From Escherichia phage IrisVonRoten, in the sequence record MZ501075: 64,000 nucleotides of DNA. One strand, 5' to 3'. The notes below the pieces were generated by a model, which did no database searches, had not been told where the DNA came from, and saw nothing but the letters and a program-made list of their open reading frames with translations. This document shows, one piece after another, positions 1-64,000 of this stretch (positions are counted from its first letter, which is position 1; each line of letters opens with the position of its first letter). A program made the translations under genes and the position numbers.

Positions 1-219
1 ATGAACCGGATCAGCTTTACCACGAACAAAGCTCTCTTTGTCGCGGTTAAAACGGAGACATTCGAAAGGAGCTACGCTACCTTCTTTATTAGTCAGCCAA
101 TAGACATAACGTGGAAGAACACCAGAAACGATACGAACACGAGTGATACCGTTGTTGAACTTCAGGAATTCGATTTTATCGTTAGAACCGCCAGTAGTTT
201 CGCCCCAAGACTTAGCCAT
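1..219 (-). CDS. hypothetical protein, N-terminal part only (gene runs off left edge)
   Basis: Reverse-strand ATG at 219-217 preceded by AAAGAGGAAA SD; open frame to position 1 (MAKSWGETTGGSNDKIEF...); absent from ORF track because no stop in window. Confidence 0.5.
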   Translation of the reverse strand, partial: MAKSWGETTGGSNDKIEFLKFNNGITRVRIVSGVLPRYVYWLTNKEGSVAPFECLRFNRDKESFVRGKADPVH

Positions 220-496
220 ATTTTATTTCCTCTTTAAAGATTAATTTCGATTTGTTAATTGCGATTAGTGGGTTAGTGTCGATTACTAAACGTGGTATCC
301 ATACTGGAACATATTGTATGTCCAAACTAGGATCGTTTGTAAACTTGTATTCGGCATAATTTCGTAGACTTAAAATTCCTAGATATTCTGCCAGTTGTCT
401 ATTAGACAATTTATTTGGATTATCAACTATTGTTGATTCATTCAAAATGAATGAGGAACCGACCAATAATTGGTGAGCATCAGGCTCTGTAAGCAT
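212..496 (-). CDS. hypothetical small protein
   Basis: 94-aa ORF downstream of minus-strand T5-type promoters near 590-640; no strong SD. Confidence 0.25.
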   Translation of the reverse strand: MLTEPDAHQLLVGSSFILNESTIVDNPNKLSNRQLAEYLGILSLRNYAEYKFTNDPSLDIQYVPVWIPRLVIDTNPLIAINKSKLIFKEEIKYG

Positions 497-716
497 TCTT
501 TTGAATAACTTAATAATTAGGTCGGAATTTCCTCTAGCTAGTAAGTATAGCTTTTCATAATCGAAGAATTTAATTTTTGTTTTCTCCTCGAATTTATGTA
601 TATATTATACTAGATTTCGAGAGAATTTAGCAACTAAAATTTTTATTTTTCTGCTTCGGACTTTCTTATCAATCCGAAACTTTCTCTCTCAAATTTATGT
701 ATATATTATACATCAT

Positions 717-2069
717 TTATAAGCTGTTGCCAAATGCAATTTTAGCTAATTGAACTGCTTTCTCCGGAGTCATAGTAATAGTTTTCCATCCGTTGTTACG
801 ATATACTGCCATACGTCCAGAAGCCTGTCTTAGTCCAGTGCCACCTTTCATAATTAGATCTACAACAATAGGGTCGAGTTTACCCTCGACAATACGTTGA
901 ACACGGCCTGCAAGCTGTTCAATGAGAGATTCATTATTAATGAGGCTTCCCATTATTAAACAAGATAGCTCATTAAGGGAAATACCTTCAGAGAAGATAC
1001 TTTGAGCTGCTGCAAGTACACAAGGGGCACCTTTTGCTATATCTTTCTGAATTTTTAACCGATCATCAAGTGGGGTTGCGCCAATAATCTCATAGGTTGT
1101 GACGCCTCGCTGAGATAGTGCTTCTAGTACTGTTTGGATTAACTCTGTTCTATCACTTACAATGAGTACTTTATGTCCCATATTCACATATAAATGTGCT
1201 AGGTTTATAATAGTCTCTCGATATTCAGGATGATTATACACATCGTTAGCACGTAATGCCCACGGTACGTTTTGGTTTCCTGATAGCTCAACAGGCACGG
1301 AGTACCTATGGATTGTAGGTGCAACAGTATTATTAACCGGCGGGCTAAATATCTTATATCCAAAGAAATCTTTGAACATAACTTGCAAGCCATCCTTCCG
1401 TTTTAATGTTCCAGATAGTCCGATCTTATAGCGAGCACAGGATATTTCTAGGAAGTTAGTGAAAGTTGTAGCTACACAATGGTGAACTTCATCAACTATA
1501 ACAGTACCGAATACTTTAGAAAGATTATTCGCATGTTTATTCACTGTTTGAATATTACTGACTACAATTGGTGGATCAATATTATATTTCCCAGAACCTA
1601 TGATACCTGGTTCAAACCCAAACCATTTACGAACTTCTGCCGCCCACATTTCACGAATAGATGTGTTGGTACAAATTACCAAAGTTTTTTGGCCAAATTT
1701 ATACGCAAGTGCAAGGGCTAGGATAGTTTTACCAAATCCAGGCTTACCATTAATAATACAGGTATCATCGCATTCTTCGTATATTGGGAGCTGATCTTCT
1801 TCACGCAGTTTGAACTTAGGTTTTGGTATATCTACAGGAGCTAATGTGCGTTTATCGACTAATTCGTATTTTACTCCTTTAGCATCTAGTAAATCCAGAC
1901 GCGTGATAGGAATCCACTTAATCTCTTTAGCAACAACACCACTATTCTTATACATAATAGGGTATTTACTAGTCATTGTCTCAATGTGATAAGTGGTTTG
2001 CTTACTACAATAATCCCAAAGTTCATCATCGGGCTTGAAATAGGCTTTATTAGATATAACAACCTTCAT
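717..2069 (-). CDS. SF2 DEAD/DEAH-box helicase (T5 D10-like)
   Basis: Walker A GKPGFGKT and DEVH box in translation. Confidence 0.8.
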   Translation of the reverse strand: MKVVISNKAYFKPDDELWDYCSKQTTYHIETMTSKYPIMYKNSGVVAKEIKWIPITRLDLLDAKGVKYELVDKRTLAPVDIPKPKFKLREEDQLPIYEECDDTCIINGKPGFGKTILALALAYKFGQKTLVICTNTSIREMWAAEVRKWFGFEPGIIGSGKYNIDPPIVVSNIQTVNKHANNLSKVFGTVIVDEVHHCVATTFTNFLEISCARYKIGLSGTLKRKDGLQVMFKDFFGYKIFSPPVNNTVAPTIHRYSVPVELSGNQNVPWALRANDVYNHPEYRETIINLAHLYVNMGHKVLIVSDRTELIQTVLEALSQRGVTTYEIIGATPLDDRLKIQKDIAKGAPCVLAAAQSIFSEGISLNELSCLIMGSLINNESLIEQLAGRVQRIVEGKLDPIVVDLIMKGGTGLRQASGRMAVYRNNGWKTITMTPEKAVQLAKIAFGNSL

Positions 2070-2563
2070 AATTTTATTCTAAGTCTAGGAATTTCAGGCT
2101 CCTCTTGATGGACTTGATAAATAACAGGGCTATTATTTATCAGGATATAGCTTATATAAGCTGGAACGTAGGATAATACAAATGGATAAGGGACTTTAGC
2201 CACATAGCATTGGTATTTTCCATTATAAATTCTAGCTGAATGCAAAACTTTAGAGGTGACAACATCATAGAACGTAGTTTTCTTCCAATTAATAAGATTT
2301 CCATCAGAATCTATAAATTGGTTACGCTTTGACCCAACTAATTGAGACAACATTGATATTCTACCCCTAATAGGATAGAGCTTATAGGGTAATTCTTTCC
2401 GTTTCTCAAATAGAATAAGCCTACGTTGAGAAAACGTGCCAGGCAACTTCCTGTTATCTAGCACATATTTATTATATCTTGTTGTAATTACGGAATAATC
2501 ACCTTCTTGCTCAATTGATACAAACGCCCGTAACGCATAGACGGGCAATTTGAAATTAAGCAC
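2066..2563 (-). CDS. hypothetical protein
   Basis: 165-aa ORF, start overlaps polymerase stop. Confidence 0.45.
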   Translation of the reverse strand: MLNFKLPVYALRAFVSIEQEGDYSVITTRYNKYVLDNRKLPGTFSQRRLILFEKRKELPYKLYPIRGRISMLSQLVGSKRNQFIDSDGNLINWKKTTFYDVVTSKVLHSARIYNGKYQCYVAKVPYPFVLSYVPAYISYILINNSPVIYQVHQEEPEIPRLRIKL

Positions 2564-5123
2564 CGAGAATCCTTTTCACGTTATCCAGATCTTTACATAC
2601 AGCAATAAACTTATCATCCTTGTACTTGCTGTGGTCTGGATGCTCTTTATCCATCGCAGCTAATTTCTTATACTCGAAATCTGCATCAAGTAGCATTTCT
2701 TTAACGTAACGAGTATATTCGTCATCATCAATACAAGCGATTGATGGGTGCTGTTTCTTCATCTTACCACAAGAATAGTCACGAGAACCTCCAGCTTCAG
2801 AATCTGAATCAATACCAATCGGACAGCCAGGAATACTGATACCACGGTCTTTCTGAATATTACGAATCAGGATTTCATTGTATTGGTCGATCAAATCCTC
2901 ACGAACAATAGCAACTACGGAGTCATGAACCAGCATAACAATCTTCATCTCTTGTTCTAAACCAAGAGAAATGATTTCATTATCTGCATCTACAGCACCT
3001 AAAAGGAGACTATCAGAAGAAGCAGACTGAATGATTGCGTTAAATCCAGAACGAATTTCTTCACCCTGAACGCCACGGTCCTCGGAGTGGATATTATGTA
3101 GACGACGTTTGCGACCAAAGTGACTATAGATAAATCCATGATTCTTGATCTGATCGTGGCACTTATCAATCCAACGCTTAAGCTGTGGGAATTGACTAAA
3201 GTAAGTCTCAATGTACTCTTTAGCATCTGCAACAGTACATTCAACAAACGGTTCACCAGTTTTGGCTGCTTGTTCGAGCAATGCTTCGTTAACAGAATGT
3301 GCTACTTTAGCCGGGCCAGAACCATACAAAATACCAAAGGTAATTGCCTTAGCTGCCTGACGTAGAGCTGGGAACAGCTTCTTAACATCACGAGGTTCAC
3401 ATTGCAATTTAAATACCATGTGGGCGATGTTAGAGTGGAAGTCAGGGTATTTATCAGGTTCATTTCTCATGTTGATAAATACTTGTTGCATATTTCTATC
3501 ACCAGATAGAACAGCAGCATAATAAACTTCCGCAGTTGTTAAGTCCCATGCGATTACACGGTATCCAGGTGGTGCAACTACACAACCCTTAATGATAGAT
3601 TCATCACGGGGTAACTGTTGCAGGTTCAGTTTACCAGAAGAACTCAGACGACCAGAAGTAGTCATGTGTTCGTGGAAACCAGTACGAATGCAACCATCAG
3701 CATCAATGCTCAGAAGAATCTTCTCAACGTAAGTAGAGATCAGCTTAGTCAGCTTACGAATCTCTAGTAGAGTCTTAGCAATTGGATGCTGTGTAGACAA
3801 TTCGTTCAGAGCTTCTGCGTCTGTAGAGTCTGCTCCAGTATCCGTCAATTTACCCGTTGGAGTTAAGCCAACATAATCAAACAGAAGAACACGGAGTTGT
3901 TTAACAGAGTTTGGGTTAAACGCTTCGTTCTGATCTTTCTCTAGCTGAACGACTTCTGGATAAGTATACAGCTTTTCACGAGCTTTATTCAGATTATGGG
4001 TTAACTGGTACTGAGCTTCTTTTAAACGATCAATAGAAATAGGTACACCACGATCCTCAACACGCTGGAGAAATACACAACCAGGCATTAGGACATCATA
4101 ATACAGACTGCAAAGTTTTTCATTCTTCTCAATTTTTGGTAAGAAGAAGTTGTGCAAACGTATGGTGGCATCGGTATCTTTTGCAGCGTAAGGCCACATA
4201 ATATCAAACGGAATTAAATCATAGGTGAAATCTTCTTTCTTGATTTTATGTGCTTTGCAGTAATCATCTTTGAACTTATCTAGTTCAAAGTCATAGTCAC
4301 CCATATCTGTATACTTCATTGCTAGAGATTTCAAGCCATGAGTACCACGACGCTCATCTAGAACATAATGCTGCAACATTGTATCATGGAGTCTGCGTTC
4401 TTTATGTGCTTTATCAAAAGTAAGTCCCAGATGGTACTTATAAAAGTGCATATCAAACTTCAAGTTGTGAAAAACAATAGTGTGGTTTTCACTATCCAGA
4501 ATTTTCTGGAGATAATATACTGCAACCTCTGTGAGACAATCAGAATCGATATATACACCCTGATACTCTTGGTGAGATATAGAAACACCAAGCAGATAAC
4601 CATCTCGACAGTATAGTGCTGAGGTTTCGGAGTCGAATGCGACAGGTCCGATAACCATATTATACACCATCTTGATATATTCTTCTGCCTCATCAGGGTC
4701 AGTAATAGGGCGGTAATCACCAGCTTTTGCAATCTTCTCACGACCATTGATAATATCGTGGATATTCTCTACTGTTGCATCAAAAACTGGTTTCATTTCA
4801 GGTTTAAAGTGTAACTGGGCTGGGCTGATACTCGCAATCCAGTTAGCATATCCATTATACTCTACACGTTTACCGGTATAATCACCAATACCTTTCTTAC
4901 CTGCAAAGTACAAGAAAGGTTCGGCACCTACCAGTATAACAAAATCATAGTCACTCGGGTCAAATGGGTTTTCCGGAGTCCCGATAGTAATATGCTTTTT
5001 GAGCAAACGACCGGACAACTTCTCGTTACACATATGGAATACATCAACTTCCTCGCCGTATAGCTGGAAATGTTTATCATAACGAGTGTTGTTTAGAGCT
5101 TTATCAACTACTGCGATTTTCAA
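2556..5123 (-). CDS. DNA polymerase, family A, with 3'-5' exonuclease domain
   Basis: Exo I motif FDSETSAL, motif B RQAAKAITFGILYG, motif C LVHDS. Confidence 0.9.
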   Translation of the reverse strand: MKIAVVDKALNNTRYDKHFQLYGEEVDVFHMCNEKLSGRLLKKHITIGTPENPFDPSDYDFVILVGAEPFLYFAGKKGIGDYTGKRVEYNGYANWIASISPAQLHFKPEMKPVFDATVENIHDIINGREKIAKAGDYRPITDPDEAEEYIKMVYNMVIGPVAFDSETSALYCRDGYLLGVSISHQEYQGVYIDSDCLTEVAVYYLQKILDSENHTIVFHNLKFDMHFYKYHLGLTFDKAHKERRLHDTMLQHYVLDERRGTHGLKSLAMKYTDMGDYDFELDKFKDDYCKAHKIKKEDFTYDLIPFDIMWPYAAKDTDATIRLHNFFLPKIEKNEKLCSLYYDVLMPGCVFLQRVEDRGVPISIDRLKEAQYQLTHNLNKAREKLYTYPEVVQLEKDQNEAFNPNSVKQLRVLLFDYVGLTPTGKLTDTGADSTDAEALNELSTQHPIAKTLLEIRKLTKLISTYVEKILLSIDADGCIRTGFHEHMTTSGRLSSSGKLNLQQLPRDESIIKGCVVAPPGYRVIAWDLTTAEVYYAAVLSGDRNMQQVFINMRNEPDKYPDFHSNIAHMVFKLQCEPRDVKKLFPALRQAAKAITFGILYGSGPAKVAHSVNEALLEQAAKTGEPFVECTVADAKEYIETYFSQFPQLKRWIDKCHDQIKNHGFIYSHFGRKRRLHNIHSEDRGVQGEEIRSGFNAIIQSASSDSLLLGAVDADNEIISLGLEQEMKIVMLVHDSVVAIVREDLIDQYNEILIRNIQKDRGISIPGCPIGIDSDSEAGGSRDYSCGKMKKQHPSIACIDDDEYTRYVKEMLLDADFEYKKLAAMDKEHPDHSKYKDDKFIAVCKDLDNVKRILGA

Positions 5124-5185
5124 ATTTAATCTCCTCTTGGTAAGTAAGTATAACTTCAGTGTTTCTTCTCTAACTTACCAATATA

Positions 5186-6076
5186 TTATACCAAATCTTT
5201 AAGCGATTCAGCAACTAAAATTTCAATACGTTTTGCTAACATATCAATCTCTTCTTTATTTAAGTCCCCAGGGTCTTTACCTTCAGGCAGAAGAAAGTTA
5301 GCAACTACAGGTGTTAAACGCGTTTTTGTACGAATTAGCTTGGCCAGTGCTTGTGCAGCTTTATTACCAGAAGCATCATTATCTAGTAAGATAACAACAA
5401 CTTTTACACCGGCAATAATATAAGGACTGAACTTATCTGCAATGTTATCTGAAGTAAACTGATGTGTACCAAAGCAGCAGGAAGCATAGTCTATACCATT
5501 ATCCTCTAGGTTCAGCATATCAAAGATACCTTCAACTAGAATAAGAACTGGAGTATTATATCGTACAGGAAAAATTGGTGGTGAAACTTGTTTTGGTTTT
5601 ACTAAGTATTTAGGAGGGGCAGAACTGTTTATAGAACGACCCAAAAATAGGATATTGCGTCCAACAGCATCTGTGATTGGGAATACAATTCTGCCTTCCC
5701 AGTCTGCTTGGTGTTGGAAAGCAAAATATTTCTTCAAGGTCTTAGAACTTATACCCCGGAAATCACCTTCGAAAAGGTAAGCAGATTCAGGGATTGCAAG
5801 ATTCGTTGATCCATTCCTAATCTCTGAAATCTTTTTACGTACTTGCGATAGCCTTGGGGACTGTCGGTACTGAGTCTCATTAAAATAATGGTAAATGCTC
5901 GGTATACCTTTACCGAAGCCACAACTCAAGCAGTGCATAATACCTGTTTCAGGGTCAATACGCAAACTTGGGTGTTTATCGTCATGATCTGGATTGAGAC
6001 AACAGATGAGGATGTCCCCACCTGTGTCCTTATATTCAATGCCTTTCAGATCAAGTAGTTCTGTTATTCTACTCAT
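5186..6076 (-). CDS. DNA primase (DnaG-like zinc ribbon + TOPRIM)
   Basis: CCLNPDHDDKHPS...HCLSCGFGKG zinc-binding motif; acidic TOPRIM segment VEGIFDMLNLEDNG. Confidence 0.75.
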   Translation of the reverse strand: MSRITELLDLKGIEYKDTGGDILICCLNPDHDDKHPSLRIDPETGIMHCLSCGFGKGIPSIYHYFNETQYRQSPRLSQVRKKISEIRNGSTNLAIPESAYLFEGDFRGISSKTLKKYFAFQHQADWEGRIVFPITDAVGRNILFLGRSINSSAPPKYLVKPKQVSPPIFPVRYNTPVLILVEGIFDMLNLEDNGIDYASCCFGTHQFTSDNIADKFSPYIIAGVKVVVILLDNDASGNKAAQALAKLIRTKTRLTPVVANFLLPEGKDPGDLNKEEIDMLAKRIEILVAESLKDLV

Positions 6077-7545
6077 ATATCGCTGGCCTGTTCACCTGTT
6101 GAATTTTCAGCTTTGTCTTTCTTAGCACGTTTAGATTGAGCCGGCTTATCCTTCTCAATAGGGATAACGAACTCAGCTTCCATTTGAGATATATCTTCCA
6201 TTGCTAGGTTGGTAGTGTTATCCATCCGCAGGGTTTCCCAGTTCATTTTAGGCATAAACTTCACGCTATCAGAAGAACGGGTCTTAACGAAGTCAAACAT
6301 AATAGCACCTTGACCATTATCAGCTTTTGCAGCATTAAGATTAGCAGCCATGTCTGCGGAATCAAGAATCCCCTTTGACATACGTGTTCTACCATCTTGA
6401 TCAATCTGGTAAGGAGCTACACCAGCCACGTTATGCTTCTGGCAGATGGATTTGAAAGACGAGCTAACAACCATCTGTTCTTTCCAGTCGTACATATCAA
6501 TGGTTTTAGAATCTGGAAGTCGGGTTTGGTTAATATAGTCAAGTAAAGCTACTGTAACTTTATCCCCATATCTAGCAACTAATTTATTTAATTCTACGTC
6601 AACTGTTGTAATAGACAGCTCAGGGTCATAAACAATAATCATAGGAGTATGTAGTTCATACCCTTCTATTAGCTTACTTTCCATATCGTAGAAATCACTC
6701 ATCTTAGCCATTGTGTACTGTTTAACGAAGTTATCGAAAAGCTCTTCACCACCGTTAAACATCCTAGCTCTAGTTCTGGCTAATCTCAACAGAGCTGCAC
6801 CTTCTAGAGTATTATTACGCATTGCTAGTGCTGATACACCAGCTAACATGGCTAGATTACGTCTAAATACTTCATGTTCTTTCATCTCAATTGAGAAGTA
6901 TGGAGCAATATCCCCATTCAAATATTGCTGAACCTGTATGTTTGAACAGATAATGGATTTACCAGTACCACGCCAACCACCAAGCAGTAACGTTTCTGTG
7001 CGAGCTAAACCAATTTGAGCGTCGAACTCATTACAAATACCAAGAGCGATTAAGTTCAGTTTGGTATCTTCTTCTCTCTGGAAAATACGCATGTTATCTG
7101 CGTTGAATACTTTTCCAGTATTCGTTACTTTCTCTTCTAATTTTAAGTGAAGGGAGGCAACTCGGTTAAGAATTTCTCCCTGATCCAGCATTGTTAAATC
7201 TTGAAGCACGTCTGTTTCTAGAAGCTTCAGGAATAAATCCTGTGTATACTCGGCCTCTAGGACTTCAAGTGCCTGTTCCATGCTAACTTCTGGAATTTGA
7301 GTGTTAGCTAAAACGACTAGAGCTTGAGAAAGGCGGGCGTTCCTATTAGCCTCAAGCATCAGTGCGTCAATGGACGGCATTGTGTTATATTTTTTATAAT
7401 AATTCTGGACGGCTTGGTAAATTGAGGAGAAAGCGTCACTAAAATGATCTTTATGCAGTTTTGAGAATGTTTCCAATGCTATTTGCTTCTGTTCGGAAGC
7501 TAGAAGCATCTTCAACACTACAGCTTGCACGTTAAACAAGGTCAT
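6073..7545 (-). CDS. replicative helicase (DnaB-like, RecA-fold)
   Basis: Walker A GWRGTGKS; start placed at internal ATG (MTLFNV) preceded by AAAGGAGA SD; track ORF extends to 7596. Confidence 0.7.
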   Translation of the reverse strand: MTLFNVQAVVLKMLLASEQKQIALETFSKLHKDHFSDAFSSIYQAVQNYYKKYNTMPSIDALMLEANRNARLSQALVVLANTQIPEVSMEQALEVLEAEYTQDLFLKLLETDVLQDLTMLDQGEILNRVASLHLKLEEKVTNTGKVFNADNMRIFQREEDTKLNLIALGICNEFDAQIGLARTETLLLGGWRGTGKSIICSNIQVQQYLNGDIAPYFSIEMKEHEVFRRNLAMLAGVSALAMRNNTLEGAALLRLARTRARMFNGGEELFDNFVKQYTMAKMSDFYDMESKLIEGYELHTPMIIVYDPELSITTVDVELNKLVARYGDKVTVALLDYINQTRLPDSKTIDMYDWKEQMVVSSSFKSICQKHNVAGVAPYQIDQDGRTRMSKGILDSADMAANLNAAKADNGQGAIMFDFVKTRSSDSVKFMPKMNWETLRMDNTTNLAMEDISQMEAEFVIPIEKDKPAQSKRAKKDKAENSTGEQASDI

Positions 7546-7575
7546 TCTCCTTTGCACGCTTTCGTGCCTTCTAAA

Positions 7576-7612
7576 TGCAAAAAGGGGAAGGAGCATAGCC
7601 CCCTCCCCTTAG
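7576..7612 (-). terminator. rho-independent terminator (minus strand)
   Basis: AAGGGGA...TCCCCTT hairpin with T-tract on reverse strand. Confidence 0.55.
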
Positions 7613-7627
7613 GTTTAATTTACCAGA

Positions 7628-8395
7628 TTATTCAGCAGCCGCAGCTTTTGCATCCAGTTTAGCACGCTTAGCGGCACCATCATAGTCCTTAGCAACCAGA
7701 CCACGACGAGACAGCATAGATTTAACACCGCGCTCAGACTTACCAGTTTTCTCAGCGATCTCAGCAACAGTCATGTTAGCCAGATCCAGACCTTCTAAAA
7801 GATCTTCACGAGTTTTAGCACTTGAAGTTTCCTGTACCGGCATAGCAGCGATACGACCTTCACGAAGCAGACTCAGAGCTTTACCACGGATCTGCTTGAT
7901 ATTACGACCGAAGTGAGCAGCGATAGCTTCAATAGTAGCTCCAGCAACAACCTGATTAACAAAGTCAGTTTCTTCATCCGGAGTGAAGGAACGAACAGCA
8001 GCAGCTTTTTCGGTCGGCTTAACAGATGCGGTCATTTCCAGACTCAAGATTTTACCCTGTACCTGCTTAGCACCGAACTGACCACCAGCTACAGCAGCAG
8101 CGATTTCAGCATAAGTATACTGACCAGCATGAGCGTTCAGGAAATCAACCAGTTCAGCTTCCTGCTCAGGAGTCCATGGGGATTTCTGTACTTCGTTAGC
8201 TTTCTGTACTTCGAAACCTTCTTTACGCAGCTTAGAGCCAACAGAGCGAGCGGTAACGTCTTTGCCAGTTTCAGCAGCCAGTTCAGCAGCGATAGCAGCT
8301 ACTTGTTCTTGAGAGATTACAGCAACACCCAGAGCAGTGGCTTTTGCTTTCAGAGACTCGGTTACACCTTCTACGTTCCAGTTCAGTTTAGACAT
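7628..8395 (-). CDS. hypothetical Ala-rich protein, possible DNA-binding
   Basis: 255-aa ORF with phage-typical codon usage; function not recognisable. Confidence 0.55.
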   Translation of the reverse strand: MSKLNWNVEGVTESLKAKATALGVAVISQEQVAAIAAELAAETGKDVTARSVGSKLRKEGFEVQKANEVQKSPWTPEQEAELVDFLNAHAGQYTYAEIAAAVAGGQFGAKQVQGKILSLEMTASVKPTEKAAAVRSFTPDEETDFVNQVVAGATIEAIAAHFGRNIKQIRGKALSLLREGRIAAMPVQETSSAKTREDLLEGLDLANMTVAEIAEKTGKSERGVKSMLSRRGLVAKDYDGAAKRAKLDAKAAAAE

Positions 8396-9170
8396 TATTA
8401 TTTTTCTCCAATAGTTCTTTAATCGACAGGATTTCTATCCCATTCGTTTCGGCTTTCTTATAAGATGAGGAAGAACGCTTCGATTCATCCTCACAGATTA
8501 GGTATTTGACGTCTTTGGTAACGGATTTCTTAACCGTATATCCTAGACCTTCTAAATAGTTTGTTGCATCCGTTCTATTTGCAAAATCTTGCAAAGATCC
8601 GGTAATACATACCGTTATTCCGTTTGGTTGGGCTACTAGACCATCAGTGATGATGACCTCAGCTTTAGCACCTTTAATACCAGTTGTGAATTTCCACGGT
8701 AATTCGATAACATCCTTGCCTTGTGGGGAATTTAGCCAGGCTTTATAATTTTCTCCAGCTCTGCCATCAGCTCTCACATCTTGAAAACTGGTGCAATTTT
8801 GGGACAATTTCTTTGCTGCAACCTCTCCGATTAGAGGGATTCCTAAAGAACCGAGAACTGAACCAAAGTCAATGTCTCCGCGAACTTTATTATTTAATTC
8901 GCTAATTAACTTAGCGGCAACCTTGCTACCCACGACTCTAACCAAATCTTCTTCGGTTAGGTAAAATAGTTCTGAAATCTTCGTCAGCTCCAGCTTCTCA
9001 ATAGTTTTTGGGCCAAAGCCCTTTAACTTCATTTTTGTACAGAAGTTCTCAATTAACTTACTTGATTGCGCTGGACAGTTGGACTTATTACGACAGAATA
9101 ATTGTCCGTTGACAAGATCTAGTTTAGAACCACAAGAGGGACATTGTGTTGGAATTTCGATTTTCATCAA
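8388..9170 (-). CDS. NAD-dependent DNA ligase, C-terminal subunit (Zn finger/HhH region)
   Basis: CPSCGS...C...C zinc finger; lies directly after adenylation-domain ORF with a promoter between them. Confidence 0.65.
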   Translation of the reverse strand: MMKIEIPTQCPSCGSKLDLVNGQLFCRNKSNCPAQSSKLIENFCTKMKLKGFGPKTIEKLELTKISELFYLTEEDLVRVVGSKVAAKLISELNNKVRGDIDFGSVLGSLGIPLIGEVAAKKLSQNCTSFQDVRADGRAGENYKAWLNSPQGKDVIELPWKFTTGIKGAKAEVIITDGLVAQPNGITVCITGSLQDFANRTDATNYLEGLGYTVKKSVTKDVKYLICEDESKRSSSSYKKAETNGIEILSIKELLEKNNNV

Positions 9171-9197
9171 ATTTCTTCCTTATCAATTTATATAAAT

Positions 9198-9226
9198 ATT
9201 ATAGCAAGTATTTAAGCATTTAGCAA
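9198..9226 (-). promoter_or_regulatory. T5-type early promoter between the two ligase ORFs
   Basis: Reverse strand TTGCTA, 17-bp spacer, TATAAT. Confidence 0.6.
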
Positions 9227-9369
9227 CTACAATTTTAACTAACTTTGCTTACCCTCGCCATAACTTTCTATCCCTCAACTGAATGATAATAGTATATACC
9301 TAAGCGGCGAAAATGTCAATAACCACTTTATAATTCCGATATGGTAGATGGGTAGCAAAGGGTTGTGTA

Positions 9370-10344
9370 TTAATCGTATACTCGCTCTACTATGCACGGG
9401 ATTACACCACCAGCACGAATCACTCGAATCTGGCAACCGATCTCTAGATCAAGAGAGTTAATATAATCAACGTTATTAAGAGTCGCTTTAACAATTGTAG
9501 CATCATCAATAATTACCGGTTCGAAATAACCAACTGGAGTTACTTTACCAGAAGCCCCTACCTGCCATTCAACTTTAGTAAGAGTTGTAATCTCGCCTTC
9601 TTCATCCTCTTTAATAGCGAATGCTCCACGAGGGAATTTATTAGTCCAGCCTTCGCGGAAGAATTTGTTGTTGTCATTAATACGAACAACTTTACCGTCC
9701 GTTGGAATCCATTTAAAGAAGGAACGCACATTAACAACTGTTAAGAAGTTCTCATTCTCTAGCCAAAGCATATCTTTTAAATATGCTTCTGTAATACCCA
9801 CAGATTCAGCAGAACATTGGATACCATAAGCAACAAAGATTAAACCACCTTCCCCAATACGTTGTACGAAATCATCGCTATCTTTGAGGTTAATAGCACC
9901 AGAGGCAAAGTTACGTTTATTTTCTACTTCTTTTGTAATTAGAACTTCACCAGTGATTTGAGTAGGTACTTTTTGGGAAATCTTTTTAGGAATGTTCAGC
10001 AATCTTACGTTGCTTGTGACATCATTCCCCAGAATACCATTACCACGAGTTAGTGCTTGAACAAATTCACCGTTAATATATAACAGAGAAATTGCACAAC
10101 CATCTAACTTATCGGTTTCCACCTGACCTAAAGGATTGAAGGGTGGTTTATCACCACGGTTATAGTAAACTTTCTGTAAAGAATACATACGATATAGATG
10201 TGGAATATCACCCTTAGGCCCGATCTCTTCCTCTAACGGGAAGCGTTTTACCAGGCAATCATACTCCTCATCAGAGATTAAAGACATGCCTTGATAATAT
10301 GCTTCTTGACAACGCTTAATAAAGCCTTTTACATTATTCATCAT
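9370..10344 (-). CDS. NAD-dependent DNA ligase, adenylation-domain subunit
   Basis: KLDG adenylation motif (KxDG), OB-fold region. Confidence 0.75.
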   Translation of the reverse strand: MMNNVKGFIKRCQEAYYQGMSLISDEEYDCLVKRFPLEEEIGPKGDIPHLYRMYSLQKVYYNRGDKPPFNPLGQVETDKLDGCAISLLYINGEFVQALTRGNGILGNDVTSNVRLLNIPKKISQKVPTQITGEVLITKEVENKRNFASGAINLKDSDDFVQRIGEGGLIFVAYGIQCSAESVGITEAYLKDMLWLENENFLTVVNVRSFFKWIPTDGKVVRINDNNKFFREGWTNKFPRGAFAIKEDEEGEITTLTKVEWQVGASGKVTPVGYFEPVIIDDATIVKATLNNVDYINSLDLEIGCQIRVIRAGGVIPCIVERVYD

Positions 10345-10534
10345 CGGCGATTTCCATCTTGAGTTCTTTATTATATTGTGTAACCATATCCATCAAATCA
10401 GCAGATTCTTTCAGAAACGCATCTTTGTACACCTTTTGATTTACTGTGCCTATGTTATCCTGATAATTAATGCGTGCTGTGGAAAGTAGATTAAGTTTTG
10501 CTTGAATCTTGGGAAGTGTTACTGTCATTGCCAT
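10334..10534 (-). CDS. hypothetical small protein
   Basis: Start moved to ATG after AAGAGGA SD; the upstream ATG lies inside the conserved promoter leader. Confidence 0.5.
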   Translation of the reverse strand: MAMTVTLPKIQAKLNLLSTARINYQDNIGTVNQKVYKDAFLKESADLMDMVTQYNKELKMEIADDE

Positions 10535-10619
10535 GATTGATCCTCTTATCAATTTATATAAATATTATATAACAAAACTGAGTTGAAAGCAAATACATTT
10601 ATAAAGAAAAAGCCAAGAA

Positions 10620-10928
10620 CTAGGCATTCTTGGCTTTGAGTTCTTCAGCTCGTTTCTGTACTTCATGTAAAACCTCAGATTCGCTAAGAATCTGTGTAAA
10701 CGCATAGAAAAGCTGTGATGTTGTTTCTAGGGTGTAAGGAAAAGAGAAGCCAGATTTCGTTGGAAACCATTCATCATTAATATCAAGAAGCCAGTAACGA
10801 ATACCCATGTATAGATTCCCACGAAATTCAGATACTGTTAATCTTACTTGTTCCCCCTCCTTCTCCCAAAGTATGATGGACTGGTCATCAACGTGTCCTT
10901 CATAGTTTTGATTTACCTGTTCGCTCAT
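10620..10928 (-). CDS. hypothetical protein
   Basis: 102-aa ORF. Confidence 0.55.
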   Translation of the reverse strand: MSEQVNQNYEGHVDDQSIILWEKEGEQVRLTVSEFRGNLYMGIRYWLLDINDEWFPTKSGFSFPYTLETTSQLFYAFTQILSESEVLHEVQKRAEELKAKNA

Positions 10929-10978
10929 TTACATATCCCAAATACACAAAAAGCCCCATATAGGGGCTAATTGTTTTC

Positions 10979-11275
10979 TTATCGGCCTACTGGAGAAGCA
11001 CGATCTAACTCTGATTGGAGGCTAGTCACACGACGAACTTTCTCGACAGGAATAAAACGGAAGCTATCATTAGTACGAGAGAAGACAAGGATTTCATCAT
11101 CTTTCGCTTTACGAATACGTTCACGTTTAATACGCTCAGCCAGATATTTATCCTGGGCTGGATCAAATTCCATTGTACCCTGAAGGTACGTGGTTCCTTT
11201 CTGACGAAGTTTCTCGTAATGAAGATAAAACTCACCAAATTTTTCACACTGTGCGATAATTTCAGCTTTGGTCAT
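10979..11275 (-). CDS. hypothetical protein
   Basis: 98-aa ORF. Confidence 0.45.
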   Translation of the reverse strand: MTKAEIIAQCEKFGEFYLHYEKLRQKGTTYLQGTMEFDPAQDKYLAERIKRERIRKAKDDEILVFSRTNDSFRFIPVEKVRRVTSLQSELDRASPVGR

Positions 11276-11312
11276 AACTGTAGTTCCTTTTGTTGGTGGA
11301 TTTATCTAAATA

Positions 11313-11723
11313 TTACTTAGTGATAGCTCGGATTGCTTCTGCCAGATGAGCAGCCGCTTTACCGGTCAGTTTGTCGATAATTGCATCATCCAGAAAATCT
11401 GGTGCTAAGCCAGCATCAGAGAACGCTGAACGAAGGTCGGCATGAGCTTGGGCTTTGGAGGTGCGAGAACCACCGGAAGCTTTTTCTCCAGTAGATGCGC
11501 TAGATTTAGAAGTAGAACCAGCAGCTTTCTTAATATACAAACCTGCTTTAGTCAGCTTCATACGAAAACCGTTCGGAGTTACACCATTTTCCTGGGCAAT
11601 TTCACTAACAATTTCCATGCTAACACTCGGACGTTCATCCTCTGGGAATTGCTCCATACGAGCAACGTATTCGGAAGACATTTTTTCGAACAGTTCATCA
11701 GTCCACTGAGTTGGAGTAGTCAT
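11313..11723 (-). CDS. hypothetical protein
   Basis: 136-aa ORF with Ser/Ala-rich linker. Confidence 0.55.
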   Translation of the reverse strand: MTTPTQWTDELFEKMSSEYVARMEQFPEDERPSVSMEIVSEIAQENGVTPNGFRMKLTKAGLYIKKAAGSTSKSSASTGEKASGGSRTSKAQAHADLRSAFSDAGLAPDFLDDAIIDKLTGKAAAHLAEAIRAITK

Positions 11724-11829
11724 ATTTTATATTTCCTTAATTAAGAATTAAACAGAATAGTTCTTTCAAACTATGAGAATATTATATCAAGAATTGTAGG
11801 ATTAAGCAACTGAAATTTTTAAGTAGTTA

Positions 11830-12102
11830 CTACACCAGGCCAACAGCGAGCATATCATCAATGCTGGCAGCCTCCCAATCGTCCGCAATAGCTTCACATA
11901 CTGTTAATGAAACAACTTCGCTATACGGATAGTTACCAGCTACCCAAGTATGCTGAGTAGCTACATCCGAGTCAGCGTCTAAAGTTAGTAACACTAAGCC
12001 ATTATTGTCATTATCCCAGCTTCTACGATATAGAGTTTTTACTTCTCCATCTTTAAGTAAATCAGTTAGTTTACTCACGGCGTTTTCCTTTTTCTTTATC
12101 AA
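11830..12102 (-). CDS. hypothetical protein
   Basis: 90-aa ORF. Confidence 0.45.
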   Translation of the reverse strand: MIKKKENAVSKLTDLLKDGEVKTLYRRSWDNDNNGLVLLTLDADSDVATQHTWVAGNYPYSEVVSLTVCEAIADDWEAASIDDMLAVGLV

Positions 12103-12775
12103 GTTTCAAGGCAGCCTTAACAGCTTCGTTAATCAACGTAATAACTTCTTCACGAGTCCACTTGTACCCCAGGGATTTTACGTCAACCCCTAACTTTTCC
12201 AGATGTTTAACAGAAGCCAGCTCGTAATTCATATAATGAACGTTCTGTTGTTTGCCTTCTGATAGAAGCCATACACGGTAACAACCAACAGGATTATCCA
12301 TTGCTTTTTTGATTTCACCGATACACTGGTATCCAGGAACCCAAACAAGCTCGCCTATCTCAAATTCTTCTGCTACAGCATCGTCAGGAATAATTGGAGG
12401 ATTCAATGGGTCTACAATATCGTTCAAACGAAGTAGAGCACCATATCGTTCCAGGACAGATTTAACCATTGCTACAGAGCGATAATTACGATCAGCAATC
12501 TCTTCAAAAGAATCACCAGATAAATACTGTTCAATAACGTTAGCTAACTCGATGCCTTCAATGAGTGTACCACGTTTCTTTTTCTTCATCTCGGCAACTT
12601 GAATTTGGCGATCTTGCCATTCTTCAATCATCCTTTCCATAGTTGGATTGGATGATACGCCGAGCATTTCGCATGCTGCTTTCTTAGTACCACCGTTTTC
12701 CAGATGCTCTATAACTTTTTTAAAGACTTCATCCGGGATTTCATGGATATGTTTCTTTCTGCGAGAACCAGCCAT
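12071..12775 (-). CDS. hypothetical protein with N-terminal HTH-like segment, first gene downstream of the PN25-like promoter
   Basis: 234-aa ORF; GAGAGGAG SD of the PN25 leader directly upstream. Confidence 0.6.
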   Translation of the reverse strand: MAGSRRKKHIHEIPDEVFKKVIEHLENGGTKKAACEMLGVSSNPTMERMIEEWQDRQIQVAEMKKKKRGTLIEGIELANVIEQYLSGDSFEEIADRNYRSVAMVKSVLERYGALLRLNDIVDPLNPPIIPDDAVAEEFEIGELVWVPGYQCIGEIKKAMDNPVGCYRVWLLSEGKQQNVHYMNYELASVKHLEKLGVDVKSLGYKWTREEVITLINEAVKAALKLDKEKGKRRE

Positions 12776-12804
12776 ATTTAAACTCCTCTCTCAAATTTAT
12801 GAAT

Positions 12805-12833
12805 CTATTATACAGAAAAATTTTCCTGAAAGC
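12805..12833 (-). promoter_or_regulatory. T5 PN25-like early promoter
   Basis: Reverse strand reads AAATTTATTTGCTTTCAGGAAAATTTTTCTGTATAATAGATTCATAAATTTGAGAGAGGAG, matching the PN25 sequence as recalled. Confidence 0.7.
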
Positions 12834-12843
12834 AAATAAATTT

Positions 12844-13077
12844 TTACGATTCCTTGAGCAAAGAAGAAAGTTCAGCATATACTTTATCTAACTCAAACCC
12901 TATGCGAAGAGATACGTTAGTCCTCCGTTGTTTAAGTAACCACTCGGATATGTTAGGGATACCAGCTAATCTATGTGGTACCACTCTACATAGCTTTTCC
13001 GAAGTATCATAAACAGGAACTTTACGTTCTTTTACTGGAAACTTCCTTGTTTCCCATTTTTTATTCTTCACTGTCAT
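12844..13077 (-). CDS. hypothetical small protein
   Basis: Internal Met start chosen to limit overlap with the HNH ORF. Confidence 0.3.
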   Translation of the reverse strand: MTVKNKKWETRKFPVKERKVPVYDTSEKLCRVVPHRLAGIPNISEWLLKQRRTNVSLRIGFELDKVYAELSSLLKES

Positions 13078-13591
13078 ATCTCTCCGAGGGATTAAATTCA
13101 CCAAACAATTCTTTAACTCCCCTAAGGTATAGCTGATGGGCTTCTTCCGGGGTATCTCGTCTACCAAAAATATGCTGCTTTCCATCGCAGTAAGCGTAGG
13201 CCATATACCTATTACCTCGTTTTACAACTCCAGTGAATCCGGTAGAATTAGTAGAACACTTCTTATTCTTTCCATTTTCGGAATAGGTAGCCTTACGTAA
13301 ATTATCCCACAAGTTGTTTAAACTATCACCGTCTTTATGGTCGATAGTTTTATCTCCAGGATCTTCGCCTGTCTTTATAAACCAGATTATTCTATGGGCT
13401 AAGTAAGCTGTCCGCTCCCCATTTATCGTAAACTCTAACTGTCTCCCAGTTTTCATTTTGGAGCCCGCTACCTTTCCCTTCCTTGGGCCAGATAACCAAA
13501 TTAAGTCCCCAGTACTTTCGTCATACCTAAGCTTTTCTAGGATAAATTCCATAGGAGGCATTGGTTTATGCATCTTCATTAGTTGCTCCAA
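13061..13591 (-). CDS. HNH homing endonuclease
   Basis: IDHKDGDSLNNLWDNLR HNH core in translation. Confidence 0.65.
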   Translation of the reverse strand: MEQLMKMHKPMPPMEFILEKLRYDESTGDLIWLSGPRKGKVAGSKMKTGRQLEFTINGERTAYLAHRIIWFIKTGEDPGDKTIDHKDGDSLNNLWDNLRKATYSENGKNKKCSTNSTGFTGVVKRGNRYMAYAYCDGKQHIFGRRDTPEEAHQLYLRGVKELFGEFNPSERYDSEE

Positions 13592-16352
13592 GTTCGGACA
13601 TTACTTCTTCTGCCATAGCTTTCTCCTCCTCTGTCATGAATTTGAAAGGAATTGGCATACACTCTATTTTACAATAGGTTCTGTACCAGTCTACGATATT
13701 CTCCGTGTTCATATCTTTACCAATACCCATCATACCAAGATACATTCTAGCATATTTTGGGTTCGCACTCTGACCTGTTTTAAGGAAGAAGTCCTTCTTC
13801 TTACCTTTCAGAGCTTCTATGAATGGTTTAATGGTCACATTTGAACATTTCTTAATATCTTCCCAGAACATCTCGTGCATCTTATGGAAGAATGCAGCTC
13901 GATCATTCGGCTTATCTTTGATATATTGTTCAACATGCTCAACTGTTACATCTTTAATAGACTCAAGATGATAGTAGCGAACAAGAAGTAGTTTAGCTTC
14001 ATACGCATCCACATGACGTGGAGCACAATAATCCGGAGTTGAATGTAGAATAGCTTTGATTCGCTCTTCTGTGTACTCTTTACCAGCACCTTCAATAGTT
14101 CCCCAGCTTTCGCTGAAAATATCAATAGTTGCACCCTGATCAAGCAAGTAATAACGTAAGGTACTAGTATAGTTTCTAGATTCCAGCTCCCTGCGACGTG
14201 CATATAATTGCTGTGCTAACTCCAGCCAACCCTCATCAATATTATATTGTTCAGAACCTGCAGAGAATCCACTCGTAGATTTATCAATAAAATAATAGAT
14301 ATTCTGAGCACCACGGTCGCGCCTGATTGCTTGAAAACGCATGTTTGGCGCTTGATTACTAGTTCTCGTAATAACAAATACGTTATCGAAGTAGTTGAAG
14401 TCAACGCCACTCGTTACGGATGGACTACATAATAAGCAATCAATTTGTTGATCAATTAGCTCATTAGTTGTGTAATCCAGAATACGTCTAATATCCACAT
14501 CAGATGTAGAGTTTGAATGGATTTCCTTAACTAACGCACCAGTATTGCGACGTAGTGCCATACCCTTCTCATTAAGCTCATCAGGCCCACAATCAGATAC
14601 TAGAATAGATTTCTCACCCATCTCTAGAGAAGTCTGAAGTGCAACCCAAATACTGGACTCATCAGGGAACTCATAAGCATGAGCTTTTGACAGCATTTTA
14701 CGGTGATGATTGTAAAATGCTACTGGTTTATCGAACTCAATCAAAGAACCATATGCTTCAATTGTTTCAGCACTAATATCACCATCTGATAGTATAATGA
14801 TTTTTGCAGTTGCAAGAATATCACGAAGAACCTGAATACACTCACGACGTTGCTTAACAACCGGGGCGAATAATAGGTCATTCATTACTGCATCACATTC
14901 ATCTATAAAGATTGCATCAATTTGACCAATAAAACTCTTAAACTTATGCAAAGAGTGAATGGTTGTGGACATACGGTCAATAGCACCACGCTTGAAATTA
15001 AGCATATCTACAGACTTATCATATTGTCCTGCACTAAATTTCTTAGCATTTGAAGATACCAGTGCTCTAGTGTTGGTAATTGCTAAGAAATTACCTTTAA
15101 TAACTCCTGAATCCAGCCAACGAACAACAGCTGTTGTTTTACCCGTGCCTAGACTTGCTTTTACAAAAGTCATATAGCCTTCTGGTGGTACAGTATTTAA
15201 TTTCAAGAAGTTGTCGGTCTCTAGTGAATTAGTTTCTAGCTTTTTAAGGGGGATACCTTTTAATATTTCAGGGATCTCACGCTTAGAGTTATTCACAAAG
15301 GCTTTTAATGCCTGCTTCCGTCCGTTATTGAAATAATCCTGAATATTACGGCTATTATCTTTAGTTGCAATATATTCTGATAAAGCTGGGCGGATTTCTT
15401 TTTCTAGCCAACCAAAATCTACCCCATCCTCTAACGCTCGGTGATATAGCTTTGGAATAATACGTAAGTATACCCCATCATCAGCCTCTTCTAGCTCACT
15501 GATAGTTTCCTCTACTTTATCAGAGGCAGCTTTTTTACCTTTAATTTGATCGAGTAAAGAGTAGAATTCCTCTTTAAACTCTCCTCTAGTTGTTTCATAG
15601 TCAACTAGATTATTAGGTAAATTTACTTTTGAGCCTTTAACAAATACCAGACGTGAAGCACCCTCCGCTTTAAACGGATCAACTATACCATCAGTAAATA
15701 AAGGATCTGCAAAATAGTGGAGCTGTACGGAAGAGTAATAAGCTAAGTCGGCAATATCAAAGCCATACTTTTGTCTACTACTTTCGTTGATAGATGTAAA
15801 TAAGAACTTGATCTGACCCTGTGTAACTTTAACATTAGATTCTAGTATTAAGTGCATTCGGATACCTGGTTTTAGTCCAGCCGAAGACGATGCATGAGCA
15901 ATAAACCCTGCATCAAGAGGAAACATATCCTCACTAATACTATTCAACATCCTAATAATAAGACGCGCCATGCCAACAAGATCAAACTTGTTACAACCTC
16001 CTGTATCTACAATACCATCCACATCCATTGCGATTATATGACTTGGATTAGATACATTAAAGTTGCCCTTCTTACGTCGCACATTATTTTTGGGTGCAAG
16101 ACATCGACCTCGCACCGCAACGATATGAGGGTCAGACGTTAAACGTCTCATAAGAGGAAGCATTTCTACTAGGGTTTGAGGATCAACTTCGTCAATTACA
16201 TCAAACTTGAAGGGCATTGAAGCTGGTTTACCTTCAGGATGCTTTGAGGAAAATCTTTTAGCAAAAAGATAATCTTCTGCTTTAACTTCTCGCCAATTGC
16301 CTGTGGCTAAATCGCGATGAAATCCTGCATGACCTTGTAGGATTGAAAACAC
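13566..16352 (-). CDS. large replication-associated P-loop ATPase (putative origin-binding/helicase protein)
   Basis: Walker A GTGKTT, IFIDECD Walker B-like; start placed at GTG after AGGAG SD; track ORF extends to 16430. Confidence 0.65.
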   Translation of the reverse strand: MFSILQGHAGFHRDLATGNWREVKAEDYLFAKRFSSKHPEGKPASMPFKFDVIDEVDPQTLVEMLPLMRRLTSDPHIVAVRGRCLAPKNNVRRKKGNFNVSNPSHIIAMDVDGIVDTGGCNKFDLVGMARLIIRMLNSISEDMFPLDAGFIAHASSSAGLKPGIRMHLILESNVKVTQGQIKFLFTSINESSRQKYGFDIADLAYYSSVQLHYFADPLFTDGIVDPFKAEGASRLVFVKGSKVNLPNNLVDYETTRGEFKEEFYSLLDQIKGKKAASDKVEETISELEEADDGVYLRIIPKLYHRALEDGVDFGWLEKEIRPALSEYIATKDNSRNIQDYFNNGRKQALKAFVNNSKREIPEILKGIPLKKLETNSLETDNFLKLNTVPPEGYMTFVKASLGTGKTTAVVRWLDSGVIKGNFLAITNTRALVSSNAKKFSAGQYDKSVDMLNFKRGAIDRMSTTIHSLHKFKSFIGQIDAIFIDECDAVMNDLLFAPVVKQRRECIQVLRDILATAKIIILSDGDISAETIEAYGSLIEFDKPVAFYNHHRKMLSKAHAYEFPDESSIWVALQTSLEMGEKSILVSDCGPDELNEKGMALRRNTGALVKEIHSNSTSDVDIRRILDYTTNELIDQQIDCLLCSPSVTSGVDFNYFDNVFVITRTSNQAPNMRFQAIRRDRGAQNIYYFIDKSTSGFSAGSEQYNIDEGWLELAQQLYARRRELESRNYTSTLRYYLLDQGATIDIFSESWGTIEGAGKEYTEERIKAILHSTPDYCAPRHVDAYEAKLLLVRYYHLESIKDVTVEHVEQYIKDKPNDRAAFFHKMHEMFWEDIKKCSNVTIKPFIEALKGKKKDFFLKTGQSANPKYARMYLGMMGIGKDMNTENIVDWYRTYCKIECMPIPFKFMTEEEKAMAEEVMSELGATNEDA

Positions 16353-16852
16353 AACAATACTCCTGTGTTGGAAATGAAATAAGTTTTCTTTAGGACTATT
16401 CAGAAAGAATAGAACAACTGTTACTGTCAATTTCTCAACAAATTAATTGCAAATACTGAAGTGGGGTGGCAACTTCCACTTTCACGCTGCGCTGCTGCCT
16501 CATTATATCGCACAAATCCTTGAGGATGGCCGCTAAGCCAGATTTGCTCACCTAATGCTTCATATACTAGCTCATACTAGATGCAATATAACTTACAGAA
16601 TCACGTCTCGGTAGTTTTTCACTCCTCCCATCTCACTTCACAACCACCTCATACTAGGTTGCTTCGAGGCCTTACCAGGGTTCCTATGGGACGCAGATCG
16701 CTAAGTATTCTATTAACTATTTGTTTAAAAACTAACACGTAACAGTTAAAACAACCCTTAATGGGGCAGCCTAACTGTTCCGTATCGCGGATTGTAAACA
16801 AGAAAAATTAGTAAAACCAATTTTTACTAATGTCTCTCAATTCAATATAAAT

Positions 16853-16881
16853 ATTATATCAAGATTTTGAGTATCATGCAA
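16853..16881 (-). promoter_or_regulatory. promoter upstream of long leader of the 954-aa ORF
   Basis: Reverse strand TTGCAT, 17-bp spacer, TATAAT. Confidence 0.5.
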
Positions 16882-16921
16882 GTAAAATTTTCCGGATGGT
16901 GCTATCAGTGTCTTTGAGTAC

Positions 16922-16950
16922 AGAGAAAACCGAGCCAAAATGACTCGGTT
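16922..16950 (-). terminator. rho-independent terminator (minus strand)
   Basis: AACCGAG...CTCGGTT hairpin followed by TTTTCTCTG on reverse strand. Confidence 0.55.
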
Positions 16951-16957
16951 ATACGGA

Positions 16958-17152
16958 TTAATCATAAAAAAGACCACGAATAGTATTAGCAAATTTAAGT
17001 ATAATAGCGCGGTTTGAGCTACTTAACTTTTTAATATCGAAAGTGGGATCAGTCAAATATCTCGCCATAAATTTTACTTGTTTAGCGGAAAGTTGACCCT
17101 TATTCCACTTTTTAATTTTACCATAACATACCCAATATTCTTTATTCATCAT
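16958..17152 (-). CDS. hypothetical small protein
   Basis: 64-aa ORF. Confidence 0.4.
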   Translation of the reverse strand: MMNKEYWVCYGKIKKWNKGQLSAKQVKFMARYLTDPTFDIKKLSSSNRAIILKFANTIRGLFYD

Positions 17153-17534
17153 TTAGTCCCGGAACATAGATTCCAACACGATTTAATTGTTCTTTAGCTT
17201 CTTTGAGAATACCTGGAGTGTACTCCCAAATATCATCTTCCACCTGTAAAAGATGGGGCGAACAACCGTCACCAGGCACACGACATATGGCCAAACCACG
17301 TGGATGGAACAAAGAGAAATTTAGTGCAACAATTAAACCCATAGCAGACAATTCATTCCAATCCAATTCCCATTCCCTAGCGTAGCCTGATAGGAAAACA
17401 CCAACACAGGGATCATCTATTTGCTGCTCTGGAAAAGTGAAGGAGGCTTGTCTTACCCCCAACCAACGTTGTAGCAGCTTCTCCGCACGCTTCACCAAAC
17501 TAGGATCAATCTGACGCCAATATACTTGTTTCAT
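17142..17534 (-). CDS. hypothetical protein, paralogue of 17543-17971
   Basis: Shares G..E..L.EMGL..ALN..LF.P and C-terminal ..VPGL motifs with the adjacent ORF. Confidence 0.55.
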   Translation of the reverse strand: MKQVYWRQIDPSLVKRAEKLLQRWLGVRQASFTFPEQQIDDPCVGVFLSGYAREWELDWNELSAMGLIVALNFSLFHPRGLAICRVPGDGCSPHLLQVEDDIWEYTPGILKEAKEQLNRVGIYVPGLNDE

Positions 17535-17542
17535 TGTGCCCC

Positions 17543-17971
17543 TTAGGCAGTTAAACCCGGAATTTGATAACCAAAACGACGAAGTTTTTGGATACCATCA
17601 TTTACTTCTTCCGGTGAGTAAGACCAACCGTAATGTTCATTAATTTGAAAGCCTGGAGATTCACTGGTTTTATAATTAACAACAATACGGTGTTTATTGG
17701 GCATAAATAGCTTATAGTTTAATGCAAAAACCAAGCCCATTTCATCTAACTCTTTCCAGCCGACAATCTCTTCAAGACCATCCTCTACCTGCACAATTAA
17801 ACCAATACAGGGAGCTTCTTCAATCTCACCTTTAAAAGCAAAGGAGATTTCATTATTCTCACACCATATTTTCAGAGCATTAATAGCCTCATTGTACAGG
17901 TTGTCTGGAAGAGTACGCCAAAAATTAACCAATATTGGGTTAGCTTCTTTAGAGAATACATTATTGAACAT
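17543..17971 (-). CDS. hypothetical protein, paralogue of 17142-17534
   Basis: Tandem duplicate of neighbouring ORF. Confidence 0.55.
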   Translation of the reverse strand: MFNNVFSKEANPILVNFWRTLPDNLYNEAINALKIWCENNEISFAFKGEIEEAPCIGLIVQVEDGLEEIVGWKELDEMGLVFALNYKLFMPNKHRIVVNYKTSESPGFQINEHYGWSYSPEEVNDGIQKLRRFGYQIPGLTA

Positions 17972-17973
17972 AT

Positions 17974-18480
17974 TTACACCTTAAATTGTTGTAGGGCTTT
18001 ACACATTTCAAGATCTGGACTAAATTCTAACATATAGCTAACAGCTTTTAAATCTTGAAGATTTATTCCAGTTCTACCGTTGACTATAACCGTTGGATAC
18101 TGGTACATCATAGCACCAGCGTCATCCAGCACACACCAATGTTTGAGCTTATGCTTTTCAACAAAGCGAAGAACAGAATTACCCCTAGATAGCCCACCAC
18201 CAGTAAAATCCGTTGTACCAAGAAAACGATCGATAAGATCTAATCCGGTCATAATCTGAACGTTCTCCATCTCATTCCTAACAGAGAACCATGAAGATAC
18301 CCCAACAATCATTATTGGAGAAGGACTAATAAAGTCCTGAAAAGCCTTGAGAAGCGGTTTAAAAACCCAGTCACTTCCAAAGAAAATCTTTTCATCATCA
18401 GGTGCATGGTGATGGGAGATGCTCGAGTTGAGCACCCCATCAATATCTAGAAAAATAATTGGAGTATTACTTATTTCCAT
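17974..18480 (-). CDS. HAD-superfamily phosphatase
   Basis: N-terminal FLDIDGVL (DxDG motif I). Confidence 0.6.
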   Translation of the reverse strand: MEISNTPIIFLDIDGVLNSSISHHHAPDDEKIFFGSDWVFKPLLKAFQDFISPSPIMIVGVSSWFSVRNEMENVQIMTGLDLIDRFLGTTDFTGGGLSRGNSVLRFVEKHKLKHWCVLDDAGAMMYQYPTVIVNGRTGINLQDLKAVSYMLEFSPDLEMCKALQQFKV

Positions 18481-18649
18481 TTTTGTTCCTTTCTAAGAAC
18501 GTATCATACTCAACTGTATCAACATATATGACACCATAGTCATCGGATTTATAGTCCATTTCCCATAGCTCACATCGATAGCACCAACTACCATCCGCCC
18601 ATACAAATATATCATCGGGATGTGTATATACAGATTTAACTATGGACAT
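18467..18649 (-). CDS. hypothetical small protein
   Basis: 60-aa ORF. Confidence 0.35.
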   Translation of the reverse strand: MSIVKSVYTHPDDIFVWADGSWCYRCELWEMDYKSDDYGVIYVDTVEYDTFLERNKNGNK

Positions 18650-19464
18650 ATCTGTTTCCCCGGCATATAAGGTCTACCCTCTAGATGAGCTTCCACACGA
18701 GCAATAAAACCAGGGTCACTGAAAGCATCTACCGCACCTTTACTCCAGTAAGGAATACCACGATCTTCCAGTTGGTACATATCACTACGAGTCATACCTT
18801 GATAGCCTGGTTCCGCCGCTAAGGCACTATCGTAGTAGTTAACTACCATAAGTTTCGCAGCAGTCCGATTAAGAACAGGGAATAATTCCCAGTAGAAGTT
18901 AATTACTTGGTTAGAGCAACCAACCACCACAATCATATCTTGACTGGTAATACCATCAAAAACATTGTACATCTCAGCGTATGCTGGAGCACACTCCCCA
19001 AAGAAGATTACATTAGGTTTAACCCATTTATAATCATCAGGGTCAATAGAGCTATACCCAACATCAATAACTCGTTTATTACTACTATTGTAGCTATCAG
19101 CTACAACAACCTCTTTTAAATACCCGTGAATGTGCAGAATGTCACTATGTGGAACGCCAGCACGCTCAATAAGGTCATCAACGTTGGTAGTTAAGTTTAC
19201 TACTTGACCCGGATATTTCTTATACCATTCACCAATACGCAGGTGTGCAAGATTGGGCTCAACAGTTTCTAACTCTTCACGACGTTTGTTGTAAAACATG
19301 TGGGTTTTATGATAAAAGTTACCACGAAAGGCATGAATATTACATACCTCTTCTAAGTCATAATCATCCCACAATGCTTTACCACTAGCAGTATCAGTAC
19401 GAAAAGCTCGTACACCACTTTCAACACTCAAACCCGCACCGCTAATAATAATTAATCTACGCAC
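18640..19464 (-). CDS. Sir2-family (sirtuin-like) NAD-dependent protein
   Basis: GAGLSVESGVRAFR, TTNVDDL and IHG motifs match the sirtuin core. Confidence 0.65.
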   Translation of the reverse strand: MRRLIIISGAGLSVESGVRAFRTDTASGKALWDDYDLEEVCNIHAFRGNFYHKTHMFYNKRREELETVEPNLAHLRIGEWYKKYPGQVVNLTTNVDDLIERAGVPHSDILHIHGYLKEVVVADSYNSSNKRVIDVGYSSIDPDDYKWVKPNVIFFGECAPAYAEMYNVFDGITSQDMIVVVGCSNQVINFYWELFPVLNRTAAKLMVVNYYDSALAAEPGYQGMTRSDMYQLEDRGIPYWSKGAVDAFSDPGFIARVEAHLEGRPYMPGKQICP

Positions 19465-19658
19465 TATACGATTCCTTGCTTAAATCCTTCGATAATATTT
19501 CGGAGTAAAATTGCTTCCTCCGGGCGTACCTTTTCTTGTTTAATAAGCATATCCAATCTAGCAATACAAGTAGCTACACCAGCATTATAACCAAAGTTCC
19601 ACTGCTCAATAAGCATGTTTTCTGGATTACTTTTTAGATTCTGATTCAAGAAGTCCAT
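19464..19658 (-). CDS. hypothetical small protein
   Basis: 64-aa ORF. Confidence 0.4.
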   Translation of the reverse strand: MDFLNQNLKSNPENMLIEQWNFGYNAGVATCIARLDMLIKQEKVRPEEAILLRNIIEGFKQGIV

Positions 19659-19830
19659 AAAGTTTCTCCTCTAGTTCCATAACACGATTTTCATAAGAAG
19701 CACGCAACTTTTCAATTGCCAGTGCACGCACTGTAACCTCATTAGAATTAATAGCTAGTTGGGCCAGATCTTCTGTTTCCATACGTCCGTTGTAAATTAA
19801 GCGATATTTAAGATGTTTTACGTTTTTCAT
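19627..19830 (-). CDS. hypothetical small protein
   Basis: 67-aa ORF. Confidence 0.4.
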   Translation of the reverse strand: MKNVKHLKYRLIYNGRMETEDLAQLAINSNEVTVRALAIEKLRASYENRVMELEEKLYGLLESESKK

Positions 19831-19895
19831 TCTTGTTCCTCAAACATTTCAATTTCTGCATTAGCAATAGAAAGGGCGGGCTCAGATAAGCACAA

Positions 19896-20039
19896 TCACG
19901 CCCTAAGATCAATCTTCTCTTCGTCCATCCAAGTATTTACTAAACATAATTTAGTTATACCCTCACGGAGAATGGAACCATATGCCCCAGAATCCATAAT
20001 AAAATAGATACGTTCTTTATCTACCTTGTGAACTCTCAT
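19896..20039 (-). CDS. hypothetical small protein (47 aa)
   Basis: ATG preceded by GAGGAG SD within a T5-type promoter leader; below ORF-track size cutoff. Confidence 0.4.
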   Translation of the reverse strand: MRVHKVDKERIYFIMDSGAYGSILREGITKLCLVNTWMDEEKIDLRA

Positions 20040-20138
20040 ATCTTTCTCCTCTCAAATTTATAAATCTATTATATATAAATTTTTGGCTGAAAGCAAATAA
20101 AATAAAAGCCAGGTCGACTAGCAACCCGGCTGATTAGC

Positions 20139-22013
20139 TTATTTAGCTCGAATATCCTGATGTTTCACCCTGCCCATAACCTCGTGCTGTTTGCCGGGGT
20201 TAAATGGACGAGCACCTGGATTTCCAAGATACCCACAAACTCGACGAGTTACTTCAAGAGTTTCGGGGTCATGATTACCACAGATAGGGCACTTAAACCC
20301 ATCTTCGGATGCTACTGTTTCACCTAAGAATCCACATTTACCGCAAGAATCCACTGGAGTATTAATACCGAAGTAATGAACTTTACTAGCAGCATAATTA
20401 ATAACCCATTCCAGTGCATCTGGGAATCGTTTCATATCTGGTAGTTCTACATAGGAAATACACCCACCAGAAGCAATAGGAGTAAAGTTAGATTCATAAT
20501 CAAATTTCACGTTAGGAGCAACTTTACGTTCCACATCAAGGTGGTGAGAGTTGGTGTAGTATCCTTTGGACAGAATATCTTCATGCTCCGGGAAATATTC
20601 ACGGTCTAGACGACAAAAGCGATCACATAGGGACTCTGATGGTGTAGCATACAGGCTATAACCTAACTTAGTCTCTTCCTTCTTCTGATCGACCCTATCC
20701 CGCATGTACTGCAATACACGCTGAACAAACTTGATGCAGGTCTCAGACATTGTATCTACATCTTTGCCAAACATGAACTGTAGCATTTCATGGCAACCAA
20801 TATACCCCAGAGATACAGAAGCACGGTTATAGAAATGATCGAATACATATTCATCCGGCCCTAAGCGTAGTCCAAAGGCTCCTGACATATAGAGGATGGG
20901 TGCGGCTTTAGCTTGAATGTACTTTAAGCGATCAACTCTCCACTCCAATGCTTTTAACGCTGTATCCACACGTAGCTCGAGCAAATCAAAGAATAGATCA
21001 ATATTCCCTTCAGCTTCGATAGCAATTCTAGGCAGGTTTACAGAAACAACACCTAAGTTATTACGACCTGCAGTTTCACCATCTTCTGTAGCAGCCAGGA
21101 ATGAACGGCAGCCCATAGAAACTTTATAGTCACCAGTAACTTCCACAACCTTATCGTAGCTGATATAGTCGGGATACATACGTTCAGCAGTACATTTCAT
21201 AGCTAACTTCTTGACGTCATAATTAACATCTCCTGGCTTCATATTTACGCCATCACGCAGAACAAACACCAGTTTCGGGAAGATAGCTGTACGTTTATTG
21301 ATACCTAAACCATCCATGCGTACTTTCAGTATTGCTTTCTGTACTAGACGTGCTTCCCAAGAAGTTCCTAGACCAAAACCAAAGGTAATAAATGGACTCT
21401 GACCATTAGAGTTGAACATGGTATTGATTTCATATTCTAAACCCTGACAAGCGTCATAGACTTCTTTTTCAGTCATCTCCGTAGCCATTACGGATGCTTT
21501 GGCTTCATCCTTAGTCCAACGTTTTGCAAACGCATGATTTTTGTCATAGGATTTACGAACATAAGGGGCTAATACTTCATCAAGGCGATCTACAGAAGTA
21601 CCACCATACTGATGGGAGCTAACCTGAGTGATAATCTGAGCAGTAATAGCCGCCGCAGTAGTGATAGAGTTTGGAGTGCTAATTTCAGCATTACCAACCT
21701 TCATACCATTCTTCAACATATCTTCCAAAGCTACCAGACAACAGTTAGTCATACCTAATGCAGCATAATCAGCATCATGGAAATGAATATCTCCAATCAT
21801 ATGAGCATTTCGAATCTGAATTGGCATTTCTTCTAGAATCAGATATTTACTTAACTCCCCTGCAAGCATATCCCTTTGTGTAGGGAAACGCTCAGAGGGT
21901 TTATTCGCATTATTAAAGAGAAGCTCTTCATCAGCAGAACCCTCAATAATTTCTTTGCAGTTTCTAATCAAGGACTGCATTTCCTTGTATTTTAGTTCAT
22001 CATTGCGATTCAT
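20139..22013 (-). CDS. nrdD: anaerobic ribonucleoside-triphosphate reductase (class III)
   Basis: C-terminal glycyl-radical motif RVCGYLG and Cys-rich zinc ribbon. Confidence 0.9.
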   Translation of the reverse strand: MNRNDELKYKEMQSLIRNCKEIIEGSADEELLFNNANKPSERFPTQRDMLAGELSKYLILEEMPIQIRNAHMIGDIHFHDADYAALGMTNCCLVALEDMLKNGMKVGNAEISTPNSITTAAAITAQIITQVSSHQYGGTSVDRLDEVLAPYVRKSYDKNHAFAKRWTKDEAKASVMATEMTEKEVYDACQGLEYEINTMFNSNGQSPFITFGFGLGTSWEARLVQKAILKVRMDGLGINKRTAIFPKLVFVLRDGVNMKPGDVNYDVKKLAMKCTAERMYPDYISYDKVVEVTGDYKVSMGCRSFLAATEDGETAGRNNLGVVSVNLPRIAIEAEGNIDLFFDLLELRVDTALKALEWRVDRLKYIQAKAAPILYMSGAFGLRLGPDEYVFDHFYNRASVSLGYIGCHEMLQFMFGKDVDTMSETCIKFVQRVLQYMRDRVDQKKEETKLGYSLYATPSESLCDRFCRLDREYFPEHEDILSKGYYTNSHHLDVERKVAPNVKFDYESNFTPIASGGCISYVELPDMKRFPDALEWVINYAASKVHYFGINTPVDSCGKCGFLGETVASEDGFKCPICGNHDPETLEVTRRVCGYLGNPGARPFNPGKQHEVMGRVKHQDIRAK

Positions 22014-22042
22014 TATACTCTCCTTCTCTAACTAAGACTACT

Positions 22043-22071
22043 ATTATAGCTTATTCAAGGGCAAATGTCAA
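22043..22071 (-). promoter_or_regulatory. consensus sigma70 promoter for nrdD
   Basis: Reverse strand TTGACA, 17-bp spacer, TATAAT just upstream of nrdD. Confidence 0.65.
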
Positions 22072-22140
22072 TATAATTTTTCTCTTAGATATTGTATTTT
22101 GATCTGTGCTAAAAGGTTAGCAAATTGTTAAAAAATTTAT

Positions 22141-22169
22141 TTGCTATTTTGTACTTAAAATAGTATAAT
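22141..22169 (+). promoter_or_regulatory. T5-type early promoter (divergent from nrdD promoter)
   Basis: TTGCTA, 17-bp spacer, TATAAT. Confidence 0.6.
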
Positions 22170-22281
22170 CACGCGCCTATGTACGCGGTATAAAATGATT
22201 ATCTAATACCATACATTTCCCATTAAAAGCAAGCAAATTTTTTATTTAAATGCAATATCATAGGCTTATTTAAAATTGTAG

Positions 22282-22310
22282 TTGCTTTTTACTGTATATA
22301 CTGGTATAAT
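22282..22310 (+). promoter_or_regulatory. T5-type early promoter upstream of phoH
   Basis: TTGCTT, 17-bp spacer, TATAAT. Confidence 0.65.
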
Positions 22311-22383
22311 ATATTTGTAAGTTGATAAACAAGATCTTTTTGTTGATCCTCTGTTAGCGAAGTACACTATAGGAGTGTTATTT

Positions 22384-23136
22384 ATGGGAAAAGCACGTCA
22401 AAAAAGAGAGAACCGCAATGGTTCAAGAAAGCGTGGCAACAAATATGAGAATAACGTAATTCAGGCTGATTTTTCTAATGATTACGCTAACCCAGTTGCT
22501 AAATCCCTAGTAGGTAAAAACCGAGAGCAAAAATCATATATCAATATGATCAAGAACAACACAGTGACTGTGGGTATCGGTGAGCCAGGTACTGGTAAAA
22601 CCTTTATCCCGTCTGTTCTTGCAGCTCAGGAACTCGTAGACATTCACTCAGATATTGAGCAAGTGATCCTCGTACGTCCTAACGAACCTCTAGGTAAGTC
22701 TCTTGGTATGCTTCCTGGTGACCTAGCAGAAAAGCTAGAGCCTTGGTTAGAGCCAATAGCTGATGGTATGAAATGGGCCATCGGTGATCATGCCTATAAG
22801 GGATATGTCGAACGTCAGAAAATTAAATTTTTGGCTATAGAACATGCTCGTGGCAGAACTTTCAACAACTCCTATGTAATTGTCGATGAAGCTCAGAATA
22901 TTTCCGTTGAGGCAATGGTTTGTCTCCTAACTCGTGTAGGACAAGACTGCCGTTTAATTATCTGCGGGGATATAGCTCAAAAAGACATTAAAGGTGACTC
23001 AGGTCTAGCACTTCTTATGGAAGTTTATGAGAAATATGAAAATGCTCCATTCTCAATGATCGAATTAATTGATAACGTTCGTTCTGCTGAGTCTAAAGCA
23101 TTCTACGATATTTTTAAAGACATGGGGAAGGTGTAA
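22384..23136 (+). CDS. phoH: PhoH-like ATPase
   Basis: Walker A GEPGTGKT; ATG after AGGAG SD. Confidence 0.85.
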   Translation: MGKARQKRENRNGSRKRGNKYENNVIQADFSNDYANPVAKSLVGKNREQKSYINMIKNNTVTVGIGEPGTGKTFIPSVLAAQELVDIHSDIEQVILVRPNEPLGKSLGMLPGDLAEKLEPWLEPIADGMKWAIGDHAYKGYVERQKIKFLAIEHARGRTFNNSYVIVDEAQNISVEAMVCLLTRVGQDCRLIICGDIAQKDIKGDSGLALLMEVYEKYENAPFSMIELIDNVRSAESKAFYDIFKDMGKV

Positions 23137-23137
23137 T

Positions 23138-23335
23138 ATGGGAGACGTTGTACATCTACACCGAAAAACTAAAATACATCGTACTTCACTGAGTGCTGCT
23201 AATATGATTACACGTAAGGAAGGGGAAGAAAGTCCTAAGACTACCCTAGCGTGGAAAATTGTAACCTCAAATCCAAATCGGCCCTTCAATTATAATGAAC
23301 TAAGTACCTCAATAGATATTCTGCTGAGAACTTAA
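23138..23335 (+). CDS. hypothetical small protein
   Basis: ATG after GGAAGGTG SD immediately after the phoH stop. Confidence 0.4.
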   Translation: MGDVVHLHRKTKIHRTSLSAANMITRKEGEESPKTTLAWKIVTSNPNRPFNYNELSTSIDILLRT

Positions 23336-23479
23336 GTGGCCAAAAACTAGACTGACAACACAGAAGGCCTGGGTATGAAAATACTCGGGCCTTTTCTATC
23401 AGAAAATTTTATTTGCCAAATGACTGAGAATAAAGTAGAATATTCCTTAAATCCTGATAACTATAAAAAGGAAAACCAA

Positions 23480-25810
23480 ATGAGCCATCGCATTGAAAAA
23501 GTAATTAAACGTGACGGTACTGTAGAAGACTTTGCTCCTGAAAAACTCAATGGTTGGGCAGAGTATGGTTGCAAAACAGTTGATGTAAGTTGGTCAGCCA
23601 TTACTATGGCTGCTCAAAAAACTCTGCCTAAAGGGGTTGTAGATTCCGACACTCTGATGGATGCTTTAATTAAGGCTGCTGAAAGTCTTATCAAAGATAA
23701 TCCAGCATACGACGTGCCAGCAAAGGAATTACGTCTTGCGCAAATGCGTAAACGCCTTTATGATTCCTTCGAACCACCTTCTCTGCGCTTTTTCCACGAT
23801 CATATGGTTAGTGTAGGTGCATGGGAAGACATGAGTGCATGGATTACCAATGAGCAATTTGAAGCTCTGAATCAGGTTATCGACCATGATCGCGACCGTC
23901 TTTTCACTAGCGGAGGATTGAAACAATTCTTTGATAAGTATTCTCGTCGTAATATCGCAACTGGCGAAATTTACGAAACCCCGCAATTTGCCTATATGGG
24001 TATGGCAATGGCGATGTTATCTCAACCTAATTGGACAATTCTAGATGCAATCGACCTCTACAACGCAATGTCGCTACACAAAATCAACGTTCCTACGCCG
24101 CCATTGGTTGGCTTGCGCTCTAGTGACCGTGGATTTGCTAGTTGCTGCCTCGTGGATTCCACTGACACGTTGGATTCAATCGACACAGCCGAGCACATCG
24201 TCTTCAAAATGGTCGCAGCCAGAGCGGGAATCGGGTATCATCTTGAAAGCCGATCAATTGCTGATCCGGTGCGAAATGGGGCATTCCCGCATTCCGGAAA
24301 ACTGCCATATTATCGACACATTGACCGATCAGTAAAGGCTAATACTCAGCAAACTCGTGGCGGTTCTGCTACAGTGTCTTATCCTTACTTTGACCCTGAA
24401 ATCATTCAGTTGATGCAGGTTAAGCAACAACGTGCTACAGATGAGAATAAAATCGATAAGATGGATTATTCTCTGAGCTTCAACAATCTTTTGTTAAAAC
24501 GTTATCTGAAAAATGAAGATATTACGCTAATGTCATACTTCTATGCTCCAGAAGTTCATGAAGCGTTTTATAGTGATGACGAGGCTAAATTTGAAGAAAT
24601 CTATGTGGCAGCGGAGAAACGTGTGGCATCTCTTACAAAGATCGACCACGAAGGAAAAACAGTTCCAGCAGCTCCTAAAGTCTCTGCAAAAGAAATCCTA
24701 GATACTTGGCTACGTATCCGAATGGAAACAGGACGTATGTATGCTCACCACATCGGGGAATCTAATCGTCATGGTAACTTCCTTGATCCGATCCGTATGA
24801 CAAACCTTTGTGTTGAAATTACTCAGCCTACACGCCCATTCCACCACATTACAGAGCTGTATAAAACAAAAGAACAACTTGATCAAATGAAGCCGGAGGA
24901 TATTGGGGAAGTATCTCTGTGTAACTTAGGTGGTGTTGTACTAGGACGCATGGAATCTCTGGCTGAGTGGGAAAAGACTTGCTATATTCTTCTGAAATTC
25001 GTTGATACCATCATTGAAATTCAGGACTATCCGTTCCCAACTATGGAATATACAGCTAAGAAACGTCGTAACGTTGGTATTGGCCTTATGAACGCAGCAG
25101 GTGCAATGGCAGCAGAAGGTCTGGCTTATGAAGGCGTTGAAGCACGTAACTGGATCCATCGTGAAGCTGAAAAACTGTCCTACTTCCTGCATAAAGCTTC
25201 TGTACGTCTGGCTAAAGAACAAGGTGCATGTGAATGGTTTAATCGTACTAAACCATCTAAAGGAACTCTGGTAATCGATACGTATAAGAAAACTGTTGAT
25301 GAGCTGGTATCAGTAGGCCTAGAAATGGATTGGGAATCTCTGCGTGCAGATATTCTGAAATACGGTATGCGTAACTCTGTTCTGACGGCACAGATGCCGG
25401 GAGAAAGTTCTTCCGTTCTGTTAGGGGTTACTAACTCTATTGAACCACCTCGTAAGATTGTATCTATCAAGGGTAGTGCAGTGAATAAAGTAATTGCAAT
25501 TGCTCCCGGTGCAACCGATTGGGAAACTTTAATGAGCTATAAACTGGCTTATGATGTGGATCGTATTGAATGGATCAAATGGGTAGCAACTATGCAGAAA
25601 TTCTTCAGCCAGTCTATCAGTACTAATATGTACTACGACTACACCAAGTTTGAGAATGAAATCATTCCTGGCCCAGTAGTAGTTCGTGATTTCATGACTG
25701 CTGTTAAATATGGTTGGAAGACTTGGTACTACGCAAACTTCAACACTGCGAATGGTGGAGGAGCGGGTGAAGAAGCAGCGGGTTGTGCTTCTGGTGGTTG
25801 CCAGTTGTAA
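23480..25810 (+). CDS. nrdA: ribonucleoside-diphosphate reductase alpha subunit (class I)
   Basis: ATP-cone start IEKVIKRDGTVEDF; C-terminal Cys pair; start at ATG after AAGGAAAA. Confidence 0.9.
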   Translation: MSHRIEKVIKRDGTVEDFAPEKLNGWAEYGCKTVDVSWSAITMAAQKTLPKGVVDSDTLMDALIKAAESLIKDNPAYDVPAKELRLAQMRKRLYDSFEPPSLRFFHDHMVSVGAWEDMSAWITNEQFEALNQVIDHDRDRLFTSGGLKQFFDKYSRRNIATGEIYETPQFAYMGMAMAMLSQPNWTILDAIDLYNAMSLHKINVPTPPLVGLRSSDRGFASCCLVDSTDTLDSIDTAEHIVFKMVAARAGIGYHLESRSIADPVRNGAFPHSGKLPYYRHIDRSVKANTQQTRGGSATVSYPYFDPEIIQLMQVKQQRATDENKIDKMDYSLSFNNLLLKRYLKNEDITLMSYFYAPEVHEAFYSDDEAKFEEIYVAAEKRVASLTKIDHEGKTVPAAPKVSAKEILDTWLRIRMETGRMYAHHIGESNRHGNFLDPIRMTNLCVEITQPTRPFHHITELYKTKEQLDQMKPEDIGEVSLCNLGGVVLGRMESLAEWEKTCYILLKFVDTIIEIQDYPFPTMEYTAKKRRNVGIGLMNAAGAMAAEGLAYEGVEARNWIHREAEKLSYFLHKASVRLAKEQGACEWFNRTKPSKGTLVIDTYKKTVDELVSVGLEMDWESLRADILKYGMRNSVLTAQMPGESSSVLLGVTNSIEPPRKIVSIKGSAVNKVIAIAPGATDWETLMSYKLAYDVDRIEWIKWVATMQKFFSQSISTNMYYDYTKFENEIIPGPVVVRDFMTAVKYGWKTWYYANFNTANGGGAGEEAAGCASGGCQL

Positions 25811-25819
25811 TAAAAGACA

Positions 25820-25847
25820 AGGAGATCTTCGGGTCTCCTTTTTCTTT
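25820..25847 (+). terminator. rho-independent terminator after nrdA
   Basis: GGAGATC-TTCG-GGTCTCC hairpin + TTTTTCTTT. Confidence 0.7.
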
Positions 25848-25857
25848 GAAATTTTAC

Positions 25858-25886
25858 TTGCTAATCGCTACCTGATTTGCTATAAT
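25858..25886 (+). promoter_or_regulatory. T5-type early promoter upstream of nrdB
   Basis: TTGCTA, 17-bp spacer, TATAAT. Confidence 0.65.
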
Positions 25887-25917
25887 ATTCCTGAAATAGT
25901 GAGAAAGAGGAAAATCA

Positions 25918-27063
25918 ATGACTACTTTACTAAACCTGAATTGGGATCATACTAACGCTGATCTTTTCCTGGGCGATTCTCTAGGTATCGCAGATTATGT
26001 ACGTGTAGCACATCCAGAACTAGAACGTCTGGCACTTCTGCAACGCTCTCAATTTTGGACTGAGACAGAAATCAGTTTAGAAGCTGATAAGAAACAATGG
26101 CCTAACCTCCCACGTGAAATTCAGGAAATTACACTTCTGAATTTAGCATGGCAGACTCAAACTGATTCCTTTATCAGTCGAGCGCCTGAAGCAGCTATTA
26201 TGCCACTTGTAAGTCGTCCAGAACTAGAGGGTATGCTCAAGCAGTGGAGCTACTTTGAAGACCTGCATAGTCGTGCTTATAGTAATATTATTCGTAATGT
26301 GCTGACTGATCCAGCAGAATTTATTGATTCTGTAACTAAAAACCAAGAAGCATTTGCACGTATTGCAGATTCTGTTGAACTGTTCGATGAACTGTACCAG
26401 TTAGGTCAGTATTTCATCGCAGTACGTGATCATCGTGGTGACAATACATATCCAGAAACTGAGTTCCCTGAAGTTAAGCGTGAAACTCAGGCTAAACTGT
26501 TAGATGCTTATTTTGCAATCTACGGTCTGGAAGCAATGCAGTTCTACGCATCCTTTGCGTGTACTTTTGCTCTAGCAGAGAACGATATTCTGCAGGGTAT
26601 TGCTAAAAATCTGCAATTAATCGCTAAAGATGAGGCTCTGCACACCCAGATGTCTAAAGCAATCATCCAGATTATGTTCCAGCAGTTTGACAAAGATCTG
26701 GTAGATGAAGCAGTGGCTAAAGCACCAGCACAGCTCCTGAAAACTCTGAAAACTGAAATTGAATGGGGTCATTTCATCTTCAAAGGTCGTAGTCTAATCG
26801 GTTTGAATGCAGAACTTCTAGAAGAATACTTGTACTTTGTGGGGCGTAATGCATTTATGCACATTGGTGTAGAATGGCCTAGTCACTTACCAGTAATCAC
26901 TAAAAACCCTATTCCGTGGATCATGAACTGGTTGGATACTACTTCTCTACAGCCTGCTCCACAAGAAATCCAGATTGGCGCAGCCTACCGTGTAGGTCAG
27001 GTAACTGAGACCTCTACTGATACTCTGAAAGATCTGGGCAATGAATTTGGAGATTTCCTATGA
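25918..27063 (+). CDS. nrdB: ribonucleoside-diphosphate reductase beta subunit
   Basis: Immediately follows nrdA; ferritin-like fold signature. Confidence 0.85.
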   Translation: MTTLLNLNWDHTNADLFLGDSLGIADYVRVAHPELERLALLQRSQFWTETEISLEADKKQWPNLPREIQEITLLNLAWQTQTDSFISRAPEAAIMPLVSRPELEGMLKQWSYFEDLHSRAYSNIIRNVLTDPAEFIDSVTKNQEAFARIADSVELFDELYQLGQYFIAVRDHRGDNTYPETEFPEVKRETQAKLLDAYFAIYGLEAMQFYASFACTFALAENDILQGIAKNLQLIAKDEALHTQMSKAIIQIMFQQFDKDLVDEAVAKAPAQLLKTLKTEIEWGHFIFKGRSLIGLNAELLEEYLYFVGRNAFMHIGVEWPSHLPVITKNPIPWIMNWLDTTSLQPAPQEIQIGAAYRVGQVTETSTDTLKDLGNEFGDFL

Positions 27064-27593
27064 TTACAGCAATGTATGCAGTTGGGCCGAATGGGGAGTT
27101 CGGCCTCCGAGGTAAGCTTCCCTGGGGTTCTTTTAAAGAAGAACTAGATGCTTTTTATTCACAATTAGATGTACTAAATCCTGATAATATTATTATTGGG
27201 GCGGGTACTTATTTAGCTCTTCCATATGCCGTTAGGGAACGTATGATTGGAGCTTCTGACCTATTTATTCGTGCTGATCGTCCATTGCCAGACGATATTA
27301 CACATGATATTTACACTCCCATATCAATGATAGGTGATACACTACCTACTTTTCTAAAAGATCAGCAAACAGTAGTTCTAGGTGGAGCTAATCTTCTTCT
27401 AGAAATGTACCAACATGGACATATTGAAAGTGCTTTTGTATCTACAATTTTTAGCGAGCAGAAGCTAGAGGCAGATACACACCTAGATAGTATGATACTG
27501 GATTATAACTATGAATCCACTCGATTAGTCTATGCAGTTGGCGCAAACAGTGATAACAGCCTGCGATTTGTACAGGAATTGGTTACTTATTAA
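27060..27593 (+). CDS. dihydrofolate reductase
   Basis: N-terminal AVGPNGEFGLRGKLPW. Confidence 0.8.
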   Translation: MITAMYAVGPNGEFGLRGKLPWGSFKEELDAFYSQLDVLNPDNIIIGAGTYLALPYAVRERMIGASDLFIRADRPLPDDITHDIYTPISMIGDTLPTFLKDQQTVVLGGANLLLEMYQHGHIESAFVSTIFSEQKLEADTHLDSMILDYNYESTRLVYAVGANSDNSLRFVQELVTY

Positions 27594-28432
27594 TGCAACA
27601 ATACTTAAAAATTTTGACAGATGTAATTTTACTAGGTGAACCCCGTAATGACCGTACAGGAACAGGCACAGTTTCAATTTTTGATTCCTATGCTAAGTTT
27701 GACCTACGTGAAGGGTTCCCGGCTGTAACTACTAAACGCCTGGCCTGGAAATCAGTAGTAGGAGAACTTTTATGGTTCTTGTCTGGCTCCACAAATCTTC
27801 ATGATCTACGTGTATTCACATTTGGGCGTGACGAAGGACAGTGGACCATCTGGACTCCAAATTATGAAGACCAAGCTATAAGTATGGGGTATGATAAGGG
27901 TAATCTAGGACCAGTATATGGTAAACAGTGGCGTAACTTTGGTGGGCGAGATCAGATTCTAGAACTTATTGAAGGACTCAAGAATAATCCTCATGGCCGC
28001 AGACATCTAGTTTCTGCGTGGAACGTAGCTGAACTTGATAAAATGGCATTACCACCTTGTCACTACGGCTTCCAGTGTTATGTAAGTAACGATGGATACC
28101 TAGATCTTAAATGGACACAACGCTCTGTGGATTGTTTCCTCGGTTTACCTTTCAATATTGCTAGTTATGCTTTATTAACGCATATATTAGCAAAACTGAC
28201 AGGATTAAAACCTCGTTATCTTATCTTTAGTGGCGGTGATACTCATATCTATAATGACCACATGGAACAGGTAGAAGAACAGGTAAAACGCAAGCCACGC
28301 CCTCTACCAACTCTAGTAATGCCAGAGTTTGTAGATCTTTACGATTTATTAGAAAACAATACAGCAGCTTGGTCATTCCATTTAGAGGGGTACGATCCTC
28401 ATCCAGCTCTTAAAGCTAAAATGTCCTCTTAA
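27593..28432 (+). CDS. thyA: thymidylate synthase
   Basis: Active-site PPCHYGFQCYV. Confidence 0.9.
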   Translation: MQQYLKILTDVILLGEPRNDRTGTGTVSIFDSYAKFDLREGFPAVTTKRLAWKSVVGELLWFLSGSTNLHDLRVFTFGRDEGQWTIWTPNYEDQAISMGYDKGNLGPVYGKQWRNFGGRDQILELIEGLKNNPHGRRHLVSAWNVAELDKMALPPCHYGFQCYVSNDGYLDLKWTQRSVDCFLGLPFNIASYALLTHILAKLTGLKPRYLIFSGGDTHIYNDHMEQVEEQVKRKPRPLPTLVMPEFVDLYDLLENNTAAWSFHLEGYDPHPALKAKMSS

Positions 28433-28447
28433 CTTAAATAGCCCTTC

Positions 28448-28475
28448 GGGGCTATTATATTTAAATTTCATTTGC
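28448..28475 (+). terminator. terminator hairpin after thyA
   Basis: ATAGCCC-TTCG-GGGCTAT hairpin followed by T-rich tract. Confidence 0.6.
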
Positions 28476-28500
28476 TTATTTAGTGAAATTTAAATATAAT
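28472..28500 (+). promoter_or_regulatory. T5-type early promoter
   Basis: TTGCTT, 17-bp spacer, TATAAT. Confidence 0.65.
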
Positions 28501-28525
28501 ATATTTTATAAATTGGAGGTATACA

Positions 28526-28807
28526 ATGATTTCAGCCAAAGAAGCCCAAGAACTTGCAGGATTAACAGAAGTACCTGCATTTCTAAAGTTTATAGAAGAA
28601 AAGATTGTAGAAGCTGCTAAGTCTGGAAATACAGAAGTAATTATTCGAGATAATCCTTACGCTAGGTGGCTATATAATCCTAGAGAAATGCCAGGAGCCG
28701 CTAAATCGGTACTAAAAACCTTATCGGATAAGGGGTATCATCTCTCACAATACTACCGAGAAGCCACCTTTGTAGACATGGGTCTTAAAATTAGTTGGGA
28801 GGTATAA
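28526..28807 (+). CDS. hypothetical protein
   Basis: 93-aa ORF after T5-type promoter. Confidence 0.55.
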   Translation: MISAKEAQELAGLTEVPAFLKFIEEKIVEAAKSGNTEVIIRDNPYARWLYNPREMPGAAKSVLKTLSDKGYHLSQYYREATFVDMGLKISWEV

Positions 28808-29283
28808 TGTCGGTTTTCCACATTTATACAGATGGTGCTTGTAAGTCTAACCCAGGTCCAGGCGCTTGGGGTTTTATTGTCTATGATGATAACGACGATC
28901 GTTTAGGTTCTAAATCTGGTTATAACCCTAAAACTACAAATAATGAGATGGAACTCACAGCTATCGTAGAAGCCCTACGTTGGTCTGTTAAAAAAGATAA
29001 TAGACCAATTGCTATCTATACTGACTCTGCTTATTGCAAAAATGGCATGGAAAGTTGGATGTTTTCTTGGCAAAGGAAAGGCTGGAAGAAAGCAGATGGT
29101 GAAGTTCCTCTTAATCTAGAACTTTGGCAGGAAGCATTTAAATTAACACAGCAGTATATCAACTTTCATAATACTAACCCTACTTTTATTAAGGTTAAAG
29201 GACATTCTGGTATTAGTGGTAATGAAGCTGTAGACGCCTTATGTAACACAGTTATTACTGAAGCTGAAATGGCTGAGATGTGA
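28807..29283 (+). CDS. ribonuclease H (RNase HI family)
   Basis: HIYTDGACKSNPGPGAWG motif. Confidence 0.8.
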   Translation: MSVFHIYTDGACKSNPGPGAWGFIVYDDNDDRLGSKSGYNPKTTNNEMELTAIVEALRWSVKKDNRPIAIYTDSAYCKNGMESWMFSWQRKGWKKADGEVPLNLELWQEAFKLTQQYINFHNTNPTFIKVKGHSGISGNEAVDALCNTVITEAEMAEM

Positions 29284-29303
29284 TAAATAAGTTAAAAATC
29301 TTC

Positions 29304-29332
29304 TTGCTTAAAGCCCTCTAATTTAGTATAAT
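29304..29332 (+). promoter_or_regulatory. T5-type early promoter
   Basis: TTGCTT, 17-bp spacer, TATAAT. Confidence 0.65.
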
Positions 29333-29359
29333 ATTCGTATTGAAAGTGAGGAGGGCTTT

Positions 29360-29644
29360 ATGCGAATTTATAACTCAAATTCATTAGGATTTAAACCGTT
29401 GAGAAAACGTGCACAATCACCTCGTCAAATAAGAAAGGCTAATATTGGTGAGCCAGAAACACGTCTTCCACCTCCTCCAGAACAACGTTTAGTTTATCTG
29501 GATGAAGAATTAGCTGAACGCGAAGGAAAAGCTCAAGAAGAGATTGAGCGTAAGAAAATGTGTACTGCTCCAGCCTACTCCAAAGGGGCTTATCAGTATA
29601 TCTATACAGCCGAAGAGGCTAAAGATGCGGGGCGTAAAAAATGA
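29360..29644 (+). CDS. hypothetical protein
   Basis: Strong GTGAGGAGG SD. Confidence 0.55.
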   Translation: MRIYNSNSLGFKPLRKRAQSPRQIRKANIGEPETRLPPPPEQRLVYLDEELAEREGKAQEEIERKKMCTAPAYSKGAYQYIYTAEEAKDAGRKK

Positions 29645-30090
29645 AGATTACTGAATTTAAAGGTGCTTATAGTTTCTTATCTAACTTTTATTTATCACCA
29701 ATTACTTTCGAATATCTAAATGAAATATGGCATGCTGATACTGTAGAACATGCTTTTCAGGCTATGAAATCCGACCAAAAAGATGATGTAGCTCATGTAC
29801 TACGCTCCCTAAATGCAGGAGTTGCTAAACGTAGAGGACGTAAATTAACTCTACGCTCTGACTGGGATAAGGTAAAAGATGATGTAATGCTAGAGCTTTT
29901 ACGGTTAAAGTTTGCAATCCCTGATTTGAGAGATAAACTGTTAGCAACAGAAAATGCAACTTTGATTGAAGGAAATACCTGGGGAGATACATATTGGGGT
30001 GTTTGCCGAGGCATCGGGGATAATACTTTAGGAGTTCTTTTGATGCAGGTAAGGTCTGAAATTAAAAGAAGCTTACAGTTAATAAATTAA
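29641..30090 (+). CDS. NADAR / YbiA-like (DUF1768) protein
   Basis: GAYSFLSNFY...HAFQAMK...NTLGVLLMQVR pattern typical of the YbiA/NADAR family. Confidence 0.65.
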   Translation: MKITEFKGAYSFLSNFYLSPITFEYLNEIWHADTVEHAFQAMKSDQKDDVAHVLRSLNAGVAKRRGRKLTLRSDWDKVKDDVMLELLRLKFAIPDLRDKLLATENATLIEGNTWGDTYWGVCRGIGDNTLGVLLMQVRSEIKRSLQLIN

Positions 30091-30098
30091 AAATTCAT

Positions 30099-30127
30099 TT
30101 GCTAAACGCTTCAAATTCTCGTATAAT
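30099..30127 (+). promoter_or_regulatory. T5-type early promoter
   Basis: TTGCTA, 17-bp spacer, TATAAT. Confidence 0.7.
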
Positions 30128-30165
30128 ATACTTCATAAATTGATAAACAAAAAGGAAAACAAATA

Positions 30166-30681
30166 ATGGCTAAGCAGAAAAACGCAAAAACTCAAGCAGC
30201 TACTACAGTTAAAACTTTCCCGCAGACTGAGGCTAACCGCAAAGCTCGTCTGGAACGCCATCTGCGCAAGCACCCTACTGATGCTCAAGCTGCACAGGCA
30301 CTGAATCGTCCGGCTCCGATTCGTCAAAAGCCGAAGGCTAAGAATGCTACTCGTTCTGTAGCCCGCCTTGTGACCTATGTACAGGGTTATGGCCACAAAT
30401 CTGTTCCAGTAACACTGAGTTTCAATGCTGGAGCTGAATTGTTCTCTCGTAATGGCATGGCCATGAAAGATTATGAGAAAGCAGTTAACCAGAAGCGTAA
30501 ACCAACGGCAGATGTACTGCGTGATACTCGCGGACAGTTCGGTTCTGTTAAACCAAATATCTTTGGTGTAGAATATAGCAAAGATAACGTTCGTGCTCTG
30601 TGTTATGGTGTGGGGATTAAATTCACAGGCGATTCTGCTCGTAAATCTGCTAAACCAGCTCGCAAGCGTAAAGCGAAGTAA
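30166..30681 (+). CDS. highly basic protein, possible nucleic-acid binding
   Basis: Lys/Arg-rich 171-aa ORF with preferred codons; own promoter and GNRA hairpin after stop. Confidence 0.6.
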   Translation: MAKQKNAKTQAATTVKTFPQTEANRKARLERHLRKHPTDAQAAQALNRPAPIRQKPKAKNATRSVARLVTYVQGYGHKSVPVTLSFNAGAELFSRNGMAMKDYEKAVNQKRKPTADVLRDTRGQFGSVKPNIFGVEYSKDNVRALCYGVGIKFTGDSARKSAKPARKRKAK

Positions 30682-30687
30682 TAGATA

Positions 30688-30701
30688 GGGGCGAAAGCCC
30701 C
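30688..30701 (+). repeat. GGGGCGAAAGCCCC GNRA-tetraloop hairpin (copy 1)
   Basis: Same hairpin recurs at 30966-30980 after the next gene. Confidence 0.6.
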
Positions 30702-30740
30702 TACAGTCAACTAATTCTCTAACCAATCCAGGATATTTTT

Positions 30741-30956
30741 ATGTTCTCTAAGAAACCACGTTCCGTTACTGAAATCGTTGCTTCCTTTACTACTATTACT
30801 GATGAACTTCAAGCTCGTATTGAGGCTGATCAGAAAATTGCTGCTGATATTCAGAAACAGCAGGAAGAACTCGCTCTGAAGTTGGCTGAAACCAACAAGA
30901 GCGAAAAATCTGCCCAAACTATTATGGAAAATATCCTTAAACTGCTTGGCAAGTAA
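30741..30956 (+). CDS. hypothetical coiled-coil protein
   Basis: 71-aa ORF. Confidence 0.5.
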   Translation: MFSKKPRSVTEIVASFTTITDELQARIEADQKIAADIQKQQEELALKLAETNKSEKSAQTIMENILKLLGK

Positions 30957-30965
30957 TTTAAATCA

Positions 30966-30986
30966 GGGGGCGAAAGCCCCTCTTAT
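30966..30986 (+). terminator. GGGGGCGAAAGCCCC hairpin + T-rich tract (copy 2)
   Basis: Hairpin followed by TCTTATTT. Confidence 0.6.
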
Positions 30987-30997
30987 TTGGAGAAATT

Positions 30998-31234
30998 ATG
31001 CGTAATTTTGTAGCAAAGAATGATTTTAACCGTGCTAGCACTCATAAGTCCGCTAGAGATTATACACGACTTTCTAGTCATGAGGTAATGGATACCTGTT
31101 ATGAAGAGCTGGAAGGTAGTTGGAATGAATGGCCTGACTTCTCTATGGAAGAGAACTGGGATGTCAGTGAGGATATGCTTCCTGGTTTCAAAGACCCCAA
31201 GAAGTGGGAGTCTATTAAAGAGACAGCTCTTTAA
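30998..31234 (+). CDS. hypothetical acidic protein
   Basis: 78-aa ORF. Confidence 0.5.
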   Translation: MRNFVAKNDFNRASTHKSARDYTRLSSHEVMDTCYEELEGSWNEWPDFSMEENWDVSEDMLPGFKDPKKWESIKETAL

Positions 31235-31262
31235 TAGTTTTCTACACAATAAAGGATAAGTT

Positions 31263-31964
31263 ATGAAAGTAAAACCATTTGGTATGCTAGATATTGAATC
31301 TCTAGGAACTCCAGGAGATTGTGGTACTACTCATATCGCAATGCCTTCTTTCGCTTTTGTGGCTATGCACGGAATTGATAAAGACCCTGATCTAGTGTTT
31401 GTTACTTTGGATGTACAAGATCAGCTTAACTCTGGAGCTAAAGTTACGGCATCTACTCTAGCATTCTGGATGGATCAAGCTAAGAATAGCCCATCAGCTC
31501 TACATATTATGGAAGCTATGAAGGAATGCAATCCAAAGCTGATTGCTTTTCAAGATGGTAAACATCACTGTACTAATAAGCTAGGCTCTAACTATGCAGC
31601 TTATTCTATGGCTAAAAACATTATGGAGTTGGCTCTAGGTGAGAATGCTTTGTATTATGGCAATGGCCCAGAGTTTGATATGACTATCTACTCTGCAAAC
31701 ACTTTCCATGCTGGAACCAATGAAGAAATAGTTCCGTGGAAATTCTGGAACTTAGGCAATGTTCGATCTCTCCGCAATCTCTGGATGCAGGCTGGTTATA
31801 GTTACAAAGACCTAGAAGCAGAGGGAATTAGCTGGGCAAAAGCTAAGATGGAGAAGATGGACACTATTCGTTATGGGATCTATCCGGTTAAGCATGATCC
31901 AGCATTCGATGCCTTAGTTGAGAGCTATTGTGTTGCAGCTATGGTCGAAAAAATCAAAATTTGA
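31263..31964 (+). CDS. DEDDh-family 3'-5' exonuclease (DnaQ-like)
   Basis: Exo I MLDIESLG and Exo III HDPAFDA motifs. Confidence 0.6.
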   Translation: MKVKPFGMLDIESLGTPGDCGTTHIAMPSFAFVAMHGIDKDPDLVFVTLDVQDQLNSGAKVTASTLAFWMDQAKNSPSALHIMEAMKECNPKLIAFQDGKHHCTNKLGSNYAAYSMAKNIMELALGENALYYGNGPEFDMTIYSANTFHAGTNEEIVPWKFWNLGNVRSLRNLWMQAGYSYKDLEAEGISWAKAKMEKMDTIRYGIYPVKHDPAFDALVESYCVAAMVEKIKI

Positions 31965-31965
31965 T

Positions 31966-31994
31966 TTGCTTCCAGCTTCAAAATTCTGTATAAT
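31966..31994 (+). promoter_or_regulatory. T5-type early promoter
   Basis: TTGCTT, 17-bp spacer, TATAAT. Confidence 0.7.
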
Positions 31995-32034
31995 ATACTC
32001 ATAAATTTGAGAAAACAACAAAAGGAAAACAAAT

Positions 32035-32217
32035 ATGCCAGTATCTAAAAATGTTCGTAAAAATGGTAAGAAAGCTACTCGTAATCTGGGTATTCGTCGT
32101 ATGGCTGAACGTCAATCAGGTGTCCAGAAAATCTTTGATATGCTAAATCGTGCTAATCCTAAAATTGATAACAGTAAAGATACTGTTCTGCGTACCTTAC
32201 TGGCAATGGGTCTGTAA
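32035..32217 (+). CDS. hypothetical small basic protein
   Basis: 60-aa ORF after promoter and AAAAGGAAAA SD. Confidence 0.5.
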   Translation: MPVSKNVRKNGKKATRNLGIRRMAERQSGVQKIFDMLNRANPKIDNSKDTVLRTLLAMGL

Positions 32218-32269
32218 TAGACCAACTTTAAACAAATTCAAATCTTAAACTTCATATAAGGAAGAAACA

Positions 32270-32908
32270 ATGACCACTCGTATTTCTAAAACTCGTGCTC
32301 TAGCAACTATCAAATCTCTGGAAGCTAAAATCCGTAAAGCTACTGAACAGCAGCTTCTGATCGCTGTTGGTGAAGGTAAGGATAAAAACCAGGTTGTAGT
32401 TGGCGCTGCAATCGAAGTAGCTGATCTGTCTACTCGTATTAAGACTGATTTCCAGTCTCTGCTGGATATGATGTCCCAGCGTGATCGTATCAAAGCTGCT
32501 CTGATTAAGAGCAATGCGGAAACAATCGTTGAGATTGGCTCTCGTAAGATGACTGTTGCGGAAGCAATTGAAGCTAAGCGTTCTATGGAGCTTAAAGCTC
32601 AGCTGCTGGCTAACATGCGTAAGCAGTTCCATGCCGCTACGGTTAAGTTTAATACGCAGAAAGCACAGTTTGATGCTAAATATGAGCGTTTGCAGGATAG
32701 CATGGCTACCCGCGATAAGAAAACTTCCGAAGATGAAGTTAAAATGCAGCTCAACCTGCTGGAACTCAAGAATACTCCATTCTTGATTGATCCGCTGGAA
32801 CTGGAAAAGCTGATTAAGCAGCATGACGAGGAATATCAGGACTTTGCAACAAATGTTGACTTTGTTCTGTCCGAGTCTAACGCCTCTACCTTCATTGAAG
32901 TAGAGTAA
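32270..32908 (+). CDS. hypothetical coiled-coil protein
   Basis: 212-aa ORF. Confidence 0.6.
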   Translation: MTTRISKTRALATIKSLEAKIRKATEQQLLIAVGEGKDKNQVVVGAAIEVADLSTRIKTDFQSLLDMMSQRDRIKAALIKSNAETIVEIGSRKMTVAEAIEAKRSMELKAQLLANMRKQFHAATVKFNTQKAQFDAKYERLQDSMATRDKKTSEDEVKMQLNLLELKNTPFLIDPLELEKLIKQHDEEYQDFATNVDFVLSESNASTFIEVE

Positions 32909-33291
32909 TAATTTAAAAGCTAGTAAATCGGTAGACGAAAGCCCAAGCATCTTACCTCGCAGCAGCGGTTGAAATACGAGGTTAAATAAGACCGCTGACC
33001 ATACTATAAAGTATAATCTATTGGAGATTATGTTTATTACATCAGACATTTAATCTGACACGTAAAAACAAAGCGTCGTTGATATTACCGACACAACTTC
33101 AAAGATCAACATTTAAGTATGAAAGCTGAAAAGTTTAAAGAACTCAAACTTCTAAACTTCTAAAGCTAAAAGATGCAAAGTATTCGTTGATGATTCAAAC
33201 CCTAGATCAAAGGTACATGGCTCATAAGATATGGCCTGTGGCGCCTCTAGGCTGTTTATCGGTTTACTAGTTTCACAATTTAAAAATGTAT

Positions 33292-33320
33292 TTGCTAATT
33301 TATTAAGTTATCTGTATAAT
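33292..33320 (+). promoter_or_regulatory. T5-type early promoter
   Basis: TTGCTA, 17-bp spacer, TATAAT. Confidence 0.7.
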
Positions 33321-33350
33321 ATATTTTTAAATTGATGAAACGAGGCTATT

Positions 33351-33668
33351 ATGACTTTTCATATTTTGATTGATGATGTGCGTAATCTTCACGGAATGGA
33401 CATTATCATTCGAACCCCAGAAGCCGCTGTAGAGTTTCTGAATAAAACTGATACCACAGGCCACTTCGTTTATATGGATAATGACTTGGCTGTAGATGGT
33501 ATGGAAGGTTATCAAATTCTTCGTTTACTCTTAGAATTTGGGCAGAGACCAAAGAAAGTGGTACTAGTAACCTCGAACCCAGTAGCTAAGCAAAATATGC
33601 GTAATGATTTGCTTGACTTAGGGTATAAAGAAAATCCCAATCGTGTTGAATATGATTGGCAGGAGTAA
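33351..33668 (+). CDS. hypothetical protein
   Basis: 105-aa ORF after promoter. Confidence 0.55.
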   Translation: MTFHILIDDVRNLHGMDIIIRTPEAAVEFLNKTDTTGHFVYMDNDLAVDGMEGYQILRLLLEFGQRPKKVVLVTSNPVAKQNMRNDLLDLGYKENPNRVEYDWQE

Positions 33669-33673
33669 AAAGA

Positions 33674-34123
33674 ATGAAGGCAGCGTTGCTTTTAGTAGCT
33701 GCCCTTACCTTCAGCTTTAGTAGTCAGGCATCGCACGATGCAAAAGAAATAGATTGCATTGCTAAAAATATCTATTTCGAAAGTCGTGGTGAGGGCATAA
33801 AGGGAATGACGGCGATTGCACATGTTACTAAAAACCGTGTAAACTCCGGTAAATTCCCAGATTCCTACTGTAAAGTAGTATATCAGTCTAACCAGTTCTC
33901 TTGGGTATCTAAGAGACCAAAAGTTGATAAAACTGATGAGGCTTGGCAAACCGCTAAGAATTTAGCTAGAGTGATATACTACGTTGATTTACCACAAGAT
34001 CCTACATATGGAGCACTTTACTTCCATAGTGGTAAAGATAAACCTTACTGGACAAAGAAGTTTAAGAAAACAACTAAGATTAAGGGACATACGTTTTATA
34101 AACCTGTTGTCACTAAAACTTAA
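33674..34123 (+). CDS. secreted SleB-like cell-wall hydrolase
   Basis: Signal peptide MKAALLLVAALTFSFSSQA; IAKNIYFESRGEG...AHV.KNRV core; ATG after AGGAG SD. Confidence 0.6.
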   Translation: MKAALLLVAALTFSFSSQASHDAKEIDCIAKNIYFESRGEGIKGMTAIAHVTKNRVNSGKFPDSYCKVVYQSNQFSWVSKRPKVDKTDEAWQTAKNLARVIYYVDLPQDPTYGALYFHSGKDKPYWTKKFKKTTKIKGHTFYKPVVTKT

Positions 34124-34131
34124 AAATTTAC

Positions 34132-34160
34132 TTGCTTAAATACTTAAACTTCTGTATAAT
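34132..34160 (+). promoter_or_regulatory. T5-type early promoter
   Basis: TTGCTT, 17-bp spacer, TATAAT. Confidence 0.7.
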
Positions 34161-34191
34161 ACTTTCATAAATTAATGAGAGGAAGCGAAAT

Positions 34192-34356
34192 ATGAAATCA
34201 GTTGTAATTATTGGTGTTAATACTCGCGGTATTCGTACTACGAAAACTGTTAAAACTTCCAACGTTGCTGAGATCACTACGAACCCTAAAAAGTTTGATT
34301 TCGCCAAAGTCTCAGCAGTTATGACAGAACAATCTTTTAACCAAGCGTTAGGAATG
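34192..34356 (+). CDS. hypothetical small protein (54 aa)
   Basis: ATG after GAGAGGAAG SD; below track cutoff. Confidence 0.4.
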
Positions 34357-34361
34357 AAATA

Positions 34362-34805
34362 ATGGAAGAGAATATTTTAGATGTTTTGCGTAGAGCTTTG
34401 CAGGATTCTAAGTTTAATGGTTCTGATAAAGAAGTCGCTAAAAGCTACCAGACCATAATCGGGGATCTTCAGCGTATTGATAAAGATTTCATCACTTCTG
34501 AACAATTTGTGTCTTATCTCAAAGCTCAACTAAAAAGCATTAACCAGATGAAAGCTAAACTTCATGGTCAAGATCTTGATAGTTATAGCTTGCAGTCCGC
34601 TCAGTATGAATACATTCTAAATAAGTGGTTGCAGGAGTATCTGCCTCCTCAGTTATCTGATACTGAGATTCGTAAATACTTTGCAGAATTAGTTAAGCTA
34701 AACCCTGGAATTACAAAAGGTATGCTGATGAAAGCGATTAAGGAAGAATTTCCTGGGCGTTATGATGGTGGTACTGCTGCTCAGATTGCTGGCGAATTTA
34801 ATTAA
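34362..34805 (+). CDS. GatB/YqeY-domain protein
   Basis: C-terminal NPGITKGMLMKAIKEEFPGRYDG pattern. Confidence 0.6.
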   Translation: MEENILDVLRRALQDSKFNGSDKEVAKSYQTIIGDLQRIDKDFITSEQFVSYLKAQLKSINQMKAKLHGQDLDSYSLQSAQYEYILNKWLQEYLPPQLSDTEIRKYFAELVKLNPGITKGMLMKAIKEEFPGRYDGGTAAQIAGEFN

Positions 34806-34813
34806 AAATTTAT

Positions 34814-34842
34814 TTGCTAAATGCCTATAAATTCTGTATAAT
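34814..34842 (+). promoter_or_regulatory. T5-type early promoter driving the ~900-nt untranslated region upstream of the SPFH gene
   Basis: TTGCTA, 17-bp spacer, TATAAT. Confidence 0.7.
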
Positions 34843-35065
34843 ATATTCATAAATTAGAGAACAGCGAGCCGATTACGCTGAGTGCAGAATCCCAACCGGA
34901 GCGCATTGAATAGAGTCGGTGGGTTAGTTGGAAAACTAGTACACAGGGGGCGGCAATCCCGGTTAGTGGCTAGAACGTGTAAAATGGGGCGTCTGAAACC
35001 TCTCCCCTAAACTCTTCTTTAATTTACTGATAGTGGGGTGTGGAAATCACTTATGTAGTAACACT

Positions 35066-35138
35066 GCCGATCTAGTATAAAACGGTATTATCAAGCCGTA
35101 ACTGGTGGAAGATGTAGGTTCGAATCCTACGGTCGGTA
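35066..35138 (+). ncRNA. tRNA-like element (acceptor stem + canonical T-arm, no canonical anticodon arm)
   Basis: GTAGG-TTCGAAT-CCTAC T-arm; 7-bp acceptor pairing GCCGATC/GGTCGGT; no 5-bp/7-nt anticodon stem-loop found. Confidence 0.3.
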
Positions 35139-35640
35139 AGAACTGGATAACTGGTGCTTTTAATGTAAAAGCTTCCGAGGTTAGTTGCGCACTGCCTAAA
35201 CCACGCGGTAGTTGGTTCCAGACTAACCAACCAGTCTGCTGAATAGTTTTATTACGATTTAACTATGTCCAGGCTAAAGAAGAACTTTAGAAGGTATTCT
35301 AGGATAGTGAAGTTCTTTCTCCATATCGGAGTAGTTTTTCAAACTATCCACAAAGTGGGAAATGCTGGCATGAGAGATGCCACTAATGGTGCACAATAGC
35401 ACAGGTAATTCGCGATAACTCCTGTTGAGTAGCAGCAAAAAGGTGGGGAGTCATGACCCTAACCTAACCGAGTCCTCAGTATACCGCAGGACATAACCAC
35501 TAAGTCACCTTGACTTAAACTGGAAAATAATAGACGTTACTGTATTTTGTCTTGAAATACTTAATGAGTGAGACTTATGACTCTCCCGGTATCGTCTGTA
35601 TTTTTAAGAGTTTTTACGAGAGTTCTTAAAAATACTTAAA

Positions 35641-35715
35641 CGGGGTGTAGTCTAAGGGAGAGGCAGGAGTCTTCTAAATTCCTTTATGCAGGTTCGAATC
35701 CTGTCACCTCGGCCA
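35641..35715 (+). tRNA. tRNA-Arg (anticodon UCU)
   Basis: Cloverleaf folded by hand: acceptor CGGGGTG/CACCTCG, anticodon loop CTTCTAA, T-loop TTCGAAT, encoded CCA. Confidence 0.7.
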
Positions 35716-35749
35716 ATTTTATTAACTGTAACTAAAACAAAGGAAATAT

Positions 35750-36697
35750 ATGTCTAATACTAAAAATATGAAAGAACTGACTTCTGAGCAAAAAGTAATT
35801 CGCACTATTAAACGTTGGAGTATTGGTGCTGTAGTTGGTTTAGCAGGTTTAATCCTAGCTTTTAATTCATATACTATTGTTTCTGATGGTACGGTTAAAA
35901 CCCAAACATTTCTAGGTAAAGTAGATCCTAACCCAGTATTACCTGGTTTCCATCTTGTAAACCCATTTGCATCTTTCGATACTTTTAGTACAAAAGATAT
36001 TGCTGTAAAATTAGATAAACTTCAGGTTCCTAGCCAGGATAAGTTTAAATCCACTGTTGACCTGACTGTTATGTTGCAGTTTGATGGTTCTAAGGCACCG
36101 ATCAACCGTATTAATGCGGGTACTCAAGATCAGGCTCTAGATAAGTATGTAACTGAAAAATTACTGTCTACTATTCGTGAGTTTGGTAAGTCTGTACCTA
36201 AAGCACAAGATTTGTTTGATGCTAAAATTCAAGCACAATTGCAAACTGCAATTCAACAGGAAGTTGAAGAGTATGCACGCCCCTATGGTTACACAGTTAA
36301 GCAAGTGTTCCTTCAGGATATTACATTGCCACCGGTAATTATGGAACAGGTACAGAATACCAAAGTTCGCGAAGAACAAGTTAATGCTGCGAAAGCTGAA
36401 TTAGCTCGCGTTGAACAAGAAGCACAGCAGAAGGTTAAACAAGCAGAAGCAGATCGTGAAGCTCGTAACAACCAAGCTATTGCAAACGAACGTGATGCAG
36501 ATGCTAAACTGTATGCAGCTAAGAAAGAAGCTGAAGCTAACGCTGCTCTGCAACGTACCATTACTCCTGAGATGATTCGCTGGAAGCAACTAGAAGTTGA
36601 AATGATTCGTGCTCAGAAGTATCAAGGTGGTGTACCGCAGACTGTGGTTGGCACTGGTTATGATGGCCAGATGATTATGGATATGCGTAACAAGTAA
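35750..36697 (+). CDS. SPFH/band-7 (prohibitin/HflKC-like) membrane protein
   Basis: N-terminal TM helix, SPFH-like core, Ala/Gln-rich coiled-coil C-terminus. Confidence 0.7.
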   Translation: MSNTKNMKELTSEQKVIRTIKRWSIGAVVGLAGLILAFNSYTIVSDGTVKTQTFLGKVDPNPVLPGFHLVNPFASFDTFSTKDIAVKLDKLQVPSQDKFKSTVDLTVMLQFDGSKAPINRINAGTQDQALDKYVTEKLLSTIREFGKSVPKAQDLFDAKIQAQLQTAIQQEVEEYARPYGYTVKQVFLQDITLPPVIMEQVQNTKVREEQVNAAKAELARVEQEAQQKVKQAEADREARNNQAIANERDADAKLYAAKKEAEANAALQRTITPEMIRWKQLEVEMIRAQKYQGGVPQTVVGTGYDGQMIMDMRNK

Positions 36698-36721
36698 TAC
36701 CCACACGTAATATTCGAAGTA

Positions 36722-36757
36722 AGCCCTGCGTTCCCTGGAGAGCGCAGGGCTTTTCTG
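36722..36757 (+). terminator. rho-independent terminator after SPFH gene
   Basis: AGCCCTGCG...CGCAGGGCT hairpin followed by TTTTCT. Confidence 0.7.
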
Positions 36758-36772
36758 TATTTAAGATAAGAG

Positions 36773-36806
36773 AAAAGCCCCTAAGTCTTTCGACTAGGGG
36801 CTTTTT
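36773..36806. terminator. bidirectional terminator hairpin
   Basis: GCCCCTAAG...CTAGGGGC hairpin flanked by A-tract upstream and T-tract downstream. Confidence 0.6.
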
Positions 36807-36818
36807 ATTATTGGTTCT

Positions 36819-37013
36819 TTAGAACCATATACTCTTGTTACAGCAACCACCCATACGGGAGGCCAATCTTGACTGAAAATCTACTCTAGGGGGCAGGATA
36901 AGAGTAGGCTTAAAGGCAAAGGGATTGAACGCCGGTATTTGTGTAAACATTGCTGGAGAGCAACAACGTGCTACAGGCATTGGGCAGCACGAAACAGATT
37001 TTCTGCAACACAT
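36819..37013 (-). CDS. Cys-pair-rich small protein (64 aa)
   Basis: ATG after TAAGGAGGA SD; four CC dipeptides (MCCRK, SCCP, RCCS, GGCCN). Confidence 0.45.
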   Translation of the reverse strand: MCCRKSVSCCPMPVARCCSPAMFTQIPAFNPFAFKPTLILPPRVDFQSRLASRMGGCCNKSIWF

Positions 37014-37022
37014 AATTCCTCC

Positions 37023-37439
37023 TTAGGAGTTATTACCACCATTTTGAGCTTTTGCAACTTGGCTTTGGCAGAAGCTATTAAACTTACCCATAAGTGATAC
37101 AAGCTGCTTCCCATCCTCTGTCTTTGCGAAGTCTTCGAAAAGGGCTAGTACTGCTTGTCCTTCCGTAGAAACCTGCGGTTGTTGGGTTTGCTGCTGAACT
37201 TGCTGCTGAGGCACCTGTTGCTGCATTTGTTGAGGCATTTGCGACTGCCCGCTCATTTGCTGCATCATTTGCATAGGACTCACACTTCCAGGGTTTTGCT
37301 GGAAGTGTTGCTGCATCTGTTGCGCTTCTGCTAAACGCTGTTGCAACTGTTGTAGGTAAGGATTATCCAGACCCGGAACGGGCTGCTGGGAGCCCATTGG
37401 TTGATTAAATCCGTTGTTTACAAAACCATATTTACTCAT
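37023..37439 (-). CDS. Gln/Met-rich low-complexity protein
   Basis: ATG after GGGGAGGAG SD; long PQQ/MQQ tract. Confidence 0.6.
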   Translation of the reverse strand: MSKYGFVNNGFNQPMGSQQPVPGLDNPYLQQLQQRLAEAQQMQQHFQQNPGSVSPMQMMQQMSGQSQMPQQMQQQVPQQQVQQQTQQPQVSTEGQAVLALFEDFAKTEDGKQLVSLMGKFNSFCQSQVAKAQNGGNNS

Positions 37440-37460
37440 AATGGGCTCCTCCCCTTAATT

Positions 37461-38441
37461 TTAAGCCGGCAGTTTAGCCTGCAGACCAGCCAGAGTCTGA
37501 GTGATAGCACCAAGACTTACAGCGATTTGATTAATTACCTGACCGTTAGCACCACTACCTGCAGCGATTGCTTCGCGCAGACGGCATTCATTCAGTTCGT
37601 CCTGGATACGTGCAGTAGTTACACCAGCGATTGCAGTCTGAAGCTCACAGCAACATTCAGCAAGCTGACGTTCGATAGCGTTCTGGTTAGCACACATCTG
37701 AGCCTGAACAGCGGCAAACTGGTTGTTGGTCTGAATAGACTGCTGGAAAGCAATCTGAGCAGAGTCAAACTTATCTTGAGCACGTGCGATCTGGTTAGCA
37801 GCGAAAGATTGATCCATCTGACGAGAAAGATCGAATTGACCCTGAATAACGTTACGAGTTTCAGCACAGATCTGGTTTGACAGATTAGCACCTGTACCAT
37901 AGATAGTAGTCAGAACTTGCTGAGTGCTAGCAGCTTGAGCAGCTCCCACACCGTTTACTGCGCTTAGAACAGCCCCAGTGCCCTGGTTAGCTTCTGTACG
38001 AGTAGTATTGATTGCAGCTAGAATACTTGCAGTATCTTGGTTAGAAAGGATCGCGTCCACAGCAGTCCCTTCAGCGGCAACGCCAGCACCACGGCCAAAA
38101 CCACCAAAACCACCAAATCCGCCCGTTAATAGAGCACCGATTAGGATAGCTCCGAATAGACCCATACCTTCTCCACCGAAAGCACTTGCGTTAGCTGGGA
38201 ATGCACCCATGCCAGGGAAGCCGTTAGTAAATACGTTTACTGGTTCTTGCATTTTATGTTTTCCATATTTATGACAATGTTCATCATAGTCATCTTCTTC
38301 ATCTTTATCATCGTGTTCACGATGTTCTTCTTCGTAGGCTTTGACTTTCTCCCACTTTTTCTTATCTGATTCCTCGTGACGGTGCAGTTCTGCTGCTACG
38401 CTAGCGACGGTTTCAGGACTCTTAGCTACTTCTTCTGTCAT
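37461..38441 (-). CDS. glycine-zipper membrane-associated protein with acidic His-rich N-terminus
   Basis: Start at ATG (MTEEVAK) after AGGAGGTG SD; GLFGAILIGALLTGGFGGFGGFG segment; Ala/Gln/Asn-rich C-terminus with CCC. Confidence 0.6.
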   Translation of the reverse strand: MTEEVAKSPETVASVAAELHRHEESDKKKWEKVKAYEEEHREHDDKDEEDDYDEHCHKYGKHKMQEPVNVFTNGFPGMGAFPANASAFGGEGMGLFGAILIGALLTGGFGGFGGFGRGAGVAAEGTAVDAILSNQDTASILAAINTTRTEANQGTGAVLSAVNGVGAAQAASTQQVLTTIYGTGANLSNQICAETRNVIQGQFDLSRQMDQSFAANQIARAQDKFDSAQIAFQQSIQTNNQFAAVQAQMCANQNAIERQLAECCCELQTAIAGVTTARIQDELNECRLREAIAAGSGANGQVINQIAVSLGAITQTLAGLQAKLPA

Positions 38442-38503
38442 TTTTTGACACCTCCTAGTATATAGAAAATGTGTGTCTCTTTGATCACTCATCCATAACA
38501 TAT

Positions 38504-38532
38504 ACTTTACACTACCCTGGCAAAAATGTCAA
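38504..38532 (-). promoter_or_regulatory. sigma70-like promoter for the opposite-strand cassette
   Basis: TTGACA, 17-bp spacer, TAAAGT about 55 nt upstream of the 37461-38441 start; differs from the T5 early type. Confidence 0.4.
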
Positions 38533-38648
38533 GGGGTCTTTAAAAATTGCCCCCAGATTTTTAGTGGGGTCACAAATTTCGGTCCTGACCACTTACCTGC
38601 TACCCTTAAGCACCCTGTGATTTTCCTCTAAAAAGTTAAAAAATTCAA

Positions 38649-38677
38649 TTGCTTGAATGCTAAATTCTCTGTATAAT
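38649..38677 (+). promoter_or_regulatory. T5-type early promoter
   Basis: TTGCTT, 17-bp spacer, TATAAT, then ATATATTTATAAATTTGAGAGAGG leader. Confidence 0.7.
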
Positions 38678-38707
38678 ATATTTATAAATTTGAGAGAGGA
38701 ATCTAGT

Positions 38708-39226
38708 ATGACTGTTGATGAACTAACAGAACACCTCTTATCTAGAGGGTTTGATGCAGATAAATATCATTGCTGGTTAAGCCCGGAAGGATGGCTAACA
38801 GTACCATTGTATGACTTCTCTGGGATGTTGAGAGGCTATCAGACGTATAATCCTTCTGCTCCAAAAGGTCATGGTAAATCTCCTTTTGAAGCTAAGTATT
38901 TTACTTATTCTACTACACAGTGTGTATGGGGGCTGGAAACTCTCAATGGGGATGAAAAAGTAGTATTGGTTGCGGAATCTGTATTTAAGGCTGTAGCATT
39001 ACATAACGCTGGTTATCCAGCCCTGGCAATGTTGGGTTCTTCTCCAGGAAAAGCGTTGTTAAAGCAATTGAAATTACTACCTTTTAAATTGGTAGCTGTT
39101 GGGGATAATGATCCTGCTGGTGAAAAATTTGCTAGACAATTAAATGGATTTGTTTCTCCTGTAGATGTGGATGAGATGTCTACCGAAAACTTGAAAAATT
39201 TTCTTGCTATGAAGCTAAATTTCTAA
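38708..39226 (+). CDS. small TOPRIM-like domain protein
   Basis: VLVAESVFKAV...VAVGDNDPAGEKFA resembles TOPRIM E...DxD; start placed after GAGAGAGGA SD. Confidence 0.5.
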   Translation: MTVDELTEHLLSRGFDADKYHCWLSPEGWLTVPLYDFSGMLRGYQTYNPSAPKGHGKSPFEAKYFTYSTTQCVWGLETLNGDEKVVLVAESVFKAVALHNAGYPALAMLGSSPGKALLKQLKLLPFKLVAVGDNDPAGEKFARQLNGFVSPVDVDEMSTENLKNFLAMKLNF

Positions 39227-39247
39227 TATAATATATCTTATAAATTC

Positions 39248-39336
39248 GGAAGAATAGCATAACGGTATTGCAGCAGATTGCTAATCTGTCGGTTTGAAAT
39301 ATAGCCTTGTGGGTTCGATTCCCACTTCTTCCGCCA
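39248..39336 (+). tRNA. tRNA-Ser (anticodon GCU)
   Basis: Acceptor GGAAGAA/TTCTTCC, anticodon loop TTGCTAA, long variable arm, T-loop TTCGATT, CCA encoded. Confidence 0.75.
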
Positions 39337-39342
39337 AATTCT

Positions 39343-39420
39343 GGTTCTCAAGCTCATATGGTATGAGCACCCGGCTCATAACCGGAAGGTACGTAGGTTC
39401 GAATCCTCGGGGAGCCACCA
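39343..39420 (+). tRNA. tRNA-Met (anticodon CAU; elongator or Ile2-type)
   Basis: Acceptor GGTTCTC/GGGAGCC, D-stem GCTC/GAGC, anticodon loop CTCATAA, weak T-stem. Confidence 0.6.
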
Positions 39421-39441
39421 TCTTGATTAGAGAGGTTACAA

Positions 39442-39630
39442 GTGGAACTATACCTAGTTTGTGTTGTGTTTATTCCAGATAGGGAATACCCGGATGAATA
39501 TAAAAAAGGATATAGGTTAGCTAGGGCTACCTCTGAAGCTCAGGCTATGGATAAAGTGGCAGATTATATGATTACGGTAGAAAACGTACACTATATCGAC
39601 TCCCTTGAAGCCTCAAAAGTAATTGAATAA
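39442..39630 (+). CDS. hypothetical small protein
   Basis: GTG start after AGAGG. Confidence 0.4.
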   Translation: MELYLVCVVFIPDREYPDEYKKGYRLARATSEAQAMDKVADYMITVENVHYIDSLEASKVIE

Positions 39631-39639
39631 GGAAACTAT

Positions 39640-39825
39640 ATGTCTAAGTTTCAAGAACTCAAGCAAGAGCTAGAAGAATGTGCCTGCCCTGAATGTCGGG
39701 GGATTGGAGAAAGTTCTGATGCAGAAGCAGGGGATACTTTTTGCAATATCTGGGTTTGCCCTACATGCAAAGGCACAGGCATTAATCCTACCTGTGGTAT
39801 TTCTCTAGATATTGAACGAGGTTGA
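39640..39825 (+). CDS. small zinc-ribbon protein
   Basis: CxxC...CxxC pairs (CACPECRG, CPTCKG). Confidence 0.5.
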   Translation: MSKFQELKQELEECACPECRGIGESSDAEAGDTFCNIWVCPTCKGTGINPTCGISLDIERG

Positions 39826-39927
39826 TACCCGTGAAACTAAAAGATTATTATATTGGTTGGTTTGTAGGATTAGTAGTAGGGTTTTCTCTAGGCTATAATA
39901 TGTATCAACTAATAAACTGATTACATG

Positions 39928-40004
39928 GGGGGTGTAATCGAATTGGCATAGGTACTGGACTTAAAATTCAGGTTTTGTGGGTTCGAATCCCACCACCCCT
40001 ACCA
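39928..40004 (+). tRNA. tRNA, probable Leu (anticodon UAA) with short variable loop
   Basis: Acceptor GGGGGTG/CACCCCT, anticodon stem CTGGA/TTCAG with loop CTTAAAA, T-arm GTGGG-TTCGAAT-CCCAC; D-arm irregular. Confidence 0.5.
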
Positions 40005-40019
40005 ACTTAAGGAAATAAG

Positions 40020-40187
40020 ATGTATAGACATCCACCTCCGCCAACACGTCGTTCTAGGGAAGTCATCCTCATGGAATTGACGAAAAACTTCAAGGCGACC
40101 CTTGAGGATAGAGACTTAGGCACAGATGAAGACGTTGATTTCATCTGTAAACTATTAAAAATGAAACTGGAGAAACAACATGGCTAA
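40020..40187 (+). CDS. hypothetical small protein (55 aa)
   Basis: ATG after AAGGAAA SD directly after the tRNA. Confidence 0.4.
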   Translation: MYRHPPPPTRRSREVILMELTKNFKATLEDRDLGTDEDVDFICKLLKMKLEKQHG

Positions 40188-40386
40188 TCCTGAAATTACC
40201 ATGCAACGATTCATGGCTAAAGGCATGATAGCCGAGGCAGGCATTGAACAAGAAGTAAAAAGTTATTACGAACAGATTAAGGATATTATAGACTCTGCTA
40301 AAAACACCGGAGAAAAAGAACACGGTGCGGCAATTATGGCTATAACTCTTATTAGTCTAGACTTGGCCGAAGAATCCGGAGTTTAG
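40180..40386 (+). CDS. hypothetical small protein
   Basis: 68-aa ORF. Confidence 0.45.
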   Translation: MANPEITMQRFMAKGMIAEAGIEQEVKSYYEQIKDIIDSAKNTGEKEHGAAIMAITLISLDLAEESGV

Positions 40387-40476
40387 CTCCTCCAAACAGA
40401 ATTTTTAAAAATGTACTTGCCTTTTGCTTTAAATCTCTGATATAATAGTTATATAAATTGATGAAGGAGTTAACTA

Positions 40477-40752
40477 ATGCAAAATCGTGTTGTAGCAACT
40501 GGTATTGAAAGTGCAATCTGTAAATCCTGGGAAGACTGGGAAGGTGAGATTGAGTGGCTCTATCTCTATAACGTAGAACTCCTGCCGGAAGTTAAAGCTA
40601 AATGTGTTGAAGCTGGCATGGCTCCAGATGCAAAAGCTGATATTGATATTTCAATGCCTGAACTTAAAGGTCGTGTAGTTACCGTTAGTAATGAGGGCGA
40701 AGAAGTTTTTGAACTTCCGTTCTCCTTAACTGTCACTCCTAAGTTCGACTAA
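40477..40752 (+). CDS. hypothetical protein
   Basis: ATG after GAAGGAG SD and promoter. Confidence 0.6.
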   Translation: MQNRVVATGIESAICKSWEDWEGEIEWLYLYNVELLPEVKAKCVEAGMAPDAKADIDISMPELKGRVVTVSNEGEEVFELPFSLTVTPKFD

Positions 40753-40880
40753 CTAATACAGCACTGAGCAAGTTCTTCAAAATCTGACTTGCTCAGTGCC
40801 TTAAAACTTGATATAATAGTTATCTAATTTGGAAACATATTTAAAAGTGTTTAAACAAGTATTTGAATGCTTCTAAATAT

Positions 40881-40968
40881 GGGCGTTTATTCCGTAAGTG
40901 GTAGCGGAGGGGATTGTAAATCCCCGGTCATTGCGACTCGAGTGGTTCGACTCCATTAACGCCCACCA
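40881..40968 (+). tRNA. tRNA-Tyr (anticodon GUA)
   Basis: Acceptor GGGCGTT/AACGCCC, anticodon loop TTGTAAA, long variable arm, T-loop TTCGACT. Confidence 0.7.
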
Positions 40969-40976
40969 AATTTAAT

Positions 40977-41051
40977 ACACCTATCGTCTAAAGGCTAGGA
41001 CATCAGGATTTCAATCTGAGAATCGGAGTTCAATTCTCCGTGGGTGTACCA
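40977..41051 (+). tRNA. tRNA-Glu (anticodon UUC)
   Basis: Acceptor ACACCTA/TGGGTGT, D-stem GTCT/GGAC, anticodon loop ATTTCAA, T-loop TTCAATT. Confidence 0.7.
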
Positions 41052-41059
41052 ATTTCTGC

Positions 41060-41136
41060 ATTCCTAGAGTGTTACTGGACAGCATGTCGGTCTCCAAAAC
41101 CGTACGGTCTAGGTTCGAGTCCTAGTAGGTTTGCCA
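41060..41136 (+). tRNA. tRNA-Trp (anticodon CCA)
   Basis: Anticodon loop CTCCAAA, T-arm CTAGG-TTCGAGT-CCTAG; acceptor stem has mismatches. Confidence 0.5.
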
Positions 41137-41142
41137 AAATTT

Positions 41143-41217
41143 GCACCTTTAGCTGAGATGGATTAGCGCTTGCCTGAAGAGCTTGAGAGGTTCGTTCGAT
41201 ACGAACAGGGTGCACCA
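41143..41217 (+). tRNA. tRNA-Phe (anticodon GAA)
   Basis: Acceptor GCACCTT/AGGGTGC, anticodon loop CTGAAGA, T-loop TTCGATA; anticodon stem has two U-U mismatches. Confidence 0.55.
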
Positions 41218-41234
41218 AATTGAAGGAGATGCTG

Positions 41235-41498
41235 ATGCATCCTGAAAACTTCTTTATTTACTGCGCGGATAAGTCGCTGAAACGTAGAATTAACAAAGTC
41301 TATCATTATCGTGCTAGTCAACAGCCTTATGTATACGCTTTTGACGGCGATCACATTCCACTAGAACAATTATCCTGTGATTACATGATATTGAAGAACT
41401 TTGACGAGACAAAGATCTCAAGCGTTTATAATCGACAAAATCCATTAACGTGGAAATATAAGAAGAAAAAGAAAGGCATCAAATCCTTAAAAATGTAG
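41235..41498 (+). CDS. hypothetical protein
   Basis: ATG after AAGGAG SD. Confidence 0.5.
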   Translation: MHPENFFIYCADKSLKRRINKVYHYRASQQPYVYAFDGDHIPLEQLSCDYMILKNFDETKISSVYNRQNPLTWKYKKKKKGIKSLKM

Positions 41499-41527
41499 TT
41501 GCTTAGTTTCCAAAAGTTCTATATAAT
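41499..41527 (+). promoter_or_regulatory. T5-type early promoter
   Basis: TTGCTT, 17-bp spacer, TATAAT. Confidence 0.65.
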
Positions 41528-41575
41528 AATTACATAAATTGAACTGGAGAAGCAACATGACAGAACAAGATAAAC

Positions 41576-41651
41576 CGACCGTTGGCTGAATGGCTTAGGC
41601 GAAGGATTGCAAATCCTTTTTATGTGAGTTCAAATCTCATGCGGTCGTCCA
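41576..41651 (+). tRNA. tRNA-Cys (anticodon GCA)
   Basis: Acceptor CGACCGT/GCGGTCG, anticodon stem AAGGA/TCCTT loop TTGCAAA, T-loop TTCAAAT. Confidence 0.75.
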
Positions 41652-41653
41652 AT

Positions 41654-41795
41654 TTGCTGAAAGAATTGTTAAATCAATTCAGGCACGCGTAGGAACACTG
41701 TCTCCGTAATTGAAAGATGAGGCACGGTTTGGAGAGGTATGCCGCTACACGCTACGGTGCTAACTCCGTCTAGGTGAAAATCCTAGTCAGCAATA
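41654..41795 (+). ncRNA. long tRNA-like structured RNA (~140 nt)
   Basis: 7-bp terminal pairing TTGCTGA/TCAGCAA, internal hairpin CTAGG-TGAAAAT-CCTAG with non-canonical loop. Confidence 0.3.
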
Positions 41796-41803
41796 TAAAT
41801 TTA

Positions 41804-41886
41804 GGGTCGTTAGCCAAGCGGTTTGGCGGCGGATTGTTAATCCGTGTCGAAAGACAACGTAGGTTCGAATCCTACACGGCCCGCCA
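41804..41886 (+). tRNA. tRNA-Asn (anticodon GUU) with 13-nt variable region
   Basis: Acceptor GGGTCGT/ACGGCCC, anticodon stem GCGGA/TCCGT loop TTGTTAA, T-arm GTAGG-TTCGAAT-CCTAC. Confidence 0.6.
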
Positions 41887-41988
41887 AATTCTGTGTAGAG
41901 TTAAGTAAACCGGTAGCCAACCAGCTATCATTGCTGACATCGAATTCAGCCACAGATACCATTTTCATTAATAACTGAGGAAACAAGC

Positions 41989-42174
41989 ATGTCCAAGAAT
42001 GTGATTGCGCAGCTAGAAGTTCATCGTGATAGTACTATCAACAATATTGAAGTTGAGAAGAAATACATCGAAGAACTTAAACATGATATACTAGTAAGTC
42101 TCAATCGTCTTAATGTACGAAAAGAGTTTCTTAAAGAACTTAATGCAGCTATTGAAAAACTCAAAGCTGAGTAA
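41989..42174 (+). CDS. hypothetical coiled-coil small protein
   Basis: 61-aa ORF with SD. Confidence 0.5.
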   Translation: MSKNVIAQLEVHRDSTINNIEVEKKYIEELKHDILVSLNRLNVRKEFLKELNAAIEKLKAE

Positions 42175-42183
42175 ATAAATTAT

Positions 42184-42260
42184 GCGACCGGGGCTGGCTT
42201 GGTAATGGTACTCCCCTGTCACGGGAGGGAATGTGGGTTCAAATCCCATCGGTCGCGCCA
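42184..42260 (+). tRNA. tRNA-Asp (anticodon GUC)
   Basis: Acceptor GCGACCG/CGGTCGC, anticodon stem CTCCC/GGGAG loop CTGTCAC, T-loop TTCAAAT. Confidence 0.75.
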
Positions 42261-42277
42261 AATAAGGTAGGTTAGCT

Positions 42278-42436
42278 ATGGAACGTAGGGAGTTTACTCC
42301 AGAAGAGATAGAGCAGATAAAAGAATCTGCTATGAAAAATGCTAGAATATCTCTGTCACTGGAAGGTATCATTATTAGTGATGTAAACTTTGAAAAAATC
42401 AAAGCCATAGCTGATGAACTGGAAAAAGTAATTTAA
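42278..42436 (+). CDS. FicA/VbhA-like antitoxin homologue (52 aa)
   Basis: ATG after AAGGTAGG SD; NARISLSLEGI matches the S-x-x-x-E-G inhibitory helix motif recalled for VbhA/YhfG antitoxins; below track cutoff. Confidence 0.5.
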   Translation: MERREFTPEEIEQIKESAMKNARISLSLEGIIISDVNFEKIKAIADELEKVI

Positions 42437-42437
42437 T

Positions 42438-42513
42438 ACATCCATAGCTCAATGGTTAGAGCTACCGCCTCTTAAGCGGAGGGTTCTAGGTTCAAGTCCT
42501 AGTGGGTGTACCA
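42438..42513 (+). tRNA. tRNA-Lys (anticodon CUU)
   Basis: Acceptor ACATCCA/TGGGTGT, D-stem GCTC/GAGC, anticodon loop CTCTTAA, T-loop TTCAAGT. Confidence 0.75.
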
Positions 42514-42539
42514 AATTAAACTAGCACGAGAAATATGCT

Positions 42540-42887
42540 ATGATTAATGCTAAAGAAGAGTTGTTACTTGCCCTAAAGAATACTAAGTCTGAAGTTAAGT
42601 GTATTAAGATAGAATTCGGTTATTATGGGGACAAAGAAGTTTGGGTATTACCAGTAGGTTATACAGAAAAAGATATTGAAGATTTTCTAAATAACCTAGA
42701 CTTTAAATATGATTCTGGTTTTGGTGGACAATTGCTTTATGGTAACGTATGGTTTACTGATGGAACTTGGTTAGAACGTGGTGAATATGATGGTTCTGAA
42801 TGGTGGGAGTATAAGACTACGCCAGCAATCCCAGAAGAATGCCGAACAATTAATGGTGAAGTAGATAATACTTTACGGTTAAACTAA
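42540..42887 (+). CDS. hypothetical protein
   Basis: 115-aa ORF. Confidence 0.6.
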   Translation: MINAKEELLLALKNTKSEVKCIKIEFGYYGDKEVWVLPVGYTEKDIEDFLNNLDFKYDSGFGGQLLYGNVWFTDGTWLERGEYDGSEWWEYKTTPAIPEECRTINGEVDNTLRLN

Positions 42888-42894
42888 TAAAATT

Positions 42895-42999
42895 TCAGTG
42901 CAGAACACGGAGCTAGCAATTCGGAAGTGCTGACTCATGATAAGCTGCCTATGTACTTGCTAAGCGGTCGTGTCCAAGACTCGGACTCTTGCACTGAAA
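42895..42999 (+). ncRNA. structured RNA domain closed by 10-bp long-range helix
   Basis: TTTCAGTGCA at 42895 pairs with TGCACTGAAA at 42990; no ORF. Confidence 0.3.
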
Positions 43000-43009
43000 A
43001 CAATCAAAC

Positions 43010-43130
43010 ATTCTAGCGTGGTTGATGGGGAAACCAGCTTGGCGAGGGCAGAAGCTCGTTCGATTCGAGTGAAAGAATGGTTCTCGTAAGTCCGCACAAG
43101 TGATAACAGGTTCGAGTCCTGTCTAGAATG
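43010..43130 (+). ncRNA. long tRNA-like RNA (~121 nt) with duplicated T-arm
   Basis: Perfect 7-bp acceptor ATTCTAG/CTAGAAT; D-arm TGGT/ACCA; two T-arm hairpins (TTCGATT and TTCGAGT loops); no canonical anticodon arm. Confidence 0.35.
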
Positions 43131-43145
43131 ACACTATAAAGTTTA

Positions 43146-43257
43146 CTTATTATGTAGGTTCCGATAGATCGGCGGGTCTATTCTGGCATTTAAGAGAGGT
43201 CTCGCAAACTTCTTTGTCAGCCGTGGGGTTGGTAGCCTCCAGGTGGCCTACACAATA
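43146..43257 (+). ncRNA. structured RNA domain closed by ~12-bp long-range helix
   Basis: CTTATTATGTAGG pairs with CCTACACAATAAG; internal hairpins; no ORF. Confidence 0.3.
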
Positions 43258-43279
43258 AGTAAATTTATTAAAAATTCAT

Positions 43280-43308
43280 TTGCTATTTTGCTTAATTCTC
43301 TGTATAAT
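43280..43308 (+). promoter_or_regulatory. T5-type early promoter
   Basis: TTGCTA, 17-bp spacer, TATAAT. Confidence 0.7.
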
Positions 43309-43340
43309 ATATCTTATAAAGTGAAGAGAAGGAAAGCTAA

Positions 43341-43499
43341 ATGAAGTATAAAATTGCATCAGTATTCATGTGTACTTGGGTTATTCCTATAGTAATAGTA
43401 GGGTTTAACATAGATAACTTTTCTATCATAGAAAAGTTATTAGGACTAAGTACAGGCTTTACAATGCTAGGATTAAGCATGTTGTGGCTGAAGAAATAA
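43341..43499 (+). CDS. small hydrophobic membrane peptide (52 aa)
   Basis: ATG after GAAGAGAAGGAAAG SD; two predicted TM segments. Confidence 0.5.
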   Translation: MKYKIASVFMCTWVIPIVIVGFNIDNFSIIEKLLGLSTGFTMLGLSMLWLKK

Positions 43500-43503
43500 T
43501 TTT

Positions 43504-43580
43504 CTCCGATTAGCTCAATTGGCTAGAGTACACCGTTTGGGGCGGTGGGGTTGAAGGTTCGAGTCCTTCATTGGAGACCA
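43504..43580 (+). tRNA. tRNA-Pro (anticodon UGG)
   Basis: Acceptor CTCCGAT/ATTGGAG, D-stem GCTC/GAGT, anticodon stem CACCG/CGGTG loop TTTGGGG, T-loop TTCGAGT. Confidence 0.8.
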
Positions 43581-43587
43581 AACAATT

Positions 43588-43662
43588 GCGGGTGGGAGGC
43601 ATAGAGTTCTTCTTAGTCTCATAAGCTAAGTAAGTCCAGGGCAGTACTGGAACCCGCTACCA
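43588..43662 (+). ncRNA. possible tRNA-like hairpin RNA
   Basis: GCGGGTG/ACCCGC terminal pairing with ACCA tail, but no canonical T-loop. Confidence 0.2.
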
Positions 43663-43682
43663 TTTTAATAGGGGATTTCGAA

Positions 43683-43847
43683 ATGAAAGTATTTCGATTA
43701 GTAGTAAGTGATCGACGTTCTAGCAAAGATCGTTCGAAGTATACCTTAGCCCATTATGGTAAAGATGAAAATGAAGTAATGGCTGAATTTGGTATTAACC
43801 ATCCTTACTTAAAAGTCTACTCTATTAAGGAAGTTTATGCTTATTAA
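43683..43847 (+). CDS. hypothetical small protein (54 aa)
   Basis: ATG after AGGGGA. Confidence 0.35.
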   Translation: MKVFRLVVSDRRSSKDRSKYTLAHYGKDENEVMAEFGINHPYLKVYSIKEVYAY

Positions 43848-44310
43848 CAGGGTACTTCAAGCCCTGGATCTTCCAAGGCACTTTACTATTACTGACTCCT
43901 TAATACGTAGGTATATGGAGAAGTATAACGAAATATCTGGTAAAGAAGGTAAACTAAAGTCCTCGGAGTTTAAGTTCTGTTATAGAATGGCAGCGTTAAA
44001 CCTGCTGAAGTATAAAAGGGAGCATAAAATCCCTATAACAGAAGGGTTTGTATATGTAATAGGTAATCCAGCATGGCCTGGACTCTATAAGATAGGTATG
44101 ACAGTAGACGTAAATGAAAGACTGTCTAGTTATCAAACATATTCTCCCTATCGTGATTACAAGTTATACCATTTTAGATTCTCCTCGGACAAGAGAAGAA
44201 CTGAAAAAGCATTACATAGTCTTCTGAAAGACTACAAAGTATCAGGAGAATGGTTTGAAGTACCTCTGTTAGACGCTTTCAAACTATTAGTAGAGAATTT
44301 GGATTGCTAG
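43837..44310 (+). CDS. T5orf172-domain (GIY-YIG-like) protein, putative homing endonuclease
   Basis: GFVYVIGN...LYKIGMT motif; 3' end overlaps start of tRNA-Lys. Confidence 0.6.
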   Translation: MLINRVLQALDLPRHFTITDSLIRRYMEKYNEISGKEGKLKSSEFKFCYRMAALNLLKYKREHKIPITEGFVYVIGNPAWPGLYKIGMTVDVNERLSSYQTYSPYRDYKLYHFRFSSDKRRTEKALHSLLKDYKVSGEWFEVPLLDAFKLLVENLDC

Positions 44311-44378
44311 CTCAACTGGATAAGAGTAGCGGACCTTTAATCCGTCAGTTCTGGGTTCGAATCCCAGGCAATCCACCA
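44301..44378 (+). tRNA. tRNA-Lys (anticodon UUU), C33 in anticodon loop
   Basis: Acceptor GGATTGC/GCAATCC, anticodon stem GCGGA/TCCGT loop CCTTTAA, T-arm CTGGG-TTCGAAT-CCCAG. Confidence 0.6.
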
Positions 44379-44385
44379 AATTTTT

Positions 44386-44459
44386 GCTCGGTTAGTTTAA
44401 TGGGAGAACCCCGTCTTTACACGGCGGTTGCGATAGTTCGATTCTATCACCGAGTACCA
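44386..44459 (+). tRNA. tRNA-Val (anticodon UAC)
   Basis: Acceptor GCTCGGT/ACCGAGT, D-stem GTTT/GAAC, anticodon loop TTTACAC, T-loop TTCGATT. Confidence 0.75.
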
Positions 44460-44484
44460 AGTACAAGAAATTTCAAAAACTCAT

Positions 44485-44513
44485 TTGCTTAATGCTTAAT
44501 TTCTTGTTATAAT
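44485..44513 (+). promoter_or_regulatory. T5-type early promoter driving a ~600-nt ORF-free RNA region
   Basis: TTGCTT, 17-bp spacer, TATAAT. Confidence 0.65.
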
Positions 44514-44551
44514 ATTTATATAAATTGATGAGGAGAAATCCTCATCATAGT

Positions 44552-44738
44552 TCACTAAGGTATTAGCTCGACCTAGGACTGGCTGCCAAAAAGCACGATC
44601 CCTACGATTTGGGAGAAGTTCTAGATTAGTCCACTAGATTCAGCGGCAACTGAATAGTGTATCGGGTTTGCGAGATGACGTAGTTCCTTCCGCTCGAAGC
44701 GAAGGTGCTGTAGTTACGCCGAGCTAATAGCCTTAGTA
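44552..44738 (+). ncRNA. structured RNA domain (~190 nt) closed by long-range helix
   Basis: CTAAGGTATTAGCTCG pairs with CGAGCTAATAGCCTTAG; internal hairpins; no ORF. Confidence 0.3.
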
Positions 44739-44751
44739 AACTAAAGAATTT

Positions 44752-44830
44752 GGGGAATGGGTCTGCATGGAGTGGACACCTCGCTTGCACCGAGGACATC
44801 AGAACGGTTCGATTCCGTTATTCTCCACCA
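44752..44830 (+). tRNA. tRNA-Ala (anticodon UGC)
   Basis: Acceptor GGGGAAT/ATTCTCC with G3-U70 pair, anticodon stem CCTCG/CGAGG loop CTTGCAC, T-loop TTCGATT. Confidence 0.75.
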
Positions 44831-44835
44831 AATAC

Positions 44836-44912
44836 GCGTGATTGATGGAATGGGCATACATACCGTCCTTAGAAGTCGGGTTTTGAGGGTTCGAATCCCT
44901 TGTCACGCACCA
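44836..44912 (+). tRNA. tRNA, probable Leu (anticodon UAG) with short variable loop
   Basis: Acceptor GCGTGAT/GTCACGC, anticodon loop CTTAGAA, T-arm GAGGG-TTCGAAT-CCCTT. Confidence 0.5.
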
Positions 44913-44945
44913 AATTTGATGGTCAGAGTAAATTAAACCTACTAT

Positions 44946-44984
44946 CTCGGTTGAGCTGTTTTAATGGGTTCGAATCCCAGCGAG
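44946..44984 (+). ncRNA. tRNA fragment-like mini-helix
   Basis: CTCG...CGAG stem enclosing TGGG-TTCGAAT-CCCA; no full cloverleaf. Confidence 0.2.
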
Positions 44985-45024
44985 GCGTAACTGCCTGGTG
45001 TGATAGAGGCATCATCTTATTATT

Positions 45025-45115
45025 GGAAGAGCAAATCGAATTGGCGACGAAAACCGCTTGGAAAGCGGCTGACTGGTAAAACGGCTTGAGAGTTCAAATC
45101 TCTCCTCTTCCGCCA
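45025..45115 (+). tRNA. tRNA-Ser (anticodon GGA)
   Basis: Acceptor GGAAGAG/CTCTTCC, anticodon loop TTGGAAA, long variable arm, T-loop TTCAAAT. Confidence 0.75.
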
Positions 45116-45134
45116 AACAATTGAGGTAATAATA

Positions 45135-45482
45135 ATGCTAGCAAAAGATAAAGCTCTAGAGTTTTTAGCATCTTTAGATGAAGATAAGATTATAGATGCA
45201 GCTGAAAAAGCTGGAATGCCTGATTTAACATATCTGGAACGTGCTATTATTGCTCGTGATAAACTACAGAAAGAATTTGCTATTGCTCAGGAGGAGTTTT
45301 ATACTCGCTATAACGCTCTTACTAAGCAAATTGAAAATGAGTGTTCTCATACTTGGGGAGTAACAGAAAACCTAGGTAATGATCACGATGGCTGGTCTAA
45401 AGTAAAAATTACCTATTATCATCGTAGGACTTGTAAAATCTGTGGAAAAGTAGAAAACTTCACTAGTACGAGTGACTATTAG
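45135..45482 (+). CDS. hypothetical protein with C-terminal Cys/His cluster
   Basis: 115-aa ORF. Confidence 0.55.
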   Translation: MLAKDKALEFLASLDEDKIIDAAEKAGMPDLTYLERAIIARDKLQKEFAIAQEEFYTRYNALTKQIENECSHTWGVTENLGNDHDGWSKVKITYYHRRTCKICGKVENFTSTSDY

Positions 45483-45495
45483 TATAATAAATACT

Positions 45496-45585
45496 AGAAG
45501 ATAGGACGTAGTGGTACGTAACTGGTCTTGAAAACCAGCCCGCTGTAGTGATACGGTGATGGTTCGACTCCATTATCTTCTGCCA
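45496..45585 (+). tRNA. tRNA-Ser (anticodon UGA)
   Basis: Acceptor AGAAGAT/ATCTTCT, anticodon stem CTGGT/ACCAG loop CTTGAAA, long variable arm, T-loop TTCGACT. Confidence 0.75.
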
Positions 45586-45601
45586 ACTTATAGGGTAATA
45601 T

Positions 45602-45784
45602 ATGTCTTTAACGAAAACTGTGAAGGTTACACTAACTGATGGCACAGAGTTTAGTGCACAAATAACCTTACTAGAAGACGGTTATTGGGAAGTATATCTT
45701 CCACACGTTAATTCTACTGGTAGAGGATGGACTCAACAACAGGCTATTGTTGATGCTTTAAATGAGGCTTCCGCTGGTTTATAA
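45602..45784 (+). CDS. hypothetical small protein
   Basis: 60-aa ORF. Confidence 0.45.
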   Translation: MSLTKTVKVTLTDGTEFSAQITLLEDGYWEVYLPHVNSTGRGWTQQQAIVDALNEASAGL

Positions 45785-45791
45785 AAATTCT

Positions 45792-45921
45792 TGGAATATG
45801 CCGGAATTGGTAGACGGGACTGCCCAATAGGTTTACTAGGAACATCCACTCCTAGAAATATACCTTAAAAGCGGTTGAGTTAAATGGTCTAACTCATGAA
45901 GGTTCAAGTCCTTCTATTCCT
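45792..45921 (+). ncRNA. long tRNA-like RNA (~128 nt)
   Basis: GGAATA/TATTCC terminal pairing, T-arm GAAGG-TTCAAGT-CCTTC, D-arm-like hairpin with GG loop. Confidence 0.3.
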
Positions 45922-46036
45922 TGATACATCAATGGCTCAAAGTGTAACGGTGCTATTTGATGCGCTTGGAAAGACTTTCCCGACATGCGTTCGGGGGTAA
46001 GCTTCTGAGGCTAGAATAGAAGAGTTTCTGAGAGCC

Positions 46037-46156
46037 GCCACAATTGAAAATTCGTACTCGTCTTGAGCTGCGTGCAATAGGAGATAACTTGATTAGTATT
46101 CTAGAACATGCTAATTGAGGATGGTTTCGCTAACCCTGCGAGTTTTCAATTGTGGC
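46037..46156 (+). repeat. 14-bp perfect inverted repeat pair flanking ~90 nt
   Basis: GCCACAATTGAAAA at 46037-46050 and TTTTCAATTGTGGC at 46143-46156; second arm overlaps the 5' end of tRNA-His. Confidence 0.6.
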
Positions 46157-46228
46157 TATATCATAATTGGTTAATGATCCTGATTGTGAATCAGGCCTAT
46201 GTGGATTCGAATTCCACTAGCCACCCCA
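46152..46228 (+). tRNA. tRNA-His (anticodon GUG)
   Basis: Acceptor GTGGCTA/TAGCCAC, D-stem TCAT/ATGA, anticodon stem CCTGA/TCAGG loop TTGTGAA, T-loop TTCGAAT. Confidence 0.8.
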
Positions 46229-46253
46229 AATTAACTTAAATAGGAAATAAAAT

Positions 46254-46454
46254 ATGGCTGATTTCTGCAAACAATGCTCCATTGATATGTGGGGCAGAGA
46301 TACTGGTGACTTAGCTGGTCTGATTACAGAAGCCGAAGTCAAAGAAGGTTATGGTGCAGTTGTGGTTTGCGAAGGATGCGGAGTCATTCGAGTAGACCAT
46401 GAAGGTAAGCGCCTTGAAGAACCTGAGCCAATCGCAACGGTTCCTGTAGAGTGA
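46254..46454 (+). CDS. small Cys-rich (zinc-ribbon-like) protein
   Basis: CKQC...CEGC pairs. Confidence 0.5.
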   Translation: MADFCKQCSIDMWGRDTGDLAGLITEAEVKEGYGAVVVCEGCGVIRVDHEGKRLEEPEPIATVPVE

Positions 46455-46455
46455 A

Positions 46456-47037
46456 ATGAAATTAGAGAATTTTAAAGTAATCCCAGAATATCCAGAATAC
46501 TTAATCTCTCCATACGGAGAGGTTTACTCTACCAAGAGTAATAAATTACTTACACATCATTTAGGCAGTGCAGGATACCCGTTTGTAACGTTCTATGAAC
46601 AGGGTAAAAATGTTTCTGTTGTACTGCATAGATTATTGGCTAGAGTATTTAAAGATTTACCTTCGCTAGAATCTGAACTAGAGGTGGATCACAAAGATAG
46701 GAATAAATTGAACTTTGCCCTGGATAATCTAGTTGTCATGACCAAGGAAGATCACAGAGTAAAAACTACACTTGAAAGAGGACATATAATAGGTGGTAAC
46801 AAGTGCCCTTATTGTAGTAAACAAATAAATTCTTCAGCTAAAACTTGTTTTAATTGTAAACCTAAGAGTAACCCTGCTATTACAGCAGAGCAAATAGAAT
46901 ATTGGGTAATAAATTATTCGTGGGTTAAAGCATCAAAAGAGCTGGGACTATCTGATAATGGTCTACGTAAACGTTATAAATCCTTAACAGGTAAAGATCC
47001 AAAAAGTATTAAGAAGAAGGTTAGCCAAGTCGGTTAA
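46456..47037 (+). CDS. HNH homing endonuclease
   Basis: LEVDHKDRNKLNFALDNL HNH core; C-terminal zinc ribbon; 3' end overlaps tRNA-Gln. Confidence 0.7.
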   Translation: MKLENFKVIPEYPEYLISPYGEVYSTKSNKLLTHHLGSAGYPFVTFYEQGKNVSVVLHRLLARVFKDLPSLESELEVDHKDRNKLNFALDNLVVMTKEDHRVKTTLERGHIIGGNKCPYCSKQINSSAKTCFNCKPKSNPAITAEQIEYWVINYSWVKASKELGLSDNGLRKRYKSLTGKDPKSIKKKVSQVG

Positions 47038-47090
47038 GGCTGGGGTCTCTGAAATCCTGATCAGTGGTTCAAATCCACTACCTTCTGCCA
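47015..47090 (+). tRNA. tRNA-Gln (anticodon CUG)
   Basis: Acceptor AGAAGGT/ACCTTCT, anticodon loop CTCTGAA, T-loop TTCAAAT. Confidence 0.7.
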
Positions 47091-47096
47091 AACAAT

Positions 47097-47174
47097 TGGG
47101 GATTAGCTTAGCTTGGCCTAAAGCTTCGGCCTTTGAAGTCGAGATCATTGGTTCAAATCCAATATCCCCTGCCA
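47097..47174 (+). tRNA. tRNA-Gln (anticodon UUG)
   Basis: D-stem GCTT/AAGC, anticodon loop CTTTGAA, T-arm ATTGG-TTCAAAT-CCAAT; U1-U72 mismatch. Confidence 0.6.
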
Positions 47175-47185
47175 GCCAAATTAAT

Positions 47186-47260
47186 GCGTGATTAGTTCAG
47201 TGGCTAGAATAACTGGCTTCCAACCAGTAGACACGAGTTCGACTCTCGTATCCCGCACCA
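47186..47260 (+). tRNA. tRNA-Gly (anticodon UCC)
   Basis: Acceptor GCGTGAT/ATCCCGC, anticodon stem ACTGG/CCAGT loop CTTCCAA, T-loop TTCGACT. Confidence 0.75.
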
Positions 47261-47274
47261 AATAAGGAATCTCT

Positions 47275-47526
47275 ATGCACGTTTTTGAGTTTCGTAATAA
47301 AAGTACCGATAAACGAGTTATCATTATTGGGGAAACATACCGAGCTTATGAACAAACTGACGGCTCTGTTATCTTGAATGATGAAAAAGGAGGTTTTAGC
47401 TTTTATCCAGAAGAACCTTACGAAGAGTTTCGAAAACAATTTAACCTAGACTGGAGAAAGCATTTAAACACTGTTGCTTCATCTGTAGTATTGCCAACTA
47501 CCAGTACTGTACTCTCTAATGGCTGA
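47275..47526 (+). CDS. hypothetical protein
   Basis: 83-aa ORF after AAGGAAT SD. Confidence 0.5.
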   Translation: MHVFEFRNKSTDKRVIIIGETYRAYEQTDGSVILNDEKGGFSFYPEEPYEEFRKQFNLDWRKHLNTVASSVVLPTTSTVLSNG

Positions 47527-47683
47527 CAACCTAAAAGTAAAGATTGATAAACAAAAGAAACGTGTAGAAGTAGAGATTGGTGAAGAACGTGTTGCCTTTA
47601 CTTTTGAATTTCTACAGCAAATGGCAATGACAGTTATGACTGATAAGTCCCCTGTTATTGAAAAAGAAATCCCGTTGAAATAA
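47519..47683 (+). CDS. hypothetical small protein (54 aa)
   Basis: ATG overlapping previous stop; followed by hairpin. Confidence 0.3.
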   Translation: MADNLKVKIDKQKKRVEVEIGEERVAFTFEFLQQMAMTVMTDKSPVIEKEIPLK

Positions 47684-47693
47684 CGGGATTATC

Positions 47694-47768
47694 GCTCCTA
47701 AAGCATTGCTGGCGATGCAGTTGCCTTGTAAGCATCTGAACCGGGTTCGATTCCTGGTGGGAGCACCA
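47694..47768 (+). tRNA. tRNA-Thr (anticodon UGU)
   Basis: Acceptor GCTCCTA/TGGGAGC, D-stem GCAT/ATGC, anticodon loop CTTGTAA, T-loop TTCGATT. Confidence 0.7.
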
Positions 47769-47783
47769 AATTTAAAAATTCAT

Positions 47784-47812
47784 TTGCTTTCTCTCTTATT
47801 TATCGCTATAAT
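47784..47812 (+). promoter_or_regulatory. T5-type early promoter
   Basis: TTGCTT, 17-bp spacer, TATAAT. Confidence 0.7.
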
Positions 47813-47842
47813 ATTTATATAAATTAATGAGAGGGAAACCAA

Positions 47843-48136
47843 ATGAAACGTTATCTTTCTGTAGTATTCCAAACTGGTGGCCAAAGATACACCTATGAAT
47901 TTCCATCTTCTTGGAAAATCAAAGAGGGTGATCAAGTAGTAGTGCTAACACCGCGTGAAGAGTATAAAGTAGTAACGGTTAAACAAGTATTTCCAAAAGA
48001 TCATGAACCAGCTAAAGGCATCCGCTATAAGATGATTCATGGTGTGGTTCGTCAAGTACCACGAACTGAGGTAGAAGTAGATAAGACTGGAGAAGCTAAA
48101 TTTCATTATACTTCTTACCTAAACGAGAGGCGATAA
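47843..48136 (+). CDS. hypothetical protein
   Basis: 97-aa ORF. Confidence 0.6.
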   Translation: MKRYLSVVFQTGGQRYTYEFPSSWKIKEGDQVVVLTPREEYKVVTVKQVFPKDHEPAKGIRYKMIHGVVRQVPRTEVEVDKTGEAKFHYTSYLNERR

Positions 48137-48342
48137 TGAGAATTTCTTTTACAGAAAAGATCATGAGTAATGGTGTTATGATCATTACCGCGTGGGATGG
48201 TAATCAGTGGTGCAGTATTTCAGGTATTAAGCCTGCAGATCAAACACCTGAAAACATCCGTAAAGTAAAACGAAAGATGGCGGAATGTGCCCGACTTCCC
48301 GGTGCGCCTAGAAATGGTAAACGTTCTACAATTAAATGTTAA
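48136..48342 (+). CDS. hypothetical small protein
   Basis: 68-aa ORF, ATGA overlap with upstream gene. Confidence 0.5.
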   Translation: MRISFTEKIMSNGVMIITAWDGNQWCSISGIKPADQTPENIRKVKRKMAECARLPGAPRNGKRSTIKC

Positions 48343-48343
48343 T

Positions 48344-48420
48344 GCTTCGGTAGCTTAGCGATCTAAAGCACTCGGCCGATAACCGAGAGATCGGGGGTTT
48401 AAATCCCTCCCGGAGTACCA
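48344..48420 (+). tRNA. tRNA-Ile (anticodon GAU), C33 in anticodon loop
   Basis: Acceptor GCTTCGG/CCGGAGT, anticodon stem CTCGG/CCGAG loop CCGATAA, T-arm GGGGG-TTTAAAT-CCCTC. Confidence 0.65.
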
Positions 48421-48516
48421 AATTTAGGAATTAAGACTATGCGTCCAGGAAAGTTTAAAAAAGCTAATTGGTCTATAGAGTATAAAGAATACTTACTTAG
48501 TCTAATAAAACATAAT

Positions 48517-48592
48517 AGTTAGTTGGCAGAGTGGTTATGCACCTCCTTCATACGGAGCGACTACAGTGGTTCAAATCCACTACTAACTACCA
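48517..48592 (+). tRNA. tRNA-Met (anticodon CAU), second copy
   Basis: Acceptor AGTTAGT/ACTAACT, anticodon loop TTCATAC, T-loop TTCAAAT. Confidence 0.65.
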
Positions 48593-48629
48593 TTAACAGA
48601 GCTAGAGATAGCTAAATATAGGAGCAATT

Positions 48630-48824
48630 ATGTTAACAGTTAAAATAATGTCCACTGATGGTGGTGAGCAGATTCATGTTGGTAAAAGCGTAGGGTTTAA
48701 TCCCAGAAATAAAAGCATAGCTATTTCTGGAATAGATCAAGCAATCTTCTTAAAAGAAGATGAAGTAGCATACGTTATGAACCAAACTGGTAAGACAGTT
48801 TCTGTATATCGTGGTAAACTATAA
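48630..48824 (+). CDS. hypothetical small protein
   Basis: 64-aa ORF after AGGAG SD. Confidence 0.5.
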   Translation: MLTVKIMSTDGGEQIHVGKSVGFNPRNKSIAISGIDQAIFLKEDEVAYVMNQTGKTVSVYRGKL

Positions 48825-48866
48825 AGAATAAAGAGCTGAGCCAATTTCTAACATCGGGGAGAGCTA

Positions 48867-49235
48867 ATGAAAGCATATCAAAATCTTAAGTCTGGCGTAA
48901 TTAATCTTGTTCATGATAATCAGATTATTCAACTATACTCTAAAGATGGTGAACTTAAACAAAAAGTTCTGGTTGAGGATCTAGAAGGTATCACACCACA
49001 TTTTGACCCCGAATCCTTCCGTGAAGTCAAGGTGGAAGTAGTTCCTCAAATCGAGGGAGGTCAGCACCTAAATGTCAATGTGTTAAGTCGTGATCAGCTT
49101 TTGGATGCACAGAAACATCCTGAAAAATACCCTCAATTAACTATCCGTGTTTCAGGGTATGCTGTACGTTTTAACTCACTGACGCGTGAACAGCAGAACG
49201 ACGTTATTAGTCGTACATTTACTCAGGCGATGTAA
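48867..49235 (+). CDS. hypothetical protein
   Basis: 122-aa ORF. Confidence 0.6.
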
Positions 49236-49316
49236 TGGGGCTTGGATACGGTTTCTACGAACTACGTAAGGTAGTCGAGCAAACTCCATTTATCTCCCAA
49301 GTTTTAGGAGAAATGT

Positions 49317-49631
49317 GTGGATCGAGCATTAAGACGTCATCACCGGCAACGTGTAAAGAATAACCGCAAGAAGTATTGGACAGTCTTCCCACATGAAGAA
49401 AGCCCTAAACGGTTAGGTATTATCACTACTACTCCTTGTATCTGTTCTTGTTGGATGTGCGGGAATCCTCGCAAACACTTTAAGAATAGTAAAGCAGGGA
49501 TGAAAACCTCGGAGATTAGGAAAATGGAAGCAATGATTACGGATATTTCAAATGATGAATTTGATGGCTTCGTAGGATTCGGAGAAGGAATTAGCTCAGG
49601 CTGTTTCGAAGATGACCACCCCGATCTGTAA
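49317..49631 (+). CDS. hypothetical basic Cys-rich protein
   Basis: 104-aa ORF followed by rho-independent terminator. Confidence 0.5.
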   Translation: MDRALRRHHRQRVKNNRKKYWTVFPHEESPKRLGIITTTPCICSCWMCGNPRKHFKNSKAGMKTSEIRKMEAMITDISNDEFDGFVGFGEGISSGCFEDDHPDL

Positions 49632-49640
49632 TTAATAACA

Positions 49641-49686
49641 AACCCCAGCTATTGAATAAGTAGTCTGGGGTTTTTCTATATACAGG
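49641..49686 (+). terminator. rho-independent terminator
   Basis: AACCCCAG...CTGGGGTT hairpin + TTTTTCT. Confidence 0.7.
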
Positions 49687-49752
49687 TAAATAATTTATGT
49701 ATAATAAAATTCATCCACATTAGGTTAATTTAAAAGACTTAATGGAGGTAAT

Positions 49753-50100
49753 ATGAGCCGTACTTATCGTAAACAATCTGGTGATCAGTGGTGGAAGTCT
49801 AAAGAACAATTCTCTCAAGAATATTCTTTCCTCAAAGAAAATGGCTACTGGATTCGTGTTACTTATGCTAAATCCTGGGACGACATCAAAAAAGAAATGA
49901 AGGAAGCAACCATTCGTAATGAGAAAAAGGATGGTTATAGCTGGAATTCTGTTAGTAAGAATGTTAAGTGGCATTCTAATAAAATGGTTCGTCAAGGAAA
50001 TCGTCAAGAACTCCACCGCGTGATGAAAGATCCAGAAAATTACGACTATAATCGCGATCATGACATGCGTAAGCGTGGATTATGGTGGTGCTATGACTAA
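49753..50100 (+). CDS. hypothetical protein
   Basis: 115-aa ORF. Confidence 0.6.
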   Translation: MSRTYRKQSGDQWWKSKEQFSQEYSFLKENGYWIRVTYAKSWDDIKKEMKEATIRNEKKDGYSWNSVSKNVKWHSNKMVRQGNRQELHRVMKDPENYDYNRDHDMRKRGLWWCYD

Positions 50101-50117
50101 ATTCTGAAATAATTCAT

Positions 50118-50146
50118 TTGCTAAACCTCTCTTTTCTTGCTATAAT
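50118..50146 (+). promoter_or_regulatory. T5-type early promoter
   Basis: TTGCTA, 17-bp spacer, TATAAT. Confidence 0.7.
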
Positions 50147-50176
50147 ATATTTATAAATTGATGAGAGAGGTTTGAA

Positions 50177-50458
50177 ATGAAAACTCGTCTAGACTGTGCC
50201 ATTCATGTTCTTGAACATGATGTTGCGGGAACCTGTATGTCTTACCACGAAGCAGGTCGTTTAATTAAAGAACGTGTGGCAGATGTGTGCGGATTGAAGA
50301 TTACTGCTGAGGAAGCTGATGATCTTTTAGGTCAAGCACTGGAGAAAACCGAAATGTTTCTCTGCGATTCTTGTTCTTGGTGGTGTGAAGCTCACGAACA
50401 TTCTTTCAACGATTATGATGTATGTCGTGATTGTAGTGGGGAGGATGAAGATGAATAA
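50177..50458 (+). CDS. Cys-rich small protein (putative zinc binding)
   Basis: CDSCSWWC and CRDCSG motifs. Confidence 0.5.
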   Translation: MKTRLDCAIHVLEHDVAGTCMSYHEAGRLIKERVADVCGLKITAEEADDLLGQALEKTEMFLCDSCSWWCEAHEHSFNDYDVCRDCSGEDEDE

Positions 50459-50747
50459 GTTTATTATTGCACTGATGATCTCCGCAGTTAGTTTCGGTTC
50501 TCTGGCATCTACCAAAGTTTCTATGAAAAATGGTAATGTTAAAGTCCAACAGAACGGCATTATTACCGAGTATGGTAAAGTTCGTGATGTTAAAGAACGT
50601 AATGGTAAAGTAGAGGTATACACTAACAAAAATTTCTCTACACCAGCAGTAACTATTCACCGTAATGGTAATATTACTACCCAGCGTTCGAACAATTCAG
50701 ACTCCTTCACTTGCCGTTACGACTGTGATATTGAGATGGAAGAATGA
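50451..50747 (+). CDS. secreted small protein with signal peptide
   Basis: MNKFIIALMISAVSFGSLAS signal peptide; ATG after GAGGATGAAG. Confidence 0.5.
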   Translation: MNKFIIALMISAVSFGSLASTKVSMKNGNVKVQQNGIITEYGKVRDVKERNGKVEVYTNKNFSTPAVTIHRNGNITTQRSNNSDSFTCRYDCDIEMEE

Positions 50748-51253
50748 TTACACAAGAAAGGTTAAAAGAACTGCTGATATATGATCCAGAAACAGGATTA
50801 TTTTCTAGACGTCTAAAAAGTGGTAGAATAAAACCTATAAATAATAAGCCTAATAACTATGGGTATATTCAGATTAGAGTTGGAGATGGACACAGGGAAC
50901 TAGCGCATAGATTAGCCTTCTTGTTTATGGAAGGGTATATTCCTGAATTTGTTGATCATATCAATAGAATTAGGGATGATAATAGGTGGAGTAATCTCAG
51001 AGATAGTTCTAGGCAGGAAAATAATAGAAATAGGACTGCTACTAGCAATTCGGGATACTTAGGAGTATCTTGGGATACTCATCTCCAGAAAGGGAGAGTT
51101 TATACTAATAATAACGAAGGTATTAGAGTTTACGGTGGTCTATTCGATTATGAAGACTTAGAATCTGCAGTATACAAAGCTAATGGATTACGATTAGAAT
51201 TGCACGGAACTCTAGCAGTCATCGAAGAGTTTAATGGGTTTCCTAAAGAATAA
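50744..51253 (+). CDS. HNH homing endonuclease, paralogue 1 of 3
   Basis: N-terminal ITQERLKELL shared with 58152 and 62102 ORFs; HRLAFLFMEGYIPEFVDHINRIRDDNRWSNL core. Confidence 0.7.
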   Translation: MITQERLKELLIYDPETGLFSRRLKSGRIKPINNKPNNYGYIQIRVGDGHRELAHRLAFLFMEGYIPEFVDHINRIRDDNRWSNLRDSSRQENNRNRTATSNSGYLGVSWDTHLQKGRVYTNNNEGIRVYGGLFDYEDLESAVYKANGLRLELHGTLAVIEEFNGFPKE

Positions 51254-51563
51254 CAGAGAGAAGAACGTGAAAAGACTAAACATCAATAGCACAGTGCAGA
51301 TTCCAGCAACTAAGGATGTTTTAACATTCCTACGTAGTGAAAACGCTCAGTTTTGGCATGACTATATTCAGGAAAATAAAAATAATCCAGGTGTAGTTGC
51401 CTTTGCCAAAAAACGTATCGAAGAATATAAAGATCCAGAGATTAAAGATGGGATGATTACTATGCAATTGTGGGTAGCCATGAATACGTTTGGACCCACT
51501 ATGAGTCTAGGAGTTACTCCACTGTTTACTAATATTCTAATTAATGAAAAGGATCTGAAATGA
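51234..51563 (+). CDS. hypothetical protein
   Basis: 109-aa ORF; start uncertain. Confidence 0.45.
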   Translation: MGFLKNNREKNVKRLNINSTVQIPATKDVLTFLRSENAQFWHDYIQENKNNPGVVAFAKKRIEEYKDPEIKDGMITMQLWVAMNTFGPTMSLGVTPLFTNILINEKDLK

Positions 51564-51844
51564 TTATTTCTCCGTTTGCTCTTTGGTTCGTCATTGGCTC
51601 TGTGGTTGCTATTTACAGCTGTGTTGACGATGTGTTCTTCTCGAAAAACAAGGCTGTATTATTAGAGCATCTGTGGCGAACTTCCCCAGATACTTTAATC
51701 TTCTTTGGTGCGGAAAAGGGATACAAGATCGCCCTAGTGATGTTTATTATAATTGACACATTATTAGGGCCAGTAGCTCTCTACGGATTCTATCGTAAAA
51801 CCCGCAAGATGAAACAACTCGAAGCTAAATACTTTGGGAAGTAA
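51560..51844 (+). CDS. hypothetical membrane protein
   Basis: Two hydrophobic segments. Confidence 0.5.
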   Translation: MIISPFALWFVIGSVVAIYSCVDDVFFSKNKAVLLEHLWRTSPDTLIFFGAEKGYKIALVMFIIIDTLLGPVALYGFYRKTRKMKQLEAKYFGK

Positions 51845-51954
51845 AGAACTCGCGTAGGACCGAGTTGCGTCACCTGCAACTGTTACGGATAAGGGAGTCG
51901 TGCCCCTTAGTGCGGTAAGTGGTGAGGTTGCTGCTAGCACTAACTGGAGATAAT

Positions 51955-52299
51955 ATGAGCTTTATTTTATTCATTGTAGCAGCATGGTTTATTATTGGTT
52001 TAGGCTATGCTATTGCAGTTATTCGTCATCTGGATGAATATTCTGCTGAATGGTTTATTAAGTACCTACGTTTAGACGATCAAGAATACGAGTTCGACAG
52101 TGATGAGGAAAGGCAGGCTGTCCAGTCAATGACTCCCAAAGAATGCTTGCTCTACATGCGTGTAATTGGTTTCTTTGGACTGTTGGTAGCAGGACCGCTA
52201 GGTCTTACTATTGCTCCTTACAAAGAAGTTATTGACGACATTAAACTATGGAGAACCGCTGGATCGCTACGCAAAGCTAGAGAAACTAATATTACATAA
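51955..52299 (+). CDS. hypothetical membrane protein
   Basis: Start moved to ATG after GGAGA SD; followed by terminator hairpin. Confidence 0.5.
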   Translation: MSFILFIVAAWFIIGLGYAIAVIRHLDEYSAEWFIKYLRLDDQEYEFDSDEERQAVQSMTPKECLLYMRVIGFFGLLVAGPLGLTIAPYKEVIDDIKLWRTAGSLRKARETNIT

Positions 52300-52392
52300 G
52301 ATTGACACTAAGTCAACTTACTAGCAAAAGCAAATAATGACAAAGCCCAGCCTGCACTTTTGCGACTGGGCTATTTTTATAATAAAATTTTA

Positions 52393-52421
52393 GTTGCTTA
52401 GATGCCCAAACTTTTGTATAA
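52393..52421 (+). promoter_or_regulatory. T5-type early promoter
   Basis: TTGCTT, 17-bp spacer, TATAAT. Confidence 0.7.
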
Positions 52422-52453
52422 TATGTTTATAGATTGAGGCAAGAGGATTAAAT

Positions 52454-53152
52454 ATGAGGATTATTTCTAAGTTCTCCGATGTGTATGATTTGCAGAACAG
52501 TTTGTTTGACCCCGATCGTGTTTGGGAGCGTAAAACTGAAGAGTTACTGGTTAAGGTAACTGATGATGCAGAAAAGAACATTGTGCATACTCGCCAAGTA
52601 TTTCGTGAAGGTTCACTATCTTTCCGTGGCGACTTCGAATACTTTGTAAACCCACTGTTTGTTGCAGGTGAAGTTTACTGGTTACACGAGTTGTACTGCT
52701 GGCATCCAGCGTTTAGCTTTAAAACGTTCGACCTCGACACTATGTTCGATAAAATGAAAGAGATGGGATTGCATGCTCGCTCTTACTTAATGGATAAGAG
52801 TCGCGGAGATGTTCGTGAAACAATGCGTGATCTGCTAGCTGAAGCAAAACCTAAAGCAGAACGTATCTTATCCGAACTACGTGTACCGATTGCATATGTG
52901 AAAGGTATTAAGAAGAACGATAACGATGATGTTCGTAACTTCGTGATTCAGACTAACATTCGTTTTCATCAGTCAGGTATTCCGTGGCAGGAAATTGAAA
53001 GTAACTTATACCGTTTACACCAGATGATCGAGCAATATATCTGGGGCGTGTTAGGAACCGGTGAACCAAATACCATTACGATTTCCGATAAGGATCGCTT
53101 AGCTGCACATGGATTTGATACTGTTACTTCTTTTAGGAATATGAAAAGATGA
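52454..53152 (+). CDS. hypothetical protein
   Basis: 232-aa ORF. Confidence 0.6.
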   Translation: MRIISKFSDVYDLQNSLFDPDRVWERKTEELLVKVTDDAEKNIVHTRQVFREGSLSFRGDFEYFVNPLFVAGEVYWLHELYCWHPAFSFKTFDLDTMFDKMKEMGLHARSYLMDKSRGDVRETMRDLLAEAKPKAERILSELRVPIAYVKGIKKNDNDDVRNFVIQTNIRFHQSGIPWQEIESNLYRLHQMIEQYIWGVLGTGEPNTITISDKDRLAAHGFDTVTSFRNMKR

Positions 53153-53574
53153 TAAAAAACTTTATTAGTTCTCTATGGCAAGGTAAATGGTATATCCTGG
53201 GAGCAGGTCTAGCGATAGGCATCGGGTTCGGTGCTTATCACTTAGTAAATAAAGTGGAGACTTTGGCGGGAGATCTTGCGGTAGCTACTAAAAAGATTTC
53301 TTCTCTAGAGACTTCCCTTAATAAGGTGAAAGCTGAAAGCGAGCTTCGTGAGACTAGAATGAATCAGTATTTCACTATGAATAATATTTCGCAAGCAGAT
53401 CTAGACAAAAAGATTAAGCAGTTAGATAAAGCTCTTAGTCGACAAGATATTATAGCTGCAAAGCCTGGATTGGTAACATTAATTGCTAAAAAGCAGAGTA
53501 AAGAGTTCGAGGAAAGATTAGCATGTCTTTCTGGTAGCCTGGAATACTGTGGGAATGAGCATAAAAATAAATAA
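53149..53574 (+). CDS. hypothetical membrane-anchored coiled-coil protein
   Basis: N-terminal TM segment then coiled coil. Confidence 0.5.
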   Translation: MIKNFISSLWQGKWYILGAGLAIGIGFGAYHLVNKVETLAGDLAVATKKISSLETSLNKVKAESELRETRMNQYFTMNNISQADLDKKIKQLDKALSRQDIIAAKPGLVTLIAKKQSKEFEERLACLSGSLEYCGNEHKNK

Positions 53575-54253
53575 AGAAATCTTTAATAATGATTTAGAAG
53601 CTCAGGGCAGAACAGTAAGATTAGTTGGAGAGTATAAGCATAATAAGACAAAAGCACAATTTAAGTGCCTTATATGTTCTAATATATGGTTAACAGCCCC
53701 TACAAATGTTAGGAATAAGGGTAGAGGGTGTCCAAAGTGTGCTGGCAATGAAAAATTAACCAAAGATAAGATTAACTTACTTCTTAGTCCTAGAAAAATC
53801 ACATTACTAAGTGAATATACTAATTCTGCTTCTAAGTTAAAATTTTTATGTAATACGTGCTCCCATCAATGGGAGACAACTACCAACCATGTTTTACATG
53901 GTAGTGGTTGCCCAAATTGTGCTAAAACAGCTTGGGATACTCAAGGATTTTTATACATATTTATATCTGATAAAGGTATAAAAATAGGAATAAGTAAGAA
54001 TGTACAAAAGAGACTTTTAGAAGTTAGGTCTTGCAGTGGATTTAAAGACTTGAGAATACTATCTTACTATCTTTGTGGTAATGGTTCAAAAGAAGAAACA
54101 GCTAAAATAGAAGCTGACCTACATAGTATCTATAAAGCTAAAAGATGCAATTATACAGGGTTTAGTGGTAGTACAGAGTTTTTCAATGTTCCCCCAAAAG
54201 AAGTAGAACAGTATATAGAAGCACATTATGAGGTGCGTAAATGCGCAAAATAA
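53549..54253 (+). CDS. T5orf172-domain (GIY-YIG-like) protein with zinc ribbons
   Basis: CPKCAG and CPNCAK ribbons; GFLYIFISDKGIKIGIS motif. Confidence 0.55.
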   Translation: MGMSIKINKEIFNNDLEAQGRTVRLVGEYKHNKTKAQFKCLICSNIWLTAPTNVRNKGRGCPKCAGNEKLTKDKINLLLSPRKITLLSEYTNSASKLKFLCNTCSHQWETTTNHVLHGSGCPNCAKTAWDTQGFLYIFISDKGIKIGISKNVQKRLLEVRSCSGFKDLRILSYYLCGNGSKEETAKIEADLHSIYKAKRCNYTGFSGSTEFFNVPPKEVEQYIEAHYEVRKCAK

Positions 54254-54594
54254 AACTTGGAATACTGCTCGCAGCCGCAATCACAATCACAGGCTGTGCA
54301 CAAGAAATAAAGCCAGAACCTACACATGAGCTACCAACAGCCCATGTGGATTGGCCTAAAGGACTTCAGCCTTGTAGCTTTGATTTCAAATTCGAAAAGA
54401 AATTAGCTACAAATGGCGAAGATGGCGTAGTAGTTGTTGTACCATATAAAGATTGGAATATGTTGGCAAAATGCCGGGAGGCAGAATATTCATATATCTC
54501 ACGATTGACTAGTATGGTTTGCTTCTATCGCCAAGATTTACAAGAAAAACGTTGCTTAGTTTACTATCCACCCATTAACAATAGGAAAGATTAA
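54241..54594 (+). CDS. lipoprotein
   Basis: Signal peptide with lipobox ITGC. Confidence 0.55.
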   Translation: MRKIKLGILLAAAITITGCAQEIKPEPTHELPTAHVDWPKGLQPCSFDFKFEKKLATNGEDGVVVVVPYKDWNMLAKCREAEYSYISRLTSMVCFYRQDLQEKRCLVYYPPINNRKD

Positions 54595-55346
54595 TGTCAG
54601 TATTAGTAGGTCTGCATGGTGAAGCTGGTTCGGGAAAAGATACCGTTGCAAAATTAATTATCGATTGGTGTAATTACACGTATCCAACGTGTTTACCCCG
54701 TCGTTATAGTTTTGCTAAGCCCGTTTATGAACTTGCATCCGTAATCCTCGGTGTAACTCCAGAGTTTCTAGGAGAGCGCAGGGGAAAAGAGATTAACCAA
54801 TGGTTTACGGTCACACAATCTCAATTGGAGCGAGCTAGAGACGTATGGTTTAAATACGGTATCGATAAGTTTGAAGACTTCTCGTACGTTTGGCCAATTT
54901 TTGAGGAAAAATATCTTAATCCTCAACAACTTATCTCAGAGAATAAAGAAGACGGACTTTATAGTTTATTTATTTCTACGAGAAAAATGTTACAGCTCGT
55001 AGGAACAGAGCTAGGAAGGCAGCTGGTACATGAACGCATTTGGCTCATAATTCTGGAGCAATCCATCGCTAAAGACGACCCAGATGTCGCCGTAATAACA
55101 GATGTGAGATTCCCCAATGAAGGAGAGTTACTCAGAGAAACGAACCATTTAGATATGGATTCTTTACTAGTAAATGTAGTGCCCGCTGAGCAGAAGTTCA
55201 CTATTAAATCAGATCATCCATCTGAAAGTGGTATTCCTGCAAAATATATCACTCACGAATTAGTTAATAAATTCGATGGTATCAATAACCTTAAACTAGA
55301 AGTGTATAACTTCTGTGACTTAGAGCTAGAACCACTAGTTGGATAA
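54594..55346 (+). CDS. deoxynucleoside monophosphate kinase
   Basis: Walker A GEAGSGKDT near N-terminus. Confidence 0.7.
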   Translation: MSVLVGLHGEAGSGKDTVAKLIIDWCNYTYPTCLPRRYSFAKPVYELASVILGVTPEFLGERRGKEINQWFTVTQSQLERARDVWFKYGIDKFEDFSYVWPIFEEKYLNPQQLISENKEDGLYSLFISTRKMLQLVGTELGRQLVHERIWLIILEQSIAKDDPDVAVITDVRFPNEGELLRETNHLDMDSLLVNVVPAEQKFTIKSDHPSESGIPAKYITHELVNKFDGINNLKLEVYNFCDLELEPLVG

Positions 55347-55358
55347 TCAAGGATCGCT

Positions 55359-55958
55359 ATGACTAATAAAAAAGAAGAAAAGACTAACCTGTTCCACTCC
55401 ATTCGCCAATCTAATGAGTATACCTTCTTCTTTGATGAAGAACTTGGTCCGCCGGATGAATACCGTGATTTATCAATGGTACTTATGCAGGCAAATGAGG
55501 ACGATGAAATTAATCTGATGATTAATGGCCCTGGTGGTTATGTTGATACTGCTGCACAGTTATCTAACTTAATTGCTAATTGCCGTGGAACAGTTATAGG
55601 ACACCTGATTGGCCCTAGTGCTTCTGCTTACTGCACAATTTTTCTATCTTGTCATGGATGGGTAGTACATCCACATGCTACGCTAATGGGACACACGTTC
55701 TCTGGCGGGTTCTGTGAGAAAGGTCAAGAAATCAAGAAAGCCTATGAATCTTACAACAAGTTCGTAGAAGATATGATGCTAGATGTCTACTATCCGTTCT
55801 TCTCAATAGATGAAATCGACGAGATGGTAAAAGACAACAAAAATATCTATCTAGATAGCAAGGAAATCCATAAGCGTATTGAAATCTTGGCAAAATATCG
55901 ATCTGAGCAATATAATAAAGCCCAGTTACCTCAATCCGAGGAGCATAACGAAGAGTAA
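55359..55958 (+). CDS. ClpP-like serine peptidase family protein (tentative)
   Basis: INGPGGYV...GPSASAYC resembles the ClpP core; assignment tentative. Confidence 0.45.
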   Translation: MTNKKEEKTNLFHSIRQSNEYTFFFDEELGPPDEYRDLSMVLMQANEDDEINLMINGPGGYVDTAAQLSNLIANCRGTVIGHLIGPSASAYCTIFLSCHGWVVHPHATLMGHTFSGGFCEKGQEIKKAYESYNKFVEDMMLDVYYPFFSIDEIDEMVKDNKNIYLDSKEIHKRIEILAKYRSEQYNKAQLPQSEEHNEE

Positions 55959-55967
55959 GTAATTTTA

Positions 55968-55998
55968 AGCCAGGGTTAAGTACCCTGGCTTTTCTTTT
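55968..55998 (+). terminator. rho-independent terminator
   Basis: GCCAGGGT...ACCCTGGC hairpin + TTTTCTTTT. Confidence 0.7.
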
Positions 55999-56060
55999 AT
56001 CTAAAATTCTTCTTGACAACGACAAAATTTTGTGCTCCAAAGAAAATCTTTAAAAACACA

Positions 56061-56089
56061 TTGTAATTTTCCTCCAAAATTAGTATAAT
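56061..56089 (+). promoter_or_regulatory. sigma70-type promoter upstream of lysis genes
   Basis: TTGTAA, 17-bp spacer, TATAAT. Confidence 0.55.
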
Positions 56090-56771
56090 GGTACTGGTTA
56101 GAGGAGGTTACAAATTGGAAAAGTTCTTACAATTATTAACAGTACTGCTCCAAGAAGCGAAAGACCCAGCATCGCTTCTTAAACGTCTGCTAACTATCTT
56201 AGTTGCTGTCATTATTTTCTTATTTGTTAGTAATACTAGTGAAGTGATGTCATTCTTAAAGACTTTTTCCACGTCTGCAGTTTTACAAGATTTACAAACC
56301 CAGAGGATAGATAACTTCCCTAATGTGGCGAGGGAAAAGAGCATGGTTCTCTTCTCTCAGACGGGTGCAGATGCTGTTTTTGTAGTCAAGTATAAACCAG
56401 ATGCTATCAATGATTATTCCAATATTATTGCATGGGAAAGTAATGCGCAATTAGATAGGGCTGACTTGGCCGATAAAGCGGTAAATAAAACGTCTGAATT
56501 ATACAGACGTCATTTAGAGGGCTTTAACTACGCATCGGATTTAAGTGTAAGAGTAAATAAATATATGGGGTTAAATATACCTGCGTTTAAGAACGTTACT
56601 TTTAATTACATATACACTTGTCCGTACTTCAATCTAAACAATATCTATGCTGGATATATTGGTATTGCTTGGAAAGATAATCCTGTAGATGCAGCCGATT
56701 CTGAGAAATTTAACGAGTATTTAACAAAGCTCTGTTCCCCACAACAGAGATCTTTAGGTAGATCAATATGA
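56088..56771 (+). CDS. putative holin / lysis membrane protein
   Basis: N-terminal TM helix; stop overlaps endolysin start (ATGA). Confidence 0.5.
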   Translation: MVLVRGGYKLEKFLQLLTVLLQEAKDPASLLKRLLTILVAVIIFLFVSNTSEVMSFLKTFSTSAVLQDLQTQRIDNFPNVAREKSMVLFSQTGADAVFVVKYKPDAINDYSNIIAWESNAQLDRADLADKAVNKTSELYRRHLEGFNYASDLSVRVNKYMGLNIPAFKNVTFNYIYTCPYFNLNNIYAGYIGIAWKDNPVDAADSEKFNEYLTKLCSPQQRSLGRSI

Positions 56772-57181
56772 GTTTTAAATTTGGTAAAAATAGCGAAAAA
56801 CAATTAGCTACCGTTAAGCCAGAGCTACAAAAAGTAGCTCGTAGAGCTTTAGAATTATCTCCTTATGATTTCACGATCGTACAGGGTATTCGTACAGTAG
56901 CACAAAGTGCCCAGAATATTGCTAATGGTACTTCATTCTTAAAAGATCCTAGTAAAAGCAAGCATATTACTGGGGATGCTCTTGATTTTGCTCCATACAT
57001 TAATGGTAAGATTGATTGGAATGATTTAGAAGCATTTTGGGCAGTTAAAAAGGCTTTTGAACAAGCAGGTAAAGAACTAGGCATTAAACTTCGTTTTGGT
57101 GCTGATTGGAATGCTTCGGGAGATTATCACGATGAAATAAAACGTGGTACCTATGATGGCGGTCATGTCGAACTAGTTTAA
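56768..57181 (+). CDS. endolysin, L-alanyl-D-glutamate peptidase (M15 family)
   Basis: SKHITGDALD and GGHVELV zinc-ligand motifs; 137 aa. Confidence 0.8.
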   Translation: MSFKFGKNSEKQLATVKPELQKVARRALELSPYDFTIVQGIRTVAQSAQNIANGTSFLKDPSKSKHITGDALDFAPYINGKIDWNDLEAFWAVKKAFEQAGKELGIKLRFGADWNASGDYHDEIKRGTYDGGHVELV

Positions 57182-57258
57182 TTAATAACTTAGGCGGGAA
57201 TATTCCCGCCTTTTTAGGCAAAGGGGGCTTTAATAACTTTTGAAGATAGGAGAAAGCC

Positions 57259-57675
57259 ATGTTTGCAGAACTATTCACTATGATGCTACTAGGTATCTGG
57301 AAAATAAGTCTAGTAGTATTCGTTTTAATGATAGTCTTTACTATCGTTGCATTAACTACCCGAAATAGCTTATTAATAAAGGTTATTCACGGACTAGAGT
57401 ATATAATTATGGGTTCATTCGGCGTTTGTAAATGCAATTGCCATAGAGATACGAAATATTGTTGGTTATGGATGGAACTAGAGAATCCTATATCCATAGC
57501 TTTGGCTGTTTCATTCGGTATGATTCTTATGGCCCTTACTCTAGCATTAATACCTTTGATGTTAGCTGGGGGAGTTACAGCGTATTTCACCCTTTTCTCC
57601 CCGATACTTATGTACTCAATTTATCCAATAACTATGTATCTAGTTAGGAAAAGATTTATACATGCAGTAGATTAA
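57259..57675 (+). CDS. hypothetical membrane protein (possible lysis accessory)
   Basis: Multiple TM segments; adjacent to endolysin. Confidence 0.5.
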   Translation: MFAELFTMMLLGIWKISLVVFVLMIVFTIVALTTRNSLLIKVIHGLEYIIMGSFGVCKCNCHRDTKYCWLWMELENPISIALAVSFGMILMALTLALIPLMLAGGVTAYFTLFSPILMYSIYPITMYLVRKRFIHAVD

Positions 57676-57688
57676 GATAAAAAAGTAG

Positions 57689-57717
57689 TTGACTTTTAGC
57701 CCTAGTTATTATATAAT
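57689..57717 (+). promoter_or_regulatory. sigma70-type promoter
   Basis: TTGACT, 17-bp spacer, TATAAT. Confidence 0.6.
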
Positions 57718-57750
57718 ATATACATAAATTAGTTAAGAAAGGTATATATT

Positions 57751-58155
57751 ATGTCTGATCGTTTCTACACTCAAATGGCGGAACATTATAACATGGCCCC
57801 ATATGAGTTGAACATCGCATTACGTGACCTCAATTCACCAGAGCGTAAAAAACTTGAGAAGAGGGCAGGAACTACTATGTCTAAAGGCAAGAAACTTACT
57901 CGTATTGATCTTAATAACATGCTGACCGAAATGCTTGGTGTGAATATTGAGGGTGCGAAGTTGCCTCTCAATGTTCTTGAAGCTATGTTGGATAAAGTAA
58001 AGAATAAAACCTACAAAAAGGTAGAAGTCCCTGAAGGGCGTTTAAAAGCGCCTTACCAGGCAGCATTAACAGAATGTTTAGGAACTACTCTAGATCTCAG
58101 CACTGCAACTGTTAGGTGCATGAAAAACTTCTTGGAGGCCATTAATAAATTGTGA
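57751..58155 (+). CDS. hypothetical protein
   Basis: 134-aa ORF. Confidence 0.6.
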   Translation: MSDRFYTQMAEHYNMAPYELNIALRDLNSPERKKLEKRAGTTMSKGKKLTRIDLNNMLTEMLGVNIEGAKLPLNVLEAMLDKVKNKTYKKVEVPEGRLKAPYQAALTECLGTTLDLSTATVRCMKNFLEAINKL

Positions 58156-58691
58156 TAACACAAGAAAGATTAAAGGAATTACTAGATTATAACCCGGAAA
58201 CGGGTGTGTTTACCCGGTTAATAAGTGTTGGAGGCCAAAAAGTAGGTAGTATTGCTGGTACTCTAAGGAAAGATGGATATATACAAATCCGAGTTGATAG
58301 AAATCGTTATTATGCCCATCAGCTAGCTTTTCTTTTTATGGAAGGTTATTTACCAGAAATAGTAGATCATATAAATCGTATACGAAATGATAATAGGTGG
58401 GTCAATCTTAGGGAATCCAATAGTCAGAAGAACAACAGAAATAGGAACACTAAAAGTAAATCTGGCTACTTGGGGGTCTTCTGGGATACCCAAAAACAAA
58501 AGTGGAGAATAACTATTAGAGATTCTACAGGTAAAAATATTCATGGTGGTTATTTTAACTACTTAGACCTAAGATTAGCAGTCCAAAGAGCTAACGAACT
58601 CAGATTAAAATTACACGGACCCGATGCTATTCTAGAAACTTTCAACCCTACCAAGCTATTACCAACTTTAGAGGATTTAAATAATGAGTAA
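58152..58691 (+). CDS. HNH homing endonuclease, paralogue 2 of 3
   Basis: ITQERLKELL N-terminus; HQLAFLFMEGYLPEIVDHINRIRNDNRWVNL. Confidence 0.7.
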   Translation: MITQERLKELLDYNPETGVFTRLISVGGQKVGSIAGTLRKDGYIQIRVDRNRYYAHQLAFLFMEGYLPEIVDHINRIRNDNRWVNLRESNSQKNNRNRNTKSKSGYLGVFWDTQKQKWRITIRDSTGKNIHGGYFNYLDLRLAVQRANELRLKLHGPDAILETFNPTKLLPTLEDLNNE

Positions 58692-58977
58692 TAAATTAGT
58701 CTATCTATTAAAAGGTTCCACGTGTCGTCCTTGTGCTCTTTTTGAGCCAGTATTTGATAAAGTAGTCAATGAATATAATTTGGAAGTCCATAAAGAGACT
58801 GATAATACAGAATTAATGCAGAAGTTCGGAGTAAGAGCTGTTCCTGTAGTAGTTCTGGCGGATCGCTTACCTAATGGTCGAGTAGAAGCTAATCATATTT
58901 TGATTGGACGTCAGCTTCGTAAAGAAACTATGCACGAAGCTATTAAAAATTTCCTGGACGATAATCCAGAGGATTAA
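58684..58977 (+). CDS. thioredoxin/glutaredoxin-like protein
   Basis: CRPC redox motif near N-terminus. Confidence 0.55.
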   Translation: MSNKLVYLLKGSTCRPCALFEPVFDKVVNEYNLEVHKETDNTELMQKFGVRAVPVVVLADRLPNGRVEANHILIGRQLRKETMHEAIKNFLDDNPED

Positions 58978-58983
58978 TAAACC

Positions 58984-59016
58984 AAGCCTGATCTTAGCGG
59001 ATCAGGCTTTTATTTT
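58984..59016 (+). terminator. rho-independent terminator
   Basis: AAGCCTGATC...GATCAGGCTT hairpin + TTTATTTT. Confidence 0.7.
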
Positions 59017-59018
59017 AC

Positions 59019-59047
59019 TTGCTTTTTGCTAAAAATTTTGGTACAAT
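59019..59047 (+). promoter_or_regulatory. T5-type early promoter
   Basis: TTGCTT, 17-bp spacer, TACAAT. Confidence 0.6.
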
Positions 59048-59137
59048 ACTTATATAAATTGATGAGAAGGCTATCTTCGTATGGGTTCTAGTCATACTAA
59101 GGGCTATCTACGCACTACAAGAAATAGGAGTATTCCA

Positions 59138-59515
59138 ATGAACTATGCATATCTTATTATTAATAATAACGTAGTTTGTGGTACTCGCGCTGTTGAGATG
59201 GGTATTACAGAAGAAAAGTATAAGTCACTTCCAGAAAAGGAACAACAATATTATGTTGAAGAAGCTGCTTGGGAGTATGCTGAGGTTTATCCCGAAGAAC
59301 GTGAAGATCGTCTTACTCTTGTTGTGTCTCTGGGTTTGGTTGGCTATGATACCGAAGTTGATACAGACCTAGAGACTTTGGAGGAGTGGGAAGAGTTAGA
59401 TATCTCAGCTAAAAACTCCTTAATCCGTGAAGCCTTTTGGGAAGCTGTAGATTGCCACGTAGTATTTGAGCCTAATGATGAAGAGGCTGAAAAACATACC
59501 AACCATTGGAGATAA
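59138..59515 (+). CDS. hypothetical acidic protein
   Basis: Start moved to ATG after AGGAG SD. Confidence 0.55.
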   Translation: MNYAYLIINNNVVCGTRAVEMGITEEKYKSLPEKEQQYYVEEAAWEYAEVYPEEREDRLTLVVSLGLVGYDTEVDTDLETLEEWEELDISAKNSLIREAFWEAVDCHVVFEPNDEEAEKHTNHWR

Positions 59516-59519
59516 TTAA

Positions 59520-59765
59520 ATGTTAGCAGAGCAAGCAAAACATTTAGCTAGGGTTAATAGAGCTGCTCTTCTCAAGAGCAGAAAGAAACCGTATAGATAC
59601 GTTAAAAGACGGATTATATCTTCTGTAGAATGTGGTGGTTCTTATGTGCAGTTTAACCGTGATGAAATTAGTTATGAGGCCATAAAAGCCATTTATAAAG
59701 AGGGTTATACTCTCAAACTATCTAATAACTATGGTACAACTATTTTAAATGTTATTTGGGAATAA
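59520..59765 (+). CDS. hypothetical small protein
   Basis: 81-aa ORF. Confidence 0.5.
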   Translation: MLAEQAKHLARVNRAALLKSRKKPYRYVKRRIISSVECGGSYVQFNRDEISYEAIKAIYKEGYTLKLSNNYGTTILNVIWE

Positions 59766-59767
59766 TT

Positions 59768-60631
59768 ATGAAAAAAGAATTTAATGTGCATAAAACACTA
59801 GTAGTACCTGATGATGTTAACTTATTTTTTGTTGGTGATATTCATGGATGTAACGATTTACTAGAAGATGCACTACAATTAGCTGGCTATAACGGCAAGA
59901 AAGATTGCGTTGTATGCGTGGGAGATTTAATTGATCGAGGCACGCAGAACCTACAAGTTCTAGCTAAATTCTTATATAATCCACGTTTCTGTAGTGTTCG
60001 TGGAAATCATGACCAGTTTATGATTGTAGGAGATTGGGCTAACTGGATGTATAATGGTGGTATGTGGGCTATGAATGAGCTGGACGCAGATACCATTAAA
60101 AATATTGCCGAAGACATGGCTGAAAAACTTCCAGTATTTCTGACTGTGCTGCATCGTGGCAAGAAGTATGGTGTTGTTCATGGTGGTGTACCTTTTACAT
60201 ACAAAGAATGTGGTAACGAAGTAGAAACTCCAGTATGGGATAACCTTATTGCACAAGTAGAAGCAGCTAAGGAAGACCCACATGACCATCCTGGATACCA
60301 TGTTGAACCATATTTATGGGATCGAGATGTAATACAAGAAATAGGCTTCCATTTGTCCAAAAATGGTGAGGAACACCCCTACTTCCAGCGTTATGCAGGA
60401 TTTAAAGAAAAATACATGGTAGAAGTACCTTCAGTTAGTGGGGTAGACTTTGTGTTTCATGGACATACTGGAGTACCTTACCCTATTTTACACCAAAATC
60501 GTGTTTACCTAGATACTGGCGGTGTCTTCAACGGGCAGTTGACGGTTGCGCAAGTTAATGATGAAACTGGGAAAATCACAACATTTACCACGCTTCGAGA
60601 AGATAGCTGTGGCATACAGAGGATTCTTTAA
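59768..60631 (+). CDS. Ser/Thr protein phosphatase (PPP family, lambda-PPase-like)
   Basis: GDIHGC, GDLIDRG and RGNHD motifs. Confidence 0.8.
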   Translation: MKKEFNVHKTLVVPDDVNLFFVGDIHGCNDLLEDALQLAGYNGKKDCVVCVGDLIDRGTQNLQVLAKFLYNPRFCSVRGNHDQFMIVGDWANWMYNGGMWAMNELDADTIKNIAEDMAEKLPVFLTVLHRGKKYGVVHGGVPFTYKECGNEVETPVWDNLIAQVEAAKEDPHDHPGYHVEPYLWDRDVIQEIGFHLSKNGEEHPYFQRYAGFKEKYMVEVPSVSGVDFVFHGHTGVPYPILHQNRVYLDTGGVFNGQLTVAQVNDETGKITTFTTLREDSCGIQRIL

Positions 60632-61152
60632 TGAAAGTCTGCTTTTGGAGTGATCTACACTTAGGACATGCAAATATTACTAAATTCAGGCCAATCTTTT
60701 CTAGTATGGAAGAGCATGACGAATTTATTATGGATACCATTACATCCATGAAGGATAAGCGTACAGTATTCTATATTTTAGGGGATGCATTTGTATCTAG
60801 AGATGGTTTGGAGAAGTTTGGGAAACTCTTCAGCAATGTTAGAACTACATTAGTTTTGGGGAACCACGACTTAGAACGAGAGGGGTTATCTTTCAAAGAC
60901 TTAGTAGGAGTAGTAGATAGTGTACAATCCCTAGTTAAGTATAAAAACTTTTGGCTTTCCCATGCTCCAGTACATCCAGAAGAGTTAAGAGGCAAGAAGA
61001 ACTTACACGGACATACTCACTTTGAGTTAATGGGAGACCCTCGTTATATTAACGTTTGTGTAGAGTATGCAAAATCACCGGTACGCCTGGAAGACATCAT
61101 GAATGGTAAGTACACTTCTCATGATAAAACTAGCTGGATGTTAAATGTCTAA
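60631..61152 (+). CDS. calcineurin-like metallophosphoesterase
   Basis: SDLHLGH, LGDAF and GNHD motifs. Confidence 0.7.
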   Translation: MKVCFWSDLHLGHANITKFRPIFSSMEEHDEFIMDTITSMKDKRTVFYILGDAFVSRDGLEKFGKLFSNVRTTLVLGNHDLEREGLSFKDLVGVVDSVQSLVKYKNFWLSHAPVHPEELRGKKNLHGHTHFELMGDPRYINVCVEYAKSPVRLEDIMNGKYTSHDKTSWMLNV

Positions 61153-61260
61153 GTATATAGCTGAGGCTATCATTAAACGAGTCATACAAGCAGTAGCAAT
61201 ACTTATAATCATTTGTATTGCTATTGGTACAGGATTAGGCATTTTAATTAAAAGTTTTAT

Positions 61261-61289
61261 TTGCTAAAATGCTTAAGTTTCTGTATAAT
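61261..61289 (+). promoter_or_regulatory. T5-type early promoter
   Basis: TTGCTA, 17-bp spacer, TATAAT. Confidence 0.7.
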
Positions 61290-61319
61290 TACTTTATAAA
61301 TTGATGAGAAGGAAACAAA

Positions 61320-61751
61320 ATGAACAAAGTTGATAAAGCTCTAGTTTTCGCAGCAGCAGATAAGTTTGAACAAGTTAAGGCAACTTTCCGAACCTTGTTT
61401 CAGTCTTACGTTCAGGATAAGTCTAACCCTATCTCTGAACGATTAATGGTCTGGGAATGTCATGCTTGCAATGCCCTGCTAATTGCTGATTACCGTAGTG
61501 ATATAGATAAAGATCTTTGTGAAATCCTTATCCCCGAGGAAGCAGAACGTTATCAGCTAATCTCTTTCCAAGATTTGGCAGAGCAGATCATCCCTGATGA
61601 TCTTTGGGACAAATATTACGGTGATCCTGAAGACGAAGGAATGGCTCCAGAAGCATGTATTGAGTTAATCTGTAAAGATTATCCTGAAATTGCGGAAAAA
61701 TTTGAAAAAGTTTTTGCTTCTGAGTTCTCTGGTGTTGTTAACGATTGGTAA
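61320..61751 (+). CDS. hypothetical acidic protein
   Basis: 143-aa ORF. Confidence 0.6.
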   Translation: MNKVDKALVFAAADKFEQVKATFRTLFQSYVQDKSNPISERLMVWECHACNALLIADYRSDIDKDLCEILIPEEAERYQLISFQDLAEQIIPDDLWDKYYGDPEDEGMAPEACIELICKDYPEIAEKFEKVFASEFSGVVNDW

Positions 61752-61768
61752 GTAATTAAAAAATTCAG

Positions 61769-61797
61769 TTGCTTTAAGCCTTAAAATTCTGTATAAT
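61769..61797 (+). promoter_or_regulatory. T5-type early promoter
   Basis: TTGCTT, 17-bp spacer, TATAAT. Confidence 0.7.
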
Positions 61798-61829
61798 AAG
61801 TTCATAAATTAATGAGAGAGGAAATTCTA

Positions 61830-62108
61830 ATGGAAAACATGACTAAAGACTTCGACGCCTCTAACCTTACCAAGACTGAAATGGCCAATGTATTAGCAAT
61901 TCTCCTCGACATGCAAGGATTTGAGGGGCAACTGATGAAAATGTCTATTCCGGCGATGAAGAAGATGTACGATTCTCTTAACAAGAACGCTATGGCCTTT
62001 AATTTAGCAAAACAAGAGGCACGCTTTGCTAAGGAGCATCAAGCAGTGGCAGAACGCCGAGCAGCTAGCTTTGAGCGTGAAGTCAAGCAATTAAAGAAAA
62101 AATGTTAA
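61830..62108 (+). CDS. hypothetical protein
   Basis: Start placed after GAGAGAGGAAA SD. Confidence 0.55.
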   Translation: MENMTKDFDASNLTKTEMANVLAILLDMQGFEGQLMKMSIPAMKKMYDSLNKNAMAFNLAKQEARFAKEHQAVAERRAASFEREVKQLKKKC

Positions 62109-62638
62109 CACAAGAAAGATTAAAAGAGTTATTTGAATACCGCCCGGAAACGGGCGAGTTTATTAGATTAGTAAGTATAGGTAATCAAAAAGCTGGTAGT
62201 ATTGCTGGCTGTCTAAGAAAGACTGGGTATATAGAAATAAGAGTAGATAAAGTAGGCTACAAAGCACATCGACTAGCCTTCCTCTATATGGAAGGTTATA
62301 TTCCCAAAGTAATAGACCACGTAAATCGTATACGGAGTGATAATAGGTGGTCTAACCTTAGAGAATCTAATAACCAAGAAAATTCTAGAAATAGAACAGC
62401 AAGAAGCAAATCAGGGTATTTGGGAATCTTTTGGCATAAACAAAAGCAAAAATGGGAAGTAAGGGTTGTAGATTCATACAAAAAGTTAGTACATGGCGGG
62501 TATTTTGATTTCCTAGATCTAGAATTAGCGGTTCAAAGAGCTAATGAACTACGTTTAGAACTACAGGGGGCTAACGCTGTTATAGAAACTTTTGACCATA
62601 CAAAACCCTTACCTACTTTAGAGGAATTAAATAAATGA
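62102..62638 (+). CDS. HNH homing endonuclease, paralogue 3 of 3
   Basis: LTQERLKELF N-terminus; HRLAFLYMEGYIPKVIDHVNRIRSDNRWSNL. Confidence 0.7.
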   Translation: MLTQERLKELFEYRPETGEFIRLVSIGNQKAGSIAGCLRKTGYIEIRVDKVGYKAHRLAFLYMEGYIPKVIDHVNRIRSDNRWSNLRESNNQENSRNRTARSKSGYLGIFWHKQKQKWEVRVVDSYKKLVHGGYFDFLDLELAVQRANELRLELQGANAVIETFDHTKPLPTLEELNK

Positions 62639-62916
62639 TTACAGAAATTCTTATTGGGTTACTAATTCTTACTACGCTAGTAGCGATTGGTGGAATTATT
62701 GGGATTGTAAACGCGCGAAAAAACATGGAAAGTATGCTTATTACTAATGATGGACTACACCACCGTTTGCTAGAGCAAGAGCAAGATATTGAAATAGCCC
62801 AAAGACGCTCGGATATTCTTAAGGAAAAACTAAGTAATATAGAAGCAATAGTTGGGAATAATAAATTACCTGCTAAAGTAATGCGTACACAGATAATCAT
62901 GGAGATTAAAAAATGA
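62635..62916 (+). CDS. hypothetical membrane protein
   Basis: N-terminal TM helix. Confidence 0.5.
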   Translation: MITEILIGLLILTTLVAIGGIIGIVNARKNMESMLITNDGLHHRLLEQEQDIEIAQRRSDILKEKLSNIEAIVGNNKLPAKVMRTQIIMEIKK

Positions 62917-63158
62917 TGATGTTTATTCTAGCATTTTATTTGGTTGTGGTAGGGGTTCTAGTTACTAAGTACCATACATGGGCACCAAAGAATATAGCTA
63001 AGGTAGCATTATTTGTTATTCCAGTCCCACTTATTATACTTTCTATGTTACTGGTGATGTTAATCGGTAAAGTGACGAAGACCGATACTAAGCGCATTGC
63101 TGACGAATTGCAACAGTCCTGTGATATGATTGAGGATATTCTTAAAGATGAAACTTAA
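62913..63158 (+). CDS. hypothetical membrane protein
   Basis: Two TM segments. Confidence 0.5.
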   Translation: MMMFILAFYLVVVGVLVTKYHTWAPKNIAKVALFVIPVPLIILSMLLVMLIGKVTKTDTKRIADELQQSCDMIEDILKDET

Positions 63159-63474
63159 TTTTAACGAATTAAATACTTTGCATGAGCTGTTACAGTTTGT
63201 AAATAATAATATTAGTATTCCAGATGACACACTAGAAGTTCTCATGGTAATCGAGAAAAAGGTAGGAATTGCAATTGAGGACTCTTGGAAACCGCTCTCT
63301 GAACTGACACCTCTCAAAATGAAGGTGGTTGTTAAAAATATTGAAACTGGAGAAGAACGTGAGATGGTTCGTACAGAACTGGCGAATAGTTACTCTCCAA
63401 CGTCTGTAGTAATGCAACATGATGATGTTTCCGAAGTTCTACAGACAGCTAATTACGTATGGCGTCTCCCATGA
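63130..63474 (+). CDS. hypothetical protein
   Basis: 114-aa ORF. Confidence 0.5.
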   Translation: MRIFLKMKLNFNELNTLHELLQFVNNNISIPDDTLEVLMVIEKKVGIAIEDSWKPLSELTPLKMKVVVKNIETGEEREMVRTELANSYSPTSVVMQHDDVSEVLQTANYVWRLP

Positions 63475-63573
63475 TTGATTTAGTACCAATTACTGCAGGG
63501 CTAATAGCACTATTAGTGCTCGCAGTTTTCATTATTGTGGAGCAGGCCAAAGTAATAAGGAGACTTAAAAACA

Positions 63574-63774
63574 ATGATAAAACGTCTTGTTTATCAGGCA
63601 CCAAAGATTGTAACTGAGTATTTTGTATTACTTCCCCAGATTGTATTTCTAACAGCATTATTTAATATACTTTTTCGACATCTAGGAATAACGGAAAATA
63701 TATTCTACACTTCTGGGTTACTTCCTTTTATGTACGAAGGCATCATTATGGCAATTAACGGGGTTCGTAAATGA
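63574..63774 (+). CDS. hypothetical small membrane protein
   Basis: ATG after AATAAGGAGA SD. Confidence 0.5.
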   Translation: MIKRLVYQAPKIVTEYFVLLPQIVFLTALFNILFRHLGITENIFYTSGLLPFMYEGIIMAINGVRK

Positions 63775-64000
63775 CAGCACTACAACAACTACAGAATTAT
63801 TGGTTTGATAACCAATTTAACGATCTCTTCATCCAGTTATTTGTCGAAACGAATGGACGCTTCAATTACCGATTCTTTAATAAGTTTCATGAAACAAAGT
63901 TCTCACATACAGAAATTAATGCAGCGATTCAAGACCTAACTGGTTCTAAAGTAATTCAATATCGCGAAGTAGACTTTACACCAGATTGTTTTGGATTTGA
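63771..64000 (+). CDS. hypothetical protein, 5' part only (runs off right edge)
   Basis: ATG overlapping previous stop (ATGA); open to end of window. Confidence 0.45.
   Translation, partial: MTALQQLQNYWFDNQFNDLFIQLFVETNGRFNYRFFNKFHETKFSHTEINAAIQDLTGSKVIQYREVDFTPDCFGF

What the first reader, a model, noticed from the sequence alone, without database searches (positions are those of the whole stretch)
16353..16860. ~500-nt untranslated leader upstream of the large replication ATPase gene
Between a minus-strand promoter (16853-16881) and the probable GTG start of the 954-aa ORF there is about 500 nt with no ORF on either strand. It has GC-rich hairpins and differs in composition from neighbouring DNA. 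Lying next to a putative origin-binding/helicase protein gene, it is a candidate replication origin or regulatory RNA.
Basis: inference. Interest (0 to 1): 0.4.

Follow-up and report, generated by a model that had tools for sequence, protein, structure and literature searches.

The report
Large structured RNA leader of T5 helicase gene
The 494-base untranslated stretch in front of the replication helicase gene (D2) of this T5-like phage folds into a large, evolutionarily conserved RNA that matches no described RNA family and is inherited together with the front half of the helicase gene, so it is probably an RNA partner or regulator of that protein rather than a classical DNA origin.

Summary
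The window is a T5-like phage (Tequintavirus). The 954-aa ORF is T5 gene D2, a bipolar helicase and putative initiator. Its real start is GTG 16352.

A T5-type early promoter (16881-16853) starts a 494-nt leader (16846-16353) with no conserved ORF.

The leader is a structured RNA. In 41 distinct leaders, 120 consensus pairs are 93.4% paired, against 37-49% in slid controls. 53 pairs show changes on both sides. G·U cells outnumber A·C 758 to 58, which places the structure on the transcribed strand.

The 5' domain is 96% identical between two leader types; D2 third codon positions are 67%. The 290-nt centre is only 44% identical, yet keeps the same length and core helices. One hairpin loop, CUUAGCGG, is invariant from E. 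coli to Proteus and Providencia phages. Rfam, plasmids and E. coli genomes gave no match.

In 29 genomes the leader type partitions the D2 N-terminal half, but not the flanking DNA.

Best reading (inferred): an RNA element coupled to D2, most likely controlling D2 synthesis. Rivals are a separate RNA or RNP, and a transcript-based origin. No iterons or AT-rich unwinding element were found. The family is new and its function is untested.

The parts
16928..16950 (-). Intrinsic terminator hairpin ending the upstream operon, after the 64-aa ORF at 16958-17152
   Evidence: 10-bp stem followed by a T-run. Conserved in alignment A1. The weak MicF-like Rfam hit is this hairpin.
16853..16881 (-). T5-type early sigma-70 promoter: -35 TTGCAT at 16881-16876, 17-nt spacer, -10 TATAAT at 16858-16853
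   Evidence: Sequence read. Conserved in related loci. Aligns with T5 PN25, PN26, PK28a and PK28b. Annotated 'putative promoter' in AY692264.
16353..16846 (-). 494-nt leader RNA. The transcription start is predicted at A16846, 7 nt after the -10 hexamer; the leader ends just before GTG.
   Evidence: The start is inferred by analogy with PN25, not mapped.
16799..16839 (-). P1: 5'-terminal hairpin (GAGAGACAUUAGUAAAA / UUUUACUAAUUUUUCUU)
   Evidence: helix 3. Klebsiella phages and locus L044 have different sequences that still pair.
16751..16795 (-). P2 (ACAAUC/GGUUGU) enclosing hairpin P2a, which holds the near-invariant ACGGAACAGUUAGGCUGCC
   Evidence: helices 4-6: 5 of 10 P2a pairs show changes on both sides, 98.8% of cells paired.
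16715..16748 (-). P3, 5' strand: long imperfect helix of about 32 bp that closes the central domain
   Evidence: helices 7-9: 10 of 21 pairs changed on both sides, at least 96% paired.
16415..16448 (-). P3, 3' strand
   Evidence: Same as the P3 5' strand.
16691..16701 (-). P5, 5' strand: GCG-AU-CUGCGU, with an invariant AU bulge
   Evidence: (helix 10). The register is the same in five types: CUGCGU/GCGCAG, CUACAC/GUGUAG, CUGUGU/GCACAG, CUAGAA/UUCUAG, CUGUAU/GUACAG.
16484..16492 (-). P5, 3' strand (GCGCAG-CGU), about 200 nt downstream of its partner
   Evidence: Same as the P5 5' strand.
16610..16690 (-). P6-P7 sub-domain: P6 CCCAU/AUGGG, an inner three-way junction, and the P7 hairpin with an A-rich loop
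   Evidence: Within-type compensatory changes. The architecture is shared by types A, D and E, and differs in B and C.
16502..16598 (-). P8-P9-P10 sub-domain
   Evidence: (helices 17-19).
16512..16547 (-). P10 (GCAAAUC/GAUUUGU), a 9-nt internal loop and a terminal hairpin. Within GGCUUAGCGGCC (16539-16528), CUUAGCGG is invariant and the flanking bases vary.
   Evidence: helix 18: 7 of 8 pairs changed on both sides, 98.8% paired. CTTAGCGG is invariant in 10 sequences from 7 types, including Providencia and Proteus phages.
16458..16483 (-). P12 hairpin (AAGUGG/CCACUU)
   Evidence: Variants seen: AAGGGG/CCCCUU, AUAUGA/UCAUAU, GUAUGG/CCAUAC, GGAGGA/UCUUCC.
16396..16412 (-). P13 hairpin (CUAUUC-UUUCU-GAAUAG)
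   Evidence: helix 22. Klebsiella phages have CUAUC/GAUAG and L044 has CUUUCC/GGAAAG. The loop has 1-nt indels among type B phages.
16350..16367 (-). Ribosome-binding region: CAC (16367-16365), AGGAG (16364-16360), spacer, start GTG (16352-16350). CAC and GUG pair in a small hairpin.
   Evidence: helix 23. The triplet before AGGAG tracks the start codon: CAC-GUG (types A, B), CAU-AUG (Klebsiella phages, Vibrio phage pVp-1), CAA-UUG (L068).
13566..16352 (-). D2 gene, 928 aa from GTG: bipolar SF2 helicase and putative replication initiator
   Evidence: T5p106. Pfam Herpes_ori_bp over aa 394-533. PDB matches to HSV UL9. NCBIfam CyRepA1 plasmid Rep over aa 393-708. Biochemistry in PMC3632103.

Best explanation
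SHOWN. The segment is the transcribed 5' leader of the D2 helicase mRNA, made from a T5-type early promoter. It folds into a large multi-helix RNA. The parts are a 5' hairpin P1, the P2/P2a domain, a ~32-bp closing helix P3, an inner domain held by the long-range helix P5 with sub-domains P6-P7 and P8-P10, and hairpins P12 and P13.

This RNA is a family of its own. It sits at the same place in Tequintavirus, Epseptimavirus and Sugarlandvirus. It is also present, with the same invariant CUUAGCGG hairpin loop, in Proteus and Providencia T5-like phages.

INFERRED. The RNA works as a cis-linked partner of D2. Its variable central domain and the N-terminal half of D2 are inherited as one module. 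The start codon sits in a small covarying hairpin. I therefore think the most likely role is control of D2 synthesis, through translation initiation and/or mRNA stability. The likely effector is a phage protein that binds the leader, and D2's own N-terminal half is the prime candidate (autogenous control). The invariant loop and the conserved junctions would be the recognition surface.
For: Structure across types. On 41 distinct leaders with 120 consensus pairs, 93.4% of cells are paired, against 84.5 +/- 0.3 in shuffles (0/500). 53 pairs show changes on both sides, against 31.4 +/- 2.7 (0/500). Slid controls give 37-49% paired and 21-33 such pairs.

Structure within types, where the alignment is unambiguous. 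6 pairs (type A) and 12 pairs (type B) show changes on both sides, against 0-1 in slid controls.

Strand. 758 G·U cells against 58 A·C cells; 93.4% paired on the sense strand against 79.0% on the opposite strand.

Selection. The 5' domain is 96% identical between types A and B, while D2 third codon positions are 67% identical. The central domain is 44% identical, yet keeps its length and the helices P5, P10, P12 and P13.

Not coding. No ORF is conserved.

Position. Every related phage locus examined but one has a strong promoter 516-796 nt upstream of D2. No terminator lies between the RNA and D2.

Coupling to D2. In 29 genomes, leader type splits the first 1500 nt of D2 (A-A 0.939, B-B 0.925, A-B 0.832). 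It does not split the upstream genes (0.914/0.885/0.901) or the D2 C-terminal part (0.932/0.915/0.924).

Start region. The start codon and the triplet before the Shine-Dalgarno covary.
Against: Size. At about 450 nt with 15 or more helices, it is far larger than known bacterial or phage translational operators and riboswitches.

Weak link to the ribosome-binding site. The small start-codon hairpin is local and weak (3-5 bp). No covariation-supported helix joins the big domain to the ribosome-binding site; the within-type pairing of nt 57-65 with 487-495 did not survive the cross-type consensus.

Second promoter. Proteus phages carry a second promoter, a perfect 12/12 consensus match, 66 nt before D2. 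Transcripts from it would bypass the RNA.

Linkage. The co-segregation of leader type with the D2 N-terminal half could be plain linkage of one ancient divergent 2-kb block.

Incomplete cross-type support. Type-specific structures transfer only modestly to other types in the MAFFT alignment (56% against 34-48%). Only the core helices are shared with confidence.

No experiment. Nothing here shows that the RNA binds D2 or affects its expression.
Confidence: 0.45

Rival explanations
1. Stand-alone structured RNA or RNP scaffold. The RNA is co-transcribed with D2 but acts as a separate molecule. It could be released by cleavage in the long P3 helix, for example by RNase III. It would serve in replication or another early function, possibly in complex with D2 or another phage protein.
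For: Its size and complexity resemble the large ornate non-coding RNAs rather than cis-regulators.

It has an invariant hairpin loop and conserved junctions.

It tolerates optional inserted domains: a 97-nt insert between P1 and P2 in 51 phage records, always in one place, and Proteus and Providencia versions of 612-764 nt.

Proteus phages have a second perfect promoter for D2 downstream of the RNA.

No conserved helix ties the core to the ribosome-binding site.
Against: No terminator or recognisable processing signal follows the RNA.

It is never found away from D2: there is no hit in plasmids or E. coli genomes. The window holds no second full copy of the GGCUUAGCGGCC hairpin, although near-matches to the 10-mer core occur at four other sites.

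P3 cleavage is pure conjecture.
Confidence: 0.25
2. Transcript-dependent replication origin. The strong early promoter drives a structured RNA that forms an R-loop, or exposes the identical displaced DNA strand as a folded single strand. D2 is loaded on this and/or synthesis is primed from it. The precedents are ColE1 RNA II and the T4 and T7 origin transcripts. The RNA plus the D2 N-terminal half would be the origin-initiator specificity pair.
For: The element adjoins the gene of a UL9-like or Rep-like initiator helicase, which Wong et al. proposed as the T5 initiator (PMC3632103).

The locus lies near the genome centre: about 59-64 kb in records of about 121 kb. From my own recollection, not checked here, the electron-microscopy study of Bourguignon et al. 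1976 placed early T5 initiation near the centre. [quoted passage not shown]

Co-segregation of the central domain with the N-terminal half of the initiator parallels the ori and O N-terminal-domain modules of lambdoid phages (my knowledge).

The leader length (494 nt) and promoter strength resemble RNA II.
Against: No antisense promoter that could make an RNA I-like regulator.

No AT-rich unwinding element, iterons or palindromic boxes.

No skew change.

About 16% of paired cells are G·U (758 of 4853), which fits RNA folding better than DNA.

The origin has never been mapped to sequence resolution, so its position is only suggestive.
Confidence: 0.17
3. Classical DNA origin: initiator-binding repeats plus an unwinding element lying in the non-coding gap, with the RNA structure incidental.
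For: Only the position next to the putative origin-binding protein gene and the absence of coding sequence.
Against: No direct-repeat family beyond chance two-copy matches, and no conserved inverted boxes.

GC content is higher than in the flanks.

The substitution pattern is that of base-paired RNA on one strand, not of protein-binding DNA boxes.
Confidence: 0.04
4. Something other than a D2-linked function: a decoy or sponge for a host factor or defence system, or a decaying remnant or small-protein locus.
For: Phage-encoded structured RNAs can act as decoys (general knowledge). Some GenBank records annotate 2-5 'hypothetical proteins' in the gap.
Against: The annotated small ORFs are not conserved.

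The 5' domain is under much stronger constraint than synonymous sites, so it is not a remnant.

Strict synteny with D2 across genera argues for a D2-linked role.
Confidence: 0.07

Closest known systems
Autoregulatory mRNA leaders of phage replication genes (T4 gene 32 pseudoknot, T4 gene 43 operator) and plasmid rep-gene leaders (for example IncI-alpha repZ with its stem-loop I pseudoknot)
   Same: A structured 5' untranslated region sits directly in front of a replication-protein gene. The start region is held in a small hairpin. There is a G-C-closed hairpin with a U-rich, YUNR-like loop: UUAGCG here, compared with UUGGCG in the Inc/Cop systems. That last comparison is from my memory and was not tested.
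   Different: This leader is five to ten times larger, with 15 or more helices. No antisense RNA promoter was found. No conserved intramolecular partner for the loop was found. Binding by D2 is untested.
Large ornate non-coding RNAs, partly phage-associated (GOLLD, ROOL, OLE, raiA, HEARO/omega RNA)
   Same: Several hundred nucleotides, many covarying helices, conserved junctions and loops, variable peripheral domains, unknown biochemical function, and occurrence in phage genomes.
   Different: No sequence or structure match to any of them (Rfam 15 cmscan). It is always the 5' leader of one particular gene rather than a free-standing gene. It is restricted to the T5-like phages examined and was not found in plasmids or E. 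coli genomes.
ColE1 RNA II, and the T4 oriF/oriG and T7 primary-origin transcripts
   Same: A strong constitutive promoter makes a non-coding transcript of about 500 nt in a replication region. RNA II also has a conserved fold.
   Different: No RNA I-like antisense promoter. No recognisable hybrid-forming or RNase H site. The transcript continues into a protein gene. No origin has been mapped here.
Origin-initiator specificity modules of lambdoid phages (ori iterons plus the O protein N-terminal domain)
   Same: A non-coding or ori element and the N-terminal half of the initiator are exchanged together as one mosaic block. The C-terminal half recombines freely.
   Different: The element here is upstream of the gene, not inside it. 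It has no iterons. Its constraint is on RNA base pairing.
T5 early promoters (PN25, PN26, PK28a/b)
   Same: A-rich block upstream, TTGC-type -35 hexamer, 17-nt spacer, TATAAT, and TTGAGAGA in the initially transcribed region.
   Different: None of note. This promoter is not among the experimentally cloned ones and is only 'putative' in AY692264.

Membership tests
Any described RNA family (Rfam 15, 4227 models, including group I/II introns, RNase P, tmRNA, riboswitches, GOLLD, ROOL, OLE, raiA, HEARO) | Covariance-model match at or near the family's gathering score | tested here: not met
   In the window at gathering threshold, only tRNAs matched. Over 16250-17050 at E up to 10, the only hit of note is MicF at 33.7 bits against a gathering score of 79, and it lies on the upstream terminator. 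Eight related loci at E up to 0.01 gave nothing. ARAGORN found no tmRNA.
T5 early sigma-70 promoters | TTGC(T/A)-type -35, 17-nt spacer, TATAAT, A-tract near -43, and a conserved initially transcribed TTGAGAGA | tested here: met
   Alignment with PN25, PN26, PK28a and PK28b as annotated in AY692264. Conserved in related loci.
Structured RNA (generic criterion) | Compensatory base-pair changes beyond controls, and strand asymmetry of G·U | tested here: met
Iteron or DUE-type replication origin (lambda ori, HSV oriS for UL9) | Repeated initiator-binding sites | tested here: not met
   The repeat finder on 16200-17200 gave only two-copy families of 9-17 nt, none conserved in other leader types.
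Iteron or DUE-type replication origin | AT-rich unwinding element next to the binding sites | tested here: not met
   Leader GC is 0.40-0.45, higher than its flanks. The only AT-rich stretch is the promoter itself.
Iteron or DUE-type replication origin | Initiation of DNA synthesis maps there | not testable with these tools
   Needs marker-frequency or 2D-gel mapping. Bourguignon et al. 1976 could not be read.
ColE1-type primer RNA (RNA II) | Antisense regulator RNA I transcribed from the opposite strand near the 5' end | tested here: not met
   No promoter-like site on the plus strand within the leader. The only plus-strand site (16244-16273) lies inside D2.
ColE1-type primer RNA (RNA II) | Persistent RNA-DNA hybrid and RNase H processing at the origin | not testable with these tools
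   Needs DRIP or RNase H mapping.
Autogenous translational operator | Structure that includes or occludes the ribosome-binding site or start codon | tested here: inconclusive
   A small covarying hairpin pairs the start codon with the triplet before AGGAG. No supported helix links the large domain to the ribosome-binding site.
Autogenous translational operator | Bound by the protein it precedes | not testable with these tools
   Only indirect evidence: leader type co-segregates with the D2 N-terminal half.
Riboswitch | Compact ligand-binding aptamer plus an expression platform (terminator, or Shine-Dalgarno sequestration that switches) | tested here: not met
   No match to any known class. No terminator in the leader. 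The size is about 450 nt, and the central domain is replaced between types, which is unlike a ligand pocket.
Small-protein gene | An ORF conserved in frame and position among relatives | tested here: not met

The most novel reading that the evidence does not exclude
The leader RNA and the N-terminal half of D2 form a co-evolving RNA-protein specificity pair that decides where and when T5-type replication starts. On this reading the nascent structured transcript, or the R-loop it makes, is the element the initiator helicase recognises. That would be an RNA-defined origin, and the type A and type B cassettes would act like incompatibility groups among co-infecting T5-like phages.
Probability: 0.15. 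Interest if true: 0.85.

Novelty: new variant of a known kind. Interest (0 to 1): 0.66.

Why it matters
T5 is a classical model phage. Its replication origin and the control of its initiator are still undefined at the sequence level.

A conserved RNA of about 450 nt with 15 or more covarying helices is rare among bacteria and phages, where only a small number of such large classes are known. This one is absent from Rfam and from the literature I could search.

It is tied to a specific replication protein, and the T5 system is experimentally tractable. That makes the question of how T5 replication is started and regulated directly testable.

The cassette-like replacement of the central domain together with the helicase N-terminal half offers a natural swap experiment for RNA-protein specificity.

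In practice, annotators should stop calling 'hypothetical proteins' in this gap.

Tried and rejected
1. Covariance model of the P9-P10 domain, meant to search distant phages. Abandoned: MAFFT places the P10 strands in three different registers and shifts the CUUAGCGG motif, and my own alignments cannot be supplied.

2. Pattern scan of IMG/VR with GATCT-N(135-165)-GCTTAGCGGC. It returned 120+ stretches, almost all chance matches on unrelated contigs. It was too unspecific and I did not use it.

3. Fold of the D2 N-terminal domain. The search for homologous proteins returned only two fragments. Single-sequence AlphaFold gave pLDDT 34, so no fold search was run.

4. PDB hit of D2 aa 272-360 to RNase H3 (4py5, E 0.02-0.05). 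The alignment is a helical, low-information stretch without catalytic residues, so I rejected it.

5. Conserved base-pairing partner for the invariant loop, sought in the leader and the first 120 nt of D2. The UUGCUAA in P1 and the Phe-Ala-Lys codons at +86 are present in some types only, so I rejected them.

6. An exact complement of the loop 10-mer in another mRNA (7666-7675). Probably chance: 5 matches at up to 1 mismatch against 2.1 +/- 1.2 expected.

7. The pairing of nt 57-65 with the spacer and start codon, predicted within types. It is not supported across types.

8. Transfer of type-specific structures to other types. The result was only modest, so I claim only the core helices as shared.

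9. Vibrio phage leaders. They have a promoter about 640-710 nt upstream and 25 of 180 predicted pairs are compensated, but with only 4 sequences homology to the T5 RNA is not established.

10. Literature searches. No description of this element turned up. The catalogue of more than 10,000 candidate phage RNAs (PMC10690425) could hold fragments of it, but its supplements are not held.

Full report
**What the window is.** The 1-kb stretch around the finding is 99.8% identical to Escherichia phage vB_EcoS_ESCO40 (Tequintavirus) and matches 529 T5-like phage records. The window also carries the T5-type cluster of 25 tRNA genes. The '954-aa ORF' is T5 gene D2 (T5p106 in AY692264). D2 is the bipolar SF2 helicase that Wong et al. 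2013 proposed as the T5 replication initiator (PMC3632103). Its helicase core matches Pfam Herpes_ori_bp over aa 394-533. It also matches solved HSV UL9 structures and, below cut-off, the NCBIfam plasmid Rep family CyRepA1. The first ~390 aa match nothing.

**Check of the observation.** This promoter aligns base for base with the annotated T5 early promoters PN25, PN26, PK28a and PK28b. The match includes the upstream A-tract and the TTGAGAGA block at +7 to +14. AY692264 marks a 'putative promoter' at the homologous T5 site. By analogy with PN25, transcription should start at A16846.
- The D2 start is GTG 16352-16350, behind AGGAG at 16364-16360.
- The longer mechanical ORF (TTG 16430) is not real. 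It runs through hairpin P13, whose loop has 1-nt indels among close relatives.
- The leader is therefore 494 nt (16846-16353).
- A terminator hairpin (16950-16928) closes the upstream operon.
- Short mechanical ORFs exist on both strands, but none is conserved between leader types, and Eps7 has none of 25 aa or more on the sense strand.
- GC is 0.40-0.45 in the leader, against 0.30 at the promoter and about 0.38 in neighbouring genes.

**The leader is a conserved structured RNA.** Ten phages were aligned first, then 41 distinct leaders from GenBank, IMG/VR and metagenomes. They show a striking pattern. The first ~110 nt and the last ~90 nt are nearly invariant. The central ~290 nt comes in discrete types:
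- type A: this window, Gostya9, DaisyDussoix;
- type B: T5, Eps7 and most Salmonella phages;
- type C: Klebsiella Sugarlandvirus;
- types D and E: single contigs.

The types have the same length but very different sequence, with small conserved islands.

Those islands turn out to be helix strands. The clearest case is P5, which joins two segments about 200 nt apart. Every type has a 3-4 bp stem, an invariant AU bulge and a 6-bp stem. The 6-bp stem reads CUGCGU/GCGCAG, CUACAC/GUGUAG, CUGUGU/GCACAG, CUAGAA/UUCUAG or CUGUAU/GUACAG.

On the 41-sequence alignment with its RNAalifold consensus (120 pairs, 23 helices):
- 93.4% of cells are standard pairs, against 84.5 +/- 0.3 in shuffles (0/500);
- 53 pairs have changes on both sides, against 31.4 +/- 2.7 (0/500);
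- sliding the 3' partners by 1-3 columns drops pairing to 37-49% and gives 21-33 such pairs.

That structure was derived from the same sequences, so I also looked inside each type, where the alignment is unambiguous and few columns vary (50 in A, 84 in B). Type A has 6 pairs with changes on both sides and type B has 12, against 0-1 in slid controls.

G·U cells outnumber A·C cells 758 to 58. The fold is thus 93.4% paired on the transcribed strand and 79.0% on the other. The single-sequence energy z-score is unremarkable (-2.0).

One caution applies. Structures predicted from one type transfer only modestly onto another type in the MAFFT alignment (56% paired against 34-48% slid). Part of this is misalignment; for example, the Klebsiella P5 3' strand is off by three columns. 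Part is real difference: the P6 sub-domain has one architecture in A, D and E and another in B and C. I therefore claim P1, P2/P2a, P3, P5, P9, P10, P12 and P13 as shared. The interior helices are supported within types only.

**Selection and extent.**
- Between type A and type B phages the 5' domain is 96% identical, while D2 third codon positions are 67% identical. That indicates strong purifying selection on the nucleotides.
- The central domain is 44% identical, well below the near-neutral benchmark of D2 third codon positions. It is a replaced cassette rather than a drifted copy.
- One hairpin loop, CUUAGCGG, is invariant in all seven types. In this window it lies within GGCUUAGCGGCC (16539-16528). 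The seven types include the Providencia (612-616 nt) and Proteus (764 nt) phage versions. Each time it sits on a helix of different sequence with a 3'-side internal loop.
- 51 phage records carry an extra 97 nt between P1 and P2, always at this one place. This looks like an optional peripheral domain.
- Vibrio relatives also have a strong promoter about 640-710 nt upstream of D2, but homology of their leaders is not established.
- The RNA matches no Rfam family.
- It has no match in plasmids or E. coli genomes.
- I found no description of it in the searchable literature.

**Link to D2.** Comparing this phage with T5 along the region gives the following:

| Segment | Identity to T5 |
|---|---|
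| Upstream genes | 95-100% |
| Leader 5' domain | 92-97% |
| Leader central domain | 35-46% |
| First ~1600 nt of D2 | 66-96% |
| Rest of D2 | about 95% |

Across 29 Markadamsvirinae genomes the leader type (13 type A, 16 type B) partitions the first 1500 nt of D2: A-A 0.939, B-B 0.925, A-B 0.832, with the highest A-B value at 0.863. It does not partition the upstream genes (0.914/0.885/0.901) or the D2 C-terminal part (0.932/0.915/0.924). The RNA's central domain and the N-terminal half of the helicase therefore travel as one module while the flanks recombine freely. This fits co-adaptation. It could also be plain linkage of one old divergent block.

At the very 3' end, the triplet before AGGAG is the complement of the start codon: CAC-GUG in A and B (also UAC or CAU with G·U), CAU-AUG in Klebsiella phages and pVp-1, and CAA-UUG in L068. 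This is a small start-codon hairpin.

**How it most likely works.**

*Shown:* promoter, leader and fold. 

*Inferred:* the function.

My preferred reading (0.45) is an RNA element coupled in cis to D2 that controls D2 synthesis. It would probably act by binding a phage protein, with D2's own N-terminal half as the prime candidate. Against this:
- the size is unprecedented for such operators;
- no supported helix joins the core to the ribosome-binding site;
- Proteus phages have a second, perfect promoter 66 nt before D2 that bypasses the RNA.

Those points favour the second reading (0.25): a separate RNA or RNP that merely shares the transcript, perhaps released by cleavage in the long P3 helix.

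The third reading (0.17) is a transcript-dependent origin in the manner of ColE1 RNA II or the T4 and T7 origin transcripts.
- For it: the initiator gene next door; the central genome position (about 59-64 kb of about 121 kb), which matches my unchecked recollection that early T5 initiation was placed near the genome centre (PMC3632103 cites Bourguignon 1976 only for multiple internal origins); and the lambda-like pairing of an element with the initiator's N-terminal half.
- Against it: no antisense promoter, no AT-rich element and no iterons. The G·U-rich pairing also fits RNA better than DNA.

A classical DNA origin (0.04) and 'other' explanations such as a decoy, remnant or small ORF (0.07) are unlikely.

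**Verdict.** The 'origin' alternative is unsupported in its classical form. What is there is a new family of large structured RNA, the leader of the D2 initiator-helicase gene of T5-like phages. It has a cassette-like central domain that co-segregates with the N-terminal half of D2. The function is untested.

Noticed in passing
window 35065-48592 (+): A cluster of 25 tRNA genes (ARAGORN; 23 reach the Rfam gathering score). This is the T5-type tRNA region.
   Followed up: no
window 16958-17152 (-): The 64-aa ORF (PHROG 29527, unknown function) between the DUF7415-type gene and the terminator is present here. It is absent at the same place in T5: 0% identity block, and no CDS in AY692264. It is a presence/absence polymorphism directly upstream of the leader promoter.
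   Followed up: partly
L004 (Gostya9) about 1700-1800 minus strand; also L024, L036, L049. Equivalent window position: between 16799 and 16796.: A 97-nt insertion between P1 and P2 of the leader, bounded by a UUUUUCUU repeat. It occurs in 51 phage records, exactly once in each, and in both type A and type B backgrounds. It contains its own hairpin (AUUUACGG/CCGUAAAU). It looks like an optional RNA domain rather than a multi-copy mobile element.
   Followed up: partly
L007 (Salmonella phage oselot) 1649-1679: The loop of P1 holds a tandem triplication of ATTTTGCTA, annotated as repeat_region in MT074465.
   Followed up: no
L009 (SHSML-45) 1857-2309; L010 (SB9) 1733-2185: Some phages have a 'DNA endonuclease' gene (homing-endonuclease-like) inserted directly upstream of the leader. 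In several of them (SB9, L021, L027, L028, L065, L067) a different promoter, TTGCAAGGGAGTATTATTTTATAGTATAAT, is fused to the same +1 region. SHSML-45 keeps both promoters.
   Followed up: no
L013/L045/L046 (Proteus Novosibvirus phages), locus 1205-1233 and 1935-1964: Two promoters that each match the consensus 12/12 (TTGACA, 17 or 18 nt, TATAAT). One is at the start of a 764-nt leader and one is 66 nt before D2, with no terminator between them. A second CUUAGC motif lies near the 3' end of the leader.
   Followed up: partly
window 7666-7675 (+), inside the 255-aa minus-strand ORF 7628-8395: The mRNA of this ORF (homologue of the T5 Myb-like 'putative transcription factor') contains an exact 10-nt complement of the GCUUAGCGGC hairpin-loop motif. 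At up to 1 mismatch there are 5 matches in the window against 2.1 +/- 1.2 expected, so it is probably chance.
   Followed up: partly
window 16922-17009 (-): A weak Rfam MicF hit (33.7 bits against a gathering score of 79). It rests on the terminator hairpin and T-run of the upstream operon and is not a MicF homologue.
   Followed up: yes
window 16353-16430 (-): The mechanical 954-aa ORF starts at TTG 16430, and some GenBank records (for example oselot) annotate a longer D2. The extension crosses hairpin P13 and has frame-breaking 1-nt indels in relatives. The real start is GTG 16352 (928 aa).
   Followed up: yes
L014/L054 (Vibrio phage pVp-1), L051, L052, L059, L055-L058: Vibrio T5-like phages also carry a near-consensus promoter about 640-710 nt upstream of their D2 homologue, with a long gap free of convincing genes. 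A GUGAUCU-like motif is visible, but homology to the T5 leader is not shown.
   Followed up: partly

What the first reader, a model, noticed from the sequence alone, without database searches (positions are those of the whole stretch)
16958..19464. Sir2-like protein clustered with a HAD phosphatase and two tandem paralogues
A sirtuin-like ORF (GAGLS...FR, TTNVD, HG motifs) lies next to a HAD phosphatase (DIDGVL) and two adjacent paralogous 130-142-aa proteins of unknown function. SIR2 domains are NAD-consuming effectors in bacterial immunity, so a phage-encoded Sir2 with a phosphatase hints at manipulation of host NAD or ADP-ribose pools.
Basis: partly seen in the sequence, partly recalled or inferred. 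Interest (0 to 1): 0.5.

Follow-up and report, generated by a model that had tools for sequence, protein, structure and literature searches.

The report
T5 phage sirtuin–phosphatase early operon
This is the long-annotated Sir2-like gene of T5-type phages with its neighbouring HAD phosphatase and two small paralogous proteins. A 2022 comparative study already proposed the pairing as an NAD-dependent RNA-repair module, and nobody has tested it biochemically.

Summary
On the minus strand of a T5-like (Tequintavirus) window lie an intact sirtuin (18640-19464), a 60-aa ORF, a HAD phosphatase (17974-18480), two DUF7415 paralogues (31% identical) and a 64-aa ORF. All are tightly packed between two terminator-like hairpins.

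These are T5 genes T5.102-T5.107, annotated since 2004. Iyer et al. 2022 (PMC9503650) described the sirtuin plus "Swiss-army-knife" HAD neighbourhood, using the T5-like phage SP15 as prototype. They predicted that the sirtuin removes RNA 2'-phosphates with NAD+, as KptA does.

My tests show:
- The sirtuin is CobB-like, not a defence-type NADase. It has no zinc site and keeps the class-III YxxR pair.
- Its 58-62% identical relatives sit in RNA ligase–cREC–kinase operons.
- The HAD has all four catalytic motifs and a capless MDP-1-like fold.
- HAD and Sir2 stay adjacent in both gene orders across T5-like lineages.
- In one group of rV5-like phages the HAD instead sits beside the NAD+-rebuilding genes Adps and Namat.
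- DUF7415 is a phage-only fold with no demonstrable link to Sir2.

Function remains untested. Best reading: an NAD+-dependent RNA-end or ADP-ribose-phosphate processing module (confidence about 0.4). Novelty is low.

The parts
20107..20131 (-). Terminator-like hairpin after nrdD; upstream boundary of the unit
   Evidence: Pattern scan. The T5 record annotates a terminator and a promoter at the equivalent position.
19627..19830 (-). 67-aa ORF, homologue of T5.101 (phrog_5236), function unknown
   Evidence: 92% identical to the T5 ORF.
19464..19658 (-). 64-aa ORF (phrog_5827), function unknown
   Evidence: 91% identical ORF in Epseptimavirus S132.
18640..19464 (-). Zinc-less, class-III-like sirtuin (T5.102 family), 274 aa
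   Evidence: PF02146 E=3.8e-24. phrog_2162 E=4.5e-120. Best solved structure is E. coli CobB 1s5p, E=9e-18. GAG, F21/R22, Y58/R61, N94, H113 and the FGE motif are invariant or nearly invariant in the phage clade.
18467..18649 (-). 60-aa acidic ORF (T5.104, phrog_5116) overlapping both neighbours
   Evidence: It also follows Sir2 in Epseptimavirus and in Sugarlandvirus, which lacks the HAD. pI 4.35.
17974..18480 (-). Capless HAD-superfamily phosphatase (T5.105; HAD_SAK_2), 168 aa
17543..17971 (-). DUF7415 paralogue A (T5.106), 142 aa
   Evidence: PF24187 E=1e-32, two matched stretches. Paralogy shown.
17142..17534 (-). DUF7415 paralogue B (T5.107), 130 aa
16958..17152 (-). 64-aa basic ORF (phrog_29527), last gene of the unit
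   Evidence: Identical in phage ESCO40, not annotated in T5. pI 10.0.
16928..16950 (-). Terminator-like hairpin; downstream boundary of the unit
   Evidence: Pattern scan. T5 annotates a rho-independent terminator after T5.107.

Best explanation
The block is the T5.101–T5.107 part of an early operon of a T5-like phage.

The Sir2 belongs to a phage-restricted, single-domain sirtuin clade without a zinc site, derived from CobB-like (class III) sirtuins. I think it most likely uses NAD+ to transfer ADP-ribose onto an anionic, phosphate-bearing acceptor. The published proposal is the 2'-phosphate of broken or re-ligated RNA, as the unrelated enzyme Tpt1/KptA does. That reaction releases nicotinamide and ADP-ribose 1''-2'' cyclic phosphate.

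The neighbouring Mg-dependent capless HAD phosphatase then removes a phosphate in the same pathway. Its substrate would be either an RNA end or the ADP-ribose-phosphate by-product, the job done by Poa1 in yeast and by Adpp in phage NARP1-AP operons.

The two DUF7415 proteins and the small ORFs are co-transcribed passengers. Any role as accessory factors is unproven.

Shown: gene content, intact catalytic motifs, predicted folds, conserved adjacency, and the contexts of the orthologues. Inferred: the acceptor, the products, and any coupling between the two enzymes.
For: 1. The window is a Tequintavirus and the genes are T5.102-T5.107.
2. Catalytic and NAD-binding residues are intact and conserved across 12 divergent phage sirtuins. 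The Tyr-x-x-Arg pair, which in SIRT5 and CobB binds an acidic group, is kept: Y58 is invariant and R61 is present in at least 90% of sequences.
3. Orthologues 58-62% identical lie inside operons of RNA_lig_T4_1, cREC cyclic-phosphate domain, AAA_33 kinase, SIR2 and DNA ligase. This is the ligase + kinase + cyclic phosphodiesterase set of fungal/plant tRNA ligase, with the sirtuin where Tpt1 would act. A jumbo-phage member is followed by a Nudt16-like Nudix.
4. HAD and Sir2 stay neighbours in five T5-like lineages in two opposite orders.
5. The HAD has all four motifs and a capless fold.
6. A HAD homologue is adjacent to Adps and Namat. NARP1 operons are known to recruit an ADPR-1''-phosphate phosphatase (bioRxiv 10.64898/2026.01.28.702374), and ADPR-PP decays to ADPR cyclic phosphate (10.1101/2024.02.11.579819).
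7. The same hypothesis was reached independently by Iyer et al. 2022 (PMC9503650).
8. From established mechanism: sirtuins and Tpt1 both proceed by attack of an oxygen nucleophile on C1'' of NAD+, followed by attack of the 2''-OH to give a 1'',2''-cyclic species.
Against: - No biochemical or genetic test was found in the literature searched.
- The 64-kb window has no homologue of the RNA ligase, cREC, kinase, Adps or Namat that give the other contexts their meaning (tblastn). The T5 record stretches I read (12000-63000, about 51 kb of 121.75 kb) annotate no RNA ligase or polynucleotide kinase. The T5 version would therefore be an incomplete pathway that depends on host enzymes.
- All phage sirtuins examined are acidic (pI 4.8-5.9), which is unusual for an RNA-binding enzyme.
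- The hydrophobic residues that line the acyl-lysine tunnel (F21, V95, V152, F154/F155) are retained, so ordinary deacylation is not excluded.
- The Sir2–HAD adjacency is confined to one phage family, and the HAD–NARP1 adjacency to one small lineage (3 records). Sugarlandvirus keeps Sir2 without the HAD.
Confidence: 0.4

Rival explanations
1. Ordinary protein deacylase. The phage sirtuin works like CobB or SIRT5, removing acetyl or acidic acyl (succinyl, malonyl) groups from lysines of host or phage proteins to retune metabolism or replication. The HAD would be an unrelated neighbour, or a protein phosphatase, and the gene order merely inherited synteny.
For: - The best sequence relatives are CobB, Sir2Af1/2, Sir2Tm and SIRT5. 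NCBIfam deacylase models match at E=7e-29.
- The YxxR desuccinylase signature, the catalytic His, the FGE loop and the hydrophobic tunnel residues are conserved.
- The top structural neighbours of the HAD include protein phosphatases.
- T5-like genomes are highly syntenic, and Sir2 occurs in about 1000 phage records against about 500 for the HAD.
- This is the reading given for the Vibrio-phage homologue in PMC5107563.
Against: - Scores are far below every curated CobB cut-off (100 bits against 221-395).
- The zinc module that shapes the peptide cleft is missing, and the Gln of the TQN motif is replaced throughout the clade.
- It does not explain why orthologues are embedded in RNA ligase–cREC–kinase operons, or why HAD and Sir2 remain adjacent after inversion of their order.
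Confidence: 0.25
2. NAD/ADP-ribose counter-defence. The HAD is a non-Macro analogue of the ADPR-1''-phosphate phosphatase Adpp. The sirtuin acts on NAD+ or on NAD-derived small molecules. Together they would neutralise products or signals of NAD-targeting defences (aRES, Thoeris, SIR2-type NADases), or protect the phage's NAD+-dependent DNA ligase.
For: - A HAD homologue lies immediately upstream of Adps and Namat in ChuuTotoro and in contig L019.
- T5-like phages depend on NAD+: an NAD-dependent ligase is encoded at 8388-10344 in this window. Some T5-like phages carry the NadR/PnuC NARP3 pathway (PMC13464706).
- MDP-1, the closest fold, acts on sugar phosphates (my own knowledge).
Against: - A sirtuin consumes NAD+, which is counter-productive for a phage that needs it.
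- The window has no Adps or Namat with which to use ADPR.
- No anti-defence phenotype is reported.
- The HAD–NARP1 adjacency is seen in only three phage records plus metagenomic relatives.
- In Vequintavirinae the NARP1 genes and the RNA-repair cluster lie a few kb apart anyway, so that adjacency may be incidental.
Confidence: 0.15
3. No functional unit. The genes are independent early 'moron-like' genes that share an operon only through vertical inheritance in Demerecviridae, each with its own unrelated role. DUF7415, for example, could be a protein-binding module tied to nucleotide metabolism.
For: - Small-ORF content varies between close relatives. T5.100 and T5.103 are absent here, and the 64-aa ORF is not annotated in T5.
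- The Sir2 allele is only 51% identical between Tequintavirus and Epseptimavirus, while the HAD is 90% identical.
- DUF7415 occurs between nrdD and nrdG in Jiaodavirus, and is fused to MazZ-like pyrophosphohydrolase or thymidylate kinase elsewhere.
Against: The Sir2–HAD pair persists through rearrangement and through loss of DUF7415 and nrdD.
Confidence: 0.2

Closest known systems
Phage sirtuin clade with 'Swiss-army-knife-like' HAD neighbourhood (Iyer, Burroughs, Anantharaman & Aravind 2022, Viruses 14:1977; prototype Escherichia phage SP15, a T5-like phage)
   Same: Same genes, same family of phages, same adjacency. This window is simply another member.
   Different: Nothing substantive differs. 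Here I add: the inverted HAD→Sir2 order in KEY-like phages, the HAD–NARP1 adjacency, the conserved YxxR pair, the capless fold of the HAD, and the lack of linkage for DUF7415.
E. coli CobB / human SIRT5 (class III sirtuins, protein lysine deacylases)
   Same: Rossmann fold signature GAGxS, FR, N-x-D, catalytic His, FGE, and the Tyr-x-x-Arg pair. About 30% identity to CobB, E=9e-18.
   Different: No Cys4 zinc module. The Gln of TQN is replaced by Thr, Ala or Ser. Scores are well below the curated equivalog cut-offs. The clade is phage-restricted, acidic, and found in RNA-repair-type neighbourhoods.
Tpt1/KptA RNA 2'-phosphotransferase with Cpd1 and Poa1 (tRNA-splicing by-product pathway)
   Same: Proposed to work alike: NAD+-dependent removal of an RNA 2'-phosphate, then a cyclic phosphodiesterase and a phosphatase acting on ADPR>P and ADPR-1''P. 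In rV5-like phages the sirtuin sits with ligase, kinase and cREC, as Tpt1 acts after Trl1.
   Different: Unrelated fold. Pfam finds only SIR2, with no PTS_2-RNA domain. The activity has never been shown for any sirtuin. The T5-like version lacks ligase, kinase and cyclic phosphodiesterase.
NARP1-AP (Adps + Namat + Macro-domain phosphatase Adpp; Osterman et al. 2026 preprint)
   Same: A phage phosphatase genetically attached to NAD+/ADPR enzymes. A HAD homologue occupies a comparable place next to Adps and Namat in ChuuTotoro-like phages.
   Different: Adpp is a Macro domain, not a HAD. This window has neither Adps nor Namat. No activity data exist for the HAD.
Defence-associated SIR2 NADases (ThsA, DSR1/2, SIR2-HerA, SIR2-pAgo)
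   Same: SIR2 superfamily; NAD+ is the substrate.
   Different: No match to any PADLOC model at E<=0.01. Single-domain protein with no sensor or partner domain. Encoded by a lytic phage in an early operon.
MDP-1 / SCP1-type capless (C0) HAD phosphatases and the phosphatase domain of T4 Pnkp
   Same: DxDGV motif I, Ser motif II, basic motif III, DD motif IV. Core Rossmannoid fold without a cap domain.

Membership tests
SIR2 superfamily (Pfam PF02146) | Profile match above the curated gathering score | tested here: met
   86 bits against a cut-off of 24, covering profile positions 1-178 of 180.
SIR2 superfamily (Pfam PF02146) | NAD-binding GAGxS and FR motifs, N-x-D motif and catalytic His | tested here: met
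   G9-A10-G11, S13, F21-R22, N94, D96 and H113 align to the CobB residues and are invariant or nearly invariant in the clade. The Gln before N94 is Thr.
SIR2 superfamily (Pfam PF02146) | Cys4 zinc-binding module in the small domain | tested here: not met
   Only four Cys (C41, C158, C183, C273) and no CxxC pairs. The CobB 'CHCC' region aligns to a Cys-free segment.
CobB / class III protein deacylases | Tyr-x-x-Arg acidic-acyl binding pair | tested here: met
   Y58-N-K-R61 aligns with the CobB sequence FYNARR. Y58 is invariant and R61 is present in at least 90% of phage sequences.
CobB / class III protein deacylases | Score above the NCBIfam equivalog or subfamily cut-off | tested here: not met
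   Best score is 100.6 bits against a cut-off of 243. The other models score 43-90 bits against cut-offs of 221-395.
CobB / class III protein deacylases | NAD+-dependent deacylation of lysine | not testable with these tools
   Needs an enzyme assay.
Defence-type SIR2 NADases (ThsA, DSR, SIR2-HerA, pAgo-associated) | Match to a defence-system SIR2 model | tested here: not met
   No PADLOC family at E<=0.01.
Defence-type SIR2 NADases (ThsA, DSR, SIR2-HerA, pAgo-associated) | Fused or adjacent sensor or partner (SLOG, HerA, pAgo, large C-terminal domain) | tested here: not met
   Single-domain, 274 aa. The 120 relatives listed (of 213 hits) are single-domain proteins of 240-292 aa. Neighbours are the HAD, DUF7415 and small ORFs.
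Phage 'RNA-repair' sirtuin clade of Iyer et al. 2022 | Close similarity to the sirtuins of rV5-like, Mydo-like and jumbo phages | tested here: met
   58-62% identity to the rV5 and KNP2 proteins, about 38% to the Asteriusvirus protein.
Phage 'RNA-repair' sirtuin clade of Iyer et al. 2022 | Conserved neighbourhood with an RNA-end or cyclic-phosphate processing enzyme (HAD_SAK, cREC, 2H, ligase, kinase) | tested here: met
   HAD_SAK_2 lies two genes downstream. The pair is conserved in T5, S132, My1 and KEY-like contigs.
Phage 'RNA-repair' sirtuin clade of Iyer et al. 2022 | KptA-like 2'-phosphotransferase activity | not testable with these tools
   A prediction only. No experimental paper was found.
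Tpt1/KptA family | PTS_2-RNA (ART-like) fold | tested here: not met
   Pfam reports only SIR2 for this protein. Any resemblance is functional, not homology.
HAD superfamily phosphatases | Four catalytic motifs (DxD; S/T; K/R; DD) | tested here: met
   D12, D14, S62/S63, R99 and D119/D120 are invariant in 14-17 homologues down to 32% identity.
HAD superfamily phosphatases | Rossmannoid HAD fold | tested here: met
HAD_SAK_2 (PF18143) | Profile match above the gathering score | tested here: met
   73.9 bits against a cut-off of 27.5, covering profile positions 1-138 of 139.
HAD_SAK_2 (PF18143) | Activity on RNA terminal phosphates | not testable with these tools
   The family name rests on a computational prediction. 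The source paper (Burroughs & Aravind 2016) is not in the held library.
Adpp (NARP1-AP ADPR-1''P phosphatase) | Macro domain | tested here: not met
   No Macro domain in any of the block's proteins. Only a positional analogy exists, through the HAD homologue next to Adps and Namat.
DUF7415 (PF24187) | Profile match above the gathering score | tested here: met
   112.6 and 106.8 bits against a cut-off of 27, two stretches each.

The most novel reading that the evidence does not exclude
The zinc-less phage sirtuin may be the first sirtuin whose natural acceptor is a phosphate rather than an acyl-lysine. The acceptor could be an RNA 2'-phosphate, an RNA or DNA terminal phosphate, or inorganic phosphate. 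The T5.105-family HAD would then be a non-Macro ADP-ribose-phosphate phosphatase. The pair would form a compact phage module that both repairs nuclease-damaged (t)RNA and recycles the ADPR-phosphate it produces. The HAD alone would be reusable beside NARP1 to defeat aRES-type NAD+ phosphorolysis.
Probability: 0.2. Interest if true: 0.75.

Novelty: already known. Interest (0 to 1): 0.35.

Why it matters
More than 1000 phage genome records carry this sirtuin, including the model phage T5, and its activity has never been measured. If it really is a Tpt1-like phosphotransferase, that would be a new reaction class for sirtuins and a new branch of phage RNA repair. If the HAD is an ADPR-phosphate phosphatase, it would extend the current NAD+ arms race (NARP1/2/3, aRES/Adpp) to T5-like phages.

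As a scan finding it adds little. The genes have been annotated for two decades, and the specific sirtuin–HAD neighbourhood and its mechanistic hypothesis were published in 2022.

Tried and rejected
- **Defence-type SIR2 NADase:** rejected. No PADLOC hit and a single-domain protein.
- **'Sir2' label on the HAD gene** in RefSeq phage records: it traces to phrog_18062, which matches the C-terminal half of the HAD at 2.4e-58 but is named Sir2. This is a mis-annotation.
- **Internal duplication of DUF7415:** inconclusive. Pfam reports two stretches per protein. hhalign of the N- against the C-half gave only 17% probability. An HMM built from single-domain homologues hits only the C-terminal half.
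- **Sequence search of the PDB** with the HAD and with DUF7415 gave nothing useful.
- **DUF7415 fusion proteins** (MazZ-like, thymidylate kinase, ClpX zinc finger) could not be found full-length in isolated phages. They remain weak evidence.
- **Profile search for sirtuin domain fusions:** none among the 120 relatives listed.
- **Unavailable resources:** the AFDB50 fold library was not available, and the Burroughs & Aravind 2016 paper that defines the SAK HAD family is not held.
- **Literature:** no experimental work on a phage sirtuin was found.
- **tblastn of the window** with RNA ligase, cREC, kinase, metallophosphoesterase, Nudix, Adps and Namat from the other sirtuin and HAD contexts gave no hits.
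Full report
**What is there**

The window is a T5-like phage. The 2.6-kb region is 100% identical to a fragment of Salmonella phage S.Inf 5-2 and about 95% identical to phage T5. In T5 the same genes are T5.102 (putative Sir2-like protein), T5.104, T5.105, T5.106 and T5.107.

All coding is on the minus strand, in agreement with the negative GC skew of the first 22 kb. The ORFs are:
- Sir2, 18640-19464, 274 aa.
- 60-aa ORF, 18467-18649.
- HAD, 17974-18480, 168 aa.
- DUF7415 paralogue A, 17543-17971, 142 aa.
- DUF7415 paralogue B, 17142-17534, 130 aa.
- 64-aa ORF, 16958-17152.

Neighbouring ORFs overlap or are separated by only a few bases. Terminator-like hairpins at 20131-20107 (just after nrdD) and 16950-16928 bracket the unit. 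The T5 record annotates a promoter and terminators at the matching places. Plus-strand ORFs in the interval are short and have no family matches, so I treat them as chance ORFs.

The paralogy also holds (31% identity, E=2e-18).

**The sirtuin**

Pfam SIR2 matches over its whole length (E=3.8e-24). The closest solved structures are E. coli CobB (E=9e-18), archaeal Sir2Af1/2, Thermotoga Sir2 and human SIRT5. NCBIfam deacylase models match at E=7e-29 but far below their curated cut-offs (100 bits against 221-395).

No model of a defence-system SIR2 in PADLOC matches.

I aligned phage homologues from T5-like, Epseptimavirus, rV5-like, KNP2, phi92, My1, Sugarlandvirus, Vibrio and jumbo phages with CobB. 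The alignment shows:
- Invariant G9-A10-G11, S16, G17, F21-R22, N94, H113-G114 and the FGE loop.
- A conserved Tyr58-x-x-Arg61 pair. From my own knowledge of these families, this is the feature of class III sirtuins that binds the carboxylate of succinyl- or malonyl-lysine.
- Replacement of the canonical Gln of 'TQN' by Thr, Ala or Ser in every phage member.
- No zinc-binding cysteines.

A profile search of 5.8 billion proteins returned 213 relatives. The 120 listed are all single-domain proteins of 240-292 aa, and the long contigs among them are of phage-genome size (about 110-155 kb). No fusions were seen. All the phage sirtuins I examined are acidic, with pI 4.8-5.9.

**The phosphatase**

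The protein matches HAD_SAK_2 (PF18143, E=2.1e-20). In homologues down to 32% identity the four HAD motifs are invariant: D12 and D14; S62/S63; R99 within a GGGxSRG loop; D119/D120.

It is thus a competent phosphatase with an open active site, the type that usually acts on macromolecules or bulky phospho-sugars.

**The paralogues**

An exhaustive HMMER search found 149 representatives. Most are 60-110-aa proteins that match only the C-terminal half. A few are fused to a MazZ-like dATP/dGTP pyrophosphohydrolase, a thymidylate kinase or a ClpX-type zinc finger. In Klebsiella Jiaodavirus a single-domain copy lies between nrdD and nrdG.

DUF7415 is absent from several Sir2–HAD loci and from the rV5, phi92 and Vibrio Sir2 loci. 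I find no evidence that it works with Sir2. The 'exonuclease' and 'tail tube' labels in some records are unsupported.

**Context elsewhere**

The sirtuin is present in about 1000 phage records, the HAD in about 500 and DUF7415 in about 860.

*T5-like phages.* The Sir2–HAD pair is kept in T5, Epseptimavirus S132, Yersinia phiR2-01 and Pectobacterium My1. In Erwinia phage KEY and three related metagenomic contigs the order is reversed: HAD, a small ORF, then Sir2. Those loci have no DUF7415, and in phage KEY and two of the contigs no nrdD lies beside the pair. Klebsiella Sugarlandvirus keeps Sir2 and two DUF7415 genes but has no HAD.

*rV5-like phages (Vequintavirinae).* A sirtuin 58-62% identical to this one is embedded in an operon of RNA ligase (RNA_lig_T4_1), cREC cyclic-phosphate domain, AAA_33 kinase, SIR2 and ATP-dependent DNA ligase, with a calcineurin-like phosphoesterase nearby.

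*Jumbo phages.* In a jumbo Asteriusvirus the sirtuin is followed by a Nudt16-like Nudix.

*HAD with NAD+-rebuilding genes.* In Serratia phage ChuuTotoro (Vequintavirinae) and a related contig, a 38-42%-identical HAD lies just upstream of a PRPP-synthetase-like gene and an NAPRTase-family gene. In the contig one small ORF lies between the HAD and those genes. The pair has the domain composition of Adps and Namat of NAD+ reconstitution pathway 1. That arrangement is rare: only three phage records cover it.

**What is already published**

[quoted passage not shown] On their proposal the associated enzymes either resolve cyclic phosphates or process the ADPr>P by-product.

I found no experimental follow-up. 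The finding is thus already known as a computational prediction, and the gene itself has been annotated since the T5 genome was deposited.

**How it most likely works**

I favour the published reading, with one refinement.

The rV5-type operon reproduces the ligase + kinase + cyclic phosphodiesterase composition of fungal/plant tRNA ligase. Its product needs an NAD+-dependent 2'-phosphotransferase (established knowledge of the Trl1/Tpt1 pathway). The sirtuin is the only NAD+-using enzyme present in that operon. At about 60% identity the T5-type protein should share its activity.

Sirtuin chemistry proceeds by attack of an oxygen nucleophile on C1'' of NAD+, then attack of the 2''-OH to give a 1'',2''-cyclic intermediate. 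This parallels Tpt1 chemistry. The conserved Tyr/Arg pair could hold a phosphate instead of a carboxylate. Both points are inferences.

The refinement concerns the HAD. Its appearance next to Adps and Namat matters for two reasons. Recent work shows that NARP1 operons recruit an ADPR-1''-phosphate phosphatase, the Macro-domain Adpp (bioRxiv 10.64898/2026.01.28.702374). And ADPR-PP decays to ADPR cyclic phosphate. Together these make an ADP-ribose-phosphate substrate at least as likely as an RNA end.

Weaknesses are real:
- The window has no ligase, kinase, cREC, Adps or Namat.
- The T5 record stretches I read (12000-63000) annotate no RNA ligase or polynucleotide kinase.
- The proteins are acidic.
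- The acyl-lysine tunnel residues are retained.
- The adjacency evidence comes from few independent lineages.

I therefore put this explanation at about 0.4. The rivals are an ordinary CobB-like deacylase at about 0.25, an NAD/ADPR counter-defence role at about 0.15, and 'no functional unit' at about 0.2.

NAD+ chemistry coupled to a phosphatase is plausible. The analogy with immune SIR2 NADases does not hold, the better-supported reading is RNA repair, and the paralogues are not demonstrably part of it.

Novelty: already known. Interest is modest (0.35), and rests on the fact that a very widespread phage enzyme remains biochemically uncharacterised in a currently active field.

Noticed in passing
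window 17974-18480 (HAD) and RefSeq phage records listed: Many RefSeq T5-like records label the HAD gene 'Sir2 (NAD-dependent deacetylase)', giving 'Sir2 (x2)'. The label traces to phrog_18062. That family matches the C-terminal half of the HAD at 2.4e-58, but matches only 48 residues of the real Sir2 at 1.7e-06. This looks like a propagated mis-annotation.
   Followed up: partly
L017:6001-9217 (Serratia phage ChuuTotoro) and L019:6001-9519: A HAD_SAK_2 homologue (38-42% identical to the window's HAD) lies immediately upstream of a PRPP-synthetase-like gene and an NAPRTase-family gene, which have the domain composition of the NARP1 enzymes Adps and Namat. The HAD may be a non-Macro counterpart of the recently described ADPR-1P phosphatase Adpp. 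Only three phage records share this arrangement.
   Followed up: partly
window 18640-19464 compared with L016 (Epseptimavirus S132): Between Tequintavirus and Epseptimavirus the HAD is 90% identical and the DUF7415 genes 71-72%, but Sir2 is only 51% identical. That is less than its identity to the rV5-like sirtuins (58-62%). Epseptimavirus, phi92 and Sugarlandvirus share an insertion of about 27 aa. The Sir2 allele seems to have been exchanged horizontally between phage families.
   Followed up: partly
window 18467-18649: The 60-aa acidic ORF (phrog_5116, pI 4.35) overlaps the stop of Sir2 and the start of the HAD. It also follows Sir2 in Epseptimavirus and in Sugarlandvirus, where the HAD is missing and the ORF is not annotated. 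It could be a partner or regulator of the sirtuin.
   Followed up: partly
window 16958-17152; about 19830-20139; L001 (T5): Small ORFs vary within the operon. The basic 64-aa ORF (phrog_29527) is present here and in ESCO40 but is not annotated in T5. T5.103 and T5.100 have no counterpart in the window. A T5.100-like protein sits between the HAD and Sir2 in KEY-like phages.
   Followed up: partly
window 9370-10344 and 8388-9170 (minus strand): An NAD+-dependent DNA ligase is split into two ORFs: adenylation + OB domains, and HhH + BRCT domains. The phage therefore needs NAD+ for replication while also encoding an NAD+-consuming sirtuin 9 kb away.
   Followed up: no
L012:2995-3213 (Klebsiella phage KP179); P0163, P0164, P0121, P0141: The DUF7415 core domain (consensus WNELSxxGLIxRINxEILHPxGLA...DDGxWEY) occurs as a 72-aa protein between nrdD and nrdG in a T4-like phage. 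It is also fused to MazZ-like dATP/dGTP pyrophosphohydrolase, thymidylate kinase or a ClpX zinc finger in metagenomic proteins. This hints at a link to nucleotide metabolism rather than to Sir2.
   Followed up: partly
L013:2992-3249 (Klebsiella phage Roth27): An 85-aa DUF7415 protein is annotated 'anti-CBASS protein acb1'. It matches my HMM of single-domain DUF7415 proteins at 1e-29 and, from my own knowledge, is far shorter than Acb1. Probably a mis-annotation.
   Followed up: no
L027:1-5786: The metagenome-assembled contig carries the RNA ligase–cREC–kinase–SIR2 block twice in inverted orientation, with one RNA ligase copy truncated. This is probably an assembly artefact rather than biology.
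   Followed up: no
window 31263-31964, 34362-34805, 35750-36697: Other early-region ORFs with RNA- or membrane-related domains: an Rv2179c-like 3'-5' exoribonuclease domain, a YqeY-like domain below the Pfam cut-off, and a Band_7/SPFH protein. A Band_7 protein also lies a few kb downstream of the sirtuin operon in L027.
   Followed up: no

Follow-up and report, generated by a model that had tools for sequence, protein, structure and literature searches.

The NADAR proteins of Bas32 and Bas33, two phages described as 'Markadamsvirinae closely related to T5', are identical and were named AdfN^Bas32 (Johannesman et al., Nat Commun 2025, PMC11825919); the tree published there places AdfN^Bas32 'near two archaeal NADARs'. 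[quoted passage not shown] T5 was not helped by AdfN^Bas32 against DarTG2, which modifies thymidine, and the assays in the available text consist of ectopic expression, not of deletion in a T5-like phage (PMC11825919).

In the NADAR protein of Phytophthora nicotianae (Pn), the residues contacting ADP-ribose are E43, K50, K75, R79, D86, W89, R93, E125, D130, and W133 (Schuller et al., Mol Cell 2023, PMC11543638). DarG1 from E. coli C7 needs E88, K95, and D171 for catalysis, and its residue K115 is required for rescue in cells but dispensable for catalysis in vitro (PMC11543638). The site of the second acid is diagnostic, being occupied by Glu in YbiA-type proteins and by Asp in proteins of the BC4488/DarG1 type (PMC11543638). 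E. coli YbiA removes ADP-ribose from guanine (G-ADPr) in vitro, yet in cells it gives no rescue from the toxicity of DarT1 (PMC11125620), and anti-DarT1 activity is therefore not predictable from family resemblance alone.

The DNA analysed here, a stretch of 64,000 nucleotides referred to as the window, comes from a T5-like phage (Demerecviridae, Markadamsvirinae, Tequintavirus) and carries a NADAR gene. We propose that its product is a stand-alone NADAR ADP-ribosylglycohydrolase, orthologous to AdfN^Bas32, that reverses the guanine-ADP-ribosylation placed on phage DNA by DarT1, and we assign a probability of about 0.85 to this reading. The results obtained here concern the gene, its domain and predicted fold, its conserved active site, its near-identity and synteny with a tested protein, and its presence or absence in T5-like phages.

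The NADAR gene and its counterpart in Bas33

In the ORF list of the 64-kb window, a 149-aa ORF with an ATG start and a TAA stop is found at 29641..30090 (+). The encoded protein matched the Pfam family NADAR (PF08719) with 78.7 bits (E = 8e-22), compared with a gathering cut-off of 35.1 bits, and its residues 9-142 were aligned to positions 9-163 of the 163-position model; the YbiA/NADAR (DUF1768) pattern that the initial annotation had read in this protein was thus borne out over nearly the whole model. Further matches were obtained to phrog_1017 (1.2e-44) and, using HMMER, to E. coli YbiA (PDB 2b3w, 3.7e-15) and to the ADP-ribose-bound Pn NADAR (8bau, 7e-7). The matches to PF08719, phrog_1017, and YbiA are far above chance. 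PADLOC gave only a weak and uninformative match, to the candidate-system model PDC-M42C at 28 bits, and the profile of the DS-32 NADAR anti-phage protein (NCBIfam NF053876) scored 44.8 bits, below its cut-off of 240.

The protein was compared with bas33_0070 of Escherichia phage HildyBeyeler (Bas33, MZ501074, the record with 'bas33_' locus tags), and 147 of the 149 residues (98.7%) are the same. Both substitutions, A9T and E104K, lie at non-conserved positions that vary among homologues; the sequence used for the comparison with AdfN^Bas32/33 is that of Bas33. The two proteins also agree in length, in locus, in virus group (Tequintavirus), and in the gene order rnh / T5.090-like / NADAR / DUF7022. 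Based on this identity and synteny, we conclude that the window gene is the orthologue of a published and functionally tested anti-defence gene. It is listed here as an adfN-type NADAR gene, an assignment that combines the ORF, the Pfam match, the identity to bas33_0070, the AlphaFold2 and Foldseek results, and the invariant catalytic residues. The function proposed for the gene at 29641..30090, that of an AdfN-type anti-DarTG1 enzyme, was published in 2025 for the 98.7%-identical protein.

The initial annotation had suggested that the protein could reverse ADP-ribosylation of DNA bases and in this way counter DarT-type defence. Judged by the published tests of AdfN^Bas32, this suggestion is supported for DarT1 and guanine-N2-ADPr but not for DarT2 and thymine. 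Because thymine ADP-ribosylation by DarT2 is not reversed, the target is narrowed to DarT1 and does not extend to DarT-type defences generally.

GenBank records name the gene 'swarming motility protein YbiA', 'GTP cyclohydrolase II', 'N-glycosidase', 'DUF1768', or 'hypothetical'; it should be called an AdfN-type anti-DarTG1 ADP-ribosylglycohydrolase. The label 'antitoxin-like enzyme' exists in one record, that of Salmonella phage WP85. Several records (BB1, SE11) apply the name 'swarming motility protein' to the unrelated DUF7022 neighbour at 30166..30681 (+), and in some the exonuclease-like gene appears as 'metallopeptidase' and small ORFs as 'baseplate wedge subunit' or 'tail tape measure protein'.

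Other explanations for the DNA at this locus were also considered. The GC content across the NADAR gene is 0.35-0.40, the same as in its flanks, and a recent foreign insertion is therefore unsupported by composition. Two antisense ORFs of 73 and 55 aa lie inside the gene, with nothing to support either of them, and Rfam gave no match at E <= 0.1 over 28000..32000; a hidden RNA element or antisense feature was rejected on these grounds.

Locus, boundaries, and distribution among T5-like phages

Salmonella phage MET_P1_179_112, the closest relative, matches the region 28500..31300 at 97.3% identity, and many T5-like phages of Salmonella and Escherichia match it at 95-96%. All genes are on the + strand, in the order nrdA, nrdB, frd, thy, a 93-aa ORF, rnh, a T5.090-like gene (94 aa), the NADAR gene, the DUF7022 gene (171 aa), a 71-aa ORF, a 78-aa ORF, and a gene for an Rv2179c-like exonuclease. 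The T5 record has the order rnh, promoter, T5.090, promoter P-H207, and T5.089, and the NADAR gene is absent from it. The T5.090-like gene of the window (29360..29644, +), whose function is unassigned, encodes a protein that is 90% identical to T5.090 over 91 aa and matches phrog_4593; a Pfam search with it gave no match. Its TGA stop overlaps the ATG of the NADAR gene in the sequence ATGA. Neither of the two neighbours of the NADAR gene, T5.090-like and DUF7022, has an ADP-ribosyltransferase domain or corresponds to DarT, and the gene is an orphan in this respect.

Upstream of the T5.090-like gene, a promoter-like site of the form TTGCTT-17 nt-TATAAT is located at 29303..29335 (+). The corresponding alignment columns (34-66) are identical in the window, T5, and Bas33, and the T5 record has a sigma-70 promoter annotated at the corresponding place upstream of T5.090 (46337..46411). 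A consensus promoter scan made no call at 29303..29335 because the -35 hexamer matches the consensus at only 3/6 positions. Transcription of the NADAR gene probably starts from this site. At 30099..30127 (+), just downstream of the NADAR stop codon, the same scan found a promoter with 10/12 matches, TTGCTA-17 nt-TATAAT, which is identical to T5 P-H207 (annotated as 'promoter P-H 207'). The NADAR indel is bounded on its right-hand side by this promoter, which drives the DUF7022 gene.

The NADAR gene is on the same strand as the nrdA-nrdB-frd-thy-rnh block and directly downstream of it, which is consistent with the early operon named by the initial annotation. It probably shares a transcript with the T5.090-like gene and is probably coupled to it in translation, within a block of replication and nucleotide-metabolism genes that we take to be the early region of T5. 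By position only, the NADAR gene would then be expressed early. The gene classes of T5 are pre-early, early, and late (PMC7472727).

A three-way DNA alignment showed that T5, the window, and Bas33 are near-identical across the promoter and on into the T5.090-like gene, until they diverge over its last ~70 nt, after which the whole NADAR ORF is missing in T5. Identity with T5 resumes exactly at P-H207. This pattern identifies the NADAR gene as a discrete accessory gene. The differences between the T5.090-like protein and T5.090 cluster at the C-terminus, and DNA identity falls from about alignment column 305. The C-terminus reads ...YIYTAEEAKDAGRKK in the window and in Bas33, where the NADAR gene lies behind, and ...YVSDEEQAKMVGR in T5, which has no NADAR gene, and in Salmonella phage vB_SenS_UTK0009, where NADAR lies before the gene. 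The last ~70 nt of the T5.090-like gene, which differ from T5, travel with the NADAR gene.

T5 thus lacks exactly the NADAR ORF, and it served as a DarTG1-sensitive phage that was rescued by the Bas32 protein (PMC11825919); we count this natural contrast in favour of an anti-DarTG1 role. For T5-group phages considered for therapy, whether the 450-bp NADAR gene is present offers a simple way to predict sensitivity to hosts that carry DarTG1.

A tblastn search found NADAR at >=95% identity (that is, at least 95%) in 94 phage records, all T5-like except for a few short mislabelled fragments; the surrounding region was matched by 444 records, so that about 94 of ~450 T5-like records carry the gene, and the T5.090-like gene occurs in 223 records, 93 of which have NADAR behind it, all four counts (94, 444, 223, and 93) being inflated by RefSeq/GenBank duplicates. 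Two records of 2-3.5 kb labelled 'Listeria phage LM 4-14-1 / 4-11-1' (OR848833.1, OR847649.1) hold a 99%-identical copy of the NADAR locus, and their Listeria labels most likely reflect contamination or mislabelled T5-like fragments.

Outside the T5-like phages, the nearest relatives are 50-60% identical and are encoded on phage-like metagenomic contigs of 150-170 kb, among genes for dUTPase, dCMP deaminase, QueH, Thg1, and similar proteins. Within the Markadamsvirinae, UTK0009 (Epseptimavirus) encodes a NADAR protein 60% identical to that of the window (record positions 2989..3438); its gene directly follows rnh and precedes a T5.090 homologue with the T5-type C-terminus. This placement indicates that the interval from rnh to the exonuclease gene is a variable site that has received NADAR more than once, and in the Markadamsvirinae NADAR genes seem to occupy two different points of it. 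The 71-aa ORF at 30741..30956 (+) matches phrog_2380 (function unassigned) and lies between GC-rich terminator-like hairpins (30685..30704 and 30966..30981). It represents another small indel of this interval, shared by the window, BB1, and MET_P1_179_112 and missing from T5 and Bas33.

Further accessory genes were observed elsewhere in the window. At 37023..38501 (-), flanked by a Band_7/SPFH gene and a Toprim-like gene, there are two ORFs of 138 aa (37023..37439) and 346 aa (37461..38501) that are oriented against the + genes around them. They had no Pfam or PADLOC match and matched only phrog_7894 and phrog_8119 (function unassigned). MET_P1_179_112 has nadR and pnuC (+) at this place, and 37023..38501 therefore appears to be an accessory cassette that has been exchanged. 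A Sir2-family gene (18640..19464, -) lies near a HAD_SAK_2 gene ('Swiss Army Knife RNA repair' HAD; 17974..18480, -), whose homologue is named 'Sir2' in the T5 record; the pair (17974..19464) is another NAD-linked module of T5-like phages.

Predicted active site and proposed mechanism

The AlphaFold2 model of the window NADAR, built from an alignment with 48 homologues, has a mean pLDDT of 97.9 and a pTM of 0.91. In a Foldseek search it matched YbiA (2b3w, TMq 0.82) and the Pn NADAR (8bau, TMq 0.75), both with a probability of 1.00, and the protein is predicted to adopt the YbiA-like alpha-helical core fold.

Active-site positions were transferred by HMMER alignments to 8bau, in which the chain index equals the numbering of PMC11543638 + 2. 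In the order given above, the Pn contacts correspond to E36, K43, K63, R67, D74, W75, K79, E110, D116, and W119 of the window protein. E88 and K95 of E. coli C7 DarG1 (EcC7) are equivalent to Pn E43 and K50, and Pn E125 is the second acid; all of these, as well as the ligands of the ADP-ribose phosphates, are present in the window NADAR. The 48 homologues, which are at 46-60% identity, all have E36, K43, E110, D116, and W119, and >=90% (at least 90%) of them also have K63, G66, and W75. The initial annotation had made a NADAR role depend on the conserved catalytic residues, and the published catalytic and ADP-ribose-binding residues (E36, K43, K63, R67, D74, W75, E110, D116, and W119) are all kept.

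For the window protein, we infer the chemistry, the early timing, and the protection of the phage in its natural hosts. The NADAR protein would be made together with the early replication and nucleotide-metabolism genes, as the translationally coupled second gene of a T5.090-like/NADAR unit. It would bind ADP-ribose attached to guanine N2 in (single-stranded) phage DNA and hydrolyse the bond between ribose and base. Replication-blocking lesions introduced by the DarT1 toxins of DarTG1 systems would be cleared from the phage DNA in this way, and the enzyme would act as an 'orphan antitoxin'.

One residue of the predicted site was considered with regard to activity in cells. The position equivalent to EcC7 K115 is a Lys in the window NADAR (K63, in the basic patch 63-KRRGRK-68) and in at least 90% of its homologues, an Ala in YbiA, and a Gln in T4 gp30.3, the last being read from an alignment at 22% identity that is anchored by the conserved A62, G66, and R67 columns. 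From these alignments, we hypothesise that Lys63 tracks with the neutralisation of DarT1 in cells, a correlation over four proteins.

Substrates other than or beyond G-ADPr are possible for the window NADAR. According to one tentative and rather doubtful proposal, activity against DarT1 in cells would hang on the Lys equivalent to K63, and the YbiA-type site would also widen the range relative to the DarG1 and T4 types, to cytidine-ADPr or RNA-ADPr and to defences beyond DarTG1. A related possibility, which would add to the best explanation, is that the protein is a broader de-ADP-ribosylase that also acts on cytidine-ADPr and/or RNA-ADPr, against toxins besides DarT1. In vitro, cytidine-ADPr was taken off DNA and RNA by members of the NADAR/YbiA family but not by DarG1 or the T4 NADAR (PMC12945103), and the window NADAR falls on the YbiA-type side by sequence. 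However, the proteins tested on C-ADPr or RNA in that study do not include the Bas32 type (PMC12945103), and no cytidine-ADP-ribosylating phage-defence system is cited in the NADAR literature examined, so we regard this broader role as improbable.

Comparison with known NADAR proteins

Sequence and profile comparisons place the window NADAR closest to the YbiA type, of which it is a minimal core by sequence. Against the PDB, the family profile scored 137 bits with YbiA and 74.5 bits with the Pn NADAR, and DarG1 was undetected. The window protein has a Glu (E110) at the YbiA-diagnostic position (Pn E125). E. coli YbiA (2b3w), an N-glycosidase of riboflavin intermediates, resembles it in sequence (41% identity), in fold (TMq 0.82), in being a minimal core without extensions, in the catalytic Glu and Lys, and in the diagnostic Glu. 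It differs in having an Ala at the K63 site, and in sitting in a LexA-controlled host operon, whereas the window NADAR is encoded by a phage. The two types also differ in behaviour, as YbiA gives no rescue from DarT1 in cells (PMC11125620), whereas the Bas32-type protein does (PMC11825919).

Could the window NADAR instead be a YbiA-like housekeeping N-glycosidase, acting on reactive riboflavin intermediates or another small-molecule N-glycoside, with the anti-DarT1 effect as a side activity under over-expression? E. coli YbiA is indeed its best solved relative, E110 is the Glu of that type, the profile TIGR02464 (riboflavin biosynthesis intermediates N-glycosidase) gives 66.3 bits, and several GenBank records use 'N-glycosidase' or 'GTP cyclohydrolase II'. 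That score, however, is below the curated cut-off of 73.7, and no riboflavin genes (RibA/RibD) were found fused to or near the single-domain 149-aa protein, whose neighbours are T5.090-like and DUF7022. In addition, the near-identical AdfN^Bas32 rescues DarT1 toxicity in vivo and E. coli YbiA does not, and T5-like phages can do without the gene, which occurs in them patchily, as expected of an accessory counter-defence gene. We therefore consider the housekeeping role very unlikely; as a primary role, that of a riboflavin N-glycosidase (YbiA equivalog) was rejected on the TIGR02464 score, the lack of rib context, and the in vivo behaviour unlike that of YbiA.

Hardly credible is an action on free NAD+ or ADP-ribose small molecules (ADPr-based immune signals or NAD+ salvage) together with other NAD genes of T5-like phages, for although the NADAR family was first named for a link to NAD/ADPr metabolism, and a Sir2-family gene occurs in the window and nadR/pnuC in close relatives, the Sir2/nadR/pnuC genes are at least 10 kb away in other transcription units, nadR/pnuC are absent from the corresponding place in the window, no such activity is reported for any NADAR in the literature examined, and the published AdfN^Bas32 phenotype is DarT1-specific (PMC11825919).

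Read as a stand-alone AdfN-type enzyme against DarT1, the window NADAR shares with DarG1 (E. coli C7; G. lovleyi, PDB 8bat) the superfamily, the substrate guanine-ADPr produced by DarT1, the conserved Glu and Lys, and the Lys that is essential in vivo. In contrast, DarG1 has an N-terminal beta1-beta2-alpha1 extension, whereas in the 149-aa window protein the domain begins near residue 9; its second catalytic acid is an Asp (EcC7 D171) and not a Glu as in the window NADAR (Glu110); and its gene adjoins that of the DarT1 toxin, whereas the window gene is without an ART-like neighbour. No sequence or profile match was found between DarG1 and the window NADAR, and the Foldseek match of the model to G. 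lovleyi DarG1 (8bat) was weak (TMq 0.52, E = 0.73). A DarG1-type antitoxin captured with its toxin was rejected on account of the missing extension, the Glu in place of Asp, the absence of a neighbouring DarT, and the weak structural match.

The other phage-encoded system for comparison is AdfN^T4 (T4 gp30.3, 152 aa, PF08010 Phage_30_3), which like the window NADAR is a phage orphan NADAR directed against DarTG1. T4 gp30.3 has no pairwise similarity to the window NADAR (BLASTP E = 1.2), which does not match PF08010, and a relationship to T4 gp30.3 was rejected as no pairwise similarity was detectable. The T4-type NADARs have a His in place of the conserved Glu, whereas the window NADAR keeps Glu110. 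AdfN^T4 needs the context of a T-even infection and gives no rescue in uninfected cells, whereas the Bas32 type works alone. These differences between AdfN^T4 and the Bas32 type point to independent acquisition, and the lack of similarity to T4 gp30.3 agrees with the published conclusion that phages have acquired NADAR genes several times.
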